Source: Escherichia phage vB_EcoS-26175I. Taken from it: a stretch of 64,000 nt of DNA. How positions within the stretch are numbered: the stretch's first letter is position 1; every line of letters begins with the position of its first letter. Below, in pieces: positions 1-64,000 of the stretch. Under the pieces are notes generated by a model. The model did no database searches. It saw only the letters and a list, made by a program, of their open reading frames with translations, and was not told where the DNA came from. The translations under genes and the position numbers were made by a program. The stretch lies in sequence record NC_133255.1; one strand, written 5' to 3'.

Positions 1-342
1 AAAAAGTTTTTATGCGGGAAAGTATTATTTTGAACCGACGTTAGAATAAAACGGCGACCGGATTTAACTTCCCATTGTTCAACGGTACTAGAAACAATTC
101 CCGCCGCTTCTGGACGATCATCATTTTTAATCGCCTTTTCAGCTTTTGCCGCTTTCGGTTTCGCTGGCTTATTTGCTTCCAGCCAGTCACAAATTGCGGT
201 CGAATGTTTCGGCGTATCATAAACAGCTTTTGAAATATCGTCGCAAACTTCCAATTTAGTAGCGCGTAAACGCTTACCATAGAAATTAAAATCAGCGGCC
301 ATTTTCAAAATTTGAGCTTGTTTTTCTGCGGAAATATTCATA
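1..342 (-). CDS. hypothetical protein, 3' end truncated by window edge (starts MNISAEKQAQILKMAADFNFYGKR)
   Basis: ATG at 342-340 preceded by AGGAG; open frame without stops to position 1; not in ORF track because no stop lies in the window. Confidence 0.45.
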
Positions 343-447
343 ACTAAATCAACTCCTATAAAGGGATAAATATTAATACTGGCAATATTGCCAAATATAA
401 TGCCTTGCCCGAAGTGGGGACTTTTAAAGGCATTATAATTTGCAACA

Positions 448-681
448 TTATTCCGATAAAATAAATTGCACTTGTTCAATTACCGAAAGAATAAGCGCGG
501 TAATAATAAAGAATCTAGCCAGCCATAAGGCGCTATTTTGAGACTGTAAAAGCCATTTAGTATTTGTAACACTAATTGCTTTATTAGCGTATTCAAGGCA
601 AAGTGAACCGAATTTATATTCTAGAGTATAGAATAATGCCGCCATGAAATAACAAGCTAGAACTATATAAATGTTAATCAC
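448..681 (-). CDS. small hydrophobic membrane protein
   Basis: 77-aa ORF with two hydrophobic segments. Confidence 0.4.
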   Translation of the reverse strand: MINIYIVLACYFMAALFYTLEYKFGSLCLEYANKAISVTNTKWLLQSQNSALWLARFFIITALILSVIEQVQFILSE

Positions 682-730
682 TAAATTCTCCTTTAAGGGA
701 TAGCGGGGAATAATCCCCGCTAATTAAAAT

Positions 731-1147
731 TTATTCACCTGCGGCCTGTTTTACTTCCTCCGCTACGCCTAACAATTGCGCTACGGCTTCCAGCGTTTCA
801 AGTTTTGCACTTTCCAAACTTGCCAGATCATCGGCATCTTTAATAACGCCAGCATCAATGGCATGTTTAGCCATAACGCGCACATAGTGAGCTTTACGGA
901 TTGAGCTACCGCCGCCAACTTTGCGAGGCTTGTCGCTTTTCTGATACGCTTTCGCGCTGGTCAGTTTAGAACGTACAGACACTGGACTAGCAGCGCCAAC
1001 GGCGGCGGCAATTTCTTTCAGGCCGTCACTGTTAGCAAATTCAATTCCGCTTTTAGCGACCATTTCAGAATACATAGAAACAGCTTTTTCGGTGTTTTCT
1101 TCGTTCCAAGAGAATTTTGCGGTTTTTTCGGTTTTAACGTTAGACAT
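731..1147 (-). CDS. hypothetical pre-early-region protein, Ala/Lys-rich
   Basis: 138-aa ORF; position in the pre-early-like segment. Confidence 0.5.
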   Translation of the reverse strand: MSNVKTEKTAKFSWNEENTEKAVSMYSEMVAKSGIEFANSDGLKEIAAAVGAASPVSVRSKLTSAKAYQKSDKPRKVGGGSSIRKAHYVRVMAKHAIDAGVIKDADDLASLESAKLETLEAVAQLLGVAEEVKQAAGE

Positions 1148-1454
1148 AGTTTAATACTCCATTCAATTATTAATTAAGGGATTATGATTAACTAAATGTT
1201 AATCGCTATATATTCTAATTAGATAATTAATATTACCGCTTTCGCTTAGACAATTAATTATTTAATACAGCTAGAATATATAACGGAAACATTTTATTTT
1301 TATTTCCTATTTAATGCCTTTTAGCGGCGACATTGTATATATACGCTGTCGATCTGATCACTATTACCCCATTCGACGGGAATCGTTAACGCTAGATTAT
1401 TCGAATCATCGTTATAGCCTGATTAAGCGTGATATGTTTAGTTACTACCGCTTA

Positions 1455-1706
1455 TTATGCGATAGCTTGCCATTTATCTTCCTTTTGAATGACCTTTACA
1501 ACGTCGCCAGATTTAACGCGAACGTTATAAATTGGCTTGCCGTTGTTACTGCGTTCCGTTTCAGCGTATACCGCTTCGATTTTATCGAAAGGAACAAGCG
1601 CCGCACCTTTAATACGTTCGGCTTTTCCGGTTAATTCATCCGTTTTAGTAACAAAAGGAATGAATACAGATTGACCTACTTTCGGCGCGGTAATAACGTT
1701 TTGCAT
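1455..1706 (-). CDS. hypothetical protein
   Basis: 83-aa ORF with a globular-looking sequence. Confidence 0.4.
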   Translation of the reverse strand: MQNVITAPKVGQSVFIPFVTKTDELTGKAERIKGAALVPFDKIEAVYAETERSNNGKPIYNVRVKSGDVVKVIQKEDKWQAIA

Positions 1707-1870
1707 TTTTAATACTCCGGTTTATTGGGGATTATTCCACAATAGCGCCTCGATACTTTGAAACGCTATTAGATTATAATCCGCTAGGAGTTAGCCTAAA
1801 CATTACCGTTATCCAAATTGTTAAAGAGCAGTTACTACGGGGAACATCTTAAAACCTATCGGCTAGCGTG

Positions 1871-2089
1871 TCAAGCGTTTTTTAAACTTTTTTCGATTTG
1901 ATGGGAGTTATATAAATCAATCATTATATTACGCCACACCATTTCCAGACCTTGCTGCTTGCCTTTCTTGTATTGCTTGAATCGGTATTTTACCGATCGT
2001 TGCGCTACTGTCAACAAATTTTTTGTTCTGCTATCTAATGCACTAGCAGGTTTCGCACTAATCACTAAAGCGTTTTTTGATTTGATCAT
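1871..2089 (-). CDS. small basic hypothetical protein
   Basis: 72-aa ORF with weak RBS. Confidence 0.3.
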   Translation of the reverse strand: MIKSKNALVISAKPASALDSRTKNLLTVAQRSVKYRFKQYKKGKQQGLEMVWRNIMIDLYNSHQIEKSLKNA

Positions 2090-2159
2090 TATCGTCGATT
2101 CCTTATATTATATAAGTTTACCGCCGATAGGCTTTAAGATGTTCCCTAGTTTTTAAAGA

Positions 2160-3160
2160 GCGCGGCGGTAAACTTTCCCGCCGTGTAGTTCGTCATTGCC
2201 GCCCTACGTGATAAATAATAGGAGAATACCGAGAAGGGCGCAACCTTATTTTTGTAAAGAAACGTAAAGACAAACGCCACTGCACCACGTCCAGCGGCGC
2301 ACTAAATTTAATGAAACGGGCGCGCGAATAACACCAAAACAACCATTTTAGCAAGTAATTTTCTCATTTATATTTGCTTTGCCCTACTTGACAAAATCTA
2401 AAATCCTCGTGGTGAGGTTTTCTCGGTGTACCCCTTATGATTGCCTATCTTTTCCTTTGAGGCGCTTAGAATGCGTTACAGAGCGTTTTAGACCCTGTTA
2501 ATAACTTATACAAAAAGCAAAAATGAAATTTAATGAGTTATCCACTTGATTTTTCAAAAAAGTATTTTCTGCTATTATTTTTCATTGACAAATAAGTTTA
2601 GACGTGCATTGATTGGTTAGCAGACTAACAATCGCTAGGATGATAATCACGCTGGTGGATTGTAACAGCTGAAACAGTTAGCAGACTATTAATACTCTAG
2701 AAACCTGTTAGCCAACTAACTATTTCATATTATATAATATACATATAAATTAATAAGAAATAATAACTATAAGAAACTATCAGCTAAGTGAGAACCACTA
2801 TCATTTAGGTTATTCACAAAGTTATCCACAGCACAAAATAACTTGACGCAATAGGCGACGTTTTGGCGACTTATCCACAGACTTATATACAGGTTATCCT
2901 ACTGTATAAATATACAGGGTAAATAGGTAGCAGTAACAACCGCAATCAAATTTAAGCGGCCTAGAACGCATTCTAAGCGATTTTCTCACTGCTACCCTTA
3001 TTATAATAAAGCCTTGTGTACGCTTACAGAGAGCTAGAAATAGAAAACGCGCGGTTATCATAAAAACAGGCAGTAGGCAAGGAATAAAAAACCTTTTCTT
3101 TTTTCTTGCCCCTAGCGAACAATTATCTATATCATTCACTCACCGATTAACGAGGGAGAC
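2160..3160. repeat. non-coding module A: DnaA-box-like sites (TTATCCACA near 2822-2830 and 2871-2879, TTATCCACT near 2538-2546), palindrome CTGTATAAATATACAG near 2901-2917, repeated GTTAGCAGACTA motifs, and a ~27-bp element TTAGAATGCGTTACAGAGCGTTTTAGA (about 2466-2492) with an inverted partial copy near 2966-2980
   Basis: Motifs read directly from the sequence; the same elements recur at 5800-5975. Confidence 0.6.
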
Positions 3161-3166
3161 AAAGAA

Positions 3167-4168
3167 ATGTCTACTGTAAGAATTGCAGTACCAGCAAACG
3201 CCACTATTATTAAGGGTAGTTTGCGCAACCTGCTAGACGGATCAAGTCCAGCAAGCCTACAACATACGGCGGCAATGGTTGAAAAGATTCACGATGATAT
3301 TTTAGATAATAATGATACTCATTATTGTTTAAGTGATTTCACACAACTACTAGACCCTACCCGCGTTCTAGTGCTTTACAACCGTGACTATCACATCATG
3401 CGAAATCAGCGGGGAAGCGATATTGATTTTATCATTGTAGGTCACGACGAAAAAAGCTATATTGCCCGTGGTTACAATGTACAAGAAAAGGAAATGGTTT
3501 TCGCTACTCGCGTAAATGGTATTAATTCCAGCGATGTAGAAGATTTACTATCTAGTATTTGGGGCGAATTGACAAGCGCCATTAAACGTGCTGATAGTGA
3601 CGCAATCGAAACAACTGGCGTATTGTGTTTTGAACGCGCTAGCGGTAACATGTTGATCCCTAACGATTATTTAGAGTATGGGAATGAATCAAACGTTGCA
3701 AACGCTGGATTTACACTTTTACCGCTTGACAATGTAACAAAACAGGCTGTAAGATCTAACACTCAAACTTCAAGCGCAAATGCGCAAACTACTGAAAATA
3801 AAGGAAATATTATGTCTAAAGTATCTTCTATCGTTGCTGCTAACAAATCTGCTGTTGTAAACGCTGCTAAACTGGAAGCGGGTAAAATTGCACTGACTCA
3901 AATCACAAAAGTAGCGGCGAAAAAAGCACCGTTTATGATTAAAGGGTATATTGATACGCCGATTGGTCGTGTAGTGATCGCTAACCTGCTGAGTGTAGCG
4001 GTTGACCAGTACGCCCCGACTAATGCGAAAGCGAAAGCGGTAGCAGGCGCGGCAATGGAAGCAGCAATGCTGGAAATGGTGCAGAGTTTCAATATTGCTG
4101 AAATGATCGATGAAATGGTAAAAGGCATTGACATTTCTACTTTTACCACTAACACCGAAAGCGAGTAA
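3167..4168 (+). CDS. hypothetical protein with Ala-rich C-terminal half
   Basis: 333-aa ORF with GAGGGAG RBS; followed by a hairpin plus T-run. Confidence 0.6.
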   Translation: MSTVRIAVPANATIIKGSLRNLLDGSSPASLQHTAAMVEKIHDDILDNNDTHYCLSDFTQLLDPTRVLVLYNRDYHIMRNQRGSDIDFIIVGHDEKSYIARGYNVQEKEMVFATRVNGINSSDVEDLLSSIWGELTSAIKRADSDAIETTGVLCFERASGNMLIPNDYLEYGNESNVANAGFTLLPLDNVTKQAVRSNTQTSSANAQTTENKGNIMSKVSSIVAANKSAVVNAAKLEAGKIALTQITKVAAKKAPFMIKGYIDTPIGRVVIANLLSVAVDQYAPTNAKAKAVAGAAMEAAMLEMVQSFNIAEMIDEMVKGIDISTFTTNTESE

Positions 4169-4195
4169 TAAATAGTCTAATGTAAAGTTTTGTAA

Positions 4196-4224
4196 AGGTC
4201 GCCCTAATCGGCGGCCTTTTTTGT
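4196..4224 (+). terminator. rho-independent terminator
   Basis: GC hairpin (GGTCGCC...GGCGGCC) followed by TTTTTT, just after the 4168 stop. Confidence 0.5.
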
Positions 4225-4287
4225 TATAATGCCTTTACACCGAAACGGTGGACTGAAAATTTTCCCTAATTTCTAGGAGGCGTTAAA

Positions 4288-4437
4288 ATGGTTATTTTTC
4301 GATCTATTCTGGCTAGTATCTTGGGCGCTATTTTATCCTTGTTTGTAATAGCTTTCGGCGTTCACGTGGTTATTATTGGAGCAGGTATCGCGGGGTTTTC
4401 TTACTTGTTAGGCTGTATGACTGGTAAAGGGGAATAA
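4288..4437 (+). CDS. 49-aa hydrophobic membrane peptide (MVIFRSILASILGAILSLFVIAFGVHVVIIGAGIAGFSYLLGCMTGKGE)
   Basis: Strong RBS TAGGAGG 8 nt upstream; frame checked codon by codon; below the ORF-track size cutoff. Confidence 0.5.
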   Translation: MVIFRSILASILGAILSLFVIAFGVHVVIIGAGIAGFSYLLGCMTGKGE

Positions 4438-4439
4438 AA

Positions 4440-4652
4440 ATGTTAAAGAATGTTTCCCTTGCCCGTTCCAAAGGTTTTAAGCTGGTGGATGTTAACACGT
4501 TCGAGCGTCCAGATTGTAAAATCGAATATGTAGCACGCAACAAAAACGCTTTCCGTGTTACAGAAAAGAAATTTGACAAGCGCGGCAATTTGGTAGCCGA
4601 AACGGTCAAACACTTTGCCACCTTTTACGCTGCATTTCGTGGGGTATTATAA
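4440..4652 (+). CDS. hypothetical protein
   Basis: 70-aa ORF with AAGGGG RBS, tightly packed after the previous gene. Confidence 0.5.
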   Translation: MLKNVSLARSKGFKLVDVNTFERPDCKIEYVARNKNAFRVTEKKFDKRGNLVAETVKHFATFYAAFRGVL

Positions 4653-4758
4653 TGGAAAGGGCAATTGTTAAAATGTTAACTTTTGTTTGTGGCGTGTCTA
4701 GTGCTACTCTGTTGATCACGCTAGTGATTATGATTATCCGTGACGCGAGGATCTTTTA

Positions 4759-5103
4759 ATGGTAATTTATGAGGGCAATCGTTTTGTTACTAATTGCCGT
4801 CCGGCATTATTAGCAAACTATTTAAATCAGCTTTCACCAGTTTATAAAGGCGTAGTTAATATCTATGAGGGCAAAGCACATTATAAGATTAATGCCATTG
4901 TTGCCCGTGAACTAGCGTTTCAATTTTTAACTTTCGGGTCTTGTGACGTTCAGGTTATGGGGGAAGCGTTAATAGCAGAAAATGAAAATGAATTTATCGA
5001 CATTTTCCGCAAAGTATATACAGAGCGCCTGATTATGAAAGGCGCGTATATTCAATCAACCGCTGAAAGTATCGAAACAGCGTTTCGAAAGGTGGCGCAA
5101 TGA
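4759..5103 (+). CDS. hypothetical protein
   Basis: 114-aa ORF with GAGG RBS. Confidence 0.55.
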   Translation: MVIYEGNRFVTNCRPALLANYLNQLSPVYKGVVNIYEGKAHYKINAIVARELAFQFLTFGSCDVQVMGEALIAENENEFIDIFRKVYTERLIMKGAYIQSTAESIETAFRKVAQ

Positions 5104-5285
5104 CTAGAAATGAAGCTGTTAAAGCTATGTTAGAAGGTAAAAAAGTAACTCATCGTTATTTTTCCATGCATGAATATTTATTCATGAAATATGAAGTGAT
5201 CACCACGGAGGATGGTTATAAATTTAATCATGAATTTTATAGCCGTGAAATGTTTAATGATGGCTGGCAGCTTTATTATGAATAG
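5100..5285 (+). CDS. hypothetical protein
   Basis: 61-aa ORF with ATGA start/stop overlap to the upstream gene. Confidence 0.45.
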   Translation: MTRNEAVKAMLEGKKVTHRYFSMHEYLFMKYEVITTEDGYKFNHEFYSREMFNDGWQLYYE

Positions 5286-5522
5286 CTGGTGGCGTAAAAC
5301 GCAAAGTCACAAATCTAATAATACCGCTGGGAATGTTTCCCAGCGTTTACGATTTGGTAATGGCTTTACAATGATATTGATAATCATTCTCATTCTAGGA
5401 GCGATGGCGTTATGAGACTATATATTTTCGTGGGTAATATTAAGCCTGCTAATGATCCCAACGGTGGCGACAATATCCGCCGCTATTTTCAACAATACAT
5501 CTATTAATAACGGGGCGTTACT

Positions 5523-5717
5523 ATGAGTGATAAAATTGTTATTCGTAAAACTAGTGTTACCGTGGATACATTCTATGTAGAAGATACAAAAGAAAACCGC
5601 GCAATTTGTGAGAATCAAGAGTATGACAAACTTATATATGATGAGTATGGTTACTACACTAATCTAGTAGATTCCTACGGTGAAAGCGTAGAGTTCTCCC
5701 ATCAAATACCGGACTAA
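5523..5717 (+). CDS. hypothetical protein
   Basis: 64-aa ORF followed by a terminator hairpin. Confidence 0.45.
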   Translation: MSDKIVIRKTSVTVDTFYVEDTKENRAICENQEYDKLIYDEYGYYTNLVDSYGESVEFSHQIPD

Positions 5718-5723
5718 TAATAA

Positions 5724-5756
5724 CGGGGCGCAACTATCGGCCCCGCCTTTTCTGGC
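5724..5756 (+). terminator. rho-independent terminator
   Basis: CGGGG...CCCCG stem followed by CCTTTTCT. Confidence 0.5.
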
Positions 5757-5799
5757 CTTCCTCAAATTTTCCCTTATTAAAATACCCCCTCCAAAAATA

Positions 5800-5975
5800 A
5801 ACGCGTTAGAATGCGTTACAGAGCGTTTTAGAGCTATATTAGAGTTATTCACCACGCAGGAATACTGTATAAATATACAGTAGAATAACCTGTTGATAAG
5901 TCTGTTGATAACGCCTCAAAATCGCTAGGATTTTGTCAAGTCAAATCGTGCTGTTAATAAACCTGTGGATAACTT
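5800..5975. repeat. non-coding module B: second copy of the 27-bp element (about 5806-5832), palindrome TACTGTATAAATATACAGTA (about 5863-5882), tandem TGTTGATAA DnaA-box-like sites (about 5891-5910) and a reverse DnaA box TGTGGATAA (about 5965-5973)
   Basis: Direct comparison with 2160-3160. Confidence 0.6.
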
Positions 5976-5999
5976 AAATAACAGTGTTTCTCACTTCCC

Positions 6000-6900
6000 T
6001 TTCTAAATGCAAATCATTCTCATTATGCGACTCATTCGCATTCAACTCTGTAAATGATAACCATTCTCATTCCGCTTTCTAAACGCGAATCATTCTCATT
6101 CGCATTCAACTTCTCAAATGCGAATCAATCTCATTATCATTCGCATTTCGGCAGGCAGGGCATTTTCATTTTTGCCCTGCGCTTTTGTGCAAATCCGACA
6201 TTTGCCCCCACGGATTACGTGCCAGCGTGCATGTGCGAATCCGACAATTTTTGGTAGTGTGCAAATCCGATGGGAAATATTTTTTATATGTGCGAATCCG
6301 ACAATGAATTTTCCTAAAAACTCCAGCAATCAACAACTGCGATGCAATCCAGCTGGATTTACTAGAATATGTGCAGATCCGACAAGTGTTAAGGTGTGCG
6401 AATCCGACAAGATTTTTGTGACTTCGATGAGAGGGTGTGTGATTGTGTGAGTTTGGGGAGAAGTGCGAATCCGATGAGATTTTGGGAGGAACTACGGAAG
6501 GAGCAGCGGTGTTGGTGCTTCAGCACCGGTTTGCTGCGTTTTTGGGGATAATGTGGGATGTTTTGGCTAGAATTGAGATTAGGGGAGATAAAGCGAAATT
6601 TTATTAGCAAAATGGGGCAGAATAGCTTGACAAGTGAAAATTCCTGTGGCTCTAAAAACTCAGGCAAATATGGGCCTTCGGCCCGAAATAATGCTGCTAT
6701 TTTCAGTGTTCCTAAAAACTTTGGAGACTCCTATCAATGTGCAAATCCGACCATAAATTTCTAGAAACATAATGTGCAAATCCGATAGCAATTTCCAGAA
6801 ATGTGTTTTGGAAAAATGTCTTCTAGAAATAACCGCCCTCCCTATAACCGCCCTCTATAGGAAACCGCCCTAGGATATGTAACGTTGGAGAGAAACTGCC
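6000..6900. repeat. injection-stop-like repeat locus: tandem CATTCTCATT / CATTCGCATTCAAC units (about 6005-6160); about 9 dispersed copies of GTGC(G/A)AATCCGA(C/T) (about 6186-6790); three to four AACCGCCCT units (about 6830-6900)
   Basis: Repeat families read from the sequence; only short junk-like ORFs; irregular spacing, not CRISPR. Confidence 0.6.
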
Positions 6901-7323
6901 CTAGAATGCGTGAGTTTTCCTAGAAACTTAGGAGTCTACTAGAAAGTGTTGTGCCATCCTAGCAGATGAGCGGCAACCGGTGTATCATCTTGAACGTTAA
7001 TTTATCTATTCAACAGTATTAGTTTTTATATAAGTATAAGATCCCCCAGGGTTCTCATATAGAGCTTTGCCCCCCGTCAGAAGGTCTCGTGATGTTTCTA
7101 GTAATCTTTACTAAATTACCTGTTGACTTGTCCTGTCGCTCCGTAACCTACGCTACAAGTCAGTAATTTAAGATTCCTGAACCACCACACCTTCTGTGTG
7201 GCAACTCTAAATGGTTAATTTTATTAACTCATAGAGTTATGATAACATACATTTAGTTATCTGTCAACGAGAGTTTGTATTTGAGTCTCGGTACAGGTAT
7301 TGTGCACCGAGACATGCAGGATC

Positions 7324-8211
7324 TTACAGTAACTCTTGGTATGCTTTTTGATACGCCTCAGTGTTAGTAGGTGTATCTTTTGCAATAGCTATTAATTCAT
7401 CTGTGATCTGAATATTTGTATTATAACGTGTGTGGAACTCGTCAGGAATTTCTAAATATCTATTGATGAATGCTGCAGCAAGCGGTGAAGCTATACCCAT
7501 TTCTAGAACCCATCCAACTTGTTTCTCAAACTTCAGATAAGGAGATTCTGTTTGAGTAGTAGAAGTTTTGGTTTCCTTGACTTCTTTAGTTGGTAGAATT
7601 GGATTTTCATAACGTGCTTCTTCTGGAATAGCAGATCTACGTTCTTTATAAATATAAGTTTCTAGATCCGATGCTTTAGACCCTGAGTACACTGCAAAGA
7701 CACTTGCTTTACCTTGTGATGCTCTAATTGGAAGATAACAATTTGGATAGCTTCTTAAGGCATCATGGAACGGGCTTCCAGAATATTGATAACGATCTCC
7801 ATATAAATCATCAATATTCATTCGTTCATCTTCAAAGATGTGGAATGCACTAAATGAAGGTAGCGTAAAATATTCTGTCTCTAGCGCACGAATTAAGAAA
7901 CGATGTGCATATGCACTAATCTTAATAACTGTGTAAGGTTTTTCTCCTTCTTTAAGAGCGTTACCCTTAGATGTAACTTGATAACGTTTCCCAAAGAACT
8001 CTACTAAACGTTTCTCATTTAACGAGAGCGTAGAGTATAAACGTCCATTCAGTCCTAGCAAAGTATCAAACATAAATGCTAGCTTATCTTTTTCTTCTTG
8101 GGTTAGTTCAGGGAACGGTAGGATCTTAGCATTTGGAATATTATTTGTTTCCTTAGCTTTTCCTTTGCCAGCATTTTGTCTCAGTTTGTCTTTAAAATTA
8201 TATGTACTCAT
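7324..8211 (-). CDS. hypothetical early protein
   Basis: 295-aa ORF. Confidence 0.6.
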   Translation of the reverse strand: MSTYNFKDKLRQNAGKGKAKETNNIPNAKILPFPELTQEEKDKLAFMFDTLLGLNGRLYSTLSLNEKRLVEFFGKRYQVTSKGNALKEGEKPYTVIKISAYAHRFLIRALETEYFTLPSFSAFHIFEDERMNIDDLYGDRYQYSGSPFHDALRSYPNCYLPIRASQGKASVFAVYSGSKASDLETYIYKERRSAIPEEARYENPILPTKEVKETKTSTTQTESPYLKFEKQVGWVLEMGIASPLAAAFINRYLEIPDEFHTRYNTNIQITDELIAIAKDTPTNTEAYQKAYQELL

Positions 8212-8280
8212 TGTGTTTCCTTTTTAAGGTCAGATGACCTGCTTTTTATTTTAAAGCCTCCGTAGAGGCTTGTGTATTAG

Positions 8281-8529
8281 TTACTTTTTATTACGTGGTA
8301 TTACATCTACGCATACTAAACCTAACTGTTTGATAAGACCTGCTAGATAACAGTGATGCAAGATCGCTTCTTTTGGTATTTTACTTATTAACTCAATAAT
8401 AGTACGTAGATCTTGTTGATTAGCAAAGAAAACATGCCTGATTTCTTCTTTTAAGTAAATACCGAACGTATCAGTATTAACAAGTTTTATACTAAAATCT
8501 TCATGTTCATAGGAGAGTAGTATATCCAT
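8281..8529 (-). CDS. hypothetical protein
   Basis: 82-aa ORF abutting the next gene. Confidence 0.45.
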   Translation of the reverse strand: MDILLSYEHEDFSIKLVNTDTFGIYLKEEIRHVFFANQQDLRTIIELISKIPKEAILHHCYLAGLIKQLGLVCVDVIPRNKK

Positions 8530-9140
8530 TAACGACCTCTAGCCTTATCTGCATCAATAGCTTCGAATACTTTCGTTAACATTTCTTCAAGCTCACCTTC
8601 TTTGCTAGGATTGCTCAAACGAATAGTATATGAGTTCCTAGAAACTCCGGAGTCTTCCTGTGCTCCGCGATCTTTAGCAAAGCTCATCATTGTAACGCCA
8701 GCTTTATTCCACTCGTCTACGCTAGACGCTTCCCCAAACTTATATGATTGCGTATTACTCACCACGCCACCACAAGGAATATTGTGCATATCCGACATTA
8801 ATCTTTTATCGGAGTTATTCAGCATTGCGATTGGTCCCGACTGCCACGGATCTCTAATAGTCACTGGAGTACTAGGGCGATTCACCTCAGTCTTCACGAG
8901 TTTGTACCCCGCATCGATCAGTGCATTAATCAGATTATCAGCCGGGATGCGAGCTGTGCCAAAGATAGCACGAGCATTCATGAGTTTAGCCTGAAATTCC
9001 TTGCAACCTTGAAGATCAGTGTGCAAAAACGACAGTTGCATAGATTTAAACTGTACTGTAGCAGTCAGATCTTTAAAGCTGTAATCCCATGTGTCGAGTT
9101 CATGATCTGCTACTACTTTAATGGTTTGTTGTGTAAACAT
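8529..9140 (-). CDS. hypothetical protein
   Basis: 203-aa ORF. Confidence 0.6.
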   Translation of the reverse strand: MFTQQTIKVVADHELDTWDYSFKDLTATVQFKSMQLSFLHTDLQGCKEFQAKLMNARAIFGTARIPADNLINALIDAGYKLVKTEVNRPSTPVTIRDPWQSGPIAMLNNSDKRLMSDMHNIPCGGVVSNTQSYKFGEASSVDEWNKAGVTMMSFAKDRGAQEDSGVSRNSYTIRLSNPSKEGELEEMLTKVFEAIDADKARGR

Positions 9141-9325
9141 TATTTATTCTCCAGTTTATCTAACAGCTTACGAGCTGCGATATTATGTTGTTTAAGTTCA
9201 CGATTGAGAATCTGGTTCTCACTAATTAATTCTAGATTCTTGGTATTAAGACTACTACAGCAAACCACTAATCCTAGAACTGCCACTAGAGACGCTACTA
9301 ATATAACGAGAAATAATATTTCCAT
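9140..9325 (-). CDS. small membrane protein
   Basis: 61-aa ORF with N-terminal transmembrane segment. Confidence 0.45.
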   Translation of the reverse strand: MEILFLVILVASLVAVLGLVVCCSSLNTKNLELISENQILNRELKQHNIAARKLLDKLENK

Positions 9326-9558
9326 TATTTAATTCCCATGTATCTTTTTAGGTATTCGATGAAGTCTTCAGCTTTATGCTCTTGACTGCCCTGAGCCACG
9401 AATAACTTTAGAACCTCACGCTGTTGTTTAAGAACAGAGACTTCTCTCCGCAATTTCACAGTATCGTCAATGATCTGGTTAGCATAACGAGTCTTGCGCA
9501 CAGCGGTATTGATAGCGAAGACTAGTGCGATTAGTAAAATAATTAATACATATTCCAT
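9325..9558 (-). CDS. small membrane protein
   Basis: 77-aa ORF with N-terminal transmembrane segment. Confidence 0.45.
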   Translation of the reverse strand: MEYVLIILLIALVFAINTAVRKTRYANQIIDDTVKLRREVSVLKQQREVLKLFVAQGSQEHKAEDFIEYLKRYMGIK

Positions 9559-9845
9559 CAGTTACTCCAGATTAGCATCCAGCTCTTGTCGAACGTGGCT
9601 GCTCTGTTAATTAATTCGCCCATAGAAACGTTATTGTTGTCTATGGCTTCTTGTACAAACTCTTTACCGAAATCATCTACTAGGTATTCTGTACCATTTA
9701 TAATAATCTTGTAGAGAGTTGGGACTAAAGGATGTTGATGATTAAGAGGACTCTCGTTAACAATTATCTCATTCCTTCCCCACGTCGTCTTGAACAGTTT
9801 GTGGGAGAGTAGAGCTAATGGGTTTGACCAGACTACGTACTCCAT
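9558..9845 (-). CDS. hypothetical protein (start uncertain)
   Basis: 95-aa ORF overlapping the upstream gene by about 77 nt. Confidence 0.35.
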   Translation of the reverse strand: MEYVVWSNPLALLSHKLFKTTWGRNEIIVNESPLNHQHPLVPTLYKIIINGTEYLVDDFGKEFVQEAIDNNNVSMGELINRAATFDKSWMLIWSN

Positions 9846-10311
9846 CTTTCTTTAACTCCTGCTTTAACTTTTGATCTTTATTATACCAAATTATATGCTC
9901 ACCGTCAACTACAAATTTGTGGAAAGGTGCTGGTACGGTGTACACTCCATATTCTGTTAAGCGTGTCACAACTTTATGAGCGCATAATCGGCAACCATGT
10001 CCTTCTAAGTGAGACCGTGCAGTTTGCAAGAAGTAACCATCGTGATCTGGGCAATAGATCTCAACCTGCTGCTGCATAGTTCTATACTTAACTCTCTCAT
10101 ACCCAAAGAACTTACCATGTGCTTCTACAGCTCTCCTAATAAAAATAAGATTAAGTGCGTCTTGCTGGAAGTCTGGATGAAGTTGTTTAAGTTTAGTTCT
10201 ATTAATAGATCCATCTGATTTAGTGAATCTATTTATGGGGAATTGTAATGATTCCTCATAAAGTAATTCGTTTATTTTATCTCTCATAGTATACACGAAA
10301 GGCCAGAACAA
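9769..10311 (-). CDS. hypothetical protein with Cys/His cluster (HLEGHGCRLCAH)
   Basis: 180-aa ORF. Confidence 0.5.
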   Translation of the reverse strand: MFWPFVYTMRDKINELLYEESLQFPINRFTKSDGSINRTKLKQLHPDFQQDALNLIFIRRAVEAHGKFFGYERVKYRTMQQQVEIYCPDHDGYFLQTARSHLEGHGCRLCAHKVVTRLTEYGVYTVPAPFHKFVVDGEHIIWYNKDQKLKQELKKDGVRSLVKPISSTLPQTVQDDVGKE

Positions 10312-10331
10312 TTAAGTCCTGGCCTCTAGGA

Positions 10332-10715
10332 TTAGTGAAGTTGCTTGCCGTTTAAGGCCATATCAGCAGTTTCCAGAAGAGATTCAGTAATCTCACGAGA
10401 AACTAGATATTCATCAATTGAGTGGCGGCGTTTATAGGCATAAGCATTAACAATCAGATCTAGAGCACCGAGAACATCATGAACAGTTACTTCTTCATCA
10501 TTATCTAGCTCTTCTTGGGTAATCTCGATTAACTGGCCAACTGCCATTAAAAGCCCAAGAATATCTGCTGTTTCACCTGCCACCAGCGGATTAGCACATC
10601 CTACTGTAAGATCGAAAGCATGATTGACAATTGACTGCCCATCAACGCTTCCTTCTTCAATCTGCTTCTCCAACTGCTTCATCTGCTCTAGCACTGGATT
10701 TTTCTTTTGTGTCAT
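10332..10715 (-). CDS. hypothetical acidic protein
   Basis: 127-aa ORF. Confidence 0.5.
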   Translation of the reverse strand: MTQKKNPVLEQMKQLEKQIEEGSVDGQSIVNHAFDLTVGCANPLVAGETADILGLLMAVGQLIEITQEELDNDEEVTVHDVLGALDLIVNAYAYKRRHSIDEYLVSREITESLLETADMALNGKQLH

Positions 10716-11124
10716 GGTAAAGATTTCCTGTATCAGTTGGAAGGAATGCCGACTGTGCCTTCGGCGGATGTTGTTTAGCGATCCAGTTGAAGATCAGTAC
10801 ACGGCTAGGAACGATATCAGTGTTATACCAGAAGTCATGAACCCAATGTCGTGCATCTTCGAACTTACCGAACTTATACGCTTTCTTAAACAGTTCAAAA
10901 CCAAAACAATCAGGTGCAAAATCTACATCACGATAAGGAATTACCTTAGAACCGGTGAGATCTTGAATCGCTGCATTAATCTCTGTATGCGAGAACTTCG
11001 TCTCATGGAAAGTATTAAAGAAGCGGTAATTAAAACGTCCGTTCGTTTCGACAAACAACTGGATGAATAAATCATTAAATTGGTCATCAAACCAGTAATT
11101 CTGTAATCTTTGCAGTGCTGTCAT
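10657..11124 (-). CDS. hypothetical protein
   Basis: 155-aa ORF. Confidence 0.5.
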   Translation of the reverse strand: MTALQRLQNYWFDDQFNDLFIQLFVETNGRFNYRFFNTFHETKFSHTEINAAIQDLTGSKVIPYRDVDFAPDCFGFELFKKAYKFGKFEDARHWVHDFWYNTDIVPSRVLIFNWIAKQHPPKAQSAFLPTDTGNLYHDTKEKSSARADEAVGEAD

Positions 11125-11321
11125 TTACGAACTCCATTAATTGCTGCGATAACGCCTTCATACATGAAAGGAAGAGTTTGTGAAATGTGGAAATCTTGAA
11201 CTGTCCAACCAGCTTCTTGATACATAATGTTAATGATTGCATAACTTAACGTAAAAGCTGGTAGAATTATAAAGTAATCCCACGTTGCTTTTTGCAAGTT
11301 AGGGTTATAAAAATTAATCAT
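11121..11321 (-). CDS. small membrane protein
   Basis: 66-aa ORF. Confidence 0.4.
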   Translation of the reverse strand: MINFYNPNLQKATWDYFIILPAFTLSYAIINIMYQEAGWTVQDFHISQTLPFMYEGVIAAINGVRK

Positions 11322-11422
11322 CTATTTTTTAAGTCTCCGTATTACTTTGGCCTGCTCAACGATTATGAAAACGGCAACCACTAAACCGAAGATTAGGATT
11401 GCCGTAACAGTTGTTAAATCAA

Positions 11423-11755
11423 TCAAGGTAGACGCCAGACGTAATCTTTAGTCCACAATGGTTCAGGTTCATCATCATGTTCTAACAGTACAAACTCTGG
11501 AGAGTAGCTAGAGGCCAGTTCACGACGAACCATCTCACGTTCTTCACCAGATTGAATATTTTTAACAATCACTTTCATATTAAGAGGAGTTAACTCAGAA
11601 AGCGGTCGCCATAAGTCTTCCAGATCTATTTTAGTTTTATTCTGGATAGATTGAAGGACTTCTAGTGTCTGGTGGTCTACGTTAATAAATCCACGTTCAG
11701 TAACAAAACCTAGAAACTCGTCCAGCAGGGTTAATTCACTAAAATTAAGCTTCAT
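11423..11755 (-). CDS. hypothetical protein
   Basis: 110-aa ORF. Confidence 0.5.
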   Translation of the reverse strand: MKLNFSELTLLDEFLGFVTERGFINVDHQTLEVLQSIQNKTKIDLEDLWRPLSELTPLNMKVIVKNIQSGEEREMVRRELASSYSPEFVLLEHDDEPEPLWTKDYVWRLP

Positions 11756-11990
11756 CTTTCAGAATATCCTCGATCAGGTCAGAAGATTGCTGTAGTTCGT
11801 CTACAATGCGTTTAACGTCGGTTTTTGTTACTTTACCTGCCAACATCGTGAACAGCATAGCAACGATGATGATAGGAACTGGCAGAACAAACAGTGCTAC
11901 TTTACCAATGTTCTTCGGAGTCCATGTATGATACTTAGTAACCAGAATACCAACAATAACCAGATAAAAAGCTAAGATAATTAACATCAT
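11745..11990 (-). CDS. membrane protein
   Basis: 81-aa ORF with two transmembrane segments. Confidence 0.45.
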   Translation of the reverse strand: MMLIILAFYLVIVGILVTKYHTWTPKNIGKVALFVLPVPIIIVAMLFTMLAGKVTKTDVKRIVDELQQSSDLIEDILKDEA

Positions 11991-12283
11991 TTCTTAATCT
12001 CCGTGATTACCTGAGCGCGCAGGACTTTAATAGGAAGTTTAGTATTACCAACAAGAGCTTCAACATTCTTTAGCTTTTCTTTAAGAAGATCTGAACGTCT
12101 TTGTGTATCCTCGATATCTTTTTCAGCAGCTATATATTTTTCCCAAAGCGCATTGTTGGTAGCCTTCATTGCTTCCATATTTTTACTAGCATTAAGAATG
12201 CCAATGATTCCTCCAATTGCTGCTAAAGTAGTAAGAACCAGCAATCCAATTAAAATTTCTGTAATCATTAAGTGCTCCTGCAT
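11987..12283 (-). CDS. membrane / coiled-coil protein
   Basis: 98-aa ORF. Confidence 0.45.
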   Translation of the reverse strand: MQEHLMITEILIGLLVLTTLAAIGGIIGILNASKNMEAMKATNNALWEKYIAAEKDIEDTQRRSDLLKEKLKNVEALVGNTKLPIKVLRAQVITEIKK

Positions 12284-12428
12284 TTTTCATTATCTGGGAT
12301 ATTTTTGCACATTTCTACTTTTAATTCCTTCACTGAATCCTCTAAATGGGACACTTTACCATGAATAAATCCTAATACCATTGCTTGGAAAGCTAGTACT
12401 ACTACTAATATAGCTAGTTTAGCTTCCA

Positions 12429-12698
12429 TTATTTCTTACCTTTCAGTTGCTTAACTTCACGCTCAAAAGATGCTGCACGACGTTCGGCAGTTGCCTGATG
12501 CTCTTTCGCAAAACGTGCTTCCTGTTTTGCTAGGTTGAATGCCATAGCATTCTTGTTCAGAGAATCATACATCTTTTTCATTGCCGGAATAGACATCTTC
12601 ATGAGCTGACCTTCAAACCCTTGCATGTCCAGCAGGATAGCCAATACGTTTGCCATTTCAGTTTTAGTCATGTTTTCCATTTGAACTTCCTCTCTCAT
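12429..12698 (-). CDS. hypothetical protein
   Basis: 89-aa ORF directly downstream of an early promoter. Confidence 0.5.
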   Translation of the reverse strand: MREEVQMENMTKTEMANVLAILLDMQGFEGQLMKMSIPAMKKMYDSLNKNAMAFNLAKQEARFAKEHQATAERRAASFEREVKQLKGKK

Positions 12699-12712
12699 TA
12701 ATTTATAATTAT

Positions 12713-12741
12713 ATTATATAAGATTTCTGGACATTTAGCAA
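12713..12741 (-). promoter_or_regulatory. early sigma70 promoter (-35 TTGCTA, 17-bp spacer, -10 TATAAT)
   Basis: Plus-strand TAGCAA and ATTATA; conserved leader and RBS toward the gene. Confidence 0.6.
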
Positions 12742-12754
12742 GTAAATTATTTAT

Positions 12755-13186
12755 TTACCAATCGTTAACGAAACCTGAGAACTCCGAAGCAAATACTAAC
12801 TCAAATTTCTCAGCAATTTCAGGATAATCCTTACAGATCAGTTCGATGCACTTCTCAGGTTCCATACCGTCTTCTTCAGGATCACCGTAATACTTGTCCC
12901 AAAGATCATCTGGAATAACTTGCTCGGCTATATCTTGGAAGTTCACTAACTGATAGCGTGGAGTATCTTCATTAATAAAGATCTCCTGCAATTCCTCAGA
13001 TACTTCTCCCCTATAATCGGAAATTAGCAGAGCATTGCAAGTAAAACATTCCCACATCATCAAACGCTCAGAAATCGGGTTCGATCTGTCTTGAACATAG
13101 GACTGAAAGACTGCCTTAAAAGTAGCTTTAACTTGCTCAAACTTATCTGCTGTTGCGATTAAAAGTGCTTTATCAATCTTTTGCAT
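12755..13186 (-). CDS. hypothetical acidic protein
   Basis: 143-aa ORF. Confidence 0.55.
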   Translation of the reverse strand: MQKIDKALLIATADKFEQVKATFKAVFQSYVQDRSNPISERLMMWECFTCNALLISDYRGEVSEELQEIFINEDTPRYQLVNFQDIAEQVIPDDLWDKYYGDPEEDGMEPEKCIELICKDYPEIAEKFELVFASEFSGFVNDW

Positions 13187-13216
13187 TTTGATTCCTTCTC
13201 ATCAATTTATAAAGTA

Positions 13217-13245
13217 ATTATACAGAAAACTAAGCATTTTAGCAA
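13217..13245 (-). promoter_or_regulatory. early sigma70 promoter (TTGCTA / TATAAT)
   Basis: Same module architecture. Confidence 0.6.
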
Positions 13246-13255
13246 ATGAAGTTTT

Positions 13256-13285
13256 AAAATAAAAGGCCTAAGCCTAGGCCCGTAA
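13256..13285 (-). terminator. rho-independent terminator (GGCCTA..TAGGCC hairpin plus T-run)
   Basis: Palindrome followed by T-run on the minus strand. Confidence 0.45.
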
Positions 13286-13347
13286 AGAAAGAGATAAGAA
13301 CTACTATCCCTATTGCTATAAATATCTCACGAGCCATGCCATCAAAA

Positions 13348-13938
13348 TCAAACATTAATATCTCCCCTTAATACTGCTGCCACATCTTCACCGATTTGGA
13401 GTACTTCACCAGTAGTGCAGTTAACCACTTTATCATAGCTTGTGAACTTGCCAGACACAATATCTTCTAGAGGAATAGGAGTCTTACTCATCTCAAAAGA
13501 GACGTTGATATAATGTGGGTCACGCACAGAATTGGTGTGCACATGTCCGTGAATATTTAGCTTACCACGAAGTTCTGCTTCGTGCAATGGACAGTGTGAC
13601 AGCCAAAACTTCTTGCCACCACCTGTTTGCTTACCTAGAGCCTGAATATCATCATAAACGTCTACAAGATCTTTAATACGCAGACCCTGACGTTCAGCAT
13701 CGTGGTTGCCCATGATTAACTGGTTAGGCACATTGTGGATAACCGACTTTAATTTAGCCAACCCTTCACGCCCCACGGCAATATCCCCTAGCAAGACGAG
13801 CTTAGTACGCTTGCCAATGTGCTTGGACAAAGTATCTAGGATATATTCATCATGTTCTTTCATGTTCTTAAACCACGGACGGAAGCGAAGAGTTCCAGGG
13901 TGGTCTAAGTGCAAATCCGACCAGAATTTAACTTTCAT
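13348..13938 (-). CDS. calcineurin-like metallophosphoesterase
   Basis: Motifs DLHLDH, LGDIAVG, GNHD in the 196-aa product. Confidence 0.65.
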   Translation of the reverse strand: MKVKFWSDLHLDHPGTLRFRPWFKNMKEHDEYILDTLSKHIGKRTKLVLLGDIAVGREGLAKLKSVIHNVPNQLIMGNHDAERQGLRIKDLVDVYDDIQALGKQTGGGKKFWLSHCPLHEAELRGKLNIHGHVHTNSVRDPHYINVSFEMSKTPIPLEDIVSGKFTSYDKVVNCTTGEVLQIGEDVAAVLRGDINV

Positions 13939-14144
13939 TATTTATTCCTTACACATGTGGATGTAATAGTATAACTATCGTAGAATATACCTTTTGTGAG
14001 TCCAATTTGAATACTGGAATAATCTAGCTCACCTCCAGCTACATCACATAAGTGTTTTGTATCTTCTGCAGTAAATCTCATATTATCATCGTAGGAATCA
14101 CATCCAGCTAGTATTAGTACTGATAATAGTAGTAATCTCTTCAT
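13938..14144 (-). CDS. small lipoprotein (lipobox LAGC)
   Basis: 68-aa ORF with signal peptide plus Cys. Confidence 0.45.
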   Translation of the reverse strand: MKRLLLLSVLILAGCDSYDDNMRFTAEDTKHLCDVAGGELDYSSIQIGLTKGIFYDSYTITSTCVRNK

Positions 14145-14511
14145 TACAGAACTTCCTCCGCATATTTATTCCAACCCTGACAATAACTACTAATACCACG
14201 AAGTTTGAATATTTCATCATGAATCTCATGATGTTCTTTTTGCTTCTTGATATCCTTTGTCAAGTTCTTCTTGTCGTGCTTGCTCAAAATCAACACGATT
14301 CTCTAGCATTTTCCAGACTTCTTCATACTCTGGCCAGTCATGCTCTACCACAACGGTTTTGAGATCCTTTTTCCACGTTGTGCTCGACTATACCAGAGCT
14401 TAGTTAGTATATGTTCCAAACTAACTATAGTACTATCACTGATATGCCCTAATTCTAGGGCTTTCTCAATATCAGACAACTTTATTACTACATAACGTTC
14501 TTCACGTTCCA

Positions 14512-15390
14512 TTATAGAATCCTCTGTACACCACAGCTATCATTTTTATCTGTGGTAAATGTCAAGATCTTACCAGCTTCATCATTAACTTGCGCAACCG
14601 TCAACTGCCCATTGAAAACACCGCCAGTATCGAGATAAACACGGTTCTTGTACAGAATTGGGTAAGGAACACCAGTGTGACCATGGAATACGAAATCTAC
14701 ACTTTCAACTTCTGGCACTTCCACAGTCAGTTCATCTTTAAATCCTGCATAACGCTGGAAATAGGGGTGCTCTGCACCTTGCTTAGACAGATGAAAACCA
14801 ATTTCCTGAATTACATCACGATCCCATAGATATGGCTCAATGTAATAACTAGGATGATCATTAGGATCATTTTCACTTGCAGCGATATGATCAATAATAT
14901 CATCCCAATTAGGTGTATGTACATCGAATCCCGCATCTTTATATTGGAATGGTATTCCACCATGAACAACACCATATTTCTTGCCACGATGGAGTACAGT
15001 CATGAATACTGGCATTTTAACTGCCATATCTTCTGCGATACCTTTAATTGTATCGGTATCTAGATCATTCATTGCCCACATTCCACCATTATACATCCAG
15101 TTGGCGTAGTCACCAGCAATCATAAACTGATCATGGTTGCCACGAACGCTGCGGAAGCGTGGGTTATATAAGAATTTGGCTAGAACCTGTAAGTTCTGCG
15201 GGCCACGGTCGATCAGGTCTCCAACACAGACAACATAGTCACGCTTTTCTTTATACCCTGCTAGTTTAAGAGCATCTTCCAACATATCATTACAGCCGTG
15301 AATATCTCCTACGAAGAACAGGTTAACATCATCTGGTACTACTAACATTTCATGCAGGTTAACTTCTTTTTTCATTATCGAGTCATCCAA
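14512..15390 (-). CDS. Ser/Thr protein phosphatase (PPP family)
   Basis: GDIHGC, GDLIDRG, GNHD motifs; 292 aa. Confidence 0.8.
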   Translation of the reverse strand: MDDSIMKKEVNLHEMLVVPDDVNLFFVGDIHGCNDMLEDALKLAGYKEKRDYVVCVGDLIDRGPQNLQVLAKFLYNPRFRSVRGNHDQFMIAGDYANWMYNGGMWAMNDLDTDTIKGIAEDMAVKMPVFMTVLHRGKKYGVVHGGIPFQYKDAGFDVHTPNWDDIIDHIAASENDPNDHPSYYIEPYLWDRDVIQEIGFHLSKQGAEHPYFQRYAGFKDELTVEVPEVESVDFVFHGHTGVPYPILYKNRVYLDTGGVFNGQLTVAQVNDEAGKILTFTTDKNDSCGVQRIL

Positions 15391-15755
15391 TTAGTGTGTT
15401 TTTCAGCTTCTGTATCATTTGGCTCAAAGACAACATGACAGTCTACTACTTCCCAGAAGCATTCACGGATAATAGCATTTTGCTCTGCAATATCCAGCTC
15501 TTCCCACTCTTCCATTGTTTCTAGGTCAGTATCAACTTCGGTATCAGCCCCAACCAAGCCCAAAGTAACAACAATAGTAACGCTACCTTCACGTTCTTCG
15601 GGATAAGCTTCAGCATATTCCCAAGCAGCTTGTTCAACATAATATTCTTGTTCCTTTTCAGTCAGTGACTTATACTTTTCTTCTGTGATCCCCATTTCTA
15701 CAGCACGAGTACCACAGACCACGTTGTTATGTATTATAAGATATGCGTAATTCAA
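15375..15755 (-). CDS. hypothetical acidic protein
   Basis: 126-aa ORF. Confidence 0.5.
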   Translation of the reverse strand: MNYAYLIIHNNVVCGTRAVEMGITEEKYKSLTEKEQEYYVEQAAWEYAEAYPEEREGSVTIVVTLGLVGADTEVDTDLETMEEWEELDIAEQNAIIRECFWEVVDCHVVFEPNDTEAEKHTNWMTR

Positions 15756-15786
15756 TGTGATACTCCTCTCATCAATTTATACATAT

Positions 15787-15815
15787 ATTATATCAAAATT
15801 TTTAGCAGAAAGCAA
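15787..15815 (-). promoter_or_regulatory. early sigma70 promoter (TTGCTT / TATAAT)
   Basis: Same module. Confidence 0.55.
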
Positions 15816-15825
15816 GTAATAAAAA

Positions 15826-15852
15826 AGCCTAGTCAGCTAAGACTAGGCTTTG
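15826..15852 (-). terminator. rho-independent terminator
   Basis: GCCTAGTC...GACTAGGC hairpin flanked by A-run and T-run. Confidence 0.5.
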
Positions 15853-15856
15853 GGTG

Positions 15857-16147
15857 TTAATCCCTTGGATTATCTTCCAAGAAGTTTTTGATTGCATCGT
15901 GCATAGTTTCTTTACGAAGTTGACGACCAATCAGAATGTGGTTGGCTTCCACACGACCATTAGGGAGACGATCGGCTAAAACTACTACAGGTACTTGTCT
16001 AACACCGAACTTCTGCATAAGTTCTGTGTTATCAGTCTCTTTATGAACTTCTAGACTGTAGTCCTGTACTACTTTATCAAATACAGGCTCGAAAAGTTTA
16101 CAAGGATTGCAGGTAGATCCCTTCAGTAGATATACTAATTTACTCAT
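15857..16147 (-). CDS. thioredoxin/glutaredoxin-like protein (CNPC)
   Basis: CxxC near the N-terminus; 96 aa. Confidence 0.55.
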   Translation of the reverse strand: MSKLVYLLKGSTCNPCKLFEPVFDKVVQDYSLEVHKETDNTELMQKFGVRQVPVVVLADRLPNGRVEANHILIGRQLRKETMHDAIKNFLEDNPRD

Positions 16148-16550
16148 GTTTATTAATGGCCTCCAAAAATGCCTTCATCACTTTAACAGTTGCAGTGCTA
16201 AGATCTAATGTAACACCTAAGCACTCGGATACAGCAGCTTGATAAGGGGCTTTTAGCCTGCCTTCCGGTACTTGTACTTTCTTATAGGTTTTCTTCTTGA
16301 CTTTATCCAGCATCGTTTCAAGAACATTGAGAGGCAACTTCTGACCTTCAATATTCACGCCAAGCTCTTCCATTAGCATGGTATTTAAGTCAATACGAGT
16401 AAGTTTCTTGCCCTTGCTAGACATACGAATTCCCGCCTTTTTCTCAAGTTTTGCACGCTCTGGTGAATCGAGGTCACGTAATGCGATGTTCAATTCATAC
16501 GGAGCCATATTGTAATGGTTAGCCATCTGAGTATAGTAACGATCTGACAT
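16140..16550 (-). CDS. hypothetical protein
   Basis: 136-aa ORF. Confidence 0.5.
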   Translation of the reverse strand: MSDRYYTQMANHYNMAPYELNIALRDLDSPERAKLEKKAGIRMSSKGKKLTRIDLNTMLMEELGVNIEGQKLPLNVLETMLDKVKKKTYKKVQVPEGRLKAPYQAAVSECLGVTLDLSTATVKVMKAFLEAINKHE

Positions 16551-16582
16551 TTGTGAAACTCCTCTGATTCAATTTATACAAA

Positions 16583-16611
16583 TATTATATAAAAATTTCA
16601 GCGGAAAGTCA
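16583..16611 (-). promoter_or_regulatory. early sigma70 promoter (TTGACT / TATAAT)
   Basis: Same module. Confidence 0.55.
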
Positions 16612-16625
16612 ATTACTTTTTTATA

Positions 16626-17042
16626 TTAATGTGCTTGATGTGGGAATCTCTTCCTAACTAAGTACATAGTTATTGGATATACTGAATACATAAGTATAGG
16701 GGAGAAAAGGGTGAAATAAGCCGTGACTCCCCCAGCTAACATTAGTGGTATCAATGCTAGAGTAAGGGCCATAAGAATCATACCGAATGAGACAGCCAGG
16801 GCTACTGTGATGCAGTTTTCTAACTCCATCCAAAGCCAACAATATTTCGTATTTCTCTGGCAGTTGCATTTGCAAACGCCGAATGTGCCCATAATTATAT
16901 ACTCTAGCCCATGAATGACTTTCTTTAATGTATCATTTTGGGTAGCTAGTGCGACAACAGTGAGAATTATCATTAAGATGAAAACTACTAGGCTTATTTT
17001 CCATATTCCTAGTAATATCATGGTGAATAGTTCTGCAAACAT
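16626..17042 (-). CDS. polytopic membrane protein
   Basis: 138-aa ORF with several transmembrane segments. Confidence 0.5.
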   Translation of the reverse strand: MFAELFTMILLGIWKISLVVFILMIILTVVALATQNDTLKKVIHGLEYIIMGTFGVCKCNCQRNTKYCWLWMELENCITVALAVSFGMILMALTLALIPLMLAGGVTAYFTLFSPILMYSVYPITMYLVRKRFPHQAH

Positions 17043-17080
17043 GGCTTTCTCCTATCATTAAGTTTTTAAAGCCCCCTTTT

Positions 17081-17105
17081 GCTTTAAAAGGCGGGGTAAC
17101 TCCCG
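17081..17105 (-). terminator. rho-independent terminator
   Basis: GGCGGG...CCCGCC hairpin then T-run on the minus strand. Confidence 0.45.
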
Positions 17106-17118
17106 CCTTGATTTATTA

Positions 17119-17532
17119 TCAGGCTAATTCTACGTGACCACCGTCGTAAGTACCACGATCGATCTCATCATGATAATCACCAGAACTATTCCAGTCGGCA
17201 CCAAAACGAAGTTTGATACCAAGTTCCTTACCAGCTTGTTCAAAAGCCTTCTTAACAGCCCAAAATGCTTCCAGATCTTTCCAATCAATCTTACCATTAA
17301 TATATGGTGCAAAATCTATAGCATCTCCAGTTACATGCTTACTTTTGCTAGGGTCTTTCAAGAATGAAGTACCATTAGCAATATTTTGGGCACTTTGTGC
17401 TACTGTACGAATACCTTGTACGATTGTGAAATCGTATGGGGATAGTTCTAAAGCCCTACGAGCTACCTTTTGTAGCTCGGGCTTAACAGTTGCTAATTGT
17501 TTTTCACTATTTTTACCAAATTTAAAACTCAT
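17119..17532 (-). CDS. lys: endolysin, L-alanyl-D-glutamate peptidase (M15 family, T5 Lys-like)
   Basis: 137 aa; zinc-ligand motifs HVTGDAID and DGGH; size and position match the T5 endolysin. Confidence 0.8.
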   Translation of the reverse strand: MSFKFGKNSEKQLATVKPELQKVARRALELSPYDFTIVQGIRTVAQSAQNIANGTSFLKDPSKSKHVTGDAIDFAPYINGKIDWKDLEAFWAVKKAFEQAGKELGIKLRFGADWNSSGDYHDEIDRGTYDGGHVELA

Positions 17533-18185
17533 ATAGATCTACCTAATGATCTCCGTTGTGGGGAACAGAGCTTTGCTAAGTACTCATTAAATTGTTCCGA
17601 ATCAGCTGTATCTACGGGTTTATCCTTCCATGCAATACCTATGTATCCAGCATAGATATTATTTAGGTTGAAATATGGACAAGTGTAGACGTAATTAAAA
17701 GTAATGTTCTTAAATGCTGGTATATTTGACCCCGTATACTTATTTACTTTTACACTTAAATCCGCAGCGTAGTTAAAGCCTTCCAGGTGACGTCTATAAA
17801 GTTCAGACGTCTTATTTACTGCTTTATCGGCCAAGTCAGCCCTATCCAATTGCGCATTGCTTTCCCATGCAATAATGTTTGAATAATCATTTATAGCATC
17901 TGGTTTATACTTTACTACAAAAACGGCATCCGCACCAGTCTGGGAGAAAAGAACCATACTCTTTTCTCGTGCTACATTAGGAAAGTTATCTATCCTTTGG
18001 GTTTGAACATCCTGTAAAACCGAAGACGTGGAGAAAGTCTTTAAAAATGACATCACCTCGCTAGTGTTACTTACAAACAAGAAAATAATGACAGCAACTA
18101 AGATAGTTAGCAGACGTTTTAGTAGCGAAGCTGGATCTTTCGCTTCTTGTAGCAGTATCGTTAATAGTTGTATAAACTTTTCCAC
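17529..18185 (-). CDS. hol: holin (T5-type)
   Basis: 218 aa with N-terminal transmembrane segment, immediately upstream of and overlapping the endolysin gene. Confidence 0.6.
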   Translation of the reverse strand: MEKFIQLLTILLQEAKDPASLLKRLLTILVAVIIFLFVSNTSEVMSFLKTFSTSSVLQDVQTQRIDNFPNVAREKSMVLFSQTGADAVFVVKYKPDAINDYSNIIAWESNAQLDRADLADKAVNKTSELYRRHLEGFNYAADLSVKVNKYTGSNIPAFKNITFNYVYTCPYFNLNNIYAGYIGIAWKDKPVDTADSEQFNEYLAKLCSPQRRSLGRSI

Positions 18186-18310
18186 TTGTAACCTCCTCTA
18201 ACCACTACCATTATACTAATTCTAGAGTAAAATTACAATGTGTTTTTTAAGATCACTTCTGGAGCACAATTTTTTGTCGTTGTCAAGAAGAATTTTAGGC
18301 AAAAGAAAAG

Positions 18311-18334
18311 CCAGAGTCGTTAAACTCTGGCTTA
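18311..18334 (-). terminator. rho-independent terminator
   Basis: GCCAGAGT...ACTCTGGC hairpin with T-run. Confidence 0.5.
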
Positions 18335-18341
18335 AAACTAC

Positions 18342-18941
18342 TTACACTTCTCCATGTTCTTCTGGATGCGGGGCTTGAGCTTTACTACACTGCTCTTTAC
18401 GATAATTCGCCAAAATTTCAATACGCTTATTGATTTCTTTGCTGTTGAGATAGATATTCTTATTCTCTTTTACCATGTCCTCGATTTCGTCGACAGAGAA
18501 GAACGGAAAGTAAATATCTAGCATCATATCTTCTACAAACTGGTTGTAGGATTCATAGGCTTTCTTGATTTCTTGACCTTTCTCGCAGAATCCGCCAGAG
18601 AACGTATGTCCCATAAGCGTAGCATGTGGATGTACAACCCAACCGTGGCAAGATAGGAAGATTGTGCAGTAAGCAGAAGCACTAGGACCGAGCAGGTGCC
18701 CAATAACCGTTCCACGACAGTTAGCTATTAGGTTAGATAGCTGTGCAGCAGTATCAACGTAACCACCAGGCCCATTAATCATCAGATTAATTTCATCATC
18801 TTCACTAGCCTGCATCAGTATCATTGATAGATCACGATACTCATCCGGTGAGCCTAACTCTTCGTCAAAGAAAAAGGTATACTCATTAGATTGGCGAACA
18901 GTGTGAAACAGGTTAGTCTTTTCTTCTTTCTTATTAGTCAT
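18342..18941 (-). CDS. ClpP-like serine peptidase (S14 fold)
   Basis: INGPGGYV and GPSASA motifs; 199 aa. Confidence 0.55.
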   Translation of the reverse strand: MTNKKEEKTNLFHTVRQSNEYTFFFDEELGSPDEYRDLSMILMQASEDDEINLMINGPGGYVDTAAQLSNLIANCRGTVIGHLLGPSASAYCTIFLSCHGWVVHPHATLMGHTFSGGFCEKGQEIKKAYESYNQFVEDMMLDIYFPFFSVDEIEDMVKENKNIYLNSKEINKRIEILANYRKEQCSKAQAPHPEEHGEV

Positions 18942-18953
18942 AGTGATCCTTAA

Positions 18954-19706
18954 TTATCCAACTAGTGGTTCTAGCTCTAAGTCACAGAAGTGGTACACAT
19001 CGGTACGAAGTGCATCAAGTCCATTGAAGGTATTCTCAAATTTATGAGAAATGTATTTTTCAGGAATACCGCTTTCAGACGGATGATCTGTCTCGATGCG
19101 ATACTTATTAGTAATACCAGATTCAACCTTAATAAGTATGGAATCCATATCTAGAGTATTGGTTTCCATGATTAGCTCTCCCTCATTGGGAAAACGCACA
19201 TCGGTAACGATTGCGACGTCTGGGTCGTCTTTATCGATGGATTGCTCCAGAATTATGAGCCAAATGCGTTCATGCACCAGCTGCCTTCCTAACTCAGTAC
19301 CTACAAGCTGTAGCATTTTTCTTGGGGAGATAAATACGCTATACAGCGCATCATCAGCTTGCCCAATTAACTGCTGAGGATCAAGGTATTTTCCTTCAAA
19401 AATCGGCCAAACGTACGAGAAGTCCTCAAACTTATCGATACCATACTTAAACCATACGTCTCTAGCTCGCTCCAATTGAGATTGTGTGACCGTAAACCAT
19501 TGGTCAATCTCTTTTCCCCTGCGCTCTCCCAGAAACTCTGGAGTTACCCCGAGGATTACGGATGCAAGTTCGTAAACGGGTTTAGCAAAACTGTAACGAC
19601 GAGATAAACACGTTGGGAACGTGTCATTACACCAATCAATCATTAATTCTGCAACGGTATCTTTTCCCGCACCAGCCTCACCATGTAAACCGACTAATAC
19701 TGACAT
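18954..19706 (-). CDS. dnk: deoxynucleoside monophosphate kinase
   Basis: P-loop GEAGAGKDT at the N-terminus; 250 aa as in T5 dNMP kinase. Confidence 0.7.
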   Translation of the reverse strand: MSVLVGLHGEAGAGKDTVAELMIDWCNDTFPTCLSRRYSFAKPVYELASVILGVTPEFLGERRGKEIDQWFTVTQSQLERARDVWFKYGIDKFEDFSYVWPIFEGKYLDPQQLIGQADDALYSVFISPRKMLQLVGTELGRQLVHERIWLIILEQSIDKDDPDVAIVTDVRFPNEGELIMETNTLDMDSILIKVESGITNKYRIETDHPSESGIPEKYISHKFENTFNGLDALRTDVYHFCDLELEPLVG

Positions 19707-20059
19707 TAATCTTTCCTATTTGTAATGGGTGGATAATAAACTAAGCAACGTTTTTCTTGTAAATCTTGACGATAGAAGCAAACCATACCGGTCAGTCGTG
19801 AAATGTAAGAGTAAACTGCTTCCTCGCATTTTGCTTTTGCATTCCAATCTTTGTAAGGTACAACAACTACTACGCCATCTTCACCATTTGTAGCTAATTT
19901 CTTTTCGAATTTGAAATCAAAGCTACACGGCTGAAGTCCTTTAGGCCAATCTATATGAGCTTGCTTTAACTCATGGGATGGCTCCGGTTTTATTTCTTCT
20001 GCACAGCCTGTGATTGTGATTGCGGCTGCGAGCAGTACTCCAAGTTTCCAGTTAAACAC
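19706..20059 (-). CDS. lipoprotein (lipobox ITGC)
   Basis: 117-aa ORF with signal peptide. Confidence 0.5.
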   Translation of the reverse strand: MFNWKLGVLLAAAITITGCAEEIKPEPSHELKQAHIDWPKGLQPCSFDFKFEKKLATNGEDGVVVVVPYKDWNAKAKCEEAVYSYISRLTGMVCFYRQDLQEKRCLVYYPPITNRKD

Positions 20060-20439
20060 GCTAATCTTTCCTCGAACTCTTTATTCTGCTTTTTAGCAAT
20101 TAATGTTACCAATCCAGGCTTTGCAGCGATAACATCTTGACGACTAAGAGCTTTATCTAACTGCTTAATCTTTTTGTCTAGATCTGCTTGCGAAATATTA
20201 TTCATTGTGAAATACTGGTTCATTCGAGTCTCACGAAGTTCACTCTCAGTTTTCACTTTATTAAGAGAAGTCTCTAGAGTGGAGATCTTTTTAGTCGCAA
20301 CTGCAAGATCACCTGCTAGAGTCTCAACCTTATTAACTAAGTGATAAGCACCGAACCCGATGCCTATCGCTAGACCTGCTCCCAGGATATACCACTTACC
20401 TTGCCATATTCCTGAAAGAAGTTTTTGTATCAAATCCAT
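19990..20439 (-). CDS. membrane-anchored coiled-coil protein
   Basis: 149-aa ORF with N-terminal transmembrane segment. Confidence 0.45.
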   Translation of the reverse strand: MDLIQKLLSGIWQGKWYILGAGLAIGIGFGAYHLVNKVETLAGDLAVATKKISTLETSLNKVKTESELRETRMNQYFTMNNISQADLDKKIKQLDKALSRQDVIAAKPGLVTLIAKKQNKEFEERLACLTGNLEYCSQPQSQSQAVQKK

Positions 20440-21094
20440 GTGCTGCTAACCTGTCTTTATCTGATACGGTAATCATATCAGGCTCACCAGTTCCTAGTAC
20501 ACCGAAGATATACTGTTCGAGAACTTGGTGTAAACGGTATAAGTTACTTTCAATTTCCTGCCACGGAATACCTGACTGGTGGAAACGAATGTTTGTCTGA
20601 ATTACGAAGTTACGAACATCATCGTTATCGTTCTTCTTAATACCTTTCACATATGCAATTGGTACGCGCAGTTCAGATAAGATACGTTCTGCTTTAGGTT
20701 TTGCTTCAACCAACATATCTCGCATGGTTTCACGAACATCACCACGATTCTTGTCTAGTAAGTAAGAACGGGCATGTAATCCCATTTCTTCCATTTTATC
20801 AAATACAGCATCGATGTTGAACGTTTTGAAACTGAATGCCGGATGCCAGCAGGACAGCTCATGTAACCAGTAAACTTCACCTGCAATAAACAGCGGATTT
20901 ACTGAGTATTCGAAATCACCACGGAAGGATAAGGAACCTTCACGAAACACCTGACGATTATGAACAATATTCTTTTCTACATCGTCGGTTACTTTTACTA
21001 GCAGCTCTTCAGTTTTACGCTCCCAGACACGATCTGGATCAAATAAACTATTCTGCAAATCGTATACATCATTGAACTTTGAAATGATTCTCAT
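20396..21094 (-). CDS. hypothetical protein
   Basis: 232-aa ORF. Confidence 0.6.
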   Translation of the reverse strand: MRIISKFNDVYDLQNSLFDPDRVWERKTEELLVKVTDDVEKNIVHNRQVFREGSLSFRGDFEYSVNPLFIAGEVYWLHELSCWHPAFSFKTFNIDAVFDKMEEMGLHARSYLLDKNRGDVRETMRDMLVEAKPKAERILSELRVPIAYVKGIKKNDNDDVRNFVIQTNIRFHQSGIPWQEIESNLYRLHQVLEQYIFGVLGTGEPDMITVSDKDRLAAHGFDTKTSFRNMAR

Positions 21095-21125
21095 AAATTA
21101 TCCTTTTGCCTCAATCTATAAACAT

Positions 21126-21154
21126 ATTATACAATACTTGTGGCATCTGAGCAA
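21126..21154 (-). promoter_or_regulatory. early sigma70 promoter (TTGCTC / TATAAT)
   Basis: Same module. Confidence 0.5.
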
Positions 21155-21175
21155 CTGAAATTTTATTACAAAAAT

Positions 21176-21206
21176 AGCCCAGTCGCAAAATTGCAGGCTG
21201 GGCTTT
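21176..21206 (-). terminator. rho-independent terminator
   Basis: AGCCCAG...CTGGGCT hairpin with T-run. Confidence 0.5.
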
Positions 21207-21239
21207 GTCATTATTATTCTTGCTAGGAGGTGATTATCA

Positions 21240-21629
21240 TCACTCTTGTTTACTTAATTCTCTAGCACGACGTAGCGATCCAGCGGTTCTCCATAGTTTA
21301 ATGTCGTCAACAACTTCTTTGTAGGGAGCAATAGTAAGACCTAGCGGCCCCGCTACCAACAGTCCAAAGAAACCAATTACACGCATGTAAAGCAAGCATT
21401 CTTTGGGAGTCATTGACTGGACAGCCTGTCTTTCCTCAGCACTGTCGAACTCGTGTTCTTGATCGTCTAAACGTAGGTACTTAATAAACCATTCAGCAGA
21501 ATATTCATCCAGATGACGAATAACTGCAATAGCATAGCCTAAACCAATAATAAACCATGCTGCTACAATGAATAAAATAAAGCTCATGATATCTCCAGTT
21601 AAAGTTGAGGTCAGCGACCAACTCACCAC
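21240..21629 (-). CDS. membrane protein
   Basis: 129-aa ORF with transmembrane segments. Confidence 0.5.
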   Translation of the reverse strand: MVSWSLTSTLTGDIMSFILFIVAAWFIIGLGYAIAVIRHLDEYSAEWFIKYLRLDDQEHEFDSAEERQAVQSMTPKECLLYMRVIGFFGLLVAGPLGLTIAPYKEVVDDIKLWRTAGSLRRARELSKQE

Positions 21630-21703
21630 TTACCGCACTAAGGGGCACGACTCCCTTATCCGTAACAGTTGCAGGTGACGCAACTCGGTCCTACGCGAGT
21701 TCT

Positions 21704-21988
21704 TTACTTGCTCTGCATTTCAGCACGGAACTTTTTCATCTTACGAGTTTTACGGAAGAAGAAATAAGTAGCTACTGGCCCGAACAAGGTGTCCATAATA
21801 AGCATACCTGACATAATGAATTTGAACATCTTTTCATCGTCAAATTCTGCTAATTCTGGCGGACGATATTTGTTTATAACATAAAGAATAACATCTTTAT
21901 TTTTAGAGATATACAGATCATCAATCAGACTGTAAATCGCGACAACTGCACCAATAACAAACCACAAAGCAAATGGAGAGATAATCAT
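21704..21988 (-). CDS. membrane protein
   Basis: 94-aa ORF. Confidence 0.45.
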   Translation of the reverse strand: MIISPFALWFVIGAVVAIYSLIDDLYISKNKDVILYVINKYRPPELAEFDDEKMFKFIMSGMLIMDTLFGPVATYFFFRKTRKMKKFRAEMQSK

Positions 21989-22278
21989 TTAAGATCCTTT
22001 TCGTCAATTAGAATAGTAACAAACAATGGTATACAACCTGGGCACAAATATTTACCAAACTTTTCCATCACATCCCAAAGTGGTAAAGTAATCAGACCAT
22101 TCTTAACTCTAGGATCTGTATACTCAGCTATTCGTTTATTTGCAAAATCAGTAGCTAAATCTGAGTTATGCTCGTAGCTATAATCAGTCCAGAATTTAAC
22201 ATGATCCTTTCTAAGATATTCTAGTACAGCATCAGTTGCTGGAATCTGTACTAGACTGTTGAGATTTAGCTCTTTCAC
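21985..22278 (-). CDS. hypothetical protein
   Basis: 97-aa ORF. Confidence 0.45.
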   Translation of the reverse strand: MKELNLNSLVQIPATDAVLEYLRKDHVKFWTDYSYEHNSDLATDFANKRIAEYTDPRVKNGLITLPLWDVMEKFGKYLCPGCIPLFVTILIDEKDLK

Positions 22279-22729
22279 GTTCTTCTCTCCGACGTTTGCG
22301 TTCTTTCATCATGTAAGCTGCTACAACTTCATGGTAGTAGTCGTTAATGTTACCTTCAGGTAAGAAATGCTTAATCGTTTCTAGCTGGCAGACAACACGG
22401 TAAAGATGTTTATTTGGTAAACATAATTTCATGCCCATAACAAATCCAGAGAAGCCTGGAACACTGAACATGGGTTGGGCTTCTACGTTGCCCTCTGGGT
22501 TGATACTAAGTTCAATCGAGATGCCCATTTTCATGCTATAAAGCTGACAGCCTTCACCATTGCCAAATCTTGACCAAACAGTGAAGTCCTCATCTATCTG
22601 ATCTTGGATTTCTTCGACTGCATGTTTAATTCTAGGGTCTAAATTACTCATCTTCACCTTCAAAGCCGCAGTCATAACGGCAAGTAAAAGAATCAGAACT
22701 ATTAGTACGTTGAGTAGTGATTTCACCAC
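22232..22729 (-). CDS. hypothetical protein with N-terminal transmembrane segment
   Basis: 165-aa ORF. Confidence 0.5.
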   Translation of the reverse strand: MVKSLLNVLIVLILLLAVMTAALKVKMSNLDPRIKHAVEEIQDQIDEDFTVWSRFGNGEGCQLYSMKMGISIELSINPEGNVEAQPMFSVPGFSGFVMGMKLCLPNKHLYRVVCQLETIKHFLPEGNINDYYHEVVAAYMMKERKRRREERERAKSQQSSTDSSN

Positions 22730-23009
22730 GTTTACTAACAGTAATAGCCGGAGTAGAGAAGTTTTTATTAGTATAGATTTCTACTTTGCCATTACGTTCT
22801 TTAACATCACGTACTTTACCATATTCGGTGGTAATGCCGTTCTGCTGAACTTTAACATTACCATTTTTCATAGAAACTTTGGTAGATGCCAGAGAACCGA
22901 AACTAACTGCTGAGATTACTAGAGCAATAATAAACTTATTCATCTTCATCGTCCTCTTCACAGTCACGGCATACATCATAATCATTGAAAGAATGTTCGT
23001 GAGCTTCAC
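22644..23009 (-). CDS. secreted protein (signal peptide)
   Basis: 121-aa ORF; start uncertain because of overlap. Confidence 0.4.
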   Translation of the reverse strand: MKLTNILSMIMMYAVTVKRTMKMNKFIIALVISAVSFGSLASTKVSMKNGNVKVQQNGITTEYGKVRDVKERNGKVEIYTNKNFSTPAITVSKRGEITTQRTNSSDSFTCRYDCGFEGEDE

Positions 23010-23217
23010 ACCACCAAGAACAAGAATCGCACAAGAAAATTTCTGTTTTCTCTATTGCCTGTCCAAGCAGTTCGTCTGCTTCATCTTCGGTGATTTTCAA
23101 ACTACAAACATCAGCAACACGTTTAACAATCATTTTACCTGCTTCATGATAAGACATACAAGTCCCAACAACATCATGCTCAAGTACGTGAACAGCACAG
23201 TCTAGGCGAGTTTTCAT
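22936..23217 (-). CDS. Cys-rich acidic protein (putative zinc ribbon)
   Basis: CDSCSWWC and CRDC motifs; 93 aa. Confidence 0.5.
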   Translation of the reverse strand: MKTRLDCAVHVLEHDVVGTCMSYHEAGKMIVKRVADVCSLKITEDEADELLGQAIEKTEIFLCDSCSWWCEAHEHSFNDYDVCRDCEEDDEDE

Positions 23218-23247
23218 TTCAAAGCCCTCTCATCAATTTATATAAAT

Positions 23248-23276
23248 ATTATATCAAAAGGAGAGGGTTTTAGCAA
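23248..23276 (-). promoter_or_regulatory. early sigma70 promoter (TTGCTA / TATAAT)
   Basis: Same module. Confidence 0.6.
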
Positions 23277-23293
23277 ATGAATTATTTACGAAA

Positions 23294-23689
23294 TTAGTCG
23301 TAGCACCACCATAACCCACGCTTACGCAGATCATGATCGCGATTATAGTCGTAATTTTCTGGATCTTTCATCACACGATGAAGTTCGCGACGGTTTCCCT
23401 GACGAACCATTTTGTTAGAATGCCACTTAACATTCCTACTAACAGAATCCCACCAGTGCCCATCTTTCTTCTCGTTACGGATGATATTTTCCTGAATCTC
23501 CTTCTCAATTTCATCCCAAGTTTTAGCCCATGCTTCATTGGATCGAACTTGATAATACTTCCACTGCTTACCATCCCTATCCGTGTAGATATACGGAATA
23601 CGGATATTAGTGCTATGAAAATTATAAGTAGAACGATGTGCATCACGCCAGTGACGATCACCAGATTGTTTACGATATGTACGGCTCAT
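23294..23689 (-). CDS. hypothetical basic Trp-rich protein
   Basis: 131-aa ORF. Confidence 0.5.
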   Translation of the reverse strand: MSRTYRKQSGDRHWRDAHRSTYNFHSTNIRIPYIYTDRDGKQWKYYQVRSNEAWAKTWDEIEKEIQENIIRNEKKDGHWWDSVSRNVKWHSNKMVRQGNRRELHRVMKDPENYDYNRDHDLRKRGLWWCYD

Positions 23690-23747
23690 ATTACCTCCAT
23701 TAAGTCTTTTAAATTAACTTAATGTGGGCGAACTTCAAAATATAACA

Positions 23748-23933
23748 TCAGTAATCTCCGTTGTCGTTGTATACTACCCCACTGCTCGGGAGTTCTTCTA
23801 CTGTCACATCCTCGAATTCTATAGAACTTCTATGGTTTCTAGCCAGTTCGATTGCTTCTTCTGCAGTTTCTGCAACGACAATAGCTGTACCACCTAACCA
23901 CAGGCCGCTATAGTTCACTTTAAAAATTTTCAT
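23748..23933 (-). CDS. small hypothetical protein
   Basis: 61-aa ORF. Confidence 0.4.
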   Translation of the reverse strand: MKIFKVNYSGLWLGGTAIVVAETAEEAIELARNHRSSIEFEDVTVEELPSSGVVYNDNGDY

Positions 23934-23947
23934 TTCGAAAATCCTAC

Positions 23948-23985
23948 ATACAAGAAAACCCCAGACTACCTATTCAATAGCTGGG
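23948..23985 (-). terminator. rho-independent terminator (bidirectional hairpin)
   Basis: AACCCCAG...CTGGGGTT stem. Confidence 0.45.
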
Positions 23986-23997
23986 GTTTATTATTAA

Positions 23998-24297
23998 TTA
24001 GATAATTTCGACAATATCCTGAGTTACAAAACCGTCGAATTCATCAGAGATACCACCTGTAAAGGTGATGCCCATAATCATTGCATCCATCTTTTTAATC
24101 TCCGAGATTTTCATACCTGCTTTACTATTCTTATAGTATTTGCGAGGATTCCCACACATCCAACAAGAACAGATGCAAGGAGTGGTAGTGATAATGCCTA
24201 ACCGCTTAGGACTTTCTTCATGTGGGAAGACTGTCCAATACTTTTTGCGATTGTTTTTCACACGTTGCCGGTGATGGCGTCTTAATGCTCGATCCAC
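23998..24297 (-). CDS. mini radical-SAM protein, NrdG-like glycyl-radical activase candidate
   Basis: C-x3-C-x2-C (CICSCWMC) and Gly-rich ITFTGGISD resembling NrdG SLSGGDP; only 99 aa. Confidence 0.4.
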   Translation of the reverse strand: MDRALRRHHRQRVKNNRKKYWTVFPHEESPKRLGIITTTPCICSCWMCGNPRKYYKNSKAGMKISEIKKMDAMIMGITFTGGISDEFDGFVTQDIVEII

Positions 24298-24378
24298 ACA
24301 TTTCTCCTAAAACTTGGGAGATAAATGGAGTTTGCTCGACTACCTTGCGTAGCTGGGAGAAATCGTATCCAAATCCCA

Positions 24379-24747
24379 TTATATCGCCTGAGTAAATGTA
24401 CGACTAATAACGTCGTTCTGTTGTTCACGCGTCAATGCGTTAAATCGAACAGCATAGCCAGAGACACGGATGGTCAACTGAGGATATTTTTCAGGATGTT
24501 TCTGTGCATCCAAAAGCTGATCACGGCTTAACACATTGACATTTAGGTGCTGACCACCCTCGACTTGAGGAACCACTTCCACATCTACAATGCGAAAGGC
24601 CTCAGGGTCAAAGTGAGGTGTGATACCTTCTAGATCTTCGACTAGAACTTTCTGTTTAAGTTCACCATCTTTAGAATATAGTTGAATGATCTGATTGTTA
24701 TGAACAATGTTAATTACGCCAGACTTAAGACTTTGATATGCTTTCAT
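24379..24747 (-). CDS. grcA: autonomous glycyl radical cofactor, GrcA/YfiD-like
   Basis: C-terminal region almost identical in pattern to E. coli GrcA ([10 protein letters not shown]...[28 protein letters not shown]); glycyl-radical motif RVSGY. Confidence 0.75.
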
Positions 24748-25111
24748 TAGATCTCCCTGATGTTAGAATTTGGCTCAGCTTTTTGTTAACCCAGAAGCAA
24801 GATAAAAACTGGAAGGCAGGCTTGCTTATTAAGTGAATACCCGATAATCGCTCGTAGTCCGGCTTGTGGATTGATAGTCCCATTCAGTTTAATAAGCACA
24901 GGAGCTTTGATTTTAACGTTGCGATCTCCTGGTCTGTTGCAACTACGTGATTGCTCACGCTAAGACAATGGCTATCTAAAGTCCTAGCTTCTACATTTAT
25001 ACTCCTGGATAGCATGGAGTTGCAGTCTACTTCCTGCTGTCACGCCCGGCCATTTATAGAATGTGGACTCTCTTCTCAGCAGGATCTGGTACAAAGACCT
25101 GATCCTCTGTT

Positions 25112-25187
25112 TGGTAGTTAGTAGTGGATTTGAACCACTGTAGTCGCCCCGTATGAAGGAGGTGCATAACCACTCTGCCAACTAACT
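25112..25187 (-). tRNA. tRNA-Met/Ile2 (anticodon CAU), CCA encoded
   Basis: Hand-folded cloverleaf: acceptor AGTTAGT/ACTAACT, T-arm AGTGG-TTCAAAT-CCACT, loop TTCATAC. Confidence 0.5.
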
Positions 25188-25193
25188 ATAATT

Positions 25194-25269
25194 TGGTACT
25201 CCGAGTTGGAATCGAACCAACGTTTGACGATTATCGGTCGCCCGTTCTAACCTATTGAACTATCAGAGC
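25194..25269 (-). tRNA. tRNA-Ile (anticodon GAU), loop CCGATAA with C at position 33
   Basis: Hand-folded: D-stem GTTC/GAAC, T-arm GTTGG-TTCGATT-CCAAC. Confidence 0.5.
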
Positions 25270-25270
25270 A

Positions 25271-25537
25271 TTAATACGGGTACTTGGCTCTTTTCACTGC
25301 TCTTTCAAATTCTCTAATATGTTCTCTAGAGAGTGCAGATAAATCAAAGGCACAAGATACTAAACGTTCTTTCTTGAAGAATCCTAAATAAAAGGAGGCT
25401 GTTATACATTGCGTAGGTCTAGCAAAGATCTTGTAAACTCCGGATTTAGGGATTCCCATACCCTTTTGATAATTACTGCCATTTGTAGGCCCAGCCATTA
25501 AGTTTTTGGGTACTAAGTCAAAACGTATTTTAATCAT
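25271..25537 (-). CDS. hypothetical protein
   Basis: 88-aa ORF. Confidence 0.45.
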   Translation of the reverse strand: MIKIRFDLVPKNLMAGPTNGSNYQKGMGIPKSGVYKIFARPTQCITASFYLGFFKKERLVSCAFDLSALSREHIREFERAVKRAKYPY

Positions 25538-25827
25538 CGCATAATATCCAAATAAGATTCATAACGATAGTCTGTTAGGCCTTCCTCCGTCACCGTAACC
25601 TTCACTGGAGGTACCCGACGAACTAAACCATGAATCATCTTGTACTGAATAGACTTAGATGGTTCGTGATCTTTTGGAAATACTTGTTTAACCGTTACTA
25701 CTTTGAAGCCTTCACGAGGTGTTAGCACAACAACTTGATCACCTTCTTTTATTTTCCAAGACTCAGGAAATTCGTAAGTATAGCGTTGACCACCAGTTTG
25801 GAACACGACAGAAAGATAACGTTTCAT
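25534..25827 (-). CDS. hypothetical protein
   Basis: 97-aa ORF downstream of an early promoter. Confidence 0.5.
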   Translation of the reverse strand: MKRYLSVVFQTGGQRYTYEFPESWKIKEGDQVVVLTPREGFKVVTVKQVFPKDHEPSKSIQYKMIHGLVRRVPPVKVTVTEEGLTDYRYESYLDIMR

Positions 25828-25857
25828 TTGGTTTCCCTCTCATTAATTTATATAAAT

Positions 25858-25886
25858 ATTATAACAAGAAATAAGAGAGAAGGCAA
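25858..25886 (-). promoter_or_regulatory. early sigma70 promoter (TTGCCT / TATAAT)
   Basis: Same module. Confidence 0.5.
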
Positions 25887-25905
25887 ATGAATTTTTTAAA
25901 TTTGA

Positions 25906-25977
25906 TGCTCCCACCAGGAATCGAACCCAGTTCAGATGCTTACAAGGCAACTGCATCGCCAGCAATGCTTTAGGAGC
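25906..25977 (-). tRNA. tRNA-Thr (anticodon UGU)
   Basis: Hand-folded: loop CTTGTAA, T-arm CTGGG-TTCGATT-CCTGG. Confidence 0.5.
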
Positions 25978-26143
25978 ATTAACCCGTTATTTCAACGGGA
26001 TTTCTTTTTCATATACAGGAGACTTATCAGACATTACTGTCCTAGCCAACTGCTGTAGAAATTCGAAGGAGAGTTTTAAACGTTCTTCACCCAACTCAAC
26101 CTCAACGCACTTCATTTGTTTATCAACCTTTAGCTTTAGATTA

Positions 26144-26365
26144 TCAGCCATCTTCGGATTCTCTTTGCTCAGCTATTGCTAGCCAGTTTGGTAAAAGAAA
26201 CTTCGTACGAAATTCTTCATATGTTTCTTCTGGATGAAAGCTATAACCTTGCTTTTCATCATTTAATAAAACCGAACCGTCTTCCTGTTCATAAGCTCGG
26301 TATGTTTCACCAATAATTAAAACTCGTCTATTAGGATTTTTATTACGAAACTCAAAAACGTGCAT
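26144..26365 (-). CDS. hypothetical protein
   Basis: 73-aa ORF. Confidence 0.45.
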   Translation of the reverse strand: MHVFEFRNKNPNRRVLIIGETYRAYEQEDGSVLLNDEKQGYSFHPEETYEEFRTKFLLPNWLAIAEQRESEDG

Positions 26366-26380
26366 AACGTTTCCTTAAAT

Positions 26381-26455
26381 TGGTGCGGGATACGAGAGTC
26401 GAACTCGTGTCTACTGGTTGGAAGCCAGTTATTCTAGCCACTGAACTAATCACGC
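26381..26455 (-). tRNA. tRNA-Gly (anticodon UCC)
   Basis: Hand-folded: anticodon stem ACTGG/CCAGT, loop CTTCCAA. Confidence 0.55.
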
Positions 26456-26461
26456 ATGAAT

Positions 26462-26537
26462 TGGCTGGAGAAGGAGGAATCGAACCTACCATTAACGGAG
26501 TCAAAGGCCGTTGTGCTAACCGTTACACTACTCTCCA
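26462..26537 (-). tRNA. tRNA-Gln (anticodon UUG)
   Basis: Hand-folded: loop CTTTGAC. Confidence 0.45.
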
Positions 26538-26543
26538 AGTATT

Positions 26544-26619
26544 TGGCTGGGATGCCACGGATCGAACGTGGAACCTTCGGAGTCAGAGGCCGACGATCTG
26601 CCAATTGATCTACATCCCA
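26544..26619 (-). tRNA. tRNA-Gln (anticodon CUG)
   Basis: Hand-folded: loop CTCTGAC, D-stem GATC/GATC. Confidence 0.45.
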
Positions 26620-26627
26620 ATAATTTT

Positions 26628-26828
26628 TTATTCTACAGGAACCGTGGCGATTGGATCAGGTTCTTCTAGACGTTTACCATTATGATCAACACGAATAATA
26701 CCACAACCCTCACAGATTACAACAGCACCATAGCCTTCTTTAACTTCGGCTTCTGTAATCAGCCCAGAAAGATCACCAGTATCTTTTCCCCACATATCAA
26801 TGGAACATTCTTTGCAGAAATCAGCCAT
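26628..26828 (-). CDS. small zinc-ribbon protein (CKEC...CEGC)
   Basis: 66-aa ORF with two CxxC pairs. Confidence 0.45.
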   Translation of the reverse strand: MADFCKECSIDMWGKDTGDLSGLITEAEVKEGYGAVVICEGCGIIRVDHNGKRLEEPDPIATVPVE

Positions 26829-26851
26829 ATTTTATTTCCCGTTTAAGTTAG

Positions 26852-26927
26852 TTGGTGCATCCTCAGGGAATCGAACCCCGATCGTAAAGTTCGTAGCTTT
26901 ACATTCTTTCCATTGAAATAAGGACGC
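26852..26927 (-). tRNA. tRNA-Arg (anticodon ACG)
   Basis: Hand-folded: perfect anticodon stem TAAAG/CTTTA, loop CTACGAA. Confidence 0.6.
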
Positions 26928-26933
26928 AATATT

Positions 26934-27010
26934 TGGGGTGACTAGTGGAATTCGAATCCACATAGGCCTGATTCACAATCAGGATCATTAACCAATTATG
27001 ATATAGCCAC
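26934..27010 (-). tRNA. tRNA-His (anticodon GUG), discriminator C
   Basis: Hand-folded: anticodon stem CCTGA/TCAGG, loop TTGTGAA. Confidence 0.6.
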
Positions 27011-27188
27011 AATTGAAATCTCTAGTTATCCCTTTCGTAGGGGCTAAAGGGCGATACCCATCCTAAAGACTTCAATTGTGGCGGCTCTCCGAAACTCATC
27101 ACACTAACAACTAGTTGATTACTTCTGGATTCTCGCCCAGAAAATTCTCTAGAAAGGTGCACCGTTACTCTTTGAGCCATTGAATATC

Positions 27189-27320
27189 AAGAAGTAGAAG
27201 GACTCGAACCTTCACGAGATAGACCATTTATCTCAGCCTCGTTTTCGGGTATCTTATGAGGAGTGGATGTTCCCCTTACGCCCTTTAGGAAGCCCCGTCT
27301 ACCGATTCCGGCATACTTCA
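27189..27320 (-). ncRNA. tRNA-like element with canonical T-arm (GAAGG-TTCGAGT-CCTTC) but no cloverleaf I could complete
   Basis: T-arm at 27197-27213; no 5' acceptor partner within normal tRNA length. Confidence 0.25.
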
Positions 27321-27325
27321 AGATT

Positions 27326-27413
27326 TGGCAGAAGATAATGGAGTCGAACCATCACCGTATCACTACAGCGGGCCGGTTTTCAAGACCGGTTACGTACCAC
27401 TACGTCCTATCTT
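27326..27413 (-). tRNA. tRNA-Ser (anticodon UGA), class II with long variable arm
   Basis: Hand-folded: anticodon stem CCGGT/ACCGG, loop CTTGAAA; 88 nt; acceptor AGAAGAT/ATCTTCT. Confidence 0.6.
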
Positions 27414-27770
27414 CTATTGTTCGTATATTACAAAGTTTACAGATTCAGAGTAATAACCATTACTAGAACCATGCCATTTAACGGTTACACAGCCTTTAGC
27501 TGTGGCAAACTTATACCATGTATGGGTTACTGAATCCCAATCTTCTGTAGCGTGTGTGATTACTTCCTCTGCTTCTATGATTGGATAACCTAAAAGGTCA
27601 TGTAAATCACCAATAATATCATCTATATGAACATCTTCACAGCAGTCCTGCTCATGATAAAACTTATAGTTCTTACCATCAGTACAAATGAAGATAAGAG
27701 TATCTTGGTCTTGGCATACATTAGTAAAAATTTTGCCAAGCATTTCATTATAGATTGTCACTTCTGACAT
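27414..27770 (-). CDS. hypothetical acidic protein
   Basis: 118-aa ORF. Confidence 0.5.
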   Translation of the reverse strand: MSEVTIYNEMLGKIFTNVCQDQDTLIFICTDGKNYKFYHEQDCCEDVHIDDIIGDLHDLLGYPIIEAEEVITHATEDWDSVTHTWYKFATAKGCVTVKWHGSSNGYYSESVNFVIYEQ

Positions 27771-27792
27771 ATTAGTTTCCTAGTAAGTTGTT

Positions 27793-27882
27793 TGGCGGAA
27801 GAAGAGAGATTCGAACTCTCAAGCCGTTTTACCAGTCAGCCACTTTCCAAGCGGTTTTCGTCACCTATCGATTTGCTCTTCC
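27793..27882 (-). tRNA. tRNA-Ser (anticodon GGA), class II
   Basis: Hand-folded: loop TTGGAAA; 90 nt; acceptor GGAAGAG/TTCTTCC. Confidence 0.5.
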
Positions 27883-28057
27883 GTAGATCTCAGGATTAAA
27901 TCATAAACTTCATTAGCGGATACTGGAAGTATGAGATTATACATCTTTTGGTCATACCTCTGACCATACTCTATAAACACATACTCTTTAGTTAATGTAT
28001 TAACAGCTAACCAGATATCAGTTATAGGAGTTTTCATCATGAGTTAATCCAATGTTT

Positions 28058-28138
28058 GGTAGGGATGGAGGGACTCGAACCCACACCCGAAGACTAGAAC
28101 CTAAATCTAGCGCGTCTGCCAATTTCGCCACATCCCCA
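28058..28138 (-). tRNA. tRNA-Leu (anticodon UAG)
   Basis: Hand-folded: anticodon stem CTAGA/TCTAG, loop TTTAGGT; 81 nt. Confidence 0.45.
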
Positions 28139-28144
28139 TTTTAT

Positions 28145-28363
28145 TTAGTTAGAAATAAATAATAATCCCGCAACAATAGAACCTACGCCACTGAATACCA
28201 TTATCAGCATAGCTTCTAAGCTGATAAAGCGGACAGTATATGGAGCGCCCCAAGAATAATCAGTAAAGAAAGTTTTCTTTTCTTTAGCTAAATCTTTAAT
28301 AGTTCTAAAATAGATAGCTAGTGCTAAAGCTGCAAGAACTACAGAGGCTGCTAAGAATACCAT
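28145..28363 (-). CDS. small membrane protein
   Basis: 72-aa ORF with two transmembrane segments. Confidence 0.45.
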   Translation of the reverse strand: MVFLAASVVLAALALAIYFRTIKDLAKEKKTFFTDYSWGAPYTVRFISLEAMLIMVFSGVGSIVAGLLFISN

Positions 28364-28382
28364 ATTATTTCCTTAATTTGTT

Positions 28383-28458
28383 TGGTGGAGTCACTCAGAA
28401 TTGAACTGAGTTCCACTGCTTGCAAGGCAGTAAGTTTAACCAAATAACCTATGACCCC
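28383..28458 (-). tRNA. tRNA-Ala (anticodon UGC) with G3:U70
   Basis: Hand-folded: anticodon stem ACTGC/GCAGT, loop CTTGCAA; acceptor GGGGTCA with G3-U70 identity pair. Confidence 0.6.
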
Positions 28459-28463
28459 GAATT

Positions 28464-28542
28464 TGGTGGAGAATAAGAGATTCGAACTCTTCTGATATCC
28501 TCGGTGCAAGCGAGGTGTCCACTCCAAGCAGACCCATTCCCC
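28464..28542 (-). tRNA. second UGC-anticodon tRNA (Ala-like, G3:U70, 11-nt D-loop, 7-nt variable region)
   Basis: Hand-folded: anticodon stem CCTCG/CGAGG, loop CTTGCAC. Confidence 0.4.
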
Positions 28543-28551
28543 AAAATTTAT

Positions 28552-28815
28552 TTATTCTCTATACATATCGAGAACAGTTGCTACAATCTGAGCTTCTAGC
28601 CTAGCAATATCTTTATTCACTATATCAGATTCTACTACTAAGTGATTATATATTGCTTCAGTTTTAGCAAGATCTATATCAGATAGTTTATTAAGACTAT
28701 TATAATACTTAGCATTATTGCAACGTTTCTTCATATCGGAAACTCGTTTATGGAGGGTTCTTTGTTGATAACGTTGCGACATTAGTTTCTTAGCCATATC
28801 TTTAAGATCAAACAT
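28552..28815 (-). CDS. hypothetical protein
   Basis: 87-aa ORF. Confidence 0.45.
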   Translation of the reverse strand: MFDLKDMAKKLMSQRYQQRTLHKRVSDMKKRCNNAKYYNSLNKLSDIDLAKTEAIYNHLVVESDIVNKDIARLEAQIVATVLDMYRE

Positions 28816-29080
28816 AGATATTCCTTCTAGTTTACTAAGGCTATTAGCTCGGTGTGCGTATTACCCTCAGACATTAGCCAGTAGAGGATAACCGCTCTTC
28901 ACAAACCCGATACACTATTCAGTTGCCGCTGAATCTAGTGGACTAATCTAGAACTTATTGCAAAGTATCCCCTGCCATTAGGGGTCTAATTGCAATTGTG
29001 CTTTTTGGCAGCCAGTCCTAGGTCGAGCTAATACCTTAGTGAACTTTGATGAGGATTTCTCCTCATCAATTTATATAAAT

Positions 29081-29109
29081 ATTATAACAAGAAATTAAGC
29101 ATCAAGCAA
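29081..29109 (-). promoter_or_regulatory. early sigma70 promoter (TTGCTT / TATAAT)
   Basis: Same module; followed by about 265 bp without an ORF. Confidence 0.55.
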
Positions 29110-29461
29110 GTACATTTTTAGCGATTTCTTGTAGTTCCTTAACGTCGCTAACGAAAAGGTAATCAGAGCTTCCAGAGTGCATACTCTGCATAACCACACC
29201 ATCCTCTGGTGCATCTTCCTTCAAAGTAAGTCCTAACCAGAACTTGGCAAAACCAGGTGTTACCTCACCTTGACTTGCCTTGAACACATCGCCTTCTGTG
29301 ATCTCTTGACCAGTAGAGAGTCCCATGTATGGTACGTTCAGATCAATATCTTTGTAGAACTCAGCTAGATCTTGCTCGAAATCCCAACCTTTAGAGATAG
29401 CGAACTCCATTGTTACATGACCGAAATAGCCTTGAACCTTGCTTGATAATTGCATTTGCAA
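29102..29461 (-). CDS. hypothetical protein
   Basis: 119-aa ORF. Confidence 0.55.
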   Translation of the reverse strand: MQMQLSSKVQGYFGHVTMEFAISKGWDFEQDLAEFYKDIDLNVPYMGLSTGQEITEGDVFKASQGEVTPGFAKFWLGLTLKEDAPEDGVVMQSMHSGSSDYLFVSDVKELQEIAKNVLA

Positions 29462-29480
29462 TTCCTTATTTTGAGTTAAT

Positions 29481-29554
29481 TGGTACTCGGTGATAGAATC
29501 GAACTATCGCAACCGCCGTGTAAAGACGGGGTTCTCCCATTAAACTAACCGAGT
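29481..29554 (-). tRNA. tRNA-Val (anticodon UAC)
   Basis: Hand-folded: loop TTTACAC, T-arm GATAG-TTCGATT-CTATC. Confidence 0.55.
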
Positions 29555-29558
29555 AATT

Positions 29559-29635
29559 TGGTGGATTGCCTGGGATTCGAACCCAGAACTGACGGATTAA
29601 AGGTCCGCTACTCTTATCCAGTTGAGCTAGCAATC
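29559..29635 (-). tRNA. tRNA-Lys (anticodon UUU), loop CCTTTAA with C at position 33
   Basis: Aligns arm by arm with E. coli tRNA-Lys except C33 in place of U33. Confidence 0.6.
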
Positions 29636-30100
29636 CAATTTTTCTACTAATAATTTAAAAGCATCTAGTACAGGTACTTCAAACCATTCTCCAGATACTC
29701 TATAATCTTTAAGAAGATTATGTAATTCTTTCTCTGTACGTCTTTTATCAGACGAAAATCTGAAATGGTATAGCTTGTAGTCTCTATTAGGTGAATAAGT
29801 TTGATAACTTGCTAACCTCTCATTCACATCTATAGTCATACCTATTTTATACATGCCTGGCCATGCTGGATTACCAATTACATATACAAAACCTTCCGTT
29901 ATAGGTATTTTATGCTCCCTTTTATACTTTAAGAGATTTAAGGCTGCCATTCGATAACAGAATCTAAACTCTGAAGTTTTTAACTTACCTTCTTTACCCG
30001 AAATTTCGTTATATTTGCTCATATAAGCTCTTATGAGCTTATCATCTATAATGAAGTTATCAGGAAGGTTTAAGGCAGCTAAAACTTTATTAATTAGCAT
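29627..30100 (-). CDS. T5orf172-domain protein (GIY-YIG-like putative homing endonuclease)
   Basis: GFVYVIGNPAWPGMYKIGMT...RL motif typical of the T5orf172 / MUG113 family. Confidence 0.6.
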   Translation of the reverse strand: MLINKVLAALNLPDNFIIDDKLIRAYMSKYNEISGKEGKLKTSEFRFCYRMAALNLLKYKREHKIPITEGFVYVIGNPAWPGMYKIGMTIDVNERLASYQTYSPNRDYKLYHFRFSSDKRRTEKELHNLLKDYRVSGEWFEVPVLDAFKLLVEKLDC

Positions 30101-30277
30101 AGACTTCCTTAATAGAATAAACTTTTAAGTAAGGGTGATTAATACCAAATTCCGCCATCACTTCGTTTTCATCTTTACCGTAATGGGCTAGTGGATACTT
30201 CTTACGATCTTTGCTAGAACGTAGATCACTTACTTTTAAACGAAATAATTTCATTTCGAAATCCTTCTATTAAATTG

Positions 30278-30354
30278 GAAGCGGGTGCAGGAATCGAACC
30301 TACCTCTTTCTAGCTTATGAGACTAGCGATCTCTACCAGAGATCTAACCCGCAA
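30278..30354 (-). tRNA. tRNA-Met/Ile2 (anticodon CAU)
   Basis: Hand-folded: loop CTCATAA; 1:72 mismatch. Confidence 0.45.
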
Positions 30355-30359
30355 TTGTT

Positions 30360-30437
30360 TGGTCTCCGTGGGAGGATTTGAACCCCCGACCCTACCGCCC
30401 CAAACGGAACGCTCTGGCCAAACTGAGCTACACGGAG
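30360..30437 (-). tRNA. tRNA-Pro (anticodon UGG)
   Basis: Hand-folded: loop TTTGGGG, acceptor CTCCGTG/CACGGAG. Confidence 0.55.
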
Positions 30438-30469
30438 AATATTCTTTGTTAACTCACTTTATAAAATAT

Positions 30470-30498
30470 ATTATACAGATATTTAAGCATAATAGCAA
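30470..30498 (-). promoter_or_regulatory. early sigma70 promoter (TTGCTA / TATAAT) driving a tRNA operon
   Basis: Same module, directly upstream of tRNA genes. Confidence 0.55.
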
Positions 30499-30744
30499 AT
30501 GAGTTTTTAATAAATTTACTTATTGCGTAGGCCACCTCACGCTTCAAACGCTCTGCTGACAAAGAAGTTTGCGAGACTTCTCTTAAATGCCAGAATAGAC
30601 CCGCCGATCTATCGGAACCTACTCAATAAGTAAACTTTCGTTTACCTACACCTACCTGGTCGGGAGGATTTTCAGCGACTAGAACCGGCCGGAAACTCAT
30701 CGCCTTGTTTATCTAGGAGTCCGTTCTCTAGGAAGCAGAAACCT

Positions 30745-30818
30745 AAATTTGGTGCGGTCGGAGGGAATCGAACCCTCAACTTCTGGTTGGCAACCAAAAA
30801 TTATACCTTTTAACTACG
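30745..30818 (-). tRNA. tRNA-Gly (anticodon GCC)
   Basis: Hand-folded: loop TTGCCAA, T-arm GAGGG-TTCGATT-CCCTC. Confidence 0.55.
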
Positions 30819-30825
30819 AACGCAT

Positions 30826-30955
30826 AATAAGTCAATCTAGGCAGGACTTGAACCTGCTATCACTTGTGCGGATTTACGAGAACCATTCTTTCACTCGAAT
30901 CGAACGAGCTTCTACCCTCGGCAAGCTGGTGTCCCCTCTCCACCACGCTAGAATG
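30826..30955 (-). ncRNA. two tRNA-like T-arm elements without complete cloverleaves (pseudo-tRNAs or small RNAs)
   Basis: GCAGG-ACTTGAA-CCTGC at 30836-30852 and ACTCG-AATCGAA-CGAGC at 30888-30904; no matching acceptor stems. Confidence 0.25.
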
Positions 30956-30956
30956 T

Positions 30957-31034
30957 TTAATTGGTACACCTGCTGAGATTCAAACTCAGGATCTTCCGAT
31001 TAAGAGTCGGTTGCTTTAAGTCAACTAAGCTACA
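30957..31034 (-). tRNA. tRNA with loop CTCTTAA (anticodon CUU, Lys)
   Basis: Hand-folded: D-stem GCTT/AAGC, T-arm CTGAG-TTTGAAT-CTCAG. Confidence 0.45.
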
Positions 31035-31579
31035 GATGCATTTATATCTTTATAGGACTTACCAGCCAGTCTTGTATAGCGTTTTCGCAAACCATTATCT
31101 GACATGCCCAATTCTCTAGAAGCTCTAGACCATGAGTAATTTTTAACCCAGTACTCTATTTGTTCTACAGTAATTTCTTGTGGATTTTGACAGTGCTGTT
31201 TGCAGTAACTAGCTCTTTTAGCTATTTCTTTGTTGCAAATAGGACAGAAATTTTTATCTGAACTTAATCCACGTTCTTCTATAGTTTTGAGAATATGATC
31301 AGCTTTACTTCGTACAATCAGATTTTCAAGAGAGAAATTTAGTTTATTTGTATCATCATGATCTACTTCTAAGTCAGAACTCAAAGATGGTAGATCTTTG
31401 TATACTCTCGCTAATACTCTGTGTAATAGAAGATGTTTTGATTTTCCATTATGTTGAACAGTAAAGAAAGGATACCCAGAAGTATTAATCTGTATTGAAA
31501 GTATACGATTAACTTTAGTACTAAATACTTCCCCAGTCTCACTTATTAAGTATTCTGGATATTCGGGTATTTCTTTCAT
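31025..31579 (-). CDS. HNH homing endonuclease
   Basis: HRVLARVY...EVDHDDTNKLNFSLENL HNH core; 184 aa; inserted among tRNA genes. Confidence 0.7.
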   Translation of the reverse strand: MKEIPEYPEYLISETGEVFSTKVNRILSIQINTSGYPFFTVQHNGKSKHLLLHRVLARVYKDLPSLSSDLEVDHDDTNKLNFSLENLIVRSKADHILKTIEERGLSSDKNFCPICNKEIAKRASYCKQHCQNPQEITVEQIEYWVKNYSWSRASRELGMSDNGLRKRYTRLAGKSYKDINASVA

Positions 31580-31595
31580 TACTGTTCCTTATAAT

Positions 31596-31672
31596 TTGGC
31601 GCGACCGATGGGATTCGAACCCACATTCTCTCCCGTGACAGGGGAGTACCATTACCAAGCCAGCCCCGATCG
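31596..31672 (-). tRNA. tRNA-Asp (anticodon GUC)
   Basis: Hand-folded: perfect anticodon stem CTCCC/GGGAG, loop CTGTCAC. Confidence 0.6.
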
Positions 31673-31682
31673 CATAATTTGT

Positions 31683-31868
31683 TTACTCAGCTTTGAGTTT
31701 TTCGATAGCTTCCTCAACCTCTTTTAGAGCTTCACGACGCTCTACTTGACCTTGAAGTTCTTCAAGAAGTTCAGCTTTCAGAGCCTTAATAATATTACCA
31801 CGAACCTTAATATTATTAATCAGATTATCACGATCAGCTTCTAGTCGAGCAATTGCACGAGTTGTCAT
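31683..31868 (-). CDS. small coiled-coil protein
   Basis: 61-aa ORF. Confidence 0.4.
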   Translation of the reverse strand: MTTRAIARLEADRDNLINNIKVRGNIIKALKAELLEELQGQVERREALKEVEEAIEKLKAE

Positions 31869-31895
31869 ATCTATTTCCTCAGTTGTTAGTGAAAT

Positions 31896-31981
31896 TGGCG
31901 GGCCGTGTAGGAGTTGAACCTACTTTATCCTTGCGGATACGGATTAACAGTCCGGCGCTTAAACCGTTCAGCCAACGGCCC
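31896..31981 (-). tRNA. class II (long variable arm, Tyr-like body) tRNA with anticodon loop CTGTTAA (GUU)
   Basis: 86 nt; acceptor GGGCCGT/ACGGCCC; 3-bp D-stem; loop differs from the Tyr loop CTGTAAA at one position. Confidence 0.4.
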
Positions 31982-31988
31982 TAAAATT

Positions 31989-32064
31989 TGGACGACCGCA
32001 TGAGATTCGAACTCACATAAGGAGGTTTTGCAGGCCTCCGCCTAAGCCATTCAGCCAACGGTCG
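31989..32064 (-). tRNA. tRNA-Cys (anticodon GCA), discriminator U
   Basis: Hand-folded: loop CTGCAAA. Confidence 0.55.
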
Positions 32065-32242
32065 ATTTATCTTGTTTTTCGAGATTAGTAAATTCTAAGT
32101 CTTTGGAATGCCCTATAGATCTAGCATAATAACCATCTCCAGCATCGTAGCCTGATTTACCACACTCACACATCTTAAACTCCCGATAACGAGTGAATAT
32201 ATGCTCAGAACCACAACACTTAAATTTAACTAACATTTTCAT
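32051..32242 (-). CDS. small Cys-rich protein
   Basis: 63-aa ORF; its 3' end overlaps the tRNA-Cys call. Confidence 0.35.
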   Translation of the reverse strand: MKMLVKFKCCGSEHIFTRYREFKMCECGKSGYDAGDGYYARSIGHSKDLEFTNLEKQDKSTVG

Positions 32243-32481
32243 GAAACACGCTCCGGTAGATCTTCTAATTTATACTCAGTAGCTACATTAGTAGCGTCTA
32301 GTAATAAACCCATATGTTTAAGGATTTTAGTAATAGATTCGCCTTCAGCTTCTTCTACAAAAGTGCGTAGTTGAATGAAGTCAATACCACCATCCATACC
32401 AGAGAAAATGTTTAGTAAGCGAAGCATTACCAGCTTACGTTCTTTTAATTCTTGTTCTGTCATGTTGCTTCTCCAGTTCAA
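32239..32481 (-). CDS. hypothetical protein
   Basis: 80-aa ORF. Confidence 0.45.
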   Translation of the reverse strand: MNWRSNMTEQELKERKLVMLRLLNIFSGMDGGIDFIQLRTFVEEAEGESITKILKHMGLLLDATNVATEYKLEDLPERVS

Positions 32482-32493
32482 TTTATGTAATAA

Positions 32494-32521
32494 TTATACA
32501 GAACTTTAAGGATTTAAGCAA
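32494..32521 (-). promoter_or_regulatory. early sigma70 promoter (TTGCTT / TATAAT)
   Basis: Same module. Confidence 0.5.
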
Positions 32522-32801
32522 CTACATTTTTCAGAAATTTGATGCCTTTCTTTTTCTTCTTATATTTCCACGTTAACGGGTTCTGTCGATTATGAACGCT
32601 TGAGATCTTTGTCTCGTCAAAGTTCTTCAATACCATGTAATCACATGCCAACTGCTCTAGTGGAATGGTTTCTCCATCAAAAGCATAAACATAAGGCTGT
32701 TGACTAGCACGATAATGATAGACTTTGTTAATTCTACATTTCAGCGACTTATCCGCGCAGTAAATAAAGAAGTTTTCAGGATGCATCAGCATCTCCTTCA
32801 A
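32514..32801 (-). CDS. hypothetical protein
   Basis: 95-aa ORF. Confidence 0.45.
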   Translation of the reverse strand: MKEMLMHPENFFIYCADKSLKCRINKVYHYRASQQPYVYAFDGETIPLEQLACDYMVLKNFDETKISSVHNRQNPLTWKYKKKKKGIKFLKNVVA

Positions 32802-32803
32802 AT

Positions 32804-32878
32804 TGGTGCACCCTGTTCGTATCGAACGAACCTCTCAAGCTCTTCAGGCAAGCGCTAATCCATCTCAGCTAAAGGTGC
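32804..32878 (-). tRNA. tRNA, possibly Phe (anticodon GAA) with a weak anticodon stem
   Basis: T-arm GTTCG-TTCGATA-CGAAC, acceptor GCACCTT/AGGGTGC; loop CTGAAGA. Confidence 0.35.
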
Positions 32879-32884
32879 AAATAT

Positions 32885-32962
32885 TGGCAAACCTACTAGG
32901 ACTCGAACCTAGACCGTACGGTTTTGGAGACCGACATGCTGTCCAGTAACACTCTAGGAATG
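32885..32962 (-). tRNA. tRNA-Trp (anticodon CCA), acceptor stem imperfect
   Basis: Anticodon arm CGGT-CTCCAAA-ACCG, T-arm CTAGG-TTCGAGT-CCTAG. Confidence 0.4.
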
Positions 32963-32969
32963 CAGAAAT

Positions 32970-33046
32970 TGGCGTCCTGTGCGGGGATCGAACCCGCAAA
33001 TCCTACCTTGAAAGGGTAGTGACTTTACCAGTTTGTCTAACAGGAC
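32970..33046 (-). tRNA. tRNA-Glu (anticodon UUC)
   Basis: Perfect acceptor GTCCTGT/ACAGGAC; anticodon stem CTACC/GGTAG, loop CTTTCAA. Confidence 0.65.
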
Positions 33047-33053
33047 TTAAATT

Positions 33054-33134
33054 TGGTGGGGGATGGAGGACTCGAACCTCCGCGTGGTATACCCGGTCTA
33101 CAGCCAGGCGCCGTCGCCACTGAGCCAATCCCCC
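33054..33134 (-). tRNA. tRNA-Tyr (anticodon GUA)
   Basis: Acceptor GGGGGAT/ATCCCCC; anticodon arm CCTGG-CTGTAGA-CCGGG; 81 nt. Confidence 0.5.
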
Positions 33135-33260
33135 CCTATTTGAATGAAAAGTAAGTCGGTTAAACTCAAGGTGGAATATTTCAGGATTTCCTGACTTTAC
33201 CCCTAAAAGTCAACTCGCTTAATTACTTCTCATTCAGATATGTTTCCAAATTAGATAACT

Positions 33261-33289
33261 ATTATATCAAGTTTTATGGCACTGAGCAA
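33261..33289 (-). promoter_or_regulatory. early sigma70 promoter (TTGCTC / TATAAT) upstream of a tRNA operon
   Basis: Same module; -35 lies inside a 12-bp perfect inverted repeat. Confidence 0.5.
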
Positions 33290-33318
33290 GTCAAATTTTA
33301 AAGAACTTGCTCAGTGCT
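33278..33318. promoter_or_regulatory. 12-bp perfect inverted repeat GCACTGAGCAAG...CTTGCTCAGTGC overlapping the promoter -35 (candidate operator)
   Basis: Read from sequence; 17-nt spacer; no T-run, so not a typical terminator. Confidence 0.4.
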
Positions 33319-33325
33319 GTATTAG

Positions 33326-33601
33326 TTAGTCGAACTTAGGAGTGACAGTTAAGGAGAACGGAAGTTCAAAAACTTCTTCACCCTCATCACTAACAGTGAT
33401 TACACGACCTTTAAGTTCAGACATTGAAATATCAATATCAGCTTTTGCATCTGGAGCCATGCCAGCTTCAACACATTTAGCTTTAATTTCCGGCAGAAGT
33501 TCTACATCATAGAAATAAAGCCATTCAATCTCACCTTCCCAGCCTTCCCAGGATTTACAGATTGCACTTTCAATACCAGTTGTTATAACACGATTTTGCA
33601 T
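33326..33601 (-). CDS. hypothetical protein
   Basis: 91-aa ORF. Confidence 0.5.
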   Translation of the reverse strand: MQNRVITTGIESAICKSWEGWEGEIEWLYFYDVELLPEIKAKCVEAGMAPDAKADIDISMSELKGRVITVSDEGEEVFELPFSLTVTPKFD

Positions 33602-33631
33602 TCGTTAACTCCTTCATCAATTTATATAACT

Positions 33632-33661
33632 ATTATACCAGAAATTTAAAGCAAAAGGCAA
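33632..33661 (-). promoter_or_regulatory. early sigma70 promoter
   Basis: Same module; -35 TTGCCT-like. Confidence 0.45.
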
Positions 33662-33691
33662 GTACATTTTTAAAAATTCTGTTTGGAGGAG

Positions 33692-33898
33692 CTAAACTCC
33701 AGATTCTTCAGCCAGATCAAGCCCAACCAATGTGATTGCCATAATAGCCGCGCCATGTTCTTTCTCTCCTAGCTCTTTGGCTTGAGTGAGAATATTTAGG
33801 AACTGCTTGTGGAAATCTTCCACTTCTTCTGTCATGCCTGCTTCAGAAATAATACCTTTCAGCATAAAGCGCTGTGCAGTAATTTCAGGATTAGCCAT
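33692..33898 (-). CDS. hypothetical protein
   Basis: 68-aa ORF. Confidence 0.4.
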   Translation of the reverse strand: MANPEITAQRFMLKGIISEAGMTEEVEDFHKQFLNILTQAKELGEKEHGAAIMAITLVGLDLAEESGV

Positions 33899-34049
33899 TT
33901 ATTATCTCCAGTTATTTAGAATGTAAGCCAAACTTAGGATCATAGCGATCATAAGTCGTACCATTAGTTGAAGTCTTGATGCTATGAAAACGACAGTACA
34001 TAAATTTACGTAGTGCTTTCTTAATAGCTTTCATTTTATTTCCTTAATT

Positions 34050-34126
34050 TGGTAGGGGTGGTGGGATTCGAACCCACAAAACCTGAATTTTAAGTCCAGT
34101 ACCTATGCCAATTCGATTACACCCCC
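34050..34126 (-). tRNA. class I tRNA with anticodon loop CTTAAAA (UAA, Leu-type anticodon on a short-variable-arm body)
   Basis: Acceptor GGGGGTG/CACCCCT, T-arm GTGGG-TTCGAAT-CCCAC, anticodon stem CTGGA/TTCAG. Confidence 0.4.
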
Positions 34127-34135
34127 ATGTAATCT

Positions 34136-34483
34136 TTAGAGTTCGTAACCCTGAATATATCGAGCAAAACCAGTAATCTCGAACTGAATTGCCCATGCTA
34201 CTTCCATATGCTCAATCTTACTAAAATGAGCGTCAGACTGTTCTAGGAAATAACGAGAGATTATAGGGAACTCAATGTCAAAATCTTCCTTATCCATACC
34301 ATAGAAGAAGTTTCCAGAAATATTACGAACTTCACGAAAGAAATCCTCAATCTGAAAATCCATCAGAGGATAAGTATATTCCTCTTTGCTATCATCCGTT
34401 TGGAAGAAGCGGAAATGCACAAGGCAAGAGCCAATCAGATTTACTGCTGGAGTAGTGTAAATATCCATGTTAACCTCGATCAA
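34136..34483 (-). CDS. hypothetical protein
   Basis: 115-aa ORF. Confidence 0.5.
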   Translation of the reverse strand: MIEVNMDIYTTPAVNLIGSCLVHFRFFQTDDSKEEYTYPLMDFQIEDFFREVRNISGNFFYGMDKEDFDIEFPIISRYFLEQSDAHFSKIEHMEVAWAIQFEITGFARYIQGYEL

Positions 34484-34655
34484 TATCTAGAGAAATTCCA
34501 AATTCTGGATTAATACCAGAACCATTACATGCTGCGCATTCCCACTCTTCAAAACGCATATCGCCAGGTTCAGCATCATTAATAGTACCTGTTCCATGGC
34601 AGTGAGTACACATGCACTCTTCTAGTTCTTGTTTAAGCTCTTGAAACTTAGACAT
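34470..34655 (-). CDS. small zinc-finger protein (CxxCxGxG repeats, DnaJ-like)
   Basis: CTHCHGTG and CAACNGSG motifs; 61 aa. Confidence 0.5.
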   Translation of the reverse strand: MSKFQELKQELEECMCTHCHGTGTINDAEPGDMRFEEWECAACNGSGINPEFGISLDIDRG

Positions 34656-34672
34656 ATAGTCTCCTAGTTAAT

Positions 34673-34750
34673 TGGTGGCTCCCGGAGGATTCGAACCTAC
34701 CTACCTTTCGCTTATGAGGCGACGGCTCATACCAAATGAGCTTGAGAACC
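34673..34750 (-). tRNA. tRNA-Met/Ile2 (anticodon CAU)
   Basis: D-stem GCTC/GAGC, loop CTCATAA, T-arm GTAGG-TTCGAAT-CCTCC. Confidence 0.5.
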
Positions 34751-34755
34751 AAATT

Positions 34756-34844
34756 TGGAGGAAGAAGTGGGAATCGAACCCACAAGGCTATGTTTCAAAC
34801 CGACAGATTAGCAATCTGCTGCAATACCGTTATGCTATTCTTCC
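34756..34844 (-). tRNA. tRNA-Ser (anticodon GCU), class II
   Basis: 89 nt; perfect acceptor GGAAGAA/TTCTTCC; loop TTGCTAA; long variable arm. Confidence 0.55.
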
Positions 34845-35354
34845 TTAATTATTTCGGGCATATTCCCCATGAAGTTTCTCTCTCAGTTGAATTAGAGCTT
34901 CATTTGCTGCTTCAGGAGTACTGTGCAGCCCTGCGGAGTATGACTTACCTTTAAACATTATTCTATCCTGCCACTGACCAGATGCTTTGTGGTAGGATAC
35001 TCCCTTAAATCCGCTAGTATTCCTAGAAGATTTACTAGCATTATGAGTATTAGTGGTACTATCCGCTGCTCTTAAATTTAAAGGATGTATGTTTAACTTA
35101 TTGCAGTCTTTATGATCAATCATTTCCGGCCTATACCCATAATATAGTATAAATACTATGATATGAGCTAAGTAATCTTGGTGATCAACGTTAACTCTGA
35201 TATACCCAGAGCTTTTGTGCAAAGATCCCGCAGGTTTATTGGCAAACTTAGTATTAAATATCTTCTCCTCTCTGGAGTTTCCGGAGAGCGGATTCCACAC
35301 CAGTACACCATCTTCTAAACGGAATCTATAAAGTATAGACTCATAGTCTAGCAT
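34845..35354 (-). CDS. HNH-AP2 homing endonuclease
   Basis: HNH core IDHKDCNKLNIHPLNLR plus AP2-type DNA-binding segment GVSYHKASGQWQ; 169 aa. Confidence 0.7.
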   Translation of the reverse strand: MLDYESILYRFRLEDGVLVWNPLSGNSREEKIFNTKFANKPAGSLHKSSGYIRVNVDHQDYLAHIIVFILYYGYRPEMIDHKDCNKLNIHPLNLRAADSTTNTHNASKSSRNTSGFKGVSYHKASGQWQDRIMFKGKSYSAGLHSTPEAANEALIQLREKLHGEYARNN

Positions 35355-35387
35355 AAATAGTTCCTAATCTTACAAATTTATGAATAT

Positions 35388-35416
35388 ATTATACAGAAAA
35401 TTTCGGCATTAAGCAA
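35388..35416 (-). promoter_or_regulatory. early sigma70 promoter (TTGCTT / TATAAT)
   Basis: Same module. Confidence 0.55.
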
Positions 35417-35424
35417 GTGAAATT

Positions 35425-35739
35425 TTACTGAACATTGCACTGATATACCTGTTTGATACGTGTCACTGACTTCTTAGTTGGGTTGATAGAAGAACCCTGC
35501 CACCAACGTGATTCTGAGCTGAGAACAGCACCAGGAACAGCTTGTTCTTTTGGCAGAACAATATCAAAACACTGTTCACCCATATTATCTTTAATGTGCG
35601 ACCAAATGTCTAGAGTAAATCGTTCTAGCTTATTACAAACTTGAACTTGACAAAGTTCCTGTTGTGGAGCAGCAAATACAGAAGTAGATACTAGAGTCAA
35701 TGCAAGTACAATGCGTTTCATATTTGATTCCTCTCTCAA
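35425..35739 (-). CDS. secreted Cys-containing protein (signal peptide)
   Basis: 104-aa ORF with N-terminal signal sequence. Confidence 0.5.
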   Translation of the reverse strand: MREESNMKRIVLALTLVSTSVFAAPQQELCQVQVCNKLERFTLDIWSHIKDNMGEQCFDIVLPKEQAVPGAVLSSESRWWQGSSINPTKKSVTRIKQVYQCNVQ

Positions 35740-35751
35740 ATTTATAAATAT

Positions 35752-35780
35752 ATTATACAGAAATTTTCTATATTAAGCAA
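35752..35780 (-). promoter_or_regulatory. early sigma70 promoter (TTGCTT / TATAAT)
   Basis: Same module. Confidence 0.55.
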
Positions 35781-35793
35781 GTGAAAATTTCTG

Positions 35794-35820
35794 TATAATA
35801 GCCCTCGCTTAGAGGGCTAT
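35794..35820 (-). terminator. hairpin TAGCCCTC..GAGGGCTA within a conserved TATAATAGCC-hairpin element
   Basis: Just downstream of the pnuC stop; the same element recurs at 47315-47336. Confidence 0.4.
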
Positions 35821-35827
35821 AGCTACT

Positions 35828-36520
35828 TTATTTGTTAACGCGTACAAAGTATCCTTTATAGGCTCCCATAATAGAGTTACCTAAGAATACTAGCCACATT
35901 GCTAGGATTGCATAAGATGCACCTGTAGATTGAGTAGTTACAAGCCAAATGTACACAGTACCAATGTTAATAGCAATCCAGATCAGCCACTGCTCGGCAT
36001 ACTGCTTAACCATAAGCCACATAGCGATCACACTACCTACCGCAGTAAATGCATCCAACATTGGGAATGGATCAGCCGTAGTAGCTAAGAAACTACCATA
36101 CCCTAACGTGGCTACTGCTAGAATCCCTAGAGTCAGCAGAGCTTGGACTTTAGTCAGAATCTTAGTTGGAACATCTGGCAGATTACTTGGCTTATTTTTA
36201 TGCCATAAGTACATTCCATAAAACTGCATAGGAACGTAGTATAGCAGGTTTAGTGCAGCGTTACCATAAAGATCTGCGTTTAAAGCTGTAATACCATAGG
36301 TAAGAACACCAACTAAGCCCCAAATATAGTTAGAAACACGTCCTTTAGCAACCAAAATAACACAAACTACGTTGGTTATCGCAGTAGCCCAATCTAGAGC
36401 TGTACCATTATAGTTTGCTAAACTAATAAAGGCGACTGCCATAAACAGCCACAGATATTCCAAAGGTTTCCAGTTTTTAAAGTCATTTACAAGATAGTTA
36501 GTCATATTAAAACTCTCCAA
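35828..36520 (-). CDS. pnuC: nicotinamide riboside transporter PnuC
   Basis: 230-aa polytopic membrane protein with PnuC-like Trp/Gly-rich helices; overlaps nadR. Confidence 0.7.
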   Translation of the reverse strand: MESFNMTNYLVNDFKNWKPLEYLWLFMAVAFISLANYNGTALDWATAITNVVCVILVAKGRVSNYIWGLVGVLTYGITALNADLYGNAALNLLYYVPMQFYGMYLWHKNKPSNLPDVPTKILTKVQALLTLGILAVATLGYGSFLATTADPFPMLDAFTAVGSVIAMWLMVKQYAEQWLIWIAINIGTVYIWLVTTQSTGASYAILAMWLVFLGNSIMGAYKGYFVRVNK

Positions 36521-37613
36521 CGTTAAAGTGATGAATCAGCCAGTCTACTGCGTTTACTGCTTCGTCCATACGAACTTTGTAGTCCGGGGAGTCGATGTAA
36601 ACAGTACGTCCTTCAGGGAACTGATTTGGAAATTCTTTCTTCATCTGCTCGAACAGTTCAGAAGTAATTGAACGATCGGAGTTAATACGTAAACCATCAT
36701 CTACCCACTTGACAGTAGGCGCTAGAACAATTACTAAATCGTAATGTTCTTCTTTTGCAATTGCTGTAACCACAGGATTCTTACGATGTTCATAAAGTCT
36801 GTGGTAGAACTCAGTAATAAAAGCATTTGTATCCACAAACATGATCTTATTTGCAGTACGTTCTGCTTCAAACTCTAGCTCTTTGTGTCTGAACGCAATT
36901 TTACTATAATCTTCGCTGGTAAGCAGATTTTCGTTACCAACTAGATCAACTTCACAATACGTTCGACCATATTCTTCTACCCACGAAGTGTTGTATAGCT
37001 TCGCAAGGTATTTTGTTAAAGTAGTCTTTCCCGAGCTTTCAGTCCCAATGAGTACAACCTTACGCACGTAATCTTTACGAACTACGCTAGGAAGAAACTC
37101 CCAATACTTCATAAGATCATTACGAATCATTGTAGCTGAGATTGGAACACGAGTCCGATCAGAATCTACAATATAATGACCAAACTTCGGCAGATATTTC
37201 TTATATTCTGCATCATAGTCTAGTTCGCTAGAGAAAATGGTGATCTCAGGCAAATGTCCATAATTTTCATTAAGGATTCTAGCATATTCCGGCCAACCAT
37301 TCGGATATTCAGGAATATCATCTTCAATAATGTACTCTACCGAAACGTGCTCAATATCCGCGTAAGTTTGTTCTAACCAACGAAGACGATTCTTTAACTG
37401 TAATACTTCCTGATCACGTGTGTTCTGCTTATCCAGCCAACGATTATCATGACTAACTACAATAATAACTCGTTCACACATAGTTGCTGCTGTGTTTATT
37501 AGGTTAATATGACCACGCGTTAATGGTGCGAACTTACCAATTACTAGACCAGTCTTAATCATGTTTGATTCCTCTCTCAAATTTATAAATATATTATACA
37601 GAGAATTTAGCAT
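36507..37613 (-). CDS. nadR: bifunctional NadR-like NMN adenylyltransferase / ribosylnicotinamide kinase (no HTH domain)
   Basis: N-terminal GKFAPLTRGH nucleotidyltransferase motif and C-terminal Walker A GTESSGKTT; 368 aa. Confidence 0.8.
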   Translation of the reverse strand: MLNSLYNIFINLREESNMIKTGLVIGKFAPLTRGHINLINTAATMCERVIIVVSHDNRWLDKQNTRDQEVLQLKNRLRWLEQTYADIEHVSVEYIIEDDIPEYPNGWPEYARILNENYGHLPEITIFSSELDYDAEYKKYLPKFGHYIVDSDRTRVPISATMIRNDLMKYWEFLPSVVRKDYVRKVVLIGTESSGKTTLTKYLAKLYNTSWVEEYGRTYCEVDLVGNENLLTSEDYSKIAFRHKELEFEAERTANKIMFVDTNAFITEFYHRLYEHRKNPVVTAIAKEEHYDLVIVLAPTVKWVDDGLRINSDRSITSELFEQMKKEFPNQFPEGRTVYIDSPDYKVRMDEAVNAVDWLIHHFNVGEF

Positions 37614-37621
37614 TCAAGCAA
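37593..37621 (-). promoter_or_regulatory. early sigma70 promoter (TTGCTT / TATAAT) for nadR-pnuC
   Basis: Same module. Confidence 0.6.
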
Positions 37622-37825
37622 TCGAATTTTTAAACTTTTTAGTGGAAAAATCTCAAGGCATTTAGTGGTAGCACGTTGTTGCTGCAATAATAGTATATGA
37701 TTCTAAAGAATTAAATACTAAAGACCTTAGTTGAATAACTTATGGGATTTTCTTTTACCTTAAATACAGAAAAGCCCGCGCTCTCGGAGGAAACGCGGGC
37801 TTGTTTCGAAGATTACGTGGAACTA

Positions 37826-38770
37826 TTACTTATTACGCATATCCATAATCATTTGACCATCGTAGCCAGTACCGACAACAGTCTGCGGTACACCACCTTG
37901 GTATTTTTCAGCACGAAGCATTTCAACTTCCAGCTGCTTCCAACGAATCATTTCAGGAGTAATGGTACGTTGCAGAGCGGCGTTAGCTTCAGCTTCTTTC
38001 TTAGCTGCGTACAGTTTAGCATCTGCGTCACGTTCGTTAGCTACTGCCATGTTTTCACGAGCGGAACGATCTGCCTCAGCTTGCTTAACTTTCTGCTGTG
38101 CTTCTTGTTCAACACGAGCCAGTTCAGCTTTTGCAGCGTTAACTTGTTCTTCACGAACTTTAGTGTTCTGTACCTGTTCCATGATTACCGGTGGCAGAGT
38201 AATATCCTGAAGGAATACTTGCTTAACCGTGTAACCATAAGGACGCGCGTACTCTTCTACCTCTTGCTGAATAGCAGTTTGCAGTTGAGCCTGAATCTTA
38301 GCGTCGAACAGATCTTGTGCTTTTGGTACGGACTTACCAAACTCACGAATCGTAGACAGCATCTTCTCTTCAACGTATTTGTTCAGAGCCTGATCCTGAG
38401 TACCTGCGTTAACACGGTTCATAGGAGCTTTAGCACCATCAAACTGCAACATAACGGTAATGTCAACAGTAGACTTAAACTTATCCTGGCTAGGAACCTG
38501 AAGTTTATCCAGTTTCATGGAAATATCTTTCGTACTAAAAGTATCAAAAGAAGCAAATGGGTTAACAATATGGAAGCCTGGCAATACAGGATTAGGGCTA
38601 ACTTTACCCAGGAAGGTTTGAGTCTTAACAGTACCATCCTGAACAACTGTATAGGAATTGAGAGCCAGAATAAGAGCACCAAGACCAACAGCAGCACCAA
38701 CACCCCAACGTTTAATAGTACGAATTACTTTTTGCTCAGAAGTCAGTTCTTTAGTGTTTTTAGTAAACAT
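37826..38770 (-). CDS. SPFH / band-7 (prohibitin / HflC-like) membrane protein
   Basis: N-terminal transmembrane segment, SPFH-like core, Ala/Glu-rich coiled coil; 314 aa. Confidence 0.6.
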   Translation of the reverse strand: MFTKNTKELTSEQKVIRTIKRWGVGAAVGLGALILALNSYTVVQDGTVKTQTFLGKVSPNPVLPGFHIVNPFASFDTFSTKDISMKLDKLQVPSQDKFKSTVDITVMLQFDGAKAPMNRVNAGTQDQALNKYVEEKMLSTIREFGKSVPKAQDLFDAKIQAQLQTAIQQEVEEYARPYGYTVKQVFLQDITLPPVIMEQVQNTKVREEQVNAAKAELARVEQEAQQKVKQAEADRSARENMAVANERDADAKLYAAKKEAEANAALQRTITPEMIRWKQLEVEMLRAEKYQGGVPQTVVGTGYDGQMIMDMRNK

Positions 38771-38781
38771 ATATTTCCTTA

Positions 38782-38982
38782 TTATTTAGAAGAGTTATCT
38801 ACTACAGTTACTTTAGTTGCAGAAATAAATAGGCTAGCATCCACAGCAAATTCAGGAGCTTTGATATCTCCATTATGAAATATGACTATACCGGAGACTA
38901 CTTCAAATGCTAGTGCTGTAACATCGGTGGTCTTTAGTTGTGAATGTTCACCTACTACTTTTACTATATATCGTGTTTTCAC
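38782..38982 (-). CDS. hypothetical protein
   Basis: 66-aa ORF. Confidence 0.4.
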   Translation of the reverse strand: MKTRYIVKVVGEHSQLKTTDVTALAFEVVSGIVIFHNGDIKAPEFAVDASLFISATKVTVVDNSSK

Positions 38983-39008
38983 TTTATTTTCCTAGCAGTT
39001 AATAAAAT

Positions 39009-39083
39009 TGGCCGAGGTGACAGGATTCGAACCTGCATAAAGGAATTTAGAAGACTCCTGCCTATCCCTTAGACTACACCCCG
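39009..39083 (-). tRNA. tRNA-Arg (anticodon UCU)
   Basis: Acceptor CGGGGTG/CACCTCG, loop CTTCTAA, T-arm GCAGG-TTCGAAT-CCTGT. Confidence 0.55.
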
Positions 39084-39091
39084 AGAATAAA

Positions 39092-39601
39092 TTACTTAAT
39101 GATTTCGTTCAGTTTGGTTTGGCTTTCTAGCGCTGCTTTAGCTGATTTCTCAGCATCCCTAGCAGCACGTCGTGCTTTAGAGTCAATCAATAGCTTGTCA
39201 TACTTGATATTAACGAACTCTTTAATATCATGGTAGAAACGTTGATGTGCCATGTATTCTTGTGCATCTGCATCGTAACAGCGCATATAGAAGTAATCAC
39301 TAGGCTCTCCACGAAGTGTACGCTCTAGAATCTGAGGTCGATAACGACGTAATGTATCTTTCGCCATTTTTATTTCATCAGTTTCTTCACCAAGCTGAAC
39401 TAGGTGATAAAGACGAGTATTGTCGATGTAATCCAAAGCTACGCTAAAGTATTCACCTTCTCGAAGATTGTATCCTGTAATCTCACTCATTTTCTCACGA
39501 GCTTGATCAAGTGTCAGGCGTTCTGGAAAATGTGCTATATGCAGAATACGAGGGCAACACATTTCTTGATGATCAAAGATACAAGTTGTTCCTAGATTCA
39601 T
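39092..39601 (-). CDS. hypothetical protein
   Basis: 169-aa ORF. Confidence 0.55.
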   Translation of the reverse strand: MNLGTTCIFDHQEMCCPRILHIAHFPERLTLDQAREKMSEITGYNLREGEYFSVALDYIDNTRLYHLVQLGEETDEIKMAKDTLRRYRPQILERTLRGEPSDYFYMRCYDADAQEYMAHQRFYHDIKEFVNIKYDKLLIDSKARRAARDAEKSAKAALESQTKLNEIIK

Positions 39602-40560
39602 ATTGATTCCTTTTGTTAGGTATTTTTAAGAACTCTCGTAAAAGTCCTTAAAGATACCCGGCGGTAGGTAGGGTCAGCCCCCTCAGATTAAGCTCTGCAG
39701 CCCTTCCGTCAGACAATATCTTCCAGTTTAAGTCAGGGTGACTTTGTGGTTATTCAGCTAAGGCTGATCGGCAGCTCTTAGGTCATGACTCCTCGTCGCT
39801 CTTTACTCACCGGCTAGGAAGTTATCTCGAGTTCTTCCTAGCTCTTTAGTCGTGCCATTAAGGTGCCTTCTAAGAGACTTACCTTTTCCCACTTTCGATT
39901 TGGGCATGTATCAGGTAAGGGTAGCCAAATCAGCATCCTAGTCCTACGGGGTCTCATCAAATTACATACCACCGCTTTTCGATATGTAATGCCCATGTCT
40001 ATACGGGAGAAGAAAATGGGCATCTTTCTCTTCGTCTGATAGCTTGAAAAACGACTCCTCATGGAGGAAAAACTTCACTATCTAGGCTAAAGCCTAAAGT
40101 TCTTCTTTAATCCGGCAAAGCAAAACCGTAGTATATACTTTTCAGGAATGGTTGGTTAGTCTGGAACCAACTACCGCGTGGTTTTGGCAGTGCACAGCTG
40201 CCTGCGATTGCTTCGCCATTAGAAGCACCAGTTATCCAACTCTTTCCGACCGTGGGACTCGAACCCACATCTTCAGGCGGTGAAGCCCTAATAATACCTA
40301 TTATACTAGGACGGCAGTGTTGTTACATAAGTGGTTTCGGCACCCCACTAACATAAACTAGAGAAGAGTTTACGAGATTTCGGGACAGCTCCCGAGTTTT
40401 CCGCAGATTTTCAGTTCCCTATCAATAGCAATAAGCGTTAGCTCGTAGCCTCTCTCAGAGTACTTACTAGTCTCCAACTCACCGACTCTATTCAGTGGAA
40501 TAGCTATCCTAGTAGGAGTCACTAAACTCACTCAGCGTAATCGGCTCGCTGTTCTCTAAT
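39602..40560 (-). ncRNA. about 1 kb promoter-driven ORF-poor, relatively GC-rich stretch containing a tRNA-like 3' element (T-arm GTGGG-TTCGAGT-CCCAC at 40252-40268); candidate structured non-coding RNA
   Basis: Early promoter immediately upstream; only a junk-like 74-aa ORF inside. Confidence 0.3.
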
Positions 40561-40570
40561 TTATGAATCT

Positions 40571-40599
40571 ATTATACAGAATTTTGAAGCGTTTAGCAA
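40571..40599 (-). promoter_or_regulatory. early sigma70 promoter (TTGCTA / TATAAT)
   Basis: Same module; reads into the ORF-poor region. Confidence 0.55.
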
Positions 40600-40607
40600 A
40601 TCAATTT

Positions 40608-41042
40608 TTAATTAAATTCGCCAGCAACCTGAGCAGCAACTTTACCCTCGTAACGACCAGGAAACTCTTCCTTAATCGCTTTCATTAGCTGGCCTTTAGT
40701 GATTCCAGAATTTAATTTAACCAGTTCGGCAAAGTAATTACGAATCTGTACTTCTGATAACTGCTCTAACGCGTATTCGTATTCTAGACCCGCTAACAGA
40801 TCGAGATATTCAGCATCCGGAGTATATTCAATGTTTGCCTTTTCAGCAGCCGCCTGAGTATTTTCGATTGCTTTGAACTGCGATTTAATCCAGTTAGTAA
40901 ATTCTAACTTAGTTACGCAGTCCTTATCAATACGCTGCAAGTCACCTAAAATCGTACTTAGGTGCTTAACCGACACAGTGTCACCACGTTTGCGAGCAGC
41001 TTCAATCAACTCTCGCAGTACACGAATCATATTCGTACCCAT
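40608..41042 (-). CDS. hypothetical protein
   Basis: 144-aa ORF. Confidence 0.55.
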   Translation of the reverse strand: MGTNMIRVLRELIEAARKRGDTVSVKHLSTILGDLQRIDKDCVTKLEFTNWIKSQFKAIENTQAAAEKANIEYTPDAEYLDLLAGLEYEYALEQLSEVQIRNYFAELVKLNSGITKGQLMKAIKEEFPGRYEGKVAAQVAGEFN

Positions 41043-41233
41043 TATTTTATTCCTAATGCTTGGTTAAAAGATTGTTCTGTCATAACTGCTGAGACTTTGG
41101 CGAAATCAAACTTCTTAGGATTTGTAGTAATTTCAGCAACGTTAGTAGTTTTAACTGTTTTCGTAGTACGAATACCGTGAGTGTTAACACCAATAATTAC
41201 AACTGATTTCATATTTCGCTTTCCTCTCATCAA
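41042..41233 (-). CDS. small hypothetical protein
   Basis: 63-aa ORF. Confidence 0.4.
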   Translation of the reverse strand: MMRGKRNMKSVVIIGVNTHGIRTTKTVKTTNVAEITTNPKKFDFAKVSAVMTEQSFNQALGIK

Positions 41234-41244
41234 TTTATACAGTT

Positions 41245-41273
41245 ATTATACAGAAATTTAAGGCTTTAAGCAA
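41245..41273 (-). promoter_or_regulatory. early sigma70 promoter (TTGCTT / TATAAT)
   Basis: Same module. Confidence 0.55.
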
Positions 41274-41281
41274 TCGAATTT

Positions 41282-41749
41282 TTAAGTTTTCTTAACCACA
41301 GGCTTGTAGAACGTATGGCCTTGAATCTTCGTTGTTTTCTTAAACTTCTTTGTCCAGTACGGTTTATCTTTACCACTATGGAAGTATAACGCTCCATGTG
41401 TTGGATCTTGTGGTAAATCAACGTAGTATATCACTCTAGCTAAATTCTTAGCAACTTGCCAAGCCTCATCGGTTTTATCAACTTTTGGTCTCTTGGCCAC
41501 CCAAGAGAACTGGTTAGACTGATATACTACTTTACAGTAAGAATCAGGAAAAGTACCAGAGTTAACACGGTTTTTAGTAACCTGTGCAACTGCGATCATT
41601 CCTTTAGTGCCCTCACCTCGTGCTTCGAAGTAGATATTTTTTGCAATGCAATCAATCTGCTTTGAGTCGTAGGTCGCATGACTATTGAAGCTATAGGTTA
41701 GGGCAGCTATTAAAAGCAAAGCTGCCTTCATTTTATTTACTCCGGCCAA
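41282..41749 (-). CDS. SleB-like cell wall hydrolase with signal peptide
   Basis: Signal peptide plus NIYFEARGE...AVAQV..NR motif of the SleB / Hydrolase_2 family; 155 aa. Confidence 0.6.
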   Translation of the reverse strand: MAGVNKMKAALLLIAALTYSFNSHATYDSKQIDCIAKNIYFEARGEGTKGMIAVAQVTKNRVNSGTFPDSYCKVVYQSNQFSWVAKRPKVDKTDEAWQVAKNLARVIYYVDLPQDPTHGALYFHSGKDKPYWTKKFKKTTKIQGHTFYKPVVKKT

Positions 41750-42054
41750 TCGTACTCAATACGATTAGGGCTTTCTTGATACCCTTCGTCAAGCAAATCA
41801 TTGCGCATGTTCTGCTTAGCTACAGGGTTCGAGGTTACTAGTACCACTTTCTTGGGTCTCTGACCAAATTCTAGGAGTAAACGAAGAATTTGATAACCTT
41901 CCATACCATCTACAGCCAGATCGTTATCCATATAAACGAAATGACCCGTGGTATCGGTTGTATTCAGAAACTCAATAGCGGCTTCGGGGGTTCGAATGAT
42001 AATGTCCATTCCATGGAGGTTACGCACATCATCAATCAGAATATGAAAAATCAT
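41737..42054 (-). CDS. hypothetical protein
   Basis: 105-aa ORF. Confidence 0.5.
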   Translation of the reverse strand: MIFHILIDDVRNLHGMDIIIRTPEAAIEFLNTTDTTGHFVYMDNDLAVDGMEGYQILRLLLEFGQRPKKVVLVTSNPVAKQNMRNDLLDEGYQESPNRIEYDWPE

Positions 42055-42084
42055 AATAGCCTCGTCTCATCAATTTAAAAATAT

Positions 42085-42113
42085 ATTATACAGATAATTA
42101 AACTGTTTTGCAA
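42085..42113 (-). promoter_or_regulatory. early sigma70 promoter (TTGCAA / TATAAT)
   Basis: Same module. Confidence 0.5.
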
Positions 42114-42494
42114 ATACATTTTTAGATTGAGAGAACTAGTAAACCGATAAACAGCCTAGAGGCGCCACAGGCCATATCTTATGAGCCATGTACCTTTGAT
42201 CTAGGGTTTGAATCATCAACGAATACTTTGCATCTTTTAGCTTTAGAAGGTTAGAAGTTTGAGTGCTTTTAACTTTTCAGCTTTCATACTTGAGCGTTGA
42301 TCTTTGAAGTTGTGTTGGTACTACCAACGACCGTTTTTACAGTTCAGCTTAAGAGGCTGGTGTAATAAACATAATCTCCAATAGATTATACTTTATAGTA
42401 TGGTCAGCGGTCTTATTTAACCTCGTATTTCAACCGCTGCTGCGAGGTAAGATGCTTGGGCTTTCGTCTACCGATTTACTAGTCTTTTAAATTA

Positions 42495-43133
42495 TTACTC
42501 TACTTCGATAAAAGTAGAGGCGTTGGACTCAGACAGAACAAAGTCAACGTTGGTTGCAAAGTCCTGGTATTCTTCGTCGTGTTGCTTGATCAGCTTTTCC
42601 AGCTCCAGTGGATCGATCAGGAACGGAGTGTTCTTGAGTTCCAGCAGGTTAAGCTGCATCTTAACTTCATCCTCGGAAGTCTTCTTGTCGCGGGTAGCCA
42701 TGGTATCCTGCAAACGCTCATACTTAGCATCAAACTGAGCTTTCTGAGTGTTAAACTTAACAGTAGCAGCATGGAACTGCTTACGCATGTTAGCCAGCAA
42801 CTGAGCTTTGAGTTCCATAGAACGCTTAGCTTCGATTGCTTCCGCAACAGTCATAGAGCGCGAACCGATCTCTACAACAGTTTCAGCATTGCTCTTGATC
42901 AGCGCAGCTTTCAGACGATCACGCTGGGACATCATATCCAGCAGAGACTGGAAATCAGTCTTAATACGGGTAGACAGAGCATCTACTTCGATTGCAGCGC
43001 CAACGACAACTTGGTTCTTGTCCTTACCTTCACCAACAGCGATCAAAAGCTGTTGTTCAGTAGCTTTACGGATTTTAGCTTCCAGAGACTTGATAGTTGC
43101 CAGAGCACGAGTTTTAGAGATACGAGTAGTCAT
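42495..43133 (-). CDS. coiled-coil protein
   Basis: 212-aa ORF. Confidence 0.6.
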   Translation of the reverse strand: MTTRISKTRALATIKSLEAKIRKATEQQLLIAVGEGKDKNQVVVGAAIEVDALSTRIKTDFQSLLDMMSQRDRLKAALIKSNAETVVEIGSRSMTVAEAIEAKRSMELKAQLLANMRKQFHAATVKFNTQKAQFDAKYERLQDTMATRDKKTSEDEVKMQLNLLELKNTPFLIDPLELEKLIKQHDEEYQDFATNVDFVLSESNASTFIEVE

Positions 43134-43187
43134 TATTTGCTTCCTTATATGAAGTTTGAGATTTGAATTTGTTTTAAAAACGGTCTA

Positions 43188-43370
43188 TTACAGACCGATT
43201 GCCAGCATAGTGCGCAGAACAGTATCAGAACTGTTATCAATATTCGGATTGGCGCGATTCAGTACGTTAAAGATTTTCTGGATGCCGGACTGACGTTCAG
43301 CCATACGACGCAGACCCAGGTTACGTTTTGCTACTTTACCATTTTTACGGACGTTTTTAGATACTGGCAT
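43188..43370 (-). CDS. small basic protein
   Basis: 60-aa ORF. Confidence 0.45.
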   Translation of the reverse strand: MPVSKNVRKNGKVAKRNLGLRRMAERQSGIQKIFNVLNRANPNIDNSSDTVLRTMLAIGL

Positions 43371-43410
43371 AATTATTTTCCTTTTGTTGTTCTCTCAAAT
43401 TTATGAATAT

Positions 43411-43439
43411 ATTATACAGAATTTTGGAGCTGAAAGCAA
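43411..43439 (-). promoter_or_regulatory. early sigma70 promoter (TTGCTT / TATAAT)
   Basis: Same module. Confidence 0.55.
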
Positions 43440-43440
43440 A

Positions 43441-44142
43441 TCAAATTTTGATTTTTTCGATCATGACGGCTACACAATAACTTTCAACTAAAGCATCGAA
43501 TGCTGGATCATGCTTCACAGGATAGATTCCATAACGAATGGTGTCCATCTTTTCCATTTTAGCTTTTGCCCAGCTAGCACCTTCGGCTTCTAGATCTTTA
43601 TAGCTATAACCAGCTTGCATCCACTGATTACGGAAAGATCGAACGTTACCTAAGTTCCAGAATTTCCACGGAACTATTTCTTCATGAGTTCCGGCATGGA
43701 ACGTATTTGCAGAGTAGATTGTCATATCAAACTCTGGGCCATTGCCGTAATACAGAGCATTATCTCCTAGAGACAATTCCATAATGTTCTGAGCCATAGA
43801 GAAGGCAGCATAATTAGAGCCTACGTCATTAGTGCAGTGATGCTTACCATCACGGAAGGCAATCAGTTTAGGATTACGATCATTTAGAGCCTCCATAATA
43901 TGGAGCGCAGATGGACTGTTTTTAGCTTGATCCATCCAGAATGCAATAGTAGAGGCAGTTACCTTAGCACCCGCATTAAGCTGATCTTGAACGTCTAGAG
44001 TAACGAATACCAGATCAGGATCTTTATCAATTCCGTGCATCGCTACAAAAGCGAAAGAAGGCATTGCAATATGAGTAGTACCGCAATTTCCTGGAGTACC
44101 TAGAGATTCAATGTCCAGCATACCAAAGGGCTTGAATTTCAT
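43441..44142 (-). CDS. DEDDh-family 3'-5' exonuclease
   Basis: Exo I LDIESLG, Exo II YGNGPEFD, Exo III H..FDAL motifs; 233 aa. Confidence 0.6.
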   Translation of the reverse strand: MKFKPFGMLDIESLGTPGNCGTTHIAMPSFAFVAMHGIDKDPDLVFVTLDVQDQLNAGAKVTASTIAFWMDQAKNSPSALHIMEALNDRNPKLIAFRDGKHHCTNDVGSNYAAFSMAQNIMELSLGDNALYYGNGPEFDMTIYSANTFHAGTHEEIVPWKFWNLGNVRSFRNQWMQAGYSYKDLEAEGASWAKAKMEKMDTIRYGIYPVKHDPAFDALVESYCVAVMIEKIKI

Positions 44143-44172
44143 AATTATGTCCTTTATTGTTGTAGAAAACTA

Positions 44173-44427
44173 TTAAAGAGCTGTCTCTTTAATAGACTCC
44201 CACTGTTTGGGGTCTTTCAGAGGAAGTTCCTCTTCTTCAAACAGGTCTATTCCACTTTCGTTAACATCCCAATTTTCTTCCATGATCTCTTCTAGAAGCT
44301 CATGTTTAGAAAGACGAGTGTAGTCTCTAGCAGATTTATGAGTGCTAGCACGGTTAAAATCATTCTTTGCAACGAAGTTACGCATAGTTTCTCCAAATAA
44401 GAGGGGCTTTCGCCCCCTGCATATCAA
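44173..44427 (-). CDS. hypothetical protein
   Basis: 84-aa ORF. Confidence 0.45.
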   Translation of the reverse strand: MICRGRKPLLFGETMRNFVAKNDFNRASTHKSARDYTRLSKHELLEEIMEENWDVNESGIDLFEEEELPLKDPKQWESIKETAL

Positions 44428-44741
44428 AGATAAGTTCTACAGTAGTGCTCTAAAGCACTCTGAGCTTCTCCAGGCGTAACGAAGTATCCCTCGCTAAACT
44501 GTTCACACTCATCAGAGTATTCATACCAAGTAAATGTTTGGTTGTACAAAGAATCTGGATCATCTGATATCCGAAACTCTAGTTTCCAGATATTTGGAAA
44601 TTCAGTTTTGTACGCTTTTACTGCACCATCGTAGAACAGGCGTTGCAGCATACCTGACATAATACGAGCGTTATTTTCTCTCATATTACTTGCCCAGCAG
44701 TTTAAGGATGTTTTCCTTAATAGTTTGAGCAGATTTTTCAC
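44424..44741 (-). CDS. hypothetical protein
   Basis: 105-aa ORF. Confidence 0.5.
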   Translation of the reverse strand: MKNLLKLLRKTSLNCWASNMRENNARIMSGMLQRLFYDGAVKAYKTEFPNIWKLEFRISDDPDSLYNQTFTWYEYSDECEQFSEGYFVTPGEAQSALEHYCRTYL

Positions 44742-44901
44742 TCTTATTGGTTTCAGCCAGTTTCAGAGCGAGTTCTTCCTGCTGTTTCTGAATATCAGCA
44801 GCAGTTTTCTGGTCCGCTTCAATACGAGCTTGAAGTTCATCAGTAATAATGGTAAAGGAAGCAACGATTTCAGTAACGGAACGTGGTTTCTTAGAGAACA
44901 T
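44686..44901 (-). CDS. small coiled-coil protein
   Basis: 71-aa ORF. Confidence 0.4.
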   Translation of the reverse strand: MFSKKPRSVTEIVASFTIITDELQARIEADQKTAADIQKQQEELALKLAETNKSEKSAQTIKENILKLLGK

Positions 44902-44962
44902 AAAGATATCCTTAATTAGTCAGAGAAAGAGTTAGTATATGGGGCTTTCGCCCCATCAATCA

Positions 44963-45478
44963 TTACTTCGCTTTACGCTTACGAGTAGGTTTAGCGGATT
45001 TACGATCGGAAGCACCAGTAAACTTAATACCGATACCGTAGCACAGAGCGCGAACGTTGTCACGGCTATACTCTACACCGAAAATATTCGGTTTAACGGA
45101 GCCAAACTGTCCACGGGATTCACGCATTACGTCAGCCATTGGCTTACGCTTCTGATTGACTGCTTTTTCGTAGTCTTTCAGAGCCATACCGTTGCGGGCG
45201 AACATCTCAGCACCGCCGTTAAAGCTCAGAGTTACCGGTACAGACTTATGACCTTCACCCTTGATGAACACAACCTGCTTAGCAGTTGCGCGAGTAGAGT
45301 TCTTGGCCTTCGGCTTCTGGCGAACCGGAGCCGGAGACTTCAGGGCAGTCTGAGCCTGAGCATCAGTAGGATGCTTACGCAGATGACGTTCCAGACGAGC
45401 CTTACGATTGGCTTCGGTCTGGGCGAAAGTTTTAACTGCCGGAGCTGCCTGAGTTTTTGCGTTTTTCTGCTTAGCCAT
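44963..45478 (-). CDS. highly basic Lys/Ala/Arg-rich protein (possible nucleic-acid-binding)
   Basis: 171-aa ORF. Confidence 0.55.
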   Translation of the reverse strand: MAKQKNAKTQAAPAVKTFAQTEANRKARLERHLRKHPTDAQAQTALKSPAPVRQKPKAKNSTRATAKQVVFIKGEGHKSVPVTLSFNGGAEMFARNGMALKDYEKAVNQKRKPMADVMRESRGQFGSVKPNIFGVEYSRDNVRALCYGIGIKFTGASDRKSAKPTRKRKAK

Positions 45479-45516
45479 TATTTGTTTTCCTTTTTGTTGA
45501 TCAATTTATGAGATAT

Positions 45517-45545
45517 ATTATACGAAATTTTGAAGCGTTTAGCAA
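45517..45545 (-). promoter_or_regulatory. early sigma70 promoter (TTGCTA / TATAAT)
   Basis: Same module. Confidence 0.55.
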
Positions 45546-45561
45546 ATGAATTTTTTAAAAA

Positions 45562-45840
45562 TTATCTGCCGATCATCTTAGCTTGTTCCTCACTGGAAAC
45601 GTACTGATAACCACCCTTGTTATATGCAGGAGCAGTACACAGTTTCTTGCGCTCAATTTCTTCTTGAGCTTTGCGTTCCCTTTCGGCTAATTCTTCATCT
45701 AGATAAACTAGACGCTGCTCCGGAGGTGGTGGAAGCCTAGTTTCTGGCTCACCAATATTTGCCTTTCTGATCTGACGCGGAGATTGTGCGCGTTTTCTCA
45801 ACGGTTTAAATCCTAATGAATTTGAGTTGTAAATTCGCAT
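45562..45840 (-). CDS. hypothetical protein
   Basis: 92-aa ORF. Confidence 0.5.
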   Translation of the reverse strand: MRIYNSNSLGFKPLRKRAQSPRQIRKANIGEPETRLPPPPEQRLVYLDEELAERERKAQEEIERKKLCTAPAYNKGGYQYVSSEEQAKMIGR

Positions 45841-45867
45841 AAAGCCCTCCTCACTTTCAATACGAAT

Positions 45868-45896
45868 ATTATACTAAATTCTAGGGCTTTAAGCAA
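45868..45896 (-). promoter_or_regulatory. early sigma70 promoter (TTGCTT / TATAAT)
   Basis: Same module. Confidence 0.55.
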
Positions 45897-45916
45897 GTGA
45901 ATTTTTAAATTATTTA

Positions 45917-46405
45917 TTACATCTCAGCAAGTTCTTGCTCAGTAATTACAGTATTGCATAGAGCATCAACTTCTTCATTACCACGAATACCTGAGTGACC
46001 TTTAACCTTAACAAAGGTTGGATTGGTATCATGGAAGTTAATATACTGTTGAGTTAGTTTAAATGCTTCTTGCCAGAGTTCTAGATTGAGAGGAGTTTCA
46101 CCATCTCCCTTCTTCCAGCCTTTCTTCTGCCAAGACCACATCCAGCTTTCCATACCATTTTTACAGTAAGCAGAATCAGTGTAGATAATTACTGGACGAT
46201 TATCTTTCTTAGTAGACCAACGAAGAACTTCAACAATTGCAGTAAGTTCCATTTCGTTATTAGTAGTTTTAGGGCTGAAGCCAGATTTAGAGCCAATACG
46301 ATCATCATTATCATTATAGACAACGAATCCCCACGCACCTAAACCAGGATTGCCTTTACATGCACCATCTGTATATATGTGGAAAACCGACATTATTTGC
46401 TCCAA
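45917..46405 (-). CDS. rnhA: ribonuclease H (RNase HI-like)
   Basis: TDGAC...GNPG, YTDS, GH.G..GNE.D catalytic motifs; 162 aa. Confidence 0.8.
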   Translation of the reverse strand: MEQIMSVFHIYTDGACKGNPGLGAWGFVVYNDNDDRIGSKSGFSPKTTNNEMELTAIVEVLRWSTKKDNRPVIIYTDSAYCKNGMESWMWSWQKKGWKKGDGETPLNLELWQEAFKLTQQYINFHDTNPTFVKVKGHSGIRGNEEVDALCNTVITEQELAEM

Positions 46406-46662
46406 TCAATTTCAAGCCAAAAACCTTCACGCTGTTCATACTTAGCTTCTACAACATAACCTAGTTTGCTAAGTTTTTGCATGACGCTATTTCTAGCGTT
46501 TTCTGAGTATTCAGTTAATCCCTGGATGTGACAGTTAAATTCTTTATCTTTAATAGCTTTGTCAATCTCTACGGCAATAAGTGATTCTAGGTCAATTACT
46601 TCCTTTTTAATGCTAGCAATAGTATTTTGTTTTGCTTCTAAAGCAGATAAAAGAATAGACAT
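46393..46662 (-). CDS. hypothetical protein
   Basis: 89-aa ORF. Confidence 0.45.
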   Translation of the reverse strand: MSILLSALEAKQNTIASIKKEVIDLESLIAVEIDKAIKDKEFNCHIQGLTEYSENARNSVMQKLSKLGYVVEAKYEQREGFWLEIDWSK

Positions 46663-46664
46663 AT

Positions 46665-47243
46665 TTATTCTCCAATTACTAAAACATCATGTTGAGAAGA
46701 TACACCACACATATAATCTGCACAATGCGTAAAAGCCAGATCAATGATTTCAAATATATCATCTACATCTAAATCTGTGGCTCGACAATCCGCAATAGCT
46801 AAACCTGTACGAATACTGGAAAGTACATCTTCTCCTCCACAGCCTACACCGGCATATTCAACTTCTAGAATAGAAGCATTAGATTGGAAAATAAAGATTC
46901 TTCCTTTGTAGAGCATAATAAATTGTCCCAGATTAGGTTCAGCATATTTTTCATTTTTCTTTTCGCCAAAATCTTTCTGGTTAAACATATCACGTAATTT
47001 AGGTACTATTTCCGTATATAAATATTTATCATCGGAAATATCCGCTAAACGTGGTGGTACAGTAAAGCTATGCTCTAGTAATTGTCCCATGTAGAAGGAA
47101 CTAGTGTATCCGAAGTACAAATCATCAGAGATTTTGAATACTTTCGGATTTTTAACCAGCAGTTTCGTATAGCCATTAGAACCCATACGATCACCAGCTA
47201 AGTATACTTTATCTTTATATTTAAATGCTACTATGGCTGTCAT
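46665..47243 (-). CDS. hypothetical protein with an HslV / proteasome-beta-like N-terminus (MTAIVAF..VYLAGD)
   Basis: 192-aa ORF; weak resemblance only. Confidence 0.3.
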   Translation of the reverse strand: MTAIVAFKYKDKVYLAGDRMGSNGYTKLLVKNPKVFKISDDLYFGYTSSFYMGQLLEHSFTVPPRLADISDDKYLYTEIVPKLRDMFNQKDFGEKKNEKYAEPNLGQFIMLYKGRIFIFQSNASILEVEYAGVGCGGEDVLSSIRTGLAIADCRATDLDVDDIFEIIDLAFTHCADYMCGVSSQHDVLVIGE

Positions 47244-47273
47244 TATTAAATCCTTCTGTCAAATTAGAAGTAT

Positions 47274-47302
47274 ATTATATTTGAATTTCACTCAGTAAGC
47301 AA
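47274..47302 (-). promoter_or_regulatory. early sigma70 promoter (TTGCTT / TATAAT)
   Basis: Same module. Confidence 0.55.
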
Positions 47303-47314
47303 ATGAAATTTAAG

Positions 47315-47336
47315 TATAATAGCCCCGAAGGGCTAT
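47315..47336 (-). terminator. hairpin TAGCCCC-GAA-GGGGCTA within a conserved TATAATAGCC-hairpin element
   Basis: Directly downstream of the 47342 gene stop. Confidence 0.4.
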
Positions 47337-47341
47337 TTGAA

Positions 47342-47695
47342 TTAGATTATAATCAAGATTATTAGGGCGTATGTCAGATAATGCAGTAACTGATCAAATC
47401 CTAAAGCTATCCAAAACTTAGCGTCGCTTATAGCGTATTTACAGCGTTGTGCTTTCCAATAATCTATAATAAAGTGTAGAATTAATTCCATAATAGCTAA
47501 AGCTATAGACATTCCTAGTGATGTGAATAGGATTAGAATTGCAAATGTTAATCCAGCATGTACTAGCGAATGGGTTAATAATGGAAGTTTCCACCCTATT
47601 TTATGCGTCTTTCTTAGCATATATGGTGTTTGGAGGGGATAATCGGCCATAAAATGTTTTAGAAAGAATATGACAAATAATAGTATAATTAACAT
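47342..47695 (-). CDS. polytopic membrane protein
   Basis: 117-aa ORF. Confidence 0.5.
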   Translation of the reverse strand: MLIILLFVIFFLKHFMADYPLQTPYMLRKTHKIGWKLPLLTHSLVHAGLTFAILILFTSLGMSIALAIMELILHFIIDYWKAQRCKYAISDAKFWIALGFDQLLHYLTYALIILIII

Positions 47696-47698
47696 ATG

Positions 47699-48553
47699 TT
47701 ACACCGTAAATGGATATGCAATAGCAGGATGGTGTTCATAGCCACGAACAGTAAAATCATCCTTACTTACCCACGTTAATACATCATCCAAAGTTCTAAT
47801 ATTTGGATTGATTTCTAAAGTAGGGGGTGCAAAAGGTTCACGATCGAATTGCTTGTGCTCCATCAGAACATTATACTGATCTTCATAGATATGAAGATTA
47901 ATAATCTTTTGACGAGCAATACCTGGCTTAAGACCTGTAATCTGTGCCATAATAGCTAGAAGTGCATAGCATTGCACCATATTAAATACTTGGCCCAGCA
48001 AGAAATCATTAGACCTCTGGAAAGAGTTTAGGTATAGTGTATCACCTAAAATAGAGAATTGATGGGTATGCATACACGGACGTAGGCATCCTTTACGAAA
48101 TTCCCCAGGGTTCCAAAAAGTTAAAATTTCTCCACGATCGTCAATCCCTCTTTTCAAATTATGATAGACTTTGGCTAACTGATCAAATACCATACCATCA
48201 GAATTAGTCCAATGACGTCCTTGAACACCATAGACTCGTCCCATATCATCCTCGCCTTTACGGAATGGATTACCTAGCCAGGCAATATTTTCATTTGCAT
48301 TAGCATTCCATGTATTAACACCAATAGCGCGGAATTGTGCTGCTGAGTCGTACCCACGGAGATATCCGATCATTTCCATTATTGCTTGTTTAGCAAATGC
48401 TTTACGAGTAGTTACTAGCGGCAGTTCTCCTGCTCCTACGTTAAAGGTAAAGTCTGCATCAATAATAGTTAGGCAACGAATCCCTGTTCTAGGATTCGTT
48501 ACCCATACACCCTCTTCAAGAATACGTTTTCCAGTTTCAATATATTGGCGCAT
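47699..48553 (-). CDS. thyA: thymidylate synthase
   Basis: Active-site [10 protein letters not shown]; 284 aa; adjacent to DHFR. Confidence 0.85.
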
Positions 48554-49080
48554 TAATAAGTCACCAGTTCTTGTACAAAAGATAAACTTTTGTCTGCATT
48601 ATGCCCTACTGCATAGTCCATCCTAGTTGCTGTTGAATTAGTCATAGTAATATGATGGTGAAGATGTACATCAGCAGATAATGGTGTGGCTGAATTAATA
48701 GTAGATACATACGCCATATCTAGATGATTATTGACGTACATTTCAAGAAGCAGAGTTGCTCCTCCTAATACTACAGTTACTTCTTCCTTGAGGAAATCAG
48801 GCAGACTGTATCCAATATTACTTATGCGTGTGGCTGATCCTACAGAGTTAGGTAGTGGTCTATTTGCATAAATAAATAGGTCAGAATCTCCTAGTATTCT
48901 TTTTTGCAGAGTCTCAGGGAAGGCTAACCAAGTCCCTGCTCCTACAATAATATTATCAGGTGCTAGAGAATCCAAAGTAGCGTAGAAGATATCTAGTTCT
49001 TCTTTGAAAGAACCCCAAGGGAGTTTACCGTTGAGGCCGAACTCCCCATTCGGCCCAGTTGCATAGATTGCTGCTATCAT
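48553..49080 (-). CDS. folA: dihydrofolate reductase
   Basis: N-terminal [22 protein letters not shown]; 175 aa. Confidence 0.8.
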
Positions 49081-50225
49081 TAGAACATACCCTCAAATTC
49101 GTTGCCAAGATCTTTCAGAGTATCAGCAGAGGTTTCTGTGACTTGACCTACGCGGTAGGCTGCACCAATCTGAATCTCTTGCGGAGCAGGTTGTAGAGAA
49201 GTAGTATCCAACCAGTTCATGATCCACGGAATCGGATTCTTAGTAATTACAGGTAAGTGGCTTGGCCATTCTACACCAATGTGCATAAATGCGTTACGTC
49301 CTACAAAGTAAAGGTATTCTTCAAGCAGTTCTGCGTTCAAACCAATCAGACTACGGCCTTTAAAGATAAAGTGACCCCATTCAATCTCAGTTTTCAGAGT
49401 TTTTAGGAGTTGTGCTGGTGCTTTAGCTAATGCTTCATCTACCAGATCTTTATCAAACTGCTGGAACATAATCTGGATGATAGCTTTAGACATTTGAGTA
49501 TGTAGAGCTTCATCTTTAGCGATTAATTGCAGGTTCTTAGCAATACCTTGCAGAATATCGTTCTCTGCTAGAGCAAAGGTACATGCAAAGGATGCGTAGA
49601 ACTGCATTGCTTCCAGACCGTAGATTGCAAAGTAAGCATCTAACAGCTTAGCCTGAGTTTCACGTTTAACTTCAGGGAACTCAGTTTCTGGATAAGTATT
49701 ATCACCACGATGATCACGTACTGCAAGGAAATACTGACCTAACAGATACAATTCATCAAACAGTTCAACAGAATCTGCGATACGTGCAAATGCTTCTTGG
49801 TTTTTAGTTACAGAATCAATAAATTCTGCTGGATCAGTCAGAACGTTACGAATAATGTTACTATATGCACGGCTATGCAGATCTTCGAAGTAGCTCCACT
49901 GCTTGAGCATACCCTCCAATTCAGGACGGCTTACAAGCGGCATAATAGCTGCTTCAGGAGCACGGCTAATGAAAGAATCTGTTTGAGTCTGCCATGCTAA
50001 GTTCAGGAGAGTAATTTCCTGAATATCACGCGGGAGGTTTGGCCATTGTTTCTTATCGGCTTCCAGACTGATTTCAGTTTCAGTCCAGAATTGAGAGCGA
50101 GCTAATAACGCCAGCCTTTCTAGCTCTGGATGAGCTACTCGTACATAATCTGCAATACCAAGAGAATCACCGAGAAATAGATCTTTATTGGTATGATCCC
50201 AGTTTAAGTTAAGTAAAGTTGTCAT
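49080..50225 (-). CDS. nrdB: ribonucleotide reductase small subunit (class Ia beta)
   Basis: Ferritin-like E..H ligand motifs (KDEALH); 381 aa. Confidence 0.8.
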   Translation of the reverse strand: MTTLLNLNWDHTNKDLFLGDSLGIADYVRVAHPELERLALLARSQFWTETEISLEADKKQWPNLPRDIQEITLLNLAWQTQTDSFISRAPEAAIMPLVSRPELEGMLKQWSYFEDLHSRAYSNIIRNVLTDPAEFIDSVTKNQEAFARIADSVELFDELYLLGQYFLAVRDHRGDNTYPETEFPEVKRETQAKLLDAYFAIYGLEAMQFYASFACTFALAENDILQGIAKNLQLIAKDEALHTQMSKAIIQIMFQQFDKDLVDEALAKAPAQLLKTLKTEIEWGHFIFKGRSLIGLNAELLEEYLYFVGRNAFMHIGVEWPSHLPVITKNPIPWIMNWLDTTSLQPAPQEIQIGAAYRVGQVTETSADTLKDLGNEFEGMF

Positions 50226-50233
50226 TAGTTCTC

Positions 50234-50749
50234 CTATTTATCTGTGTTTCTAAGTAGTGTTGGGTCTTTGGTTATAGAGAGGATTAAAGAATCTCGATAC
50301 TCTATCGCCTCTTCGAGAGTTGGAAGAGTTTTCACGTATTCTTTTCCGTTAATGGATTTTCTAACTTGAAATCCAGACCCTTTCTTCCGAATATTCTTAG
50401 TACCCAATATATTATTTTTACTGGTTTTTCTGTTTTGACTATTTAACTGCCAGTCTGCTTCTCTTAGATTAGTCCACTTATAGTTTAGTGAATCTCCATC
50501 TATATGATCAACCATAACTTTAGGTAAGTTTCCTGTCATGTACAGGAAAGCAATATTTTGTGCAGGATATTTCTTACCATTGATTTGTATTACTAAGTCT
50601 TTTCGGTTAGGATCTACTGAGTGGGGTTTTAAACAACCAGCAGGTAGTCCTCTTACTTTATTGTGTACTTCTTGGTTATTTAACCAAGTAAATGTTCCTT
50701 CATCTGGATTATACTCCAGAATCCTTTTTAATTCATCTTGTGTTATCAA
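50234..50749 (-). CDS. HNH homing endonuclease with AP2-like domain, inserted between nrdB and nrdA
   Basis: VDHIDGDSLNYKWTNLR HNH core plus GFQVRKSINGKEY segment; 171 aa. Confidence 0.65.
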   Translation of the reverse strand: MITQDELKRILEYNPDEGTFTWLNNQEVHNKVRGLPAGCLKPHSVDPNRKDLVIQINGKKYPAQNIAFLYMTGNLPKVMVDHIDGDSLNYKWTNLREADWQLNSQNRKTSKNNILGTKNIRKKGSGFQVRKSINGKEYVKTLPTLEEAIEYRDSLILSITKDPTLLRNTDK

Positions 50750-50774
50750 AACTAATCTCCTTAACTAATGGAGA

Positions 50775-50803
50775 TATTATAGCAAATCTGGTAGCAATTA
50801 GCA
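50775..50803 (-). promoter_or_regulatory. early sigma70 promoter (TTGCTA / TATAAT)
   Basis: Same module. Confidence 0.5.
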
Positions 50804-50825
50804 AGTAAAATTTCAAAGAAAAAGG

Positions 50826-50848
50826 AGACCCGAAGATCTCCTTGTTTT
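50826..50848 (-). terminator. rho-independent terminator after nrdA
   Basis: AGGAGATC..GGTCTCCT hairpin plus T-run. Confidence 0.5.
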
Positions 50849-50850
50849 TA

Positions 50851-53241
50851 TTACAGGTTACAACCGCCTGATGCACAACCTGCTGCTTCTTCACCAGCTC
50901 CACCACCATTTTCAGTGTTGAAGTTAGCGTAGTACCAAGTTTTCCAACCGTACTTAACAGCAGTCATAAAGTCACGAACTACTACTGGGCCAGGAATTAC
51001 CTCATTCTCAAACTTAGTATAGTCATAGTACATATTCGTACTGATAGACTGGCTAAAGAATTTCTGCATAGTTGCTACCCATTTGATCCACTCGATACGA
51101 TCTACATCATAAGCCAGTTTATAGCTCATTAATGTATCCCAATCGGTTGCACCTGGAGCAATTGCAATTACTTTATTCACTGCACTACCCTTGATAGATA
51201 CAATCTTACGAGGTGGTTCAATAGAGTTAGTAACACCTAGCAGTACAGAGGAACTTTCACCCGGCATCTGAGCAGTCAGAACAGAGTTGCGCATACCATA
51301 TTTCAGAATATCTGCACGCAGAGATTCCCAATCCATTTCTAGACCTACAGTTACCAGTTCATCAACAGTTTTCTTGTACGTGTCGATTACCAGAGTTCCT
51401 TGCGAAGGCTTAGTACGATTAAACCAGTCACATGCACCTTGTTCTTTAGCCAGACGTACAGAGGCTTTATGCAGGAAGTAGGACAGCTTTTCAGCTTCAC
51501 GGTGAATCCAGTTACGAGCTTCAACACCTTCGTAAGCCAAACCTTCTGCTGCCATTGCGCCTGCTGCGTTCATCAGACCAATACCAACGTTACGACGTTT
51601 CTTAGCCGTGTACTCCATAGTTGGGAATGGGTAATCCTGAATCTCGATGATTGTATCAACGAATTTCAGAAGAATGTAGCAAGTTTTCTCCCATTCAGCC
51701 AGAGATTCCATGCGACCTAGCACAACACCACCTAAGTTACACAGAGATACTTCACCAATATCTTCTGGACGCATATCATCTAACTGATCTTGGGTCTTAT
51801 ACAGTTCCGTAATATGGTGGAATGGGCGAGTTGGCTGAGTAATTTCAACACAAAGGTTGGTCATACGAATCGGGTCAAGGAAGTTACCATGACGGTTAGA
51901 TTCACCAATGTGATGAGCATACATACGCCCTGTTTCCATACGGATACGTAACCAAGTATCTAGGATTTCTTTTGCAGAGATTCTAGGAGCTGCTGGAATT
52001 GTTTTTCCTTCATGGTCGATCTTTGTAAGAGATGCCACACGTTTCTCCGCTGCCACGTAGATTTCTTCAAACTTAGCCTCATCTTCGCCATAAAACGCTT
52101 CATGAACTTCTGGTGCGTAGAAGTAGGACATTAGCGTAATATCTTCGTTTTTCAGGTAACGTTTTAACAGAAGGTTGTTAAAGCTCAGAGAGTAATCCAT
52201 CTTATCGATTTTATTCTCGTCTGTAGCACGTTGTTGTTTAACCTGCATCAACTGAATGATTTCAGGATCGAAGTATGGATAAGACACAGTAGCAGAACCG
52301 CCACGGGTTTGCTGAGTGTTAGCTTTTACTGATCGGTCAATGTGTCGATAATATGGCAGTTTTCCGGAATGCGGGAATGCCCCATTTCGCACCGGATCAG
52401 CAATTGATCGGCTTTCAAGATGATACCCGATTCCCGCTCTGGCTGCGACCATTTTGAAGACGATGTGCTCGGCTGTGTCGATTGAATCGAGCGTGTCAGT
52501 GGAATCCACGAGGCAGCAACTAGCAAATCCACGGTCACTAGAGCGCAGGCCAACCAGTGGCGGCGTAGGAACGTTGATTTTGTGGAGTGACATTGCATTG
52601 TAGAGGTCGATTGCATCTAGAATTGTCCAGTTAGGTTGAGATAACATCGCCATTGCCATACCCATGTAGGCAAACTGCGGGGTTTCATAAATTTCACCAG
52701 TTGCAATATTACGACGAGAATACTTGTCGAAGAACTGTTTCAGTCCACCACTAGTGAATAAACGATCGCGATCATGATCAATAACTTGGTTCAGAGCGTC
52801 AAACTGATCATCGCTAATCCATGCACTCATATTTTCCCAAGCGCCAACACGAACCATATGATCGTGGAAGAAACGCAGAGAAGGTGGTTCGAAGGAATCA
52901 TATAGGCGTTTACGCATCTGCGCAAGACGTAATTCCTTCGCTACAGTATCATATGCTGGATTGTCTTTGATAAGACCTTCAGCAGCTTTAATTAACACAT
53001 CTTGGAGTGTATCGGAGTCTACAACACCTTTGGGTAGATTTTTCAGGGCAGCCATAACTACGGCAGACCAACTTACGTCAGTATCTTTACATGCCCATGC
53101 AGCCCAATCATTGAGTTTTTCAGGAGCAAAGTCCTGAACAGTACCGTCACGTTTAATTACTTTTTCTATGCGATGGCTCATTTGGCTTTCCTTTTTGTAG
53201 TTATCAGGATTTAAATAGTATTCTACTTTATTCTCAGTCAT
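50851..53241 (-). CDS. nrdA: ribonucleotide reductase large subunit (class Ia alpha)
   Basis: 796 aa; active-site NLCVEI and C-terminal Cys pair. Confidence 0.9.
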   Translation of the reverse strand: MTENKVEYYLNPDNYKKESQMSHRIEKVIKRDGTVQDFAPEKLNDWAAWACKDTDVSWSAVVMAALKNLPKGVVDSDTLQDVLIKAAEGLIKDNPAYDTVAKELRLAQMRKRLYDSFEPPSLRFFHDHMVRVGAWENMSAWISDDQFDALNQVIDHDRDRLFTSGGLKQFFDKYSRRNIATGEIYETPQFAYMGMAMAMLSQPNWTILDAIDLYNAMSLHKINVPTPPLVGLRSSDRGFASCCLVDSTDTLDSIDTAEHIVFKMVAARAGIGYHLESRSIADPVRNGAFPHSGKLPYYRHIDRSVKANTQQTRGGSATVSYPYFDPEIIQLMQVKQQRATDENKIDKMDYSLSFNNLLLKRYLKNEDITLMSYFYAPEVHEAFYGEDEAKFEEIYVAAEKRVASLTKIDHEGKTIPAAPRISAKEILDTWLRIRMETGRMYAHHIGESNRHGNFLDPIRMTNLCVEITQPTRPFHHITELYKTQDQLDDMRPEDIGEVSLCNLGGVVLGRMESLAEWEKTCYILLKFVDTIIEIQDYPFPTMEYTAKKRRNVGIGLMNAAGAMAAEGLAYEGVEARNWIHREAEKLSYFLHKASVRLAKEQGACDWFNRTKPSQGTLVIDTYKKTVDELVTVGLEMDWESLRADILKYGMRNSVLTAQMPGESSSVLLGVTNSIEPPRKIVSIKGSAVNKVIAIAPGATDWDTLMSYKLAYDVDRIEWIKWVATMQKFFSQSISTNMYYDYTKFENEVIPGPVVVRDFMTAVKYGWKTWYYANFNTENGGGAGEEAAGCASGGCNL

Positions 53242-53303
53242 TTAGCAAGTACAATTTTTCTGATAGAAAAGGCCCGAGTATTTTCATACCCAGGCCTTCT
53301 ATA

Positions 53304-53546
53304 TTACCAGTCTAGTTTTTCGGCTTGATTAATTACTTTTGCTTTCGCATTCGCCCTCAGAAGAATATCTACTGATGTTGAAAGTTCATTATAATTAAAA
53401 GGCCGATTTGGATTAGAGGCTACAATTTTCCATGCTAGGGTAGTCTTAGGACTTTCTTCCCCTTCCTTACGTGTAATCATATTAGCAGCACTCAATGAAG
53501 TACGGTGGATCTTAGTTTTGCGGTGCAGATGTACGACGTTTCCCAT
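53304..53546 (-). CDS. hypothetical protein
   Basis: 80-aa ORF. Confidence 0.45.
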   Translation of the reverse strand: MGNVVHLHRKTKIHRTSLSAANMITRKEGEESPKTTLAWKIVASNPNRPFNYNELSTSVDILLRANAKAKVINQAEKLDW

Positions 53547-53547
53547 A

Positions 53548-54309
53548 CTACACCTTCCCCATATCCTTAAAGATATCGTAGAATGCTTTAGACTCTGGTG
53601 AGCGAACGTTGTCGATCAGTTCGATCATAGAGAAAGGAGAGTTTTCGTACTTCTCATAGACTTCCATAAGAAGTGCTAGACCTGAATCACCCTTGATGTC
53701 TTTCTGAGCTATATCCCCACAGATAATTAAACGACAATCTTGTCCTACACGAGTCAGGAGACAGATCATTGCTTCAACGGAGATATTCTGAGCTTCATCG
53801 ACAATTACATAGGAGTTGTTGAAAGTTCGGCCACGGGCATGTTCGATAGCCAGGAATTTGATTTTCTGACGTTCGACATATCCTTTGTAGGCGTGATCAC
53901 CGATTGCCCATTTCATGCCATCGGCTATTGGTTCCAACCAAGGTTCTAGCTTTTCTGCTAGATCACCTGGGAGCATACCAAGAGATTTACCTAGAGGTTC
54001 GTTCGGACGCACGAGGATCACTTGCTCAATATCTGAGTGAATGTCTACGAGTTCCTGAGCTGCAAGAACGGACGGAATAAAGGTTTTACCAGTACCTGGT
54101 TCACCGATACCCACAGTCACTGTGTTGTTCTTGATCATATTGATATATGATTTTTGCTCACGGTTTTTACCAACTAGGGATTTAGCAACTGGATTGGCGT
54201 AATCACCAGAGAAATCTGCTTGAATTACGTTACTCTCGTACTTGTTGCCACGCTTTCTTGAACCATTGCGGTTCTCTCTTTTTTGACGTGCTTTTCCCAT
54301 AAATAACAC
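53548..54309 (-). CDS. phoH: PhoH-like ATPase
   Basis: Walker A GEPGTGKTF; 253 aa. Confidence 0.8.
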   Translation of the reverse strand: MLFMGKARQKRENRNGSRKRGNKYESNVIQADFSGDYANPVAKSLVGKNREQKSYINMIKNNTVTVGIGEPGTGKTFIPSVLAAQELVDIHSDIEQVILVRPNEPLGKSLGMLPGDLAEKLEPWLEPIADGMKWAIGDHAYKGYVERQKIKFLAIEHARGRTFNNSYVIVDEAQNISVEAMICLLTRVGQDCRLIICGDIAQKDIKGDSGLALLMEVYEKYENSPFSMIELIDNVRSPESKAFYDIFKDMGKV

Positions 54310-54373
54310 TCCTATAGTGTACTTCGCTAACAGAGGATCAACAAAAAGATCTTGTTTATCAACTTACAAATAT

Positions 54374-54402
54374 ATTATACCAATATATACGGGAGAAAGC
54401 AA
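54374..54402 (-). promoter_or_regulatory. early sigma70 promoter (TTGCTT / TATAAT) for phoH
   Basis: Same module. Confidence 0.55.
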
Positions 54403-54594
54403 CTACAATTTTAAATAAGCCTATGATATTGCATTTAAATAAAAAATTTGCTTGCTTTTATTGGGAAATGTATGGTACTAGATAATCATTTTATATCGCG
54501 TACACGGGTGCGTGATTATACTATTTTTAGTAGAGGTTGGCAAATAAAATTTTTTGACTCAGATCAATTTACAGAATGTTATAGTAAAATATTG

Positions 54595-54623
54595 TTGACA
54601 TCCGCCTTCGAATGAGTTATAAT
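54595..54623 (+). promoter_or_regulatory. sigma70 promoter for nrdD (TTGACA, 17-bp spacer, TATAAT)
   Basis: Consensus hexamers read from sequence; RBS GAAGGAGAG follows. Confidence 0.65.
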
Positions 54624-54652
54624 AGTAGTCTTAGTTAGAGAAGGAGAGTATA

Positions 54653-56527
54653 ATGAATCGCAATGAAGAACTAAAGTATAAAGGAATGCAGTCCTTGATT
54701 CGAAACTGCAAAGAAATTATCGAAGGTTCAGCAGATGAAGAGCTGCTGTTTAATAATGCCAATAAGCCCTCAGAACGTTTCCCTACACAAAGGGATATGC
54801 TTGCAGGGGAATTGAGTAAATATCTGATTCTGGAAGAAATGCCAATCCAGATTCGAAATGCTCACATGATTGGTGATATTCACTTCCATGATGCTGATTA
54901 CGCTGCGTTAGGTATGACTAACTGTTGCCTGGTTGCTTTGGAAGATATGTTGAAGAATGGTATGAAGGTTGGTAATGCTGAAATCAGTACACCAAACTCT
55001 ATTACTACTGCGGCTGCTATCACAGCTCAGATTATCACTCAGGTTAGTTCACATCAATATGGTGGTACTTCTGTAGACCGATTAGATGAAGTACTGGCTC
55101 CTTATGTTCGTAAGTCTTATGATAAGAATCATGCGTTTGCAAAACGTTGGACTAAGGATGAAGCCAAAGCATCTGTAATGGCTACGGAAATGACTGAGAA
55201 AGAAGTTTACGATGCCTGTCAGGGCCTGGAGTATGAAATCAATACGATGTTCAACTCTAATGGTCAGAGTCCATTTATTACCTTTGGTTTTGGTCTAGGA
55301 ACTTCCTGGGAAGCACGTCTTGTACAGAAAGCAATCTTAGAAGTGCGTATGGATGGTTTGGGTATCAATAAACGTACAGCTATCTTCCCTAAACTGGTAT
55401 TTGTTTTGCGTGATGGCGTAAACATGAAACCTGGTGATGTTAACTATGATATCAAGAAGTTAGCTATGAAATGTACTGCCGAACGTATGTACCCCGACTA
55501 TATCAGTTATGATAAGGTTGTAGAAGTTACTGGTGACTATAAAGTCTCTATGGGTTGTCGTTCATTCCTGGCTGCTGCGGAAGATGGTGAAACTTCTGGT
55601 CGTAACAACTTAGGCGTTGTTTCCGTAAACCTTCCTCGAATCGCTATCGAAGCAGAAGGAAATATTGATCTATTCTTCGATCTGCTTGAGCTGCGTGTGG
55701 ATACCGCGTTAAAAGCATTGGAGTGGAGGGTTGATCGCTTAAAATACATTCAAGCTAAAGCTGCGCCCATCCTCTATATGTCAGGAGCCTTTGGATTACG
55801 TCTGGGACCCGATGAATATGTATTTGATCATTTCTACAAGCGTGCTTCTGTATCTCTAGGATATATTGGTTGCCACGAAATGTTGCAGCTCATGTTTGGT
55901 AAAGATGTAGATACAATGTCTGAGTCTTGTATCAAGTTCGTTCAACGTGTGCTACAATATATGCGTGATCGTGCTGATCAGAAGAAGGAAGAGACTCAGT
56001 TAGGTTATAGTCTGTATGCTACACCATCTGAATCTCTGTGTGATCGCTTCTGTCGTCTAGACCGTGAGTACTTCCCAGAGCATGAGGATATTCTGGCTAA
56101 AGGATACTACACTAACTCCCATCACCTTGATGTAGAACGTAAGGTTGCTCCAAATGTGAAATTTGATTATGAGTCTAACTTTACTCCTATTGCTTCTGGT
56201 GGGTGCATTTCCTACGTGGAATTACCTGACATGAAGAAATTCCCAGATGCCCTAGAATGGGTAATTAACTATGCTGCAAGTAAAGTTCACTACTTTGGTA
56301 TTAATACTCCAGTTGATTCTTGTGGTGAGTGTGGATTCTTAGGCGAAACAATTGCTTCTGAAGATGGATTTAAATGCCCAATTTGTGGCAACCATGATCC
56401 TGAGACTCTTGAGGTAACACGTCGTGTTTGTGGGTACCTTGGTAATCCAGGTGCACGCCCATTTAACCCAGGTAAACAGCATGAGGTTATGGGACGAATC
56501 AAGCATGCAGATGTAAGAGCTAAATAA
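54653..56527 (+). CDS. nrdD: anaerobic ribonucleoside-triphosphate reductase
   Basis: 624 aa; C-terminal Zn ribbon CPICGNHD and glycyl-radical motif RRVCGYLG. Confidence 0.85.
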   Translation: MNRNEELKYKGMQSLIRNCKEIIEGSADEELLFNNANKPSERFPTQRDMLAGELSKYLILEEMPIQIRNAHMIGDIHFHDADYAALGMTNCCLVALEDMLKNGMKVGNAEISTPNSITTAAAITAQIITQVSSHQYGGTSVDRLDEVLAPYVRKSYDKNHAFAKRWTKDEAKASVMATEMTEKEVYDACQGLEYEINTMFNSNGQSPFITFGFGLGTSWEARLVQKAILEVRMDGLGINKRTAIFPKLVFVLRDGVNMKPGDVNYDIKKLAMKCTAERMYPDYISYDKVVEVTGDYKVSMGCRSFLAAAEDGETSGRNNLGVVSVNLPRIAIEAEGNIDLFFDLLELRVDTALKALEWRVDRLKYIQAKAAPILYMSGAFGLRLGPDEYVFDHFYKRASVSLGYIGCHEMLQLMFGKDVDTMSESCIKFVQRVLQYMRDRADQKKEETQLGYSLYATPSESLCDRFCRLDREYFPEHEDILAKGYYTNSHHLDVERKVAPNVKFDYESNFTPIASGGCISYVELPDMKKFPDALEWVINYAASKVHYFGINTPVDSCGECGFLGETIASEDGFKCPICGNHDPETLEVTRRVCGYLGNPGARPFNPGKQHEVMGRIKHADVRAK

Positions 56528-56568
56528 TGAATCAGCCAGGTCGCTAGTCGATCTGGCTTTTATTTTAC

Positions 56569-56597
56569 TTGCTTTCTAGCTAAAACTTATGTATAAT
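56569..56597 (+). promoter_or_regulatory. sigma70 promoter (TTGCTT / TATAAT)
   Basis: Same module in plus orientation. Confidence 0.55.
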
Positions 56598-56626
56598 TGA
56601 TTTATAAATTTGAGAGGAGAAAACGA

Positions 56627-56845
56627 ATGGCAAAAGTACCACAAGAATTTACGGATGGAATTAAGGCAGATCTAGATGTAATGCTAATGGCCCAATGGGA
56701 GTCTGGCTTCCGAGATGGAATTGATTGTTGTGTGGCCGTGCTCGATACTATTAGTTGGCAGCTTATTCAATCTGGAAATGATGCAGAAGGCAACCTTCTA
56801 GCTAACCTTTCTAAACAAATTAGGGAAATGAAATGCGCAGATTAA
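56627..56845 (+). CDS. hypothetical protein (MAKVPQEF...)
   Basis: Start moved to the ATG with GAGAGGAG RBS; the ORF-track start at 56597 is TTG inside the -10. Confidence 0.5.
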   Translation: MAKVPQEFTDGIKADLDVMLMAQWESGFRDGIDCCVAVLDTISWQLIQSGNDAEGNLLANLSKQIREMKCAD

Positions 56846-57684
56846 TTATTGTTAGTGGTGCAGGTTTGAGTGTAGACAGTGGTGTTCGTGCTTTCCGTAC
56901 TGATACTTCTAGTGGAAAATCTTTGTGGGATGAGTACGATCTAGAGGAAGTATGTAGCTTGCCTAACTTTGAAGCTGGCTTCCGTCGCTTCTGTGGTGAA
57001 GATGATCCTAACTACTTCAGTGCTCGTTTCCCTGGCATTGATGAAGATGGTAACGATCTGTATCTCAAGACTCATGAGTTCTACAACATGCGTCGTCAGG
57101 AATTACAGACTGTTGAGCCTAACATTGCCCATCTGCGAATTGCAGAATGGTTCCAGCGTTATGGTGCGGATAGCGTGAAGAACTTCACTACTAACGTTGA
57201 TGACCTTCTGGAACGTGCTGGTATCCCTCGTGATGAAATCATCCATGCTCACGGATACTTGAAAGAGGTGATCTATCGTCGGGGTCGCAATCAAATCATC
57301 GAAGATGTTGGATACACTGCAATTGTTCCTGAAGATTACGAATGGGTAAAACCAAACGTGGTGTTCTTTGGTGAGACAGCTCCGTGGTACATGGGTCAAA
57401 TCAACCTGTTTGATACTCTTACTAGCAATGACATGGTTATTGTGGTGGGTTGTAGTAACCAAGTTATCAACTTCAACTGGGAATTATTTCCTGCTGTATG
57501 TCGTGGAACTAAGATGATGGTTGTTAACCCACAAGTTCGTTATGACGAGCAGCTTGAGTATGAGAAACGTGGTGTTACTGTATGGCGTGCTGGAGCTGCC
57601 GAAGTTTTTGGTAACAAGCATTTCATTGATCAAGTTGAAGCCTTTATGGAAGGAACTATTTATGCACCAGAAAAACATAGGTGA
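56833..57684 (+). CDS. Sir2-like NAD-dependent deacylase / ADP-ribosyltransferase
   Basis: N-terminal GAGLSVDSGVRAFR sirtuin NAD-binding motif; 283 aa. Confidence 0.65.
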   Translation: MRRLIIVSGAGLSVDSGVRAFRTDTSSGKSLWDEYDLEEVCSLPNFEAGFRRFCGEDDPNYFSARFPGIDEDGNDLYLKTHEFYNMRRQELQTVEPNIAHLRIAEWFQRYGADSVKNFTTNVDDLLERAGIPRDEIIHAHGYLKEVIYRRGRNQIIEDVGYTAIVPEDYEWVKPNVVFFGETAPWYMGQINLFDTLTSNDMVIVVGCSNQVINFNWELFPAVCRGTKMMVVNPQVRYDEQLEYEKRGVTVWRAGAAEVFGNKHFIDQVEAFMEGTIYAPEKHR

Positions 57685-57844
57685 TCTTTTAGTATGGCCG
57701 GATGGTAGTTGGTGCTACCGTTTCGAATTTGCTACCGATGACTTCTCATGGAAGAGTGATGATTTCTGCGTTATCTACGAAGATACAGCGGAATGGAAAG
57801 AATTCCTGATTAAGGAGGGAGAATATGGTGAAGAAGATTTTTAA
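57662..57844 (+). CDS. small hypothetical protein
   Basis: Internal ATG with GGAAGGA RBS; the longer ORF-track form overlaps Sir2. Confidence 0.35.
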   Translation: MHQKNIGDLLVWPDGSWCYRFEFATDDFSWKSDDFCVIYEDTAEWKEFLIKEGEYGEEDF

Positions 57845-58010
57845 GGGTATCTGGAAAGGTCTAGTATGGTTTGTCAACCTAATTGGTATGATTACCATTT
57901 ATTCTCTGTTCCTATCTGTTATGTGGGGTAAAGGTGAACTGAAGGTTCCGGTTCCTTTTACTAATGAAGTTAAAGTCTGGACGTGGGATGCTACTGGTGG
58001 AAATAAGTAA
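57825..58010 (+). CDS. small membrane protein
   Basis: 61-aa ORF with AGGAGGGAG RBS and one transmembrane segment. Confidence 0.5.
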   Translation: MVKKIFKGIWKGLVWFVNLIGMITIYSLFLSVMWGKGELKVPVPFTNEVKVWTWDATGGNK

Positions 58011-58503
58011 TACTCCTGTGATTTTCCTGGATATTGATGGGGTGCTCAATTCGAGCATCTCTCACCATCATGCTCCAGATAATGAAAAGCTGTTCTTTGG
58101 CAGTGATTGGGTTTATAAACCGTTACTCCAGGCTTTTCAGAACTTCCTTAAACCTTCTCCAATAATGATTGTTGGGGTATCTTCATGGTTTTCTGTACGA
58201 AACGAGATGGAGAACGTTCAGATTATGACCGGGCTCGGTTTGATCGATCGTTTTCTTGGTACAACAGATTTTACTGGTGGCGGTTTATCTCGTGGTAATT
58301 CTGTCTTACGTTTCGTAGAAAAACATAAGCTCAAGCATTGGTGCGTCCTAGATGATGCTGGTGCTATGATGTATCAATTTCCTACTGTTATTGTAAATGG
58401 CAGGACTGGAATAAACTTTCAAGATTTAAATGCTATCAGCTATACGCTGGAATTTAGTCCAGATCTTGAAATGTGTAAGGCTCTTCAGAAACTCAAGGTG
58501 TAG
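57988..58503 (+). CDS. HAD-superfamily phosphatase-like protein (start uncertain)
   Basis: VIFLDIDGVLN motif near the N-terminus. Confidence 0.4.
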   Translation: MLLVEISNTPVIFLDIDGVLNSSISHHHAPDNEKLFFGSDWVYKPLLQAFQNFLKPSPIMIVGVSSWFSVRNEMENVQIMTGLGLIDRFLGTTDFTGGGLSRGNSVLRFVEKHKLKHWCVLDDAGAMMYQFPTVIVNGRTGINFQDLNAISYTLEFSPDLEMCKALQKLKV

Positions 58504-58505
58504 AT

Positions 58506-58934
58506 ATGTTCGATAATCTTTTCATGAAAGAGGTAAACCCTATGCTTCTCAACTTCTGGCGTTCTCTCCCTAATGGTATGTACAATGAAACCATCAATCT
58601 GCTTAAGATTTGGTGTGAGAATAACGATATCTTCTTATCCTTTAAAGGCCCACTAGAGGAAGCTCCGTGTATTGGAGTTAGTGTGGATTTAGGGGAGGGA
58701 GTAGAAGAAATTGTGGACTGGAAAGAACTCGATGAAATGGGTCTGGTTTTTGCCTTGAACCATAAGCTGTTTATGCCTGCAAATCACCGTCTTATTGTAA
58801 ATTATCGCACTGGTGAAGCTCCTGCTTTCCAGGTAAATGAACGTGAGGGCTGGTCATATTCGCCCGAGGAAGTAAATGAGGGGATTCAGAAACTTCGTCG
58901 TTTCGGGTATATGATCCCAGGTTTAACTGCTTAA
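58506..58934 (+). CDS. hypothetical protein, paralog 1
   Basis: 142 aa; shares W.EL..MGL..ALN...F.P......R..TGE.P...QV...W.Y...PGL with the next gene. Confidence 0.6.
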   Translation: MFDNLFMKEVNPMLLNFWRSLPNGMYNETINLLKIWCENNDIFLSFKGPLEEAPCIGVSVDLGEGVEEIVDWKELDEMGLVFALNHKLFMPANHRLIVNYRTGEAPAFQVNEREGWSYSPEEVNEGIQKLRRFGYMIPGLTA

Positions 58935-58943
58935 GGAGGCAGA

Positions 58944-59339
58944 ATGGAACAAGTATTTTGGCGTCAGATAGATCCTAGTTTGGTAGAGCGTGCTGAAGGG
59001 CTCCTTGCACGTTGGTTGGGGGTTGACAAGGTTAGTGTAACATTTCCGTTTACTTCTGTAACAGACCCTAGTGTAGGTGTCTTTGTGGACGAAGATGAAG
59101 ATGATGGTTGGGAAGCTGACTGGAATGAATTGTCCAGCATGGGCTTGATTGTTGCCCTCAACTTCTCTATATTCCATCCACGTGGCTTAGCCATTACACG
59201 TGACCCCGAGACTGGTGAATCCCCTTATCTTTTGCAAGTAGAAGATGATATTTGGGAGTACACCGAAGATATTCTCGAAGAAGCTAAAGGTCAATTAAAT
59301 CTCATTGGAATCTATGTCCCAGGCCTAAATGTTGATTGA
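58944..59339 (+). CDS. hypothetical protein, paralog 2
   Basis: 131 aa; tandem divergent duplicate of the previous gene. Confidence 0.6.
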   Translation: MEQVFWRQIDPSLVERAEGLLARWLGVDKVSVTFPFTSVTDPSVGVFVDEDEDDGWEADWNELSSMGLIVALNFSIFHPRGLAITRDPETGESPYLLQVEDDIWEYTEDILEEAKGQLNLIGIYVPGLNVD

Positions 59340-59430
59340 TTTTCATTAGTTCAATCCTGATTACCGAGTCATTTTGGCTCGGTTTTCTCCGTGCTCAAAG
59401 ACACTGATAGCACCTTCGGAAAAATTTTAC

Positions 59431-59459
59431 TTGCAGGATGCTCAAAATCTTGGTATAAT
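59431..59459 (+). promoter_or_regulatory. sigma70 promoter (TTGCAG, 17-bp spacer, TGGTATAAT)
   Basis: Hexamers read from sequence; followed by a long leader of about 590 nt. Confidence 0.5.
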
Positions 59460-60051
59460 ATTTATATTGAATTGAGAGACATTAGTAAAAATTGATTTTG
59501 CTAATTTTTCTTAATGAAGCTGACAATGGATTTACGGCGAGAGCGATCGATGACCCGTAAATAGCTGCATAAGGTACGTTGCTAGAGCTTTATGAAAAAG
59601 TTTTTCTTGTTTACAATCCGCAATACGGAACAGTTAGGCTGCCCCATTAAAGGTTGTTTTAACTATTACTAGTGTTTATACTGCATTAGTTAATTATCAA
59701 TTAAGTGATCTGCGTACCCTGAATTCGGAAAGGTAAATCCAAACCGTGCATATTTAGCTCGTTATATAGGCAGAGCTTTATATGGGGGTGCGAACGAAAA
59801 GAGCAGCGAATGGTGACACGTCCAGTAGCCACCTACCAATAGGATAGTGAGGGCAATCAGAATCGGCTTAGCGGCCAATGACCTAGGTTCTGATCTGGAT
59901 AAGAGTTAAGAGAGCGCAGCACTGAGGTATGATAACTTATTCATACTGCTTGATGATGATTAATGTTTGTGTAAATGGTAGTAATAGTTGTTCTATTCTT
60001 TTGAATAGTCCTAAAGAAAGATATCCGAATAACCAACATAGGAGTATTGTT

Positions 60052-62841
60052 GTGTTCTCAATCCTACAAGGTCACGCAGGATTTTCCAGAGATAAAGCCA
60101 CTGGCATCTGGAAAGAGATCAAAGTGGAAGATTACACCTTTGCAAAGCGATTCTCTAAAGAGCATCCAGAAGGTAAACCAGCTTCCATGCCCTTCAAATT
60201 TGACGTACTTGAAGAACTTGACCCGCAAAACCTTGCTGAAATGTTACCTATCATGCGTCGTCTTACCAAAGATCCGCATATTGTAGCTATTCGTGGTAAA
60301 TGTCTAGCTCCAAAAGATAATGTGCGTCGTACCAGAGGAAACTTTAACGTATCCAATCCTAGTCATATTATTGCTATGGACGTGGATGGTATTGTAGATA
60401 CTGGTGGCTATGACAAGTTTAATCTTGTTGGCATGGCACGTCATATTATTAAGATGTTGAATAGTATTAGTGAGGATATGTTTCCTCTTGATGCAGGGTT
60501 TATTGCCCATGCATCGTCTTCGGCTGGATTAAAACCAGGTATCCGAATGCACTTAATGCTAGAATCTAATGTCAAGGTAACGCAGGGACAGTTAAAGTTC
60601 TTATTTACATCTATCAATGATAGTAGTAAGCAAAAGTACGGCTTTGATATTGCTGACTTAGCTTATTATTCTTCTGTTCAGCTTCACTATTTCGCAGATC
60701 CCTTATTTGATGATGGTATAGTCGATCCGTTTAAAGCGGAGAATAAACCACGTCTTGTGTATGTTAAGGGTTCGAAGGTGAATCTACCTAATAACCTAGT
60801 TGACTTTGAGACAACTAGAGGTGAGTTTAAAGAAGAATTCTATTCCTTACTTGACCAAATTAAAGGCAAGAAGGCTGCATCTGATAAAGTGGAAGAAACC
60901 ATCAGCGAACTAGAAGAAGCTGAGGATGGAGTGTACCTGCGTATTATCCCAAAGCTGTATCACAGAGCATTGGAAGATGGTGTGGACTTCGCATGGTTAG
61001 AAAAGGAGATTAAACCAGCCTTATCTGAGTATATTGCAACTAAGGATAATAGTCGTAACATTCAAGATTACTTTAATAACGGTCGTAAGCAGGCTCTCAA
61101 AGCCTTTGTAAATAACTCCAAACGTGAGATTCCACCAAACTTAAAAGGTGTACCATTAAAACGTCTAGATACAGATTCACCACCAGAAGTTCCATACCTG
61201 AAAATTAACATTGTACCACCAAAAGGACATTTAACATTTGTTAAGGCAAGTCTTGGTACGGGTAAAACTACAGCAGTAACTAAGTGGCTAGATGCAGGTG
61301 TTCTTCCAGGAAACTTTATTGCAATCACGAATACTAGGGCACTTGTATCTTCAAACGCGAAGAAATTCAGTGCTGGCCAGTATGATAAGTCAGTTGATAT
61401 GCTAAACTTCAAACGTGGTGCTATTGATCGTATGTCTTCAACTATTCACTCTATCCATAAGTTCAAGAGCTTTGTGGGTCAGATTGATACGATCTTTATT
61501 GATGAATGTGATGCAGTAATGAATGATCTGTTATTCGCTCCGGTTGTTAAAAACCGTCGTGAATGTATTCAGGTTCTTCGTGATATCCTTATTACTGCTA
61601 AAACTGTTATCTTATCTGATGGTGATATCAGTGCAGAAACGATTGAAGCCTATGGTTCTTTGATTGATTTTGATAAACCAGTTGCATTCTATAATCATCA
61701 CCGTAAAATGCTGGCGAAAGCTCACGCTTATGAATTCCCTGACGAATCCAGTATTTGGGTTGCACTTCAAACATCTCTAGAGATGGGGGAGAAGTCAATC
61801 CTAGTATCTGACTGTGGACCGGATGAACTGAATGAAAAGGGAATGGCGTTACGTCGTAATACTGGTGCGTTAGTTAAAGAAATTCACTCAAACTCTACAT
61901 CTGATGTAGATATCCGACGTATTCTGGATTATACAACTAATGAGCTAATTGATCAACAGATTGATTGTTTGTTATGTAGTCCATCTGTAACGAGTGGTGT
62001 TGACTTTAACTATTTTGATAACGTATTCGTAATCACTAGAACCTCAAACCAAGCGCCAAACATGCGTTTCCAAGCAATCAGGCGCGACCGTGGTGCTCAG
62101 AATATCTATTACTTCATTGATAAGTCTACAAGTGGATTTTCTGCGGGTTCCGAGCAGTATAATATTGATGAAGGTTGGATTGAGTTAGCCCAACAACTGT
62201 ACGCACGTCGTCGTGAGCTGGAATCTAAAAACTATACTAGTACTTTGCGTTATTATCTACTTGATCAGGGTGCAACTATTGATATTTTCAGTGAAAGCTG
62301 GGGAACTATCGAAGGTGCAGGCAAAGAGTATACAGAAGAGCGAATCAAAGCTATTTTGTACTCAACTCCTGAATATTGCGCACCACGTCATGCAGATGCC
62401 TATGAAGCCAAGATACTTCTGGTTCGCTATTATCATCTGGATTCTATTAAAGATGTAACAGTGGAACACGTTGAACAGTATATCAAGGATAAACCGAATG
62501 ATCGAGCTGCATTTTTCCATAAGATGCACGAGATGTTCTGGGAAGATATTAAAAAGTGTTCAAACGTAACAATCAAACCGTTTATCGAAGCTCTTAAGAA
62601 TAAGAAGAAGGATTTCTTCCTTAAGACAGGTCAGAGCGCTAACCCAAAATATGCTCGTATGTATCTTGGCATGATGGGTATCGGTAAAGATCTGGATACG
62701 GAAAAGATTGTGGACTGGTACAGAACTTACTGTAAGATCGAATGTATGCCGATTCCAGTTAAGTTTATGACAGATGAAGAACGTCAGATGCATGAGGAAG
62801 CTCTTGCTGAATTGGGAGCTAGAAATGACAGTGAAGAATAA
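60052..62841 (+). CDS. P-loop NTPase, putative helicase / replication origin-binding-type protein
   Basis: Walker A GTGKTT and Walker B FIDECDAV; start placed at GTG 60052 after AGGAG (in-frame ATG at 59929 lacks an RBS). Confidence 0.6.
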   Translation: MFSILQGHAGFSRDKATGIWKEIKVEDYTFAKRFSKEHPEGKPASMPFKFDVLEELDPQNLAEMLPIMRRLTKDPHIVAIRGKCLAPKDNVRRTRGNFNVSNPSHIIAMDVDGIVDTGGYDKFNLVGMARHIIKMLNSISEDMFPLDAGFIAHASSSAGLKPGIRMHLMLESNVKVTQGQLKFLFTSINDSSKQKYGFDIADLAYYSSVQLHYFADPLFDDGIVDPFKAENKPRLVYVKGSKVNLPNNLVDFETTRGEFKEEFYSLLDQIKGKKAASDKVEETISELEEAEDGVYLRIIPKLYHRALEDGVDFAWLEKEIKPALSEYIATKDNSRNIQDYFNNGRKQALKAFVNNSKREIPPNLKGVPLKRLDTDSPPEVPYLKINIVPPKGHLTFVKASLGTGKTTAVTKWLDAGVLPGNFIAITNTRALVSSNAKKFSAGQYDKSVDMLNFKRGAIDRMSSTIHSIHKFKSFVGQIDTIFIDECDAVMNDLLFAPVVKNRRECIQVLRDILITAKTVILSDGDISAETIEAYGSLIDFDKPVAFYNHHRKMLAKAHAYEFPDESSIWVALQTSLEMGEKSILVSDCGPDELNEKGMALRRNTGALVKEIHSNSTSDVDIRRILDYTTNELIDQQIDCLLCSPSVTSGVDFNYFDNVFVITRTSNQAPNMRFQAIRRDRGAQNIYYFIDKSTSGFSAGSEQYNIDEGWIELAQQLYARRRELESKNYTSTLRYYLLDQGATIDIFSESWGTIEGAGKEYTEERIKAILYSTPEYCAPRHADAYEAKILLVRYYHLDSIKDVTVEHVEQYIKDKPNDRAAFFHKMHEMFWEDIKKCSNVTIKPFIEALKNKKKDFFLKTGQSANPKYARMYLGMMGIGKDLDTEKIVDWYRTYCKIECMPIPVKFMTDEERQMHEEALAELGARNDSEE

Positions 62842-63058
62842 AAAGTGGGAAACAAGGAAGTTTCCAGTAAAAGAACGTAAAACTTCTGTTTACGATACCG
62901 CGGAGAAACTATGTAGGGTTGTACCACCTCGTCTCGCTGGCATCCCTAACGTCTCCATATGGTTACTTAAACAACGGAAGACTCGTGTGTCTCTTCGCAT
63001 TGGCTTTGAGTTAGATAAAGTCTATGCTGAACTTGCTTCTTTGCTCAAAGAATCATAA
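62825..63058 (+). CDS. small hypothetical protein
   Basis: Internal ATG with RBS; overlaps the upstream stop by 17 nt. Confidence 0.4.
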   Translation: MTVKNKKWETRKFPVKERKTSVYDTAEKLCRVVPPRLAGIPNVSIWLLKQRKTRVSLRIGFELDKVYAELASLLKES

Positions 63059-63066
63059 AAATTTAT

Positions 63067-63095
63067 TTGCTTTCAGGAAAAATTTTCTGTATAAT
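63067..63095 (+). promoter_or_regulatory. sigma70 promoter (TTGCTT / TATAAT) with conserved leader
   Basis: Same module in plus orientation. Confidence 0.6.
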
Positions 63096-63126
63096 AGATT
63101 CATAAATTTGAGAGAGGAGTTTAAAT

Positions 63127-63831
63127 ATGGCTGGTTCTCGTAGAAAGAAACTTATCCATGAAATCCCTGATGAAACCTTTAAAAAGGTTATTGAACATCT
63201 GGAGAATGGTGGTACTAAGAAAGCAGCATGTGAAATGCTCGGTGTTTCTTCTAACCCAACTATGGAACGAATGATCGAAGAATGGAGAGATCGTCAGGTT
63301 CAGGTTGCGGAAATGAAAAAGAAGAAGCGCGGAACACTGATTGAAGGTGTTGAGCTTGCAAACGTAATTGAACAGTATCTTTCTGGTGATTCTTTTGAAG
63401 AAATTGCTGATCGTAACTATCGTTCTGTAGCGATGATTAAATCTGTTCTGGAACGTTATGGTGCTCTGCTTCGTTTAAACGATATTGTTGATCCATTGAA
63501 TCCTCCATTGATTCCTGATGATGCGATGGCAGAAGAATTTGAAGTTGGTGAACTTGTTTGGGTTCCTGGATATCAGTGTATTGGTGAAATCAAGAAAGCA
63601 ATGACTAATCCAGTTGGTTGCTATCGTGTTTGGTTGTTATCAGAAGGTAAACAACAGAACGTTCACTATATGCACTACGAATTAGCTTCTGTTAAACATC
63701 TGGAAAAGCTGGGTGTTGATGTTAAGGCTCTGGGCTTTAAGTGGAGTCGTGAAGAAGTTATCACGTTGGTTAATGAAGCTGTTAAAGCTGCCTTGAAACT
63801 CGATAAAGAGAAAGGAAAACGCCGTGAGTAA
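63127..63831 (+). CDS. hypothetical protein with putative helix-turn-helix
   Basis: 234-aa ORF with GAGAGGAG RBS. Confidence 0.6.
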   Translation: MAGSRRKKLIHEIPDETFKKVIEHLENGGTKKAACEMLGVSSNPTMERMIEEWRDRQVQVAEMKKKKRGTLIEGVELANVIEQYLSGDSFEEIADRNYRSVAMIKSVLERYGALLRLNDIVDPLNPPLIPDDAMAEEFEVGELVWVPGYQCIGEIKKAMTNPVGCYRVWLLSEGKQQNVHYMHYELASVKHLEKLGVDVKALGFKWSREEVITLVNEAVKAALKLDKEKGKRRE

Positions 63832-64000
63832 ACTAACTGATCTGTTAAAAGCTGGAGACGTAAAATATCTCCAGCGAGATAGTTGGGTTAACTGGGATGT
63901 TCGTAGCTGCTACTCTACCATTATAAAGGTAGATGTTGATAATAATGATATTATCGAATTTACTTGGTGGCCTGATGTAGATGGATATACTAATCTCTCT
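63826..64000 (+). CDS. hypothetical protein, 3' end truncated by window edge
   Basis: GTG start with AGGAAA RBS; open to the end of the window. Confidence 0.3.

What the first reader, a model, noticed from the sequence alone, without database searches (positions are those of the whole stretch)
35828..37621. PnuC-NadR operon: phage-encoded NAD+ salvage from nicotinamide riboside
A two-gene operon under an early promoter encodes a PnuC-type transporter and a NadR-like protein carrying both the NMN adenylyltransferase motif (GKFAPLTRGH) and a kinase-type P-loop, but no repressor HTH. Together they can convert imported nicotinamide riboside to NMN and then NAD+. With the Sir2-like protein at 56.8 kb this suggests the phage manages the host NAD+ pool, and may counter NAD+-depleting abortive-infection systems (Thoeris, DSR, TIR/SIR2 effectors) by a route different from described phage NAD+ reconstitution pathways.
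Basis: partly seen in the sequence, partly recalled or inferred. Interest (0 to 1): 0.65.

Follow-up and report, generated by a model that had tools for sequence, protein, structure and literature searches.

The report
Known phage NAD+ rebuilding operon (NARP3)

Summary
The window is a T5-like phage, 100% identical over this stretch to Escherichia phage vB_EcoS-26175. On the minus strand, a NadR-like gene (36507..37562, 351 aa) is followed one base later by a PnuC gene (35828..36505, 225 aa). A T5-type sigma-70 promoter precedes them and a hairpin follows. Pfam, NCBIfam and PHROGs support the NMN adenylyltransferase domain, the ribosylnicotinamide kinase domain and the PnuC transporter. There is no room for a repressor HTH.

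The pair is orthologous to Bas30_86/Bas30_87 of phage TrudiRoth (347/351 and 220/225 identical). That pair was published as "NARP3" (Yan et al., Sci Adv, 12 Aug 2026; crystal structures 9X6H/9X6F). All 17 enzyme residues and all 3 transporter residues named there are conserved here. That work showed NR binding by the transporter, NR to NMN to NAD+ conversion in vitro, and NR-dependent rescue of T7 and lambda from Sir2-HerA and DSR1. Osterman et al. had proposed the same operon in 2024.

What remains open:
- The role in the native phage is untested.
- "Early" timing is inferred from the promoter sequence only.
- The Sir2-like gene at 56.8 kb is real but also occurs in relatives without the operon.

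Verdict: already known, low interest.

The parts
37772..37802 (-). Intrinsic terminator of the upstream SPFH/band-7 gene. It marks the 5' boundary of the transcription unit.
   Evidence: A 12-bp GC-rich stem followed by a T run. Folds at -20.7 kcal/mol, z=-4.3. Conserved in TrudiRoth and S113.
37593..37621 (-). Sigma-70 promoter: -35 TTGCTT (37621..37616), 17-nt spacer, -10 TATAAT (37598..37593).
   Evidence: Exact match to a promoter/5'UTR consensus found 17 times in the window against 0 expected. Identical in TrudiRoth and S113. Activity and timing were not measured.
37563..37592 (-). 5' leader with the ribosome-binding site (GAGG at 37574..37571, 8 nt before the ATG).
   Evidence: Read directly from the sequence. 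The same leader precedes the next gene downstream.
36507..37562 (-). NadR-like bifunctional enzyme, 351 aa, orthologue of Bas30_86. Acts as NR kinase and NMN adenylyltransferase; has no HTH.
   Evidence: Family matches. 347/351 identical to PDB 9X6F/9X6H and to bas30_0086. 17 of 17 published ligand-binding or mutated residues are conserved.
37113..37562 (-). NMN adenylyltransferase domain (about residues 1-150), with the GKFAPLTRGH motif at 37509..37538.
   Evidence: Pfam CTP_transf_like and TIGR00125. Aligns to H. influenzae NadR 1LW7 from residue 3.
36621..37061 (-). Ribosylnicotinamide kinase domain (about residues 168-314), with the Walker A motif GTESSGKT at 37023..37046.
   Evidence: Pfam AAA_28, E=2e-31. 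Aligns to the kinase domain of 1LW7.
35828..36505 (-). PnuC-type nicotinamide riboside transporter, 225 aa, orthologue of Bas30_87. Its ATG lies one base after the NadR-like stop codon.
   Evidence: Family matches. E=3.7e-32 to N. mucosa PnuC 4QTN. 220/225 identical to bas30_0087. N45, Q94 and N180 are conserved.
35798..35820 (-). Hairpin directly after the pnuC stop codon: 9-bp stem, 5-nt loop. Terminator-like, but with a weak T tail.
   Evidence: Folds at -17.1 kcal/mol, z=-3.8. Not called by the consensus terminator scan. The next gene's own promoter follows at 35780..35740.

Best explanation
This is the NARP3 NAD+ reconstitution operon of an Epseptimavirus-type (T5-like) phage.

Proposed mechanism:
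1. Host RNA polymerase transcribes the two genes from a strong T5-type sigma-70 promoter. This step is inferred.
2. The PnuC-like membrane protein lets external nicotinamide riboside (NR) into the cell.
3. The kinase domain of the HTH-less NadR-like enzyme phosphorylates NR to NMN, using ATP.
4. Its adenylyltransferase domain joins NMN to AMP from ATP, giving NAD+.

Steps 2-4 were shown for the 98-99% identical TrudiRoth proteins and are inferred here by orthology.

The resulting supply of NAD+ keeps the infected cell able to support replication when NADase defence systems such as Sir2-HerA or DSR1 destroy the pool. This was shown with plasmid-borne genes and heterologous phages. It is inferred for this phage.
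For: - Domain and family support for both genes.
- 347/351 identity to the crystallised Bas30_86 (9X6F/9X6H) and 220/225 identity to Bas30_87.
- All 17 enzyme residues and 3 transporter residues named in the paper are conserved.
- The promoter and gene order are the same as in TrudiRoth.
- Published experiments (PMC13464706): NR binding by the transporter with Kd about 0.66 uM, lost in N45A, Q94A and N180A mutants. HPLC showed NR to NMN to NAD+. Both genes were required, NAD+/NADH pools were restored, and plating of T7 and lambda on Sir2-HerA hosts rose 10^3- to 10^4-fold; DSR1 was also countered. Rescue depended on NR, with EC50 of 3.6-5.6 uM.
- The same operon was proposed earlier for BASEL phages.
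Against: - Nothing was measured on this phage or on any native carrier. The authors name this as a limitation.
- The pathway needs NR from outside the cell, and how much is available in the phage's natural setting is unknown.
- About half of related T5-like phages lack the operon, so it is dispensable.
- Promoter timing is inferred from sequence only.
Confidence: 0.88

Rival explanations
1. The biochemistry is the same, but the main purpose is housekeeping rather than counter-defence. The operon would top up NAD+ for the phage's own NAD+-consuming enzymes, namely the split NAD+-dependent DNA ligase and the Sir2-like protein. The adenylyltransferase domain would also recycle the NMN that the ligase releases.
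For: - TrudiRoth encodes NAD-dependent DNA ligase subunits A and B. By synteny these lie just beyond the right end of this window.
- A Sir2-like gene lies in the window.
- The native role of NARP3 is untested.
- From general knowledge: NAD+-dependent ligases release NMN with each ligation.
Against: - T5-like phages with the same ligase and Sir2-like genes do without the operon, for example slur09 and SUT_E1620.
- The published phenotype is specifically rescue from NADase defence systems.
- The two roles do not exclude each other.
Confidence: 0.25
2. The proteins handle other substrates. The PnuC-family transporter would carry a different vitamin or nucleoside, or one NadR domain would be inactive, so the pair would not make NAD+ from NR.
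For: From general knowledge, the PnuC family includes transporters for compounds other than NR. TIGR01526 scored below its curated cutoff (270 against 341 bits).
Against: - NR binding and two-step NAD+ synthesis were shown for the 98-99% identical orthologues.
- All residues named in that work are conserved.
- NF005988 and TIGR01528 both score above their cutoffs.
Confidence: 0.03
3. The NadR-like protein is a transcriptional regulator of NAD genes, as several GenBank records annotate it ('NadR transcriptional regulator').
For: Annotation in records such as MH370366 and MK370036.
Against: - The protein starts two residues before the first strand of the adenylyltransferase fold.
- It aligns to NadR profile positions 54-407 only and to 1LW7 from residue 3. 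No HTH segment exists.
- The longer 368-aa reading would begin inside the promoter.
Confidence: 0.01

Closest known systems
NARP3 (Bas30_86/Bas30_87 of Escherichia phage TrudiRoth; Yan et al., Sci Adv 2026, PMC13464706; PDB 9X6H, 9X6F)
   Same: - Same genus-level phage group (Epseptimavirus).
- Same gene order, same one-base gene junction, same promoter.
- 98.9% and 97.8% protein identity.
- All functionally tested residues conserved.
   Different: Four substitutions in the enzyme (I33V, V73I, L171I, R260S relative to Bas30_86) and five in the transporter. None falls at a residue named in the paper. This window also carries an extra HNH endonuclease gene two genes downstream of the operon.
Bacterial NadR (E. 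coli 8X7F, H. influenzae 1LW7) with a separately encoded PnuC
   Same: Same two catalytic domains in the same order (E=1e-54 to 1LW7). Same transporter fold family (4QTN). Same NR to NMN to NAD+ chemistry.
   Different: - No N-terminal HTH repressor domain. The crystallised H. influenzae chain 1LW7 aligns from its residue 3 and, from recall, that NadR also lacks a functional one.
- The genes are fused into one operon on a phage, whereas in E. coli they sit at separate loci.
- Sequence identity to the bacterial enzymes is low: the paper reports 17-33% among the NMNAT-containing enzymes it compared.
NARP1 (Adps + Namat) and NARP2 (Nampt + NMNAT-Nudix, KVP40 NadV/NatV)
   Same: Same end result: the phage rebuilds NAD+ and escapes NADase defence systems.
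   Different: - NARP1 uses ADP-ribose and nicotinamide. NARP2 uses nicotinamide and PRPP. Both therefore recycle the breakdown products inside the cell.
- This pathway instead depends on NR imported from outside, and includes a transporter.

Membership tests
NARP3 (phage NadR-like + PnuC-like operon) | Adjacent, co-oriented NadR-like gene followed by a PnuC-like gene in a phage genome | tested here: met
   36507..37562 followed by 35828..36505, both on the minus strand, with 1 nt between the stop codon and the ATG. The genome is a T5-like phage.
NARP3 (phage NadR-like + PnuC-like operon) | The enzyme has NMNAT and RNK domains and lacks the HTH | tested here: met
   The NadR profile is matched from position 54 onward only.
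NARP3 (phage NadR-like + PnuC-like operon) | Residues shown or proposed to bind NR/NMN/NAD+ in Bas30_86 (K10, F11, S37, E80, P84, G89, F110, S112, D115, V139, I141, K163, D164, R167, K168, E230, D275) and NR in Bas30_87 (N45, Q94, N180) | tested here: met
   20 of 20 are identical when numbered from the ATG starts at 37562 and 36505.
NARP3 (phage NadR-like + PnuC-like operon) | Orthology to the characterised pair | tested here: met
   347/351 and 220/225 identical, in a syntenic position between the SPFH gene and the small secreted-protein gene.
NARP3 (phage NadR-like + PnuC-like operon) | NR import, NR to NMN to NAD+ catalysis, and rescue from NADase defence | not testable with these tools
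   Shown only for the TrudiRoth proteins expressed from plasmids.
Trifunctional bacterial NadR (regulator + NMNAT + RNK) | N-terminal HTH DNA-binding domain | tested here: not met
   There is no sequence N-terminal to the NMNAT fold.
PnuC transporter family (PF04973 / TIGR01528) | Full-length match above the curated cutoffs, and similarity to the solved PnuC | tested here: met
   146.6 bits against 27.3 and 120.4 bits against 42.45. E=3.7e-32 to 4QTN over residues 14-220.
NARP1 / NARP2 | Adps + Namat, or Nampt + NMNAT-Nudix gene pairs | not tested
   I ran no dedicated search. The annotation tables of the relatives I read (TrudiRoth from 28 kb to its end, part of S113) list no gene with such a name.

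The most novel reading that the evidence does not exclude
In its native T5-like phage, the operon may work mainly as part of a phage-run NAD+ economy rather than purely as an anti-defence device. It would feed the split NAD+-dependent ligase, which must act on the phage's own DNA, and a zinc-less Sir2-like enzyme of unknown target. The adenylyltransferase domain would recycle ligase-derived NMN. A deletion would then show a replication defect even on hosts with no NADase defence.
Probability: 0.2. Interest if true: 0.35.

Novelty: already known. Interest (0 to 1): 0.15.

Why it matters
The pathway shows that phages can escape NAD+-depleting immunity by importing a vitamin precursor, rather than by recycling the breakdown products. 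That point has already been published for a near-identical operon. This window adds three things:
- An annotation fix. The source records MK907268-71 label both genes 'hypothetical protein', and some relatives mislabel the enzyme as a transcriptional regulator.
- A description of the native promoter and terminator context.
- A reminder that the native-phage phenotype is still untested.

Tried and rejected
- **Mechanical ORF starts.** I rejected the ATG at 37613 (368 aa) and the TTG at 36520 (230 aa). The first lies inside the promoter spacer. With either, the published residue numbers do not fit.
- **Riboswitch upstream of the operon** (for example a pnuC- or NAD-type motif). An Rfam scan of 35300..38000 at E<=1 gave only two sub-threshold matches to unrelated families.
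- **Loss of the operon by recombination between the two near-identical promoter/leader copies flanking it**. The Epseptimavirus SUT_E1620 lacks the operon, but its junction carries a different intergenic sequence, not a single hybrid promoter copy. This idea is not supported.
- **Specific coupling between the Sir2-like gene and the operon.** Sir2-like homologues occur in 978 phage records, including T5-like phages without the operon. This idea is not supported.
- **What fills the slot in Tequintavirus slur09.** Two opposite-strand ORFs have no Pfam match, and there is a small Toprim-domain ORF. This gave no functional lead.

Full report
**What is there**

The window is a T5-like phage. The 2.6 kb around the finding is 100% identical to Escherichia phage vB_EcoS-26175II-V (MK907268-71) and 97-98% identical to many Salmonella and Escherichia Epseptimavirus genomes. 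It carries the tRNA cluster typical of the group, 31 tRNA calls between 25 and 40 kb.

Two minus-strand ORFs fill the reported span. The upstream one matches:
- Pfam CTP_transf_like (E=5.5e-7) and AAA_28 (E=2e-31).
- The NCBIfam NadR model NF005988, above its cutoff (258 against 201 bits). The match covers profile positions 54-407 of 411, so it lacks the HTH part.
- PHROG 3462 'nicotinamide-nucleotide adenylyltransferase' (E=1e-152).

The downstream ORF matches Pfam NMN_transporter (E=9.7e-43), TIGR01528 PnuC (120 against 42 bits) and PHROG 1880. It also aligns to the solved Neisseria mucosa PnuC 4QTN (E=3.7e-32). These matches are far beyond chance.

**Gene models and signals**

The mechanical ORF starts are not the real ones. 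Residue numbering fits the published Bas30_86/87 proteins only with the ATG at 37562 (351 aa) and the ATG at 36505 (225 aa). These starts also equal the gene lengths in RefSeq S113 and in TrudiRoth. The PnuC ATG sits one base after the NadR-like stop codon.

The flanking signals, in order along the minus strand:
- A strong terminator of the preceding SPFH/band-7 gene at 37802..37772.
- About 150 nt further on, a promoter TTGCTT-17-TATAAT at 37621..37593, then a leader with a GAGG ribosome-binding site.
- After the PnuC stop codon, a 9-bp hairpin at 35820..35798 (-17.1 kcal/mol, z=-3.8).
- The next gene's own copy of the same promoter and leader.

This promoter/leader consensus occurs 17 times in the window against 0 expected. 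From memory, it resembles the classic T5 early promoters such as PN25. No Rfam family, riboswitches included, reaches significance around the operon.

**Identity with a characterised system**

A search of PDB sequences found that the NadR-like protein is 347/351 identical to chains 9X6F/9X6H. [quoted passage not shown] Those two PDB entries are Bas30_86 of Escherichia phage TrudiRoth, alone and with NAD+.

I fetched TrudiRoth (MZ501109). Its bas30_0086 and bas30_0087 are 347/351 and 220/225 identical to the window's proteins. They lie in the same place between the SPFH gene and a small secreted-protein gene, behind an identical promoter. All 17 enzyme residues named in the paper as ligand contacts or mutated, and the three NR-binding residues of the transporter (N45, Q94, N180), are conserved.

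**What the paper shows**

- Bas30_87 is a trimeric membrane protein. It binds NR with Kd about 0.66 uM, and binding is lost in the three point mutants.
- Bas30_86 binds NR and NAD+ tightly and converts NR to NMN to NAD+ with ATP in vitro.
- Neither gene alone rescues infection. Together they restore NAD+/NADH pools depleted by Sir2-HerA, raise T7 and lambda plating 10^3- to 10^4-fold, and also counter DSR1.
- Rescue in minimal medium depends on added NR, with EC50 of 3.6-5.6 uM.
- The authors state that the native phage was not tested.

**Distribution**

- In the phage collection, 205 records encode a NadR-like protein at least 80% identical to this one, and 207 encode such a PnuC. The genus type phage EPS7 is among them. 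About 570 further records hold distant homologues of each, in Vibrio, Klebsiella, Bacillus, Enterococcus, Lak megaphages and others.
- In the 114-kb Vibrio phages the two hits lie about 100 bases apart, NadR-like first.
- About 450 T5-like records match the flanking genes, but fewer than half carry the operon.
- The Epseptimavirus SUT_E1620 simply lacks it.
- The Tequintavirus slur09 has, in the same slot, two opposite-strand ORFs with no Pfam match and a small Toprim ORF.

The operon is therefore an accessory cassette in a variable slot, which fits a conditional benefit.

**The Sir2 link**

The ORF at 56833..57684 is a genuine but divergent sirtuin (Pfam SIR2, E=7.9e-22; below all CobB equivalog cutoffs). 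It keeps the GAGxS, TxNxD and HG motifs, read directly from the sequence. It has no cysteines where CobB 1S5P has its zinc-binding ones.

Homologues occur in 978 phage records, including slur09 and other T5-like phages without the operon. It is therefore not specifically coupled to NARP3.

The phage family also encodes a split NAD+-dependent DNA ligase (TrudiRoth bas30_0038/39). By synteny this falls just beyond the right end of the window. These NAD+ users keep a housekeeping role open as a non-exclusive rival, which only a native deletion can settle.

**Verdict**

The feature belongs to the known NARP3 system on every membership criterion testable here. It is not a full bacterial NadR, because the defining HTH is absent. 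Novelty is 'already known' and interest is low. The residual value lies in correcting the annotation of the source records and in the still-missing native-phage experiment.

Noticed in passing
window 34845..35354 (-): An HNH/AP2-domain homing endonuclease gene (Pfam HNH_3 1.8e-8, AP2 6.2e-5) with its own copy of the promoter (35416..35376). It sits between tRNA-Ser(gct) and the small secreted-protein gene. TrudiRoth and S113 lack it at this position, so it looks like a homing-endonuclease insertion.
   Followed up: partly
window 56833..57684 (+): A Sir2-like protein that keeps the sirtuin catalytic motifs but has no cysteines where CobB (1S5P) has its zinc-binding ones. Homologues are found in 978 phage records (T5-like, Vequintavirinae, jumbo phages). 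Its target and role are unknown.
   Followed up: partly
window, 17 sites, e.g. 35740..35780, 37581..37621, 63067..63107: A conserved promoter-plus-leader consensus (TTGCTT-17-TATAAT-ATATTTATAAAT, often followed by TTGAGAGAGGAAT and an ATG) recurs 17 times against 0 expected. From memory, the copy at 63067..63107 is nearly the classic T5 PN25 promoter. The shared leader explains the recurring 'REESNM' peptide at the start of the mechanical ORFs.
   Followed up: partly
L008 (Escherichia phage slur09) 986..3194; L009 (SUT_E1620) 1857..2032: The genomic slot holding the operon is variable among T5-like phages. It is empty in SUT_E1620. In slur09 it holds two opposite-strand ORFs (328 and 138 aa, no Pfam match) and a 172-aa Toprim-domain ORF. 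These could be other accessory or anti-defence cargo.
   Followed up: partly
window 40243..40316 (-): ARAGORN calls a tRNA-SeC with anticodon TCA inside the phage tRNA cluster. It may be a UGA-reading or otherwise atypical tRNA, or a miscall.
   Followed up: no
window 35425..35739 (-): A small ORF just downstream of the operon with its own promoter and a signal-peptide-like N-terminus (MKRIVLALTLVSTSVFA from the internal ATG). It has no Pfam match and is conserved in TrudiRoth and S113 as a 98-aa hypothetical protein.
   Followed up: no
window 35828..37562; GenBank MK907268-71, MH370366, MK370036: Annotation problems in public records. The source phage's records label both genes 'hypothetical protein', and several relatives call the HTH-less enzyme 'NadR transcriptional regulator'.
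   Followed up: yes
window 37742..38878 (+): A 378-aa low-complexity ORF lies antisense to the SPFH/band-7 gene (37826..38770, -; Pfam Band_7 2.9e-19). It is almost certainly a shadow ORF, not a gene.
   Followed up: no

What the first reader, a model, noticed from the sequence alone, without database searches (positions are those of the whole stretch)
37826..38770. SPFH / band-7 membrane protein encoded next to the NAD+ salvage operon
A 314-aa prohibitin/HflC-like protein with N-terminal membrane anchor and long Ala/Glu coiled coil is unusual phage cargo. SPFH proteins scaffold membrane proteases and microdomains; in a phage it could modulate host FtsH/HflKC activity or membrane integrity.
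Basis: partly seen in the sequence, partly recalled or inferred. Interest (0 to 1): 0.45.

Follow-up and report, generated by a model that had tools for sequence, protein, structure and literature searches.

The report
Phage SPFH membrane-scaffold protein, T5.080 ortholog
This is a real but already-annotated SPFH/band-7 membrane protein that many large lytic phages carry; its function is still unknown, it is not needed for phage T5 growth in the laboratory, and it is not part of the neighbouring NAD+ rescue operon.

Summary
The ORF (37826-38770, minus strand, 314 aa) is real and is a genuine SPFH/Band_7 protein (Pfam 70 bits; full-length fold matches to erlin, prohibitin, HflK/C, stomatin and QmcA cages). 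The window is a T5-like phage, 100% identical over the 5-kb region tested to Escherichia phage vB_EcoS-26175. The gene is the ortholog of T5.080, labelled "band 7" in GenBank since 2005.

It is not unusual cargo: 722 phage records in several families carry it, and SPFH folds recur across viruses. The common "lipoprotein" label is wrong here because the protein has no cysteine. Charge bias across 41 homologs predicts an N-in anchor with the SPFH domain and coiled coil facing the periplasm.

A strong terminator separates it from the NadR/PnuC operon, which is the published two-gene NARP3 counter-defence module. T5 itself has the SPFH gene without NARP3. CRISPRi-ART scored T5.080 "Not Fit", so it is dispensable in the laboratory.

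The most likely role is a homo-oligomeric SPFH ring or cage on the inner membrane with an accessory, condition-dependent function. The FtsH/HflKC idea is topologically possible but untested.

One lead: orthologs lie beside or near NARP3, NARP2 or NARP1-like genes in three phage families. This is only marginally above chance.

The parts
37826..38770 (-). SPFH/Band_7 protein CDS, 314 aa plus stop; ortholog of T5.080 and bas30_0085
   Evidence: ORF; Pfam Band_7, 70 bits; phrog_200 E=4e-85; 91% identical to T5.080 and 99.4% to bas30_0085
38708..38770 (-). N-terminal tail, residues 1-21, rich in Lys/Arg; predicted cytoplasmic
   Evidence: 6 K/R against 2 D/E before the TM; mean net charge +2.46 on the N-flank against +0.17 on the C-flank over 41 homologs
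38648..38707 (-). Single transmembrane anchor, residues about 22-41; no lipobox and no Cys anywhere in the protein
   Evidence: Kyte-Doolittle maximum 1.68-1.8 at residues 24-27, Cys count 0; helix 11-37 in the AF2 model
38198..38647 (-). SPFH alpha/beta core, residues about 42-191, including the invariant VPSQDK motif at 92-97
   Evidence: AF2 secondary structure; Pfam alignment 50-224; invariant columns
37904..38191 (-). Ala/Glu-rich long helix (residues 194-269) plus a second helix (272-289); these correspond to the CC1 and CC2 wall and roof helices of SPFH cages
   Evidence: AF2 model; full-length Foldseek alignments of 270-304 columns to erlin, PHB, HflK/C and QmcA cage subunits
37829..37903 (-). 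Conserved C-terminal tail, residues 290-314 (G292, P295, T297, G300 invariant); disordered in the monomer model; candidate inter-subunit cap strand
   Evidence: Invariant columns; pLDDT below 50 for residues 291-314; the cap role is an inference from solved SPFH cages
38775..38780 (-). AAGGAA ribosome-binding site for the SPFH gene
   Evidence: Read directly from the sequence
37772..37802 (-). Intrinsic terminator ending the SPFH transcription unit: 12-bp stem with 7 G-C pairs, followed by a T-run. It contains the T5 nick-site consensus Pu-pGCGC
   Evidence: Terminator scan; orthologous to T5's annotated 'efficient bidirectional rho-independent terminator', with a compensatory stem change; nick 3 annotation
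38782..38982 (-). 66-aa ORF (phrog_11609), 11 nt upstream in the same transcription unit; restricted to one lineage, not a general partner
   Evidence: found in only 193 T5-like records against 722 for SPFH; absent from T5; no Pfam or PDB similarity, no NfeD match
39009..39083 (-). tRNA-Arg (anticodon TCT), upstream in the same unit as in T5
   Evidence: ARAGORN; Rfam tRNA 49.3 bits; T5 synteny
39092..39601 (-). 169-aa ORF of unknown function, upstream in the same unit
   Evidence: no Pfam, PHROG or PDB match
40571..40599 (-). Candidate sigma-70 promoter (TTGCTA-17-TATAAT, 10 of 12) for the unit that ends with SPFH. Its position matches T5 early promoter 'P 16-17'
   Evidence: Consensus scan only; T5 annotation
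36507..37562 (-). Neighbour, separate unit: NadR-like bifunctional NMNAT/ribosylnicotinamide kinase without the HTH domain; ortholog of Bas30_86 (NARP3)
   Evidence: bas30_0086 synteny; function shown in PMC13464706
35828..36505 (-). Neighbour: PnuC nicotinamide riboside transporter; ortholog of Bas30_87 (NARP3)
   Evidence: PMC13464706
37588..37617 (-). Candidate promoter (TTGAAT-18-TATATT, 9 of 12) for NadR-PnuC, downstream of the SPFH terminator
   Evidence: Consensus scan only

Best explanation
The gene encodes a bona fide SPFH (stomatin/prohibitin/flotillin/HflK-C) family inner-membrane protein and is the ortholog of phage T5 gene T5.080. It is expressed from the early, accessory, tRNA-rich region as the last gene of its own transcription unit. 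It is anchored by one N-terminal transmembrane helix with a short Lys/Arg-rich cytoplasmic tail, so the SPFH domain, the roughly 110-angstrom Ala/Glu helix and the conserved C-terminal tail face the periplasm. That is the same orientation as HflK/C and as erlin and prohibitin in their compartments. Like every structurally solved protein with this full architecture, it most probably assembles into a large homo-oligomeric ring or cage that fences off a patch of the host inner membrane. This would stabilise, sequester or shield membrane proteins or lipids during infection. The function is accessory and condition-dependent, not part of the core lytic programme. It does not depend on the adjacent NadR/PnuC (NARP3) operon. 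Shown here: family membership, architecture, conservation, transcription-unit boundary and dispensability of the T5 ortholog. Inferred: topology, oligomeric cage and the membrane-scaffolding role. The client or target is unknown.
For: Band_7 profile hit, 70 bits. The AF2 model (pLDDT 76.8) has TM, SPFH core, long helix, second helix and tail. Foldseek gives probability 1.0 over 270-304 columns to the erlin1/2, prohibitin, HflK/C, stomatin, QmcA and flotillin cage subunits. N-flank net charge is +2.46 against +0.17 on the C-flank across 41 homologs. The protein has no Cys. The C-terminal tail is invariant although disordered in the monomer model. The 12-bp terminator directly after the stop codon is conserved with the annotated T5 terminator through a compensatory change. 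T5 keeps the gene without NadR/PnuC. The gene is conserved at 55-100% identity in 722 phage records from several families. T5.080 is 'Not Fit' in CRISPRi-ART (7 guides, p=0.85; PMC11879866 supplementary file 16). Cellular homologs are stand-alone genes with no NfeD, FtsH or second SPFH gene nearby, consistent with a homo-oligomer.
Against: No experiment addresses localisation, topology, oligomeric state or partners of any member of this family. Topology rests on the positive-inside rule only. The best PDB match by sequence is QmcA, whose SPFH domain is cytoplasmic. A monomer model cannot show cage formation. Strong conservation across phage families implies selection that the laboratory knockdown screen did not reveal, so the actual function may be more specific than generic scaffolding.
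Confidence: 0.6

Rival explanations
1. HflK/C mimic: the phage protein forms a periplasm-facing cage that captures or displaces host FtsH, or competes with HflK/C. This would change degradation of phage or host membrane proteins.
For: The predicted N-in/C-out topology equals that of HflK/C. HflK/C-FtsH structures are among the full-length fold matches (7vhq, 9cz2, 7wi3). From established knowledge, the SPFH proteins with this orientation (HflK/C, prohibitin, erlin) all partner with membrane AAA+ protease or ERAD machinery. No NfeD partner is present, unlike the stomatin/QmcA class.
Against: The NCBIfam HflK/HflC models do not match. Identity to HflK/C is only 17-19%, no closer than to erlin, PHB or stomatin. 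No FtsH-contact residues could be assessed. Knockdown of T5.080 has no fitness effect in E. coli K-12, which has FtsH and HflKC. Cellular homologs are not linked to ftsH.
Confidence: 0.15
2. Counter-defence factor: the cage protects or seals the inner membrane against membrane-disrupting abortive-infection effectors, or traps them. It travels in anti-defence islands together with NAD+ reconstitution pathways.
For: Orthologs lie 0.2 kb from NARP3 (this phage, Bas30), 0.2 kb from the NARP2-type Nmnat/Nudix gene (KP15/RB43 group) and 1.9-2.8 kb from an Adps/Namat-like pair (Grimontviridae). The NAD enzymes are non-orthologous and the flanking DNA is unrelated. P is about 0.002 under uniform placement. 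The surrounding T5 region carries tRNAs, one of which is reported to neutralise PARIS (abstract of PMC11464382). A gene that is dispensable in a defence-poor laboratory host yet conserved is typical of counter-defence genes.
Against: P rises to 0.04-0.08 if accessory genes are confined to a third or a quarter of the genome, and the lineages were defined post hoc. Most T5-like phages, Aeh1, Vibrio phages and several metagenomic lineages have SPFH with no NAD gene within 10 kb. Other accessory genes (SleB-like hydrolase, orf212) co-localise as well, pointing to a generic mosaic island. There is no PADLOC match and no experiment.
Confidence: 0.13
3. Component or helper of the NAD+ salvage module: the SPFH protein scaffolds PnuC or NadR at the membrane.
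For: Immediate adjacency to NadR-PnuC here and in about 98 related genomes. Recurrent proximity to NAD genes in other families.
Against: A strong terminator and a separate promoter candidate lie between the genes. NARP3 is fully active as a two-gene module without the SPFH gene (PMC13464706). T5 and most Tequintavirus-like phages have SPFH but no NadR/PnuC. In T4-like phages the neighbour is a soluble Nmnat/Nudix enzyme with no transporter. The SPFH domain is predicted to be periplasmic, while NadR is cytoplasmic.
Confidence: 0.04
4. Lipoprotein or superinfection-exclusion factor, as the PHROG and GenBank 'lipoprotein' label suggests, by analogy with T5 Llp.
For: phrog_200 and many GenBank records say 'lipoprotein'. 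The domain is predicted to face the periplasm. One Morganella-phage homolog has a lipobox-like IGSC motif.
Against: The protein has no cysteine, so lipid modification is impossible. Only 1 of 41 homologs has a lipobox-like motif. It shows no similarity to Llp. Exclusion activity is untested.
Confidence: 0.04

Closest known systems
Phage T5 gene T5.080 (AAX12012.1 'putative transmembrane protein, IPR001107 band 7'; YP_006908.1 'lipoprotein') and BASEL phage Bas30 gene bas30_0085
   Same: Orthologs at 91% and 99.4% identity. Same length, same position after tRNA-Arg, same terminator after the stop codon.
   Different: T5 lacks the 66-aa and 169-aa upstream ORFs and has T5.077-079 on the opposite strand in place of NadR-PnuC. 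None of these proteins has been studied experimentally beyond a knockdown screen.
E. coli HflK/HflC (FtsH-associated SPFH cage; PDB 7vhq, 7wi3, 9cz2)
   Same: N-terminal TM anchor, predicted periplasm-facing SPFH domain, long CC1 and CC2 helices, full-length fold match.
   Different: HflK/C is an obligate hetero-oligomer of two paralogs, whereas this is a single gene. Identity is 17-19%. The HflK/HflC NCBIfam models do not match. No link to FtsH has been shown.
Erlin1/2 and prohibitin1/2 cages (PDB 9vvj, 9o9u, 8rrh, 9o9z)
   Same: Best structural matches (E=2e-14 to 5e-13). Same type-II anchoring with the SPFH domain on the non-cytosolic side. Similar length of about 300 aa. A relative is labelled CDD 'SPFH_like_u3' in GenBank.
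   Different: These are eukaryotic hetero-oligomers. Identity is 15-20%. Nothing suggests shared clients.
E. coli QmcA-YbbJ (SPFH-NfeD pair; PDB 8z5g)
   Same: Best PDB match by sequence (E=3.7e-5). Single-gene homo-oligomeric 26-mer cage with a similar Ala/Glu-rich helix.
   Different: QmcA's TM starts at residue 1 with no basic N-tail, and its SPFH domain is cytoplasmic (established knowledge; the alignment offset is visible). QmcA is paired with an NfeD protein, and no NfeD-like gene is present here or next to the cellular homologs.
Stand-alone chromosomal SPFH genes of Methylococcaceae, Methylophagaceae, Desulfocapsaceae (32-40% identity) and Morganella/Providencia (55-59%)
   Same: Same subfamily, length and N-terminal layout. 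Full-length alignments.
   Different: They sit in housekeeping neighbourhoods that vary by lineage and are uncharacterised. The Morganellaceae copies nest inside the phage clade in an NJ tree, suggesting phage-to-host transfer (no bootstrap support).

Membership tests
SPFH / Band 7 superfamily (Pfam PF01145) | Significant match to the Band_7 profile above the curated cutoff | tested here: met
   70.2 bits against a cutoff of 23.6, E=2.9e-19, residues 50-224 covering profile positions 12-176 of 176
SPFH / Band 7 superfamily (Pfam PF01145) | SPFH alpha/beta fold followed by long coiled-coil helices, as in the solved cage-forming members | tested here: met
   AF2 model with pLDDT 76.8. Foldseek probability 1.0 with 270-304 aligned columns to erlin, PHB, HflK/C, stomatin, QmcA and flotillin
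SPFH / Band 7 superfamily (Pfam PF01145) | Membrane attachment through an N-terminal hydrophobic segment | tested here: met
   A single hydrophobic helix at about residues 22-41, conserved in 41 homologs. This is a prediction only
SPFH / Band 7 superfamily (Pfam PF01145) | Assembly into a large ring or cage oligomer | not testable with these tools
   Only monomer prediction is available. The conserved C-terminal tail is compatible with a cap
HflK/HflC (FtsH modulator) | Match to the HflK or HflC equivalog models | tested here: not met
   No NCBIfam family matched at E<=0.01
HflK/HflC (FtsH modulator) | Two paralogous subunits encoded together | tested here: not met
   There is a single SPFH gene in the unit, and its neighbours are unrelated
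HflK/HflC (FtsH modulator) | Periplasm-facing type-II topology | tested here: inconclusive
   The positive-inside rule favours N-in/C-out (+2.46 against +0.17 over 41 sequences). There is no experimental test
HflK/HflC (FtsH modulator) | Physical association with FtsH | not testable with these tools
   Needs pull-down, two-hybrid or complex modelling
Bacterial lipoprotein (the PHROG and GenBank label) | Signal peptide ending in a lipobox with an invariant Cys | tested here: not met
   The protein contains no Cys. Only 1 of 41 homologs has a lipobox-like motif
SPFH-NfeD operon (stomatin/QmcA/YqiK type) | Adjacent NfeD-family partner gene | tested here: not met
   No NfeD match in the 66-aa and 169-aa neighbours even at E<=10. 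None next to the cellular homologs
NARP3 NAD+ reconstitution module | Co-transcribed with NadR/PnuC and required for their activity | tested here: not met
   A terminator lies between the genes. NARP3 is defined and active as a two-gene module (PMC13464706). SPFH is present without NARP3 in T5
Known anti-phage defence or counter-defence protein families (PADLOC) | Match to a PADLOC model | tested here: not met
   No match

The most novel reading that the evidence does not exclude
The phage SPFH cage is a counter-defence or anti-abortive-infection device that shields the inner membrane from, or traps, membrane-disrupting immune effectors. On this reading it has been repeatedly co-located with all three known NAD+ reconstitution pathways (NARP1-like, NARP2, NARP3) in three unrelated phage families because the two functions together cover the two main suicide outputs of bacterial immunity: NAD+ depletion and membrane collapse.
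Probability: 0.1. Interest if true: 0.7.

Novelty: already known. Interest (0 to 1): 0.3.

Why it matters
As an annotation this adds little, because identical proteins are already deposited as SPFH/band-7 proteins. The open question is functional. A roughly 300-aa SPFH protein is kept at 55-100% identity in hundreds of large virulent phages of at least three families. It has been exchanged between them (77-81% identity between T5-like and T4-like phages), yet it is dispensable in the laboratory and nobody knows what it does. The new points here are a corrected label (not a lipoprotein), a predicted periplasm-facing topology, a cellular sister clade, a clear separation from NARP3, and a testable lead in the recurrent placement beside NAD+ reconstitution genes. 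The BASEL phage Bas30, already used for NARP3 work, carries a 99.4% identical copy (bas30_0085), so deletion experiments are straightforward.

Tried and rejected
1. NfeD-like partner: the 66-aa ORF 11 nt upstream was tested against Pfam at E<=10 and against PDB sequences, with no match. It occurs in only 193 closely related genomes and is absent from T5 and the T4-like phages. Rejected as a general partner.

2. Single ancestral 'SPFH+NMNAT' block shared by T5-like and T4-like phages: NadR and the KP15 Nmnat/Nudix protein share only the HxGH motif (30% over 33 aa), and the intergenic DNA is unrelated. Rejected; the adjacencies are independent.

3. Conserved neighbour of the cellular homologs: clustering ORFs around 61 bacterial loci gave only lineage-specific synteny (ABC-F ATPase, YcxB, DUF2782, trp-accD-folC and others). 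No FtsH, NfeD, NAD or phage genes appeared.

4. Defence-system membership: no PADLOC match.

5. Assignment to a named SPFH subfamily: no NCBIfam match, and Foldseek E-values for erlin, PHB, HflK/C, stomatin and QmcA are too close to discriminate.

6. Literature: searches for SPFH with phage T5, phage-encoded, superinfection exclusion, anti-phage and 'T5.080' found only genome-annotation mentions. The HIDEN-SEQ preprint covers no phage that carries this gene.

7. T5 deletion mutant: AY587007 turned out to be the wild-type ATCC strain, so classical deletion-mutant evidence was not obtained.

8. AAA ATPase upstream of SPFH in Grimontviridae-like phages: it is soluble, restricted to the ~90-kb phage groups, and has no homolog in the window. 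Not a general partner.
Full report
OBSERVATION. An AAGGAA ribosome-binding site sits 5-10 nt upstream. Over the 5-kb stretch tested (35000-40000) the window is 100% identical to Escherichia phage vB_EcoS-26175II-V and about 95-97% identical to Epseptimavirus-type Salmonella phages (T5-like, Demerecviridae). The protein matches Pfam Band_7 (PF01145) at 70.2 bits against a cutoff of 23.6, E=2.9e-19, and PHROG phrog_200 at E=4e-85. The two genes downstream on the same strand are a NadR-like NMN adenylyltransferase/ribosylnicotinamide kinase and a PnuC transporter. Every descriptive element of the finding is therefore correct.

ANATOMY. The protein has one hydrophobic segment at about residues 22-41, preceded by a Lys/Arg-rich tail (6 K/R against 2 D/E). 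It contains no cysteine. An AlphaFold2 model built on 34 homologs (mean pLDDT 76.8) shows the following:
- a TM helix at residues 11-37
- an alpha/beta core at 40-191
- one uninterrupted 76-residue helix at 194-269, where residues 205-275 hold 18 Ala and 11 Glu out of 71
- a second helix at 272-289
- a tail at 291-314 that is disordered in the monomer yet contains invariant residues G292, P295, T297 and G300

Foldseek against the PDB gives probability-1.0 matches over 270-304 columns to the subunits of every solved SPFH cage. Erlin1/2 is on top (E=2e-14), followed by prohibitin, HflK/C, stomatin, QmcA and flotillin, and then the major vault protein. Identity to each is only 13-20%. By sequence alone the best PDB matches are QmcA (3.7e-5) and the prohibitins (about 1e-4). 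No NCBIfam model matches, including those for HflK and HflC. The protein is thus a genuine SPFH-superfamily member with the complete cage-subunit architecture, but it belongs to none of the named subfamilies.

TOPOLOGY AND THE 'LIPOPROTEIN' LABEL. PHROGs, RefSeq T5 (T5.080) and many GenBank records call this family 'lipoprotein'. Lipid modification needs a lipobox cysteine, and this protein has none. Only 1 of 41 family members has a lipobox-like motif. Across those 41 sequences the 15 residues before the TM carry a mean net charge of +2.46, against +0.17 for the 15 residues after it. By the positive-inside rule this predicts an N-in/C-out orientation, which places the SPFH domain and coiled coil in the periplasm. 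HflK/C has that orientation, and erlin and prohibitin have the topological equivalent. QmcA does not: its TM begins at residue 1 (the alignment offset is visible) and its SPFH domain is cytoplasmic. This is a prediction and has not been measured.

TRANSCRIPTION UNIT. About 20 nt after the stop codon lies a 12-bp-stem hairpin with 7 G-C pairs followed by a T-run (37802-37772, minus strand). It aligns with the element that the T5 RefSeq record annotates as an 'efficient bidirectional rho-independent transcription terminator', and the stem differs by a compensatory change. A promoter-like site (37617-37588) follows, just upstream of the probable NadR start at Met18, coordinate 37562. Upstream of the SPFH gene, on the same strand, come the following:
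- a 66-aa ORF (11-nt gap)
- tRNA-Arg(TCT)
- a 169-aa ORF
- about 1 kb of non-coding sequence containing a tRNA-like element
- a 10-of-12 sigma-70 consensus site at 40599-40571, at the position of T5 early promoter 'P 16-17'

The SPFH gene is therefore the last gene of its own early unit and is not co-transcribed with NadR-PnuC.

HOW COMMON IT IS. tblastn finds the protein in 722 of 50,697 phage records. These include T5-like phages (90-100% identity), T4-like Slopekvirus, Karamvirus and RB43-type phages (77-82%), Grimontviridae and 7-11-like phages (about 73-75%), Aeromonas T4-like phages (about 61-65%) and Vibrio phages (31-43%). T5 itself carries it as T5.080. A 2005 T5 record already reads 'putative transmembrane protein; IPR001107: band 7 protein'. 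The T4-like copies (RB43ORF139c, 44RRORF098c, Aeh1ORF064c) were listed as SPFH/Band 7 in 2006 (PMC1524935). An exhaustive HMMER scan of 1.84 billion cluster representatives finds 35 clusters at E<=1e-30 and 174 at E<=1e-10. SPFH-fold proteins form 31 BFVD clusters, including Rhizobium and Streptomyces phages and many giant viruses. 'Unusual phage cargo' is therefore not supported.

CELLULAR RELATIVES. A scan of 185,579 species genomes found chromosomal homologs in Morganella and Providencia (55-59% identity). It also found them in Methylococcaceae, Methylophagaceae, Desulfocapsaceae, a Myxococcota MAG and others (32-40%). Their neighbourhoods are housekeeping and lineage-specific. In Morganella the gene lies between TetR/ADH genes and a HlyD/ABC exporter. 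In Methylophagaceae the order is trpBA, accD, folC, SPFH, then an FAD oxidoreductase. Methylococcaceae have DUF2782, YcxB and an ABC-F ATPase nearby. None has NfeD, FtsH, a second SPFH paralog, NAD genes or phage genes. In a neighbour-joining tree without bootstrap support, the phage proteins form one clade that is sister to the methylotroph clade, and the Morganellaceae copies nest inside the phage clade. The family thus looks like a stand-alone, presumably homo-oligomeric SPFH lineage that phages captured and then exchanged among themselves.

RELATION TO THE NAD+ OPERON. The neighbouring genes are orthologs of Bas30_86 and Bas30_87. Bas30 is phage TrudiRoth, and bas30_0085 is the SPFH ortholog at 99.4% identity, annotated 'hypothetical protein'. 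A 2026 study names this pair NARP3 and shows that it imports nicotinamide riboside and rebuilds NAD+. Expressed as a two-gene module, it overcomes Sir2-HerA and DSR1 (PMC13464706). That paper does not mention the SPFH gene. Four facts argue that SPFH is not part of NARP3: the terminator between the genes, the self-sufficiency of the two-gene module, the presence of SPFH without NadR/PnuC in T5 and in about 25 Tequintavirus-like loci, and the predicted periplasmic location.

A RECURRENT NEIGHBOURHOOD (a lead, not a result).
- In the KP15, RB43 and RB16 group of T4-like phages, the SPFH ortholog is followed 183-245 nt later by the Nmnat/Nudix gene that forms half of NARP2.
- In Grimontviridae (7-11, pSal-SNUABM-01), an adjacent Prs-like plus Nampt-like pair lies 1.9-2.8 kb downstream. 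That adjacency is the defining architecture of NARP1 (10.1101/2024.02.11.579819). The same pair lies 5-8 kb away in a second ~90-kb phage group.
- The NAD enzymes are non-orthologous and the flanking DNA is unrelated, so the adjacencies arose independently.
- KP15 and RB43 even show the same layout: stop codon, GC-rich hairpin, consensus TTGACA-N17-TATAAT promoter, then the NAD gene.

With six lineages that carry both gene types and three of them within 3 kb, chance gives P of about 0.002 under uniform placement. That rises to 0.04-0.08 if accessory genes are confined to a third or a quarter of the genome, and the lineages were delimited after seeing the data. Other accessory genes also recur near SPFH. 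A SleB-type cell-wall hydrolase does so in four lineages, and a homolog of the window's 212-aa ORF does so in two. The conservative reading is a mosaic accessory island. A functional link to counter-defence remains possible but unproven.

FUNCTIONAL DATA. No paper in the searchable library reports an experiment on any phage SPFH protein. The only data point is the CRISPRi-ART transcriptome-wide knockdown of T5, where T5.080 scored 'Not Fit' (7 guides, mean -4.28, p=0.85; PMC11879866 supplementary file 16). The ortholog is therefore dispensable on laboratory E. coli.

MECHANISM (committed view). The most likely picture, at about 0.6, is as follows. An early-expressed, type-II-anchored SPFH protein assembles, like every solved protein with this architecture, into a large homo-oligomeric ring or cage on the periplasmic face of the inner membrane. 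There it compartmentalises or stabilises membrane components during infection, and it provides a conditional advantage that laboratory conditions do not reveal.
- Shown: family membership, architecture, conservation, transcription-unit boundary and dispensability.
- Inferred: topology, oligomeric cage and scaffolding role.
- Unknown: the client.

The alternatives are specific FtsH/HflKC interference (about 0.15), a counter-defence or membrane-protection role (about 0.13), a role in NARP3 (about 0.04) and a lipoprotein or exclusion role (about 0.04).

VERDICT. This is a correct observation of an ordinary, already annotated accessory gene. Novelty is 'already known'. Interest is modest at 0.3, and it rests on the unexplained conservation and the NARP-neighbourhood lead.

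Noticed in passing
window 35828-37562 (-); L002 5008-6069; L003 6852-8906; L037-L050: SPFH orthologs lie beside or near genes of all three described phage NAD+ reconstitution pathways in three phage families. NARP3 (NadR+PnuC) is at 0.2 kb here and in Bas30. The NARP2-type Nmnat/Nudix gene is at 0.2 kb in the KP15/RB43 group. A NARP1-like Prs+Nampt pair is at 1.9-2.8 kb in Grimontviridae. The adjacencies are of independent origin. Rough P is 0.002 under uniform placement and 0.04-0.08 if accessory genes cluster.
   Followed up: partly
window 41282-41749 (-); L031 11401-11850; L032/L035; L047: A SleB-type cell-wall hydrolase (Pfam Hydrolase_2) with an apparent N-terminal signal peptide lies within 0.5-2.5 kb of the SPFH gene in three lineages and about 6.5 kb away in a fourth. 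The hydrolases are only 31-40% identical to each other and sit at different relative positions. If the signal peptide is real, both proteins would act in the periplasm.
   Followed up: partly
window 42495-43133 (-): A 212-aa ORF, the ortholog of T5.085. RefSeq calls it 'tail fiber protein', while its 30%-identical homolog in pSal-SNUABM-01 is called 'septicolysin-like'. It has no Pfam match and also recurs about 1 kb from SPFH in Grimontviridae. The annotations conflict.
   Followed up: partly
L003 2707-3915; L047 8710-9915; L032/L035 about 8710-9750: In Grimontviridae-like ~90-kb phages, a soluble 402-aa AAA-family ATPase (PF00004, no TM, no protease domain) sits directly upstream of the SPFH gene. 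The adjacency is kept although the ATPases are only 29-30% identical between the two groups. The window has no homolog. This is intriguing because cellular SPFH cages partner with AAA+ proteases.
   Followed up: partly
window 40244-40315 (-): A tRNA-like gene with anticodon TCA (UGA-reading). ARAGORN calls it 'tRNA-SeC' and it scores 33 bits against Rfam tRNA (cutoff 29). It lies in the ~1 kb non-coding stretch that T5 annotates as stable 'RNAX' or a pseudo-tRNA. It could be a suppressor tRNA or a decoy.
   Followed up: partly
window about 37778-37782 within the terminator 37772-37802 (-): The T5 'major single-strand nick 3 (32.6%)' consensus Pu-pGCGC falls inside the terminator hairpin just downstream of the SPFH gene and is conserved in the window. 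The hairpin may therefore serve both as a terminator and as a nick site.
   Followed up: partly
window 37826-38770 (-); phrog_200; YP_006908.1 and many GenBank records: The widespread 'lipoprotein' annotation of this family is wrong for this protein (no Cys) and for 40 of 41 homologs examined (no lipobox).
   Followed up: yes
L081-L093 (Providencia, Morganella chromosomes): Chromosomal SPFH genes at 55-59% identity, in non-prophage contexts, nest inside the phage clade in an NJ tree. This may be phage-to-host transfer and domestication in Morganellaceae.
   Followed up: partly
L080 (NZ_JBHSCL010000010.1, 'Flagellimonas marina', 178,077-bp contig): The contig carries a 76%-identical SPFH gene that clusters with Klebsiella T4-like phages, and its length matches a Slopekvirus/Karamvirus-type genome. 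It is probably a phage contig mis-binned in a bacterial assembly.
   Followed up: no
window 36507-37613 (-): The mechanical NadR ORF starts at 37613, but homolog alignments and related annotations start at Met18 (37562). The protein aligns to NadR model positions 54-407 of 411, so it lacks the N-terminal HTH repressor domain.
   Followed up: partly
window 37742-38878 (+): A 378-aa ORF on the strand opposite the SPFH gene. It looks low-complexity and Ser/Phe/Leu-rich by eye. I read it as an antisense artefact of the Ala/Glu/Lys-rich coding strand, but it was not searched or tested.
   Followed up: no
window 34845-35354 (-) and 41737-42054 (-): An HNH_3 + AP2 homing-endonuclease gene lies between PnuC and the tRNA block, and a cREC_REC (cyclic-phosphate-processing receiver) domain protein lies next to the cell-wall hydrolase.
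   Followed up: no
L002 4826-5007; L042 about 10800-11045: In KP15 and RB43, a short ORF that appears to encode a hydrophobic peptide (MNIKQIVL...) lies between the SPFH terminator/promoter and the Nmnat/Nudix gene. It is not listed in the KP15 annotation and was read by eye from the alignment.
   Followed up: no

What the first reader, a model, noticed from the sequence alone, without database searches (positions are those of the whole stretch)
39602..40607. About 1 kb ORF-poor, GC-richer stretch driven by a consensus early promoter
In a genome where genes are packed end to end, the promoter at 40571-40599 reads into roughly 950 bp with no credible ORF, visibly higher GC than its surroundings, several hairpins and a tRNA-like 3' element. 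I considered tmRNA and could not find the required 5'/3' acceptor pairing. This is a candidate long structured non-coding RNA or a decayed gene.
Basis: seen in the sequence. Interest (0 to 1): 0.55.

Follow-up and report, generated by a model that had tools for sequence, protein, structure and literature searches.

The report
Large structured phage RNA (T5 RNAX family)
The ORF-free kilobase is a gene for a large, intricately folded non-coding RNA, with a built-in tRNA look-alike, that is conserved across T5-like phages; GenBank labels it 'RNAX' in phage T5, but I found no paper or RNA-family entry that describes it.

Summary
Window 39619-40564 (minus strand) has no conserved ORF, is modestly GC-richer than its flanks, and sits behind a T5-type early promoter.

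It is the ortholog of a 719-nt misc_RNA called 'RNAX' in the T5 GenBank record AY734508. That RNA lies between promoter P16-17 and tRNA-Arg, inside the dispensable st0 deletion.

Homologs of 640-1290 nt occur in more than 500 phage records of Demerecviridae, from Escherichia, Salmonella, Klebsiella, Pectobacterium, Proteus and Providencia.

- **Not coding.** Substitutions show no codon periodicity and most indels are out of frame.
- **Folded.** Two core modules are 98-99% base-paired, and 27 of 65 pairs show compensatory changes (0 of 500 shuffles reach this).
- **Architecture.** A terminal helix P1 starts at the transcription start. A 12-bp stalk carries a tRNA-like branch, which GenBank mis-annotates as tRNA-Sec. 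An invariant palindrome GUCAUGAC sits in a hairpin loop. A 17-bp hairpin closes the 3' end.
- **No known family.** No Rfam family matches apart from a weak tRNA hit.

Function is unknown. My best guess is a self-associating RNA scaffold or tRNA mimic, comparable in kind to GOLLD and ROOL. The decayed-gene reading is rejected.

The parts
40571..40599 (-). Sigma-70 early promoter (-35 TTGCTA, 17-nt spacer, -10 TATAAT), ortholog of T5 promoter P16-17
   Evidence: 10 of 12 matches. The orthologous site is annotated as promoter P16-17 in T5 and 'P16-17-like' in S114. DNA similarity to relatives begins here, not in the upstream gene.
39619..40564 (-). Whole predicted RNAX-family transcript, about 946 nt: predicted start A40564 to the end of the 3' terminal hairpin
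   Evidence: Start inferred from the -10 position and from helix P1. Extent taken from alignments with T5 RNAX and 40 other homologs. The ends have not been mapped experimentally.
40552..40564 (-). P1 helix, 5' strand (AUAAAUUAGAGAA), starting at the predicted +1
   Evidence: Pairs with 40365-40353: 13 bp, 93% canonical across 42 RNAs. Compensatory variants occur in other phages (GAGA/UCUC to GAUG/CAUC; G-C to A-U).
40353..40365 (-). P1 helix, 3' strand (UUCUCUAGUUUAU)
40366..40551 (-). Variable 5' domain enclosed by P1. It includes the conserved hairpin CAGCG-AGCCGAUUA-CGCUG at 40551-40533.
   Evidence: Present in most homologs. In T5 it is reduced to a bare hairpin, and in S113 it is replaced by an HNH endonuclease gene. 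The hairpin shows a G-C to A-U compensation in DU_PP_V and RP7.
40335..40346 (-). Near-invariant, apparently single-stranded motif GGGGUGCCGAAA (family consensus GGGGUGUSGAA)
   Evidence: Invariant columns in A3 and A5. Also kept in Proteus and Providencia phages.
40322..40334 (-). Stalk helix, 5' strand
   Evidence: 12 bp with 40240-40227. 99.8% of cells are paired, and 7 of the 12 pairs show changes on both sides.
40243..40316 (-). tRNA-like branch. It has a canonical T arm and a GG-containing D loop. The acceptor stem has 5 bp plus conserved G.A and U.U mismatches. The anticodon arm is only 3-4 bp with a 6-nt loop. It joins the stalk through the internal loop AACACUG / AAAGA.
   Evidence: Rfam tRNA 33 bits, ARAGORN 'SeC(tca)'. 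Structure and covariation. Replaced by a short hairpin in Priunavirus and Novosibvirus, and carries an extended arm in Sugarlandvirus.
40226..40240 (-). Stalk helix, 3' strand (GUUGGAUAACUGGUG)
40210..40226 (-). Hairpin GCUUC-UAAUGGC-GAAGC, followed by the conserved UCGC
   Evidence: 5 bp, 3 of them with compensatory changes (GCUUC/GAAGC, GCUUU/AAAGC, GGUUC/GAACC).
39799..40209 (-). Mosaic middle domain made of several hairpins. Relatives carry one of two alternative versions.
   Evidence: Block structure. Hairpins with compensatory changes (for example 40171-40151, 40097-40082, 39877-39858).
40047..40069 (-). Terminator-like hairpin plus U-run inside the RNA (UUCCUCCAUGAGGAG UCGUUUUU)
   Evidence: The surrounding 72 nt are 95.8% identical in Klebsiella phage Torridgeon. 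Whether it terminates transcription is unknown.
39781..39792 (-). Invariant GGAGUCAUGACC. The perfect palindrome GUCAUGAC is displayed in an 8-nt apical loop, making it a candidate self-complementary kissing loop.
   Evidence: Exactly one copy in all 42 distinct RNAs, and also in Proteus phage RP7. It is predicted to lie in the loop of a covarying hairpin in all 11 representatives folded. Closing stem: 3 pairs, 2 with both-side changes.
39730..39744 (-). Conserved hairpin AAGUCA-CCC-UGACUU, followed by AACUGGAA (39728-39721)
   Evidence: This module is duplicated in T5.
39619..39658 (-). 3' terminal hairpin, 17 bp
   Evidence: 100% of cells are paired and 3 pairs are compensatory. It is 92-100% identical even in Pectobacterium phage DU_PP_V. 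In most relatives it directly abuts tRNA-Arg.
39092..39601 (-). Context: a 169-aa ORF lying between the RNA and tRNA-Arg in this phage and in a subset of relatives
   Evidence: No Pfam or PHROG family. Absent at this position in T5, S114 and SB13.
39009..39083 (-). Context: genuine tRNA-Arg(UCU), downstream of the RNA in every lineage examined
   Evidence: 49.3 bits. Synteny.
40608..41042 (-). Context: upstream gene for a divergent YqeY-like protein (homolog of the GatB/GatE tail domain)
   Evidence: phrog_1460 at E 6e-39. PF09424 scores below its cut-off but is the top hit in 5 of 5 orthologs. A profile of 7 orthologs hits B. subtilis YqeY (1NG6) at E 5e-6 over its full length.

Best explanation
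**What it is (shown).** The stretch is a gene for a large, highly structured, non-coding RNA of about 946 nt in this phage. It is the ortholog of the RNA that the T5 GenBank record calls RNAX. It belongs to a family confined to T5-like phages (Demerecviridae) of Enterobacterales.

**How it is made (inferred).**
- Host RNA polymerase transcribes it from a strong T5-type early promoter.
- The first 13 nt pair with a distal segment to form helix P1. The RNA ends in a 17-bp hairpin. Both ends are therefore buried in helices, as in stable RNAs.
- In most relatives the 3' hairpin abuts tRNA-Arg, so RNase P cleavage of that tRNA would release the RNA.

**Fold (shown by covariation).**
- The fold is modular.
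- The universal core is a 12-bp stalk with the internal loop AACACUG/AAAGA and an adjacent hairpin.
- In most lineages the stalk carries a tRNA-shaped branch. Its elbow (T loop and D loop) is intact, but its anticodon arm cannot decode.

**Mechanism (inferred; my estimate is about 0.25-0.3).**
- It acts in trans as an RNA scaffold or decoy.
- It self-associates through the invariant self-complementary loop GUCAUGAC.
- It presents a tRNA-like elbow to tRNA-binding partners. These could be the YqeY-like protein encoded just upstream, RNase P or tRNA-modifying enzymes, or host tRNA-targeting defence nucleases.
- This would make it a functional analogue of the phage-borne GOLLD and ROOL RNAs of tRNA islands.

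**Dispensability.** It is not needed in the laboratory, because the viable T5 st0 deletion removes it.

The confidence value below refers to the claim that this is a structured ncRNA gene of the RNAX family.
For: **Identity**
- T5 record AY734508 annotates misc_RNA rnaX at 7168-7886, between promoter P16-17 and tRNA-Arg, inside the st0 deletion.
- The window aligns to it at 79.6% over 339 nt, plus the 3' blocks.
- Covariance model R1 scores T5 at 177 bits and the window at 172 bits.

**Conservation**
- 535 phage records match.
- Homologs occur in Tequintavirus, Epseptimavirus, Sugarlandvirus, Hongcheonvirus, Priunavirus and Novosibvirus.
- The upstream protein is only about 48% identical between the window phage and S114, while the RNA blocks are 91-96% identical.

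**Non-coding**
- Substitutions show no codon periodicity (p = 0.22-0.97), and indels are mostly out of frame.
- In the control coding gene, p = 0.011 to 3e-5 and every indel is in frame.

**Structure**
- Module 1: 29 pairs, 99.0% of cells paired, 15 pairs with changes on both sides, 0 of 500 shuffles as good, slid controls give 0-5.
- Module 2: 36 pairs, 97.7% paired, 12 pairs with both-side changes, 0 of 500 shuffles.
- G.U/A-U alternations fit only the minus-strand transcript.
- Minimum-free-energy z-score is -3.4.
- Untrained homologs are found at 65-70 bits, E 1e-17 to 6e-19, whereas true tRNAs score 25 bits or less.

**Palindromic loop**
- Invariant, one copy per RNA, and always predicted in an apical loop.

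**Analogy**
- GOLLD and ROOL are phage RNAs near tRNA islands. GOLLD has a conserved 3' region and a variable 5' region, sometimes carries tRNAs in its linker, and uses self-interacting kissing loops (PMC12286853).

**Possible partner**
- The upstream gene encodes a YqeY-like protein.
Against: - I have no expression data: no RNA-seq, Northern blot or mapped ends. The 'RNAX' label is a database annotation, and I found no paper behind it.
- In this window a 169-aa ORF separates the RNA from tRNA-Arg, so release by RNase P cannot define the 3' end here.
- A terminator-like hairpin at 40069-40047 could yield a shorter RNA species.
- The tRNA-like branch is missing in Proteus and Providencia phages. 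The YqeY-like gene is missing beside the RNA in Sugarlandvirus. Neither can therefore be essential to a function shared by the whole family.
- A palindrome could equally be a DNA site for a dimeric protein.
- Self-association and partner binding are inferences only.
- Long-range or pseudoknot contacts could not be established.
Confidence: 0.85

Rival explanations
1. It is a cis-acting leader. The structured region would be a 5' leader or processing platform that controls maturation or expression of the downstream tRNA-Arg and mRNA (the 169-aa ORF, the small ORF, the band-7 protein gene), and not a free-standing trans-acting RNA.
For: The region always lies upstream of tRNA-Arg, in the same orientation, with no canonical terminator between them. 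In this window the start codon of the next ORF lies 18 nt after the 3' hairpin, with its AAGGA ribosome-binding site in between. In T5 the first annotated terminator downstream is ter1, beyond T5p078.
Against: A leader of 0.64-1.3 kb with invariant loops, a tRNA-like branch and its own closing helices (P1 and the terminal hairpin) is far more than known leaders need. The distance and content between the RNA and tRNA-Arg vary from 0 nt to one or two ORFs, while the RNA core stays constant. The tRNA would in any case be cut away from the RNA by RNase P.
Confidence: 0.1
2. It is a decayed protein-coding gene (pseudogene).
For: The region is an ORF-free gap in a densely packed genome. Some annotators call short ORFs here, for example six in SB13.
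Against: No homolog in any lineage has an intact conserved ORF; the longest are 50-122 aa, in differing frames. The start codon of the window's 74-aa ORF is ACG in SB13 and FZ41. There is no codon periodicity, and most indels are out of frame. Conservation exceeds that of the neighbouring real gene. Compensatory pairing is extensive.
Confidence: 0.01
3. The only functional part is a true tRNA (tRNA-Sec or an opal suppressor, as GenBank annotates it), and the rest is spacer or tRNA-gene debris.
For: ARAGORN calls tRNA-SeC(tca), and Rfam tRNA scores 33 bits, above the gathering score of 29. The region lies in a tRNA island of 30 tRNA genes. Several records annotate tRNA-Sec, tRNA-Pro or tRNA-OTHER here.
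Against: The anticodon arm is a 3-4 bp stem with a 6-nt loop whose 'anticodon' differs between homologs, or it is a long extra arm in Sugarlandvirus. The G.A and U.U mismatches in the acceptor stem are conserved. A covarying 12-bp stalk sequesters both flanks. The branch is replaced by a plain hairpin in Priunavirus and Novosibvirus while the flanks stay conserved. Homologs score 26.6-38 bits, against 40-74 bits for the phages' real tRNAs. No other tRNA remnants are detected even at E up to 10. The non-tRNA parts are the best-conserved parts.
Confidence: 0.03
4. It is a divergent member of the GOLLD or ROOL family, not a separate family.
For: It shares their ecological setting (phage, tRNA island), their size class, the layout of a variable 5' part and a conserved core, an embedded tRNA-like element, and a self-complementary loop.
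Against: Neither model (nor any other large-RNA family) matches the window or five homologs, even at E up to 5-10 with permissive filters. I did not align it to those consensus structures by any other method.
Confidence: 0.04
5. It is a DNA-level element, such as an origin, a nick or packaging signal, or an array of protein-binding sites. The palindrome would bind a dimeric protein, and conservation would act on the DNA.
For: GTCATGAC is a perfect DNA palindrome. T5 genomes carry site-specific nicks, and one is annotated about 1.1 kb away in T5.
Against: Covarying pairs include many G.U/A.U alternations, which are neutral only in RNA from the minus strand. Helices are maintained by compensatory change, not by sequence identity. 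A promoter points into the region, and helix P1 begins exactly at the predicted +1.
Confidence: 0.02

Closest known systems
Bacteriophage T5 'RNAX' (misc_RNA rnaX, GenBank AY734508, 7168-7886)
   Same: It is the ortholog. The promoter (P16-17), the orientation and the downstream tRNA-Arg are the same. The stalk, tRNA-like core, palindromic loop, AGUCACCUUGACU hairpin and 3' hairpin are all homologous.
   Different: T5 lacks the roughly 180-nt 5' domain, so its P1 is a bare hairpin. T5 has an 87-nt duplication of the AGUCACC hairpin module and abuts tRNA-Arg directly. The window RNA is about 225 nt longer and is followed by an ORF. RNAX is only a database label; I found no published characterisation.
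GOLLD RNA (Rfam RF01998)
   Same: It is a large (over 800 nt) ornate ncRNA of phages and prophages near tRNA islands, with a conserved 3' region and a variable 5' region. tRNAs sometimes sit inside it. It uses self-interacting kissing loops, and its function is unknown.
   Different: There is no match to the GOLLD covariance model. The host range differs (Enterobacterales phages). Multimer formation is untested here.
ROOL RNA (Rfam RF03087)
   Same: It is a phage or prophage RNA near tRNA islands, abundant but non-essential, that forms RNA-only multimers through kissing loops. The T5 st0 deletion likewise shows that RNAX is dispensable.
   Different: There is no match to the ROOL model. ROOL has no embedded tRNA-like branch according to the paper text I read.
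HIV-1 dimerisation initiation site and similar palindromic kissing loops (from my own knowledge)
   Same: A conserved self-complementary sequence is displayed in a small apical hairpin loop (here the 8-nt loop AGUCAUGA within GGAGUCAUGACC).
   Different: The biological context is entirely different, and dimerisation has not been demonstrated here.
Embedded tRNA mimics: the MALAT1 mascRNA element, bacterial Y RNA (YrlA) and tmRNA tRNA-like domains (from my own knowledge)
   Same: A tRNA-shaped module with an intact T arm and elbow sits inside a larger ncRNA and could recruit RNase P or other tRNA-binding factors.
   Different: ARAGORN finds no tmRNA here, and no Rfam family other than tRNA reaches E up to 10 in this stretch. 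The topology differs from YrlA, because here the connection runs through the acceptor stem. There is no tag ORF and there are no free acceptor ends as in tmRNA. Cleavage has not been tested.

Membership tests
T5 RNAX (GenBank misc_RNA) | Located between early promoter P16-17 and tRNA-Arg(UCU), on the same strand | tested here: met
   In the window one extra ORF lies between the RNA and tRNA-Arg.
T5 RNAX (GenBank misc_RNA) | Sequence and structure homology to the T5 RNAX sequence | tested here: met
   79.6% identity over 339 nt, plus the 3' blocks. Covariance model R1 scores 172 bits in the window and 177 bits in T5.
T5 RNAX (GenBank misc_RNA) | Accumulates as a stable RNA in infected cells | not testable with these tools
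   No expression data are available here. The public RNA-seq project PRJEB101990 (Tequintavirus Bas33) could be mapped.
Canonical tRNA (RF00005) | Covariance-model score above the gathering threshold | tested here: met
   33 bits against 29. This is marginal: homologs score 26.6-38.3 bits.
Canonical tRNA (RF00005) | 5-bp anticodon stem with a 7-nt loop and a conserved anticodon | tested here: not met
   The stem is 3-4 bp with a 6-nt loop (UUCACC here, GUAACU in most). Sugarlandvirus has a long extra arm, and Priunavirus and Novosibvirus have none.
Canonical tRNA (RF00005) | Fully paired 7-bp acceptor stem with processable free flanks | tested here: not met
   The G1.A72 and U5.U68 mismatches are conserved, and the flanks are locked in a covarying 12-bp helix.
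tmRNA | tRNA-like domain formed by the 5' and 3' ends, plus a tag reading frame | tested here: not met
   ARAGORN reports no tmRNA in the window. No Rfam family other than tRNA reaches E up to 10 here.
GOLLD (RF01998) | Match to the family covariance model (conserved 3' domain) | tested here: not met
   No hit at E up to 10 in the window, or up to 5 in five homologs.
GOLLD (RF01998) | Phage-borne, next to tRNA genes, over 600 nt, variable 5' part | tested here: met
GOLLD / ROOL | Assembles into RNA-only homo-oligomers | not testable with these tools
   The only indication is the invariant palindromic loop.
ROOL (RF03087) | Match to the family covariance model | tested here: not met
Other catalogued structured RNAs (group I/II introns, RNase P RNA, Y RNA/YrlA, riboswitches, T-box) | Match to any of the 4227 Rfam 15 models | tested here: not met
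   Only tRNA hits, plus one chance-level potC hit (20.7 bits against 44).
Protein-coding gene or pseudogene | Conserved ORF, codon-periodic substitutions, in-frame indels | tested here: not met
   with the positive control in the same call.

The most novel reading that the evidence does not exclude
RNAX-family RNAs could be a third, independently evolved class of self-assembling 'ornate' phage RNAs. Under this reading they form dimers or higher oligomers through the invariant GUCAUGAC kissing loop. They display tRNA-shaped elbows that capture a tRNA-binding partner, which could be the adjacent YqeY-like protein or a host tRNA-directed defence or processing enzyme. This would give the GOLLD/ROOL mystery a genetically tractable model in E. 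coli and T5.
Probability: 0.2. Interest if true: 0.9.

Novelty: new variant of a known kind. Interest (0 to 1): 0.72.

Why it matters
Large structured non-coding RNAs of 600 nt or more are rare, and most of them (GOLLD, ROOL, OLE, raiA) still lack a known function. Here there is strong comparative evidence for one in the T5 group, among the most-studied phages of E. coli.

The evidence I could find for its prior recognition is thin:
- T5's GenBank record carries an unexplained 'RNAX' label.
- The record that matches this window annotates only a 'tRNA-Sec' there.
- Other records annotate assorted pseudo-tRNAs, tiny hypothetical ORFs, or nothing.

Because the host and the phage are both tractable, several experiments are immediately feasible: deletion, complementation, structure probing, cryo-EM and pull-downs. 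These could show what phage-borne giant RNAs in tRNA islands actually do, including possible roles in tRNA economy or in countering tRNA-targeting defence systems.

There are also two practical gains:
- The recurrent 'tRNA-Sec/tRNA-OTHER' and phantom-ORF annotations in hundreds of Demerecviridae genomes can be corrected.
- The alignments and model made here could seed a new Rfam family.

Tried and rejected
1. **Rfam.** I ran gathering and permissive E-value scans on the window and on five homologs. Nothing appeared except tRNA.
2. **tmRNA.** ARAGORN finds none.
3. **Literature.** Seven full-text searches (T5 with RNAX, T5 transcriptome or ncRNA, st0 and tRNA genes, Tequintavirus or Demerecviridae ncRNA, new ornate RNA classes) found no description of this RNA. 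The BF23 paper and the Bas33 RNA-seq paper do not mention it.
4. **SleB hydrolase as a synteny anchor.** It is too widespread to be useful, with 1292 records across many phage families.
5. **Motif scans.**
   - The 14-nt motif AACACTGCCGNCCTA gave mostly chance hits in IMG/VR.
   - The T-arm/acceptor motif in metagenomes returned ordinary tRNAs and tRNA-derived repeats besides T5-like contigs.
   - Locus L039, on a 224-kb viral contig, is only a tRNA 3'-half-like fragment.
   - The universal-core motif gave 3 hits in bacterial genomes and 2 in metagenomic viral contigs, and all of them fail the covariance model.
6. **All-against-all covariation for long-range pairs or pseudoknots.** The signal was swamped by columns that vary together between clades, so it was uninformative. 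The long-range helices in the whole-RNA RNAalifold fold (for example 40346-40339 with 39679-39670) are therefore not claimed. A local hairpin there has better covariation support.
7. **Conserved D-stem in the tRNA-like branch.** I found no consistent pairing register by eye across lineages, so I left it unpaired in the model.
8. **PDB search with the single YqeY-like sequence.** It gave only noise. The 7-sequence profile was needed.
Full report
**Source and observation**

The window is 100% identical to Escherichia phage vB_EcoS-26175 (Epseptimavirus, a T5-like Demerecviridae phage).

The upstream gene stops at 40608, and the next start codon is at 39601. Between them, no ORF longer than 74 aa exists on either strand.

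GC content is 0.45-0.47, against 0.38-0.41 in the flanks. Comparable GC peaks occur in nearby coding DNA, so this is a weak signal.

The promoter-like site TTGCTA-17-TATAAT lies at 40599-40571 on the minus strand. The scan as a whole is not enriched over shuffles. The site is nevertheless orthologous to the annotated T5 early promoter P16-17.

From my own knowledge, the sequence downstream of the -10 box (AGATTC-ATAAATTAGAGA) resembles the classic strong T5 early promoters such as PN25. This places +1 at A40564.

ARAGORN and Rfam find a weak tRNA-like element at 40316-40243 (33 bits against a gathering score of 29; called 'SeC tca'). It lies in the 5' third of the region, not at its 3' end as the finding says. 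No tmRNA is found.

**What GenBank already says**

A distant BLAST search hit T5 record AY734508. This 8.2-kb segment is the part missing from the T5 st0 deletion mutant. It annotates a 719-nt misc_RNA, 'rnaX / RNAX', running from promoter P16-17 to the base before tRNA-Arg.

The window aligns to it at 79.6% identity over 339 nt, plus the 3' blocks. The st0 genome itself (AY692264) matches only the promoter (hit H99). The RNA is therefore dispensable for laboratory growth.

I found no paper describing RNAX. No Rfam family covers it either, in the window or in five homologs, even at permissive thresholds.

The record that matches this window annotates only a 'tRNA-Sec' in this stretch. Other records annotate 'tRNA-OTHER', 'tRNA-Pro', strings of tiny hypothetical ORFs, or nothing.

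**Distribution**

535 phage records match the region. I retrieved homologs from the following lineages:

| Lineage | Examples |
|---|---|
| Tequintavirus | T5, phiLLS |
| Epseptimavirus | S114, SB13 and others |
| Unclassified Markadamsvirinae | Enterobacter phage KKP_3711 |
| Sugarlandvirus | Klebsiella phages FZ41, Torridgeon |
| Hongcheonvirus (Mccorquodalevirinae) | Pectobacterium phage DU_PP_V |
| Priunavirus | Providencia phages PR1, PSTCR5 |
| Novosibvirus | Proteus phage RP7 |

- **Length.** From the -10 box to the 3' hairpin, lengths range from about 640 to about 1295 nt.
- **Synteny.** In all lineages the RNA points towards a downstream tRNA-Arg. It either abuts the tRNA or is separated from it by one or two inserted ORFs.
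- **Outside the family.** Motif scans of IMG/VR, JGI metagenomes and 185,579 bacterial and archaeal genomes, filtered with the covariance model, recovered only Demerecviridae-like sequences.
- **Relative conservation.** The RNA is better conserved than its protein-coding neighbour. Between this phage and S114 the upstream protein is about 48% identical, while the RNA blocks are 91-96% identical. DNA similarity begins at the promoter.

**It is not coding**

- In alignments of the window RNA with nine homologs, substitutions are evenly spread over the three phases (chi-square p = 0.22-0.97).
- Most indels are not multiples of three (for example 0 of 11, 1 of 10, 4 of 28).
- In the same test, the upstream coding gene shows third-position excess (p = 0.011 to 3e-5), and all its indels are in frame.
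- The longest ORFs in homologs are 50-122 aa, in inconsistent frames.
- The ATG of the window's 74-aa ORF is ACG in SB13 and FZ41.

The decayed-gene reading is therefore rejected.

**It is structured**

*Module 1 (window 40377-40166, 39 distinct sequences).* RNAalifold predicts 29 pairs.
- 99.0% of cells are paired, against 90.4% in shuffles.
- 15 pairs have changes on both sides, against a shuffled mean of 8.0. No shuffle of 500 reaches the observed value.
- Sliding the partner by 1-3 columns gives only 0-5 such pairs and 31-43% pairing.

*Module 2 (window 39798-39617, 26 sequences).* It has 36 pairs.
- 97.7% of cells are paired.
- 12 pairs have both-side changes, and 0 of 500 shuffles reach this.

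*Strand.* Frequent G.U/A-U alternations fit only the minus-strand transcript.

*Whole RNA.* The window RNA folds with z = -3.4 against 20 shuffles.

*Independent test.* A covariance model of the core (R1; 151 positions, 30 pairs) gave these results:

| Target | Score | E-value |
|---|---|---|
| The window (its one full copy) | 172 bits | 2.3e-47 |
| Genuine tRNAs | 25 bits or less | - |
| Providencia and Proteus homologs, not used in training | 65-70 bits | 1e-17 to 6e-19 |

**Architecture (window coordinates, minus strand; verified)**

| Element | Coordinates | Notes |
|---|---|---|
| P1 helix | 40564-40552 with 40365-40353 | The first 13 nt of the transcript pair with a distal segment. Compensatory variants: GAGA/UCUC to GAUG/CAUC; G-C to A-U in KKP_3711 and DU_PP_V |
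| Variable 5' domain | 40551-40366 | Enclosed by P1. A bare hairpin in T5; replaced by an HNH homing-endonuclease gene in S113 |
| Near-invariant motif GGGGUG(C/U)(C/G)GAA | 40346-40335 | Apparently single-stranded |
| Stalk | 40334-40322 with 40240-40227 | 12 bp, 7 covarying pairs. Opens into the internal loop AACACUG / AAAGA |
| tRNA-like branch | 40316-40243 | Described below |
| Hairpin | 40226-40210 | GCUUC/GAAGC, GCUUU/AAAGC, GGUUC/GAACC |
| Mosaic middle domain | 40209-39799 | Two alternative versions among relatives. Contains a conserved terminator-like hairpin with a U-run at 40069-40047 |
| Palindromic loop GGAGUCAUGACC | 39792-39781 | Described below |
| Hairpin AAGUCA-CCC-UGACUU, then AACUGGAA | 39744-39721 | Duplicated in T5 |
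| 3' terminal hairpin | 39658-39619 | 17 bp; 92-100% identical even in Pectobacterium phages |

*The tRNA-like branch.*
- It has a canonical T arm and a GG-containing D loop, so its elbow is intact.
- Its acceptor stem has 5 bp, two of which covary, plus conserved G.A and U.U mismatches.
- Its anticodon arm is only 3-4 bp with a 6-nt loop.
- In Sugarlandvirus that arm is replaced by a longer hairpin.
- In Priunavirus and Novosibvirus the whole branch is replaced by a short stem-loop, while the stalk, the internal loop and the following hairpin stay conserved.

It is therefore a structural tRNA mimic grafted onto a universal core, not a decoding tRNA. The GenBank 'tRNA-Sec' calls are artefacts.

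*The palindromic loop.*
- The core GUCAUGAC is a perfect palindrome.
- It occurs exactly once in all 42 distinct RNAs, and also in Proteus phage RP7.
- In all 11 representatives folded, it sits in an 8-nt apical loop of a hairpin whose stem differs between lineages.
- The closing stem has 3 pairs, 2 of them with both-side changes.

**How it most likely works**

*Shown:*
- The region is a conserved, non-coding, heavily base-paired RNA gene behind an early-type promoter.
- Both ends of the RNA lie in helices.
- It carries an elbow-intact tRNA mimic and an invariant self-complementary loop.
- In T5 it is dispensable.

*Inferred:*
- The RNA accumulates as a stable early transcript.
- In phages where the terminal hairpin abuts tRNA-Arg, RNase P cleavage of the tRNA would create its 3' end.
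- In this phage a 169-aa ORF intervenes, so the 3' end is undefined. The RNA might also serve as that ORF's long leader.

*Mechanism I favour (about 0.25-0.3).* It is a trans-acting scaffold or decoy. It self-associates through the GUCAUGAC kissing loop and presents a tRNA-like elbow to a tRNA-binding partner.

- **One candidate partner is encoded immediately upstream.**
  - Gene 40608-41042 belongs to phrog_1460, described as 'tRNA amidotransferase'.
  - PF09424 (YqeY) is the top hit, though below its cut-off, in 5 of 5 orthologs.
  - A 7-sequence profile matches B. subtilis YqeY (PDB 1NG6) at E 5e-6 over its full length, with a faint hit to the GatE C-terminus.
  - From my own knowledge, the homologous GatB/GatE tail domain contacts the tRNA D-loop.
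- **Other candidates** are RNase P, tRNA-modifying enzymes, or host tRNA-cleaving defence nucleases. T5 is known to counter one such defence with its own tRNAs (the PARIS papers listed).
- **Caveats.**
  - The branch is absent in the Proteus and Providencia phages.
  - The YqeY-like gene is absent beside the RNA in Sugarlandvirus.
  - Neither can therefore be essential to a function shared by the whole family.

**Comparison with known systems**

The closest entity is T5 RNAX itself, which is the ortholog. The closest kinds are GOLLD and ROOL (PMC12286853). These are large ornate RNAs of phages and prophages near tRNA islands.
- They are non-essential, and their function is unknown.
- GOLLD has a conserved 3' region and a variable 5' region, and sometimes carries tRNAs in its linker.
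- Both assemble into RNA-only cages through kissing loops, some of them self-interacting.

RNAX resembles them in setting, size class, modularity, the embedded tRNA-like element and the palindromic loop. It fails their covariance models, so it is not a member of either family. It is not a tRNA, a tmRNA, an intron, RNase P RNA or a Y RNA by the tests run here.

**Novelty and verdict**

The locus carries a bare GenBank label in T5. As far as the searchable literature and Rfam 15 show, the family, its breadth, its architecture and its non-tRNA nature are undescribed.

I rate it a new variant (a new family) of a known kind, the large ornate phage ncRNAs. Interest is high because it sits in a classic, tractable E. 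coli phage.

The main gaps are expression data, mapped ends and any functional test. The mechanism remains conjecture.

Noticed in passing
window 40243-40316 (-): GenBank record MK907268, which is identical to this window, annotates this element as 'tRNA-Sec (tca)'. Relatives label it tRNA-Sec, tRNA-OTHER, tRNA-Pro or tRNA-Ser. It is an internal branch of the large RNA with a non-functional anticodon arm, so these look like systematic mis-annotations across Demerecviridae genomes.
   Followed up: yes
L132:429-926 (Salmonella phage S113; the SE7 locus L133 has the same flanking sequence): A 165-aa HNH homing endonuclease gene (PF13392, E 1e-11; phrog_99, E 1e-47) occupies the place of the RNA's 5' domain. 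The RNA gene therefore appears to be a target of, or to tolerate, homing-endonuclease insertion.
   Followed up: partly
window 39092-39601 (-): A 169-aa ORF with no Pfam or PHROG family lies between the RNA's 3' hairpin and tRNA-Arg. It is present in a subset of relatives (bobsandoy, oselot, STWB21, STG2, S132 and, in a 158-aa form, KKP_3711). It is absent in T5, S114 and SB13, where the hairpin abuts the tRNA.
   Followed up: partly
window 40608-41042 (-): The gene directly upstream of the promoter encodes a divergent stand-alone YqeY-like protein. A profile of 7 orthologs hits PDB 1NG6 at E 5e-6. The protein occurs beside the RNA in Markadamsvirinae and in Pectobacterium, Proteus and Providencia phages, but not beside it in Sugarlandvirus. 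Several records mislabel it 'recombination related exonuclease'.
   Followed up: partly
window 40047-40069 (-): A terminator-like hairpin with a U-run lies inside the RNA. The surrounding 72 nt are 95.8% identical in Klebsiella phage Torridgeon. It could generate a shorter RNA isoform of about 500 nt, or it could simply be a structural hairpin.
   Followed up: no
L004:7290-7410 (T5) and L161: T5 and one metagenomic relative carry a tandem duplication of about 87 nt of the AGUCACCUUGAC-AACUGGAA hairpin module. Other members have a single copy.
   Followed up: no
window 40209-39799 (-); L003, L007, L137: The middle of the RNA exists in two unrelated versions. One is shared by this phage, T5, phiLLS, SB13 and KKP_3711. 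The other is shared by S114, DU_PP_V and, in part, the Klebsiella phages, which also carry pieces of the first. This points to modular exchange by recombination within the RNA gene.
   Followed up: partly
L181:4500-4565 (Providencia phage PR1): In PR1 the stalk branch is a plain hairpin. However, a T-arm-like sequence (GAGAGGTTCGATTCCTCC), preceded by the palindrome CTCTAGAG, lies about 230 nt further upstream within the same ORF-poor stretch. A tRNA-like module may sit at a different position in this lineage.
   Followed up: no
L137:2507-2654 and window 30241-30393 (-): Covariance model R1 gives weak full-length matches (31.9 and 19.1 bits) that span genuine tRNAs together with their flanks. 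These may only reflect the tRNA-like part of the model.
   Followed up: no
window 25112-34844 and 39009-39083 (-): There are thirty tRNA genes, all on the minus strand, including three tRNA-Met, two tRNA-Gln, two tandem tRNA-Ala(UGC) and three tRNA-Ser. Of the tRNA genes in the window, tRNA-Arg(UCU) lies farthest upstream on the coding strand, about 4 kb from the main array. The RNA gene lies about 0.5 kb further upstream still.
   Followed up: no
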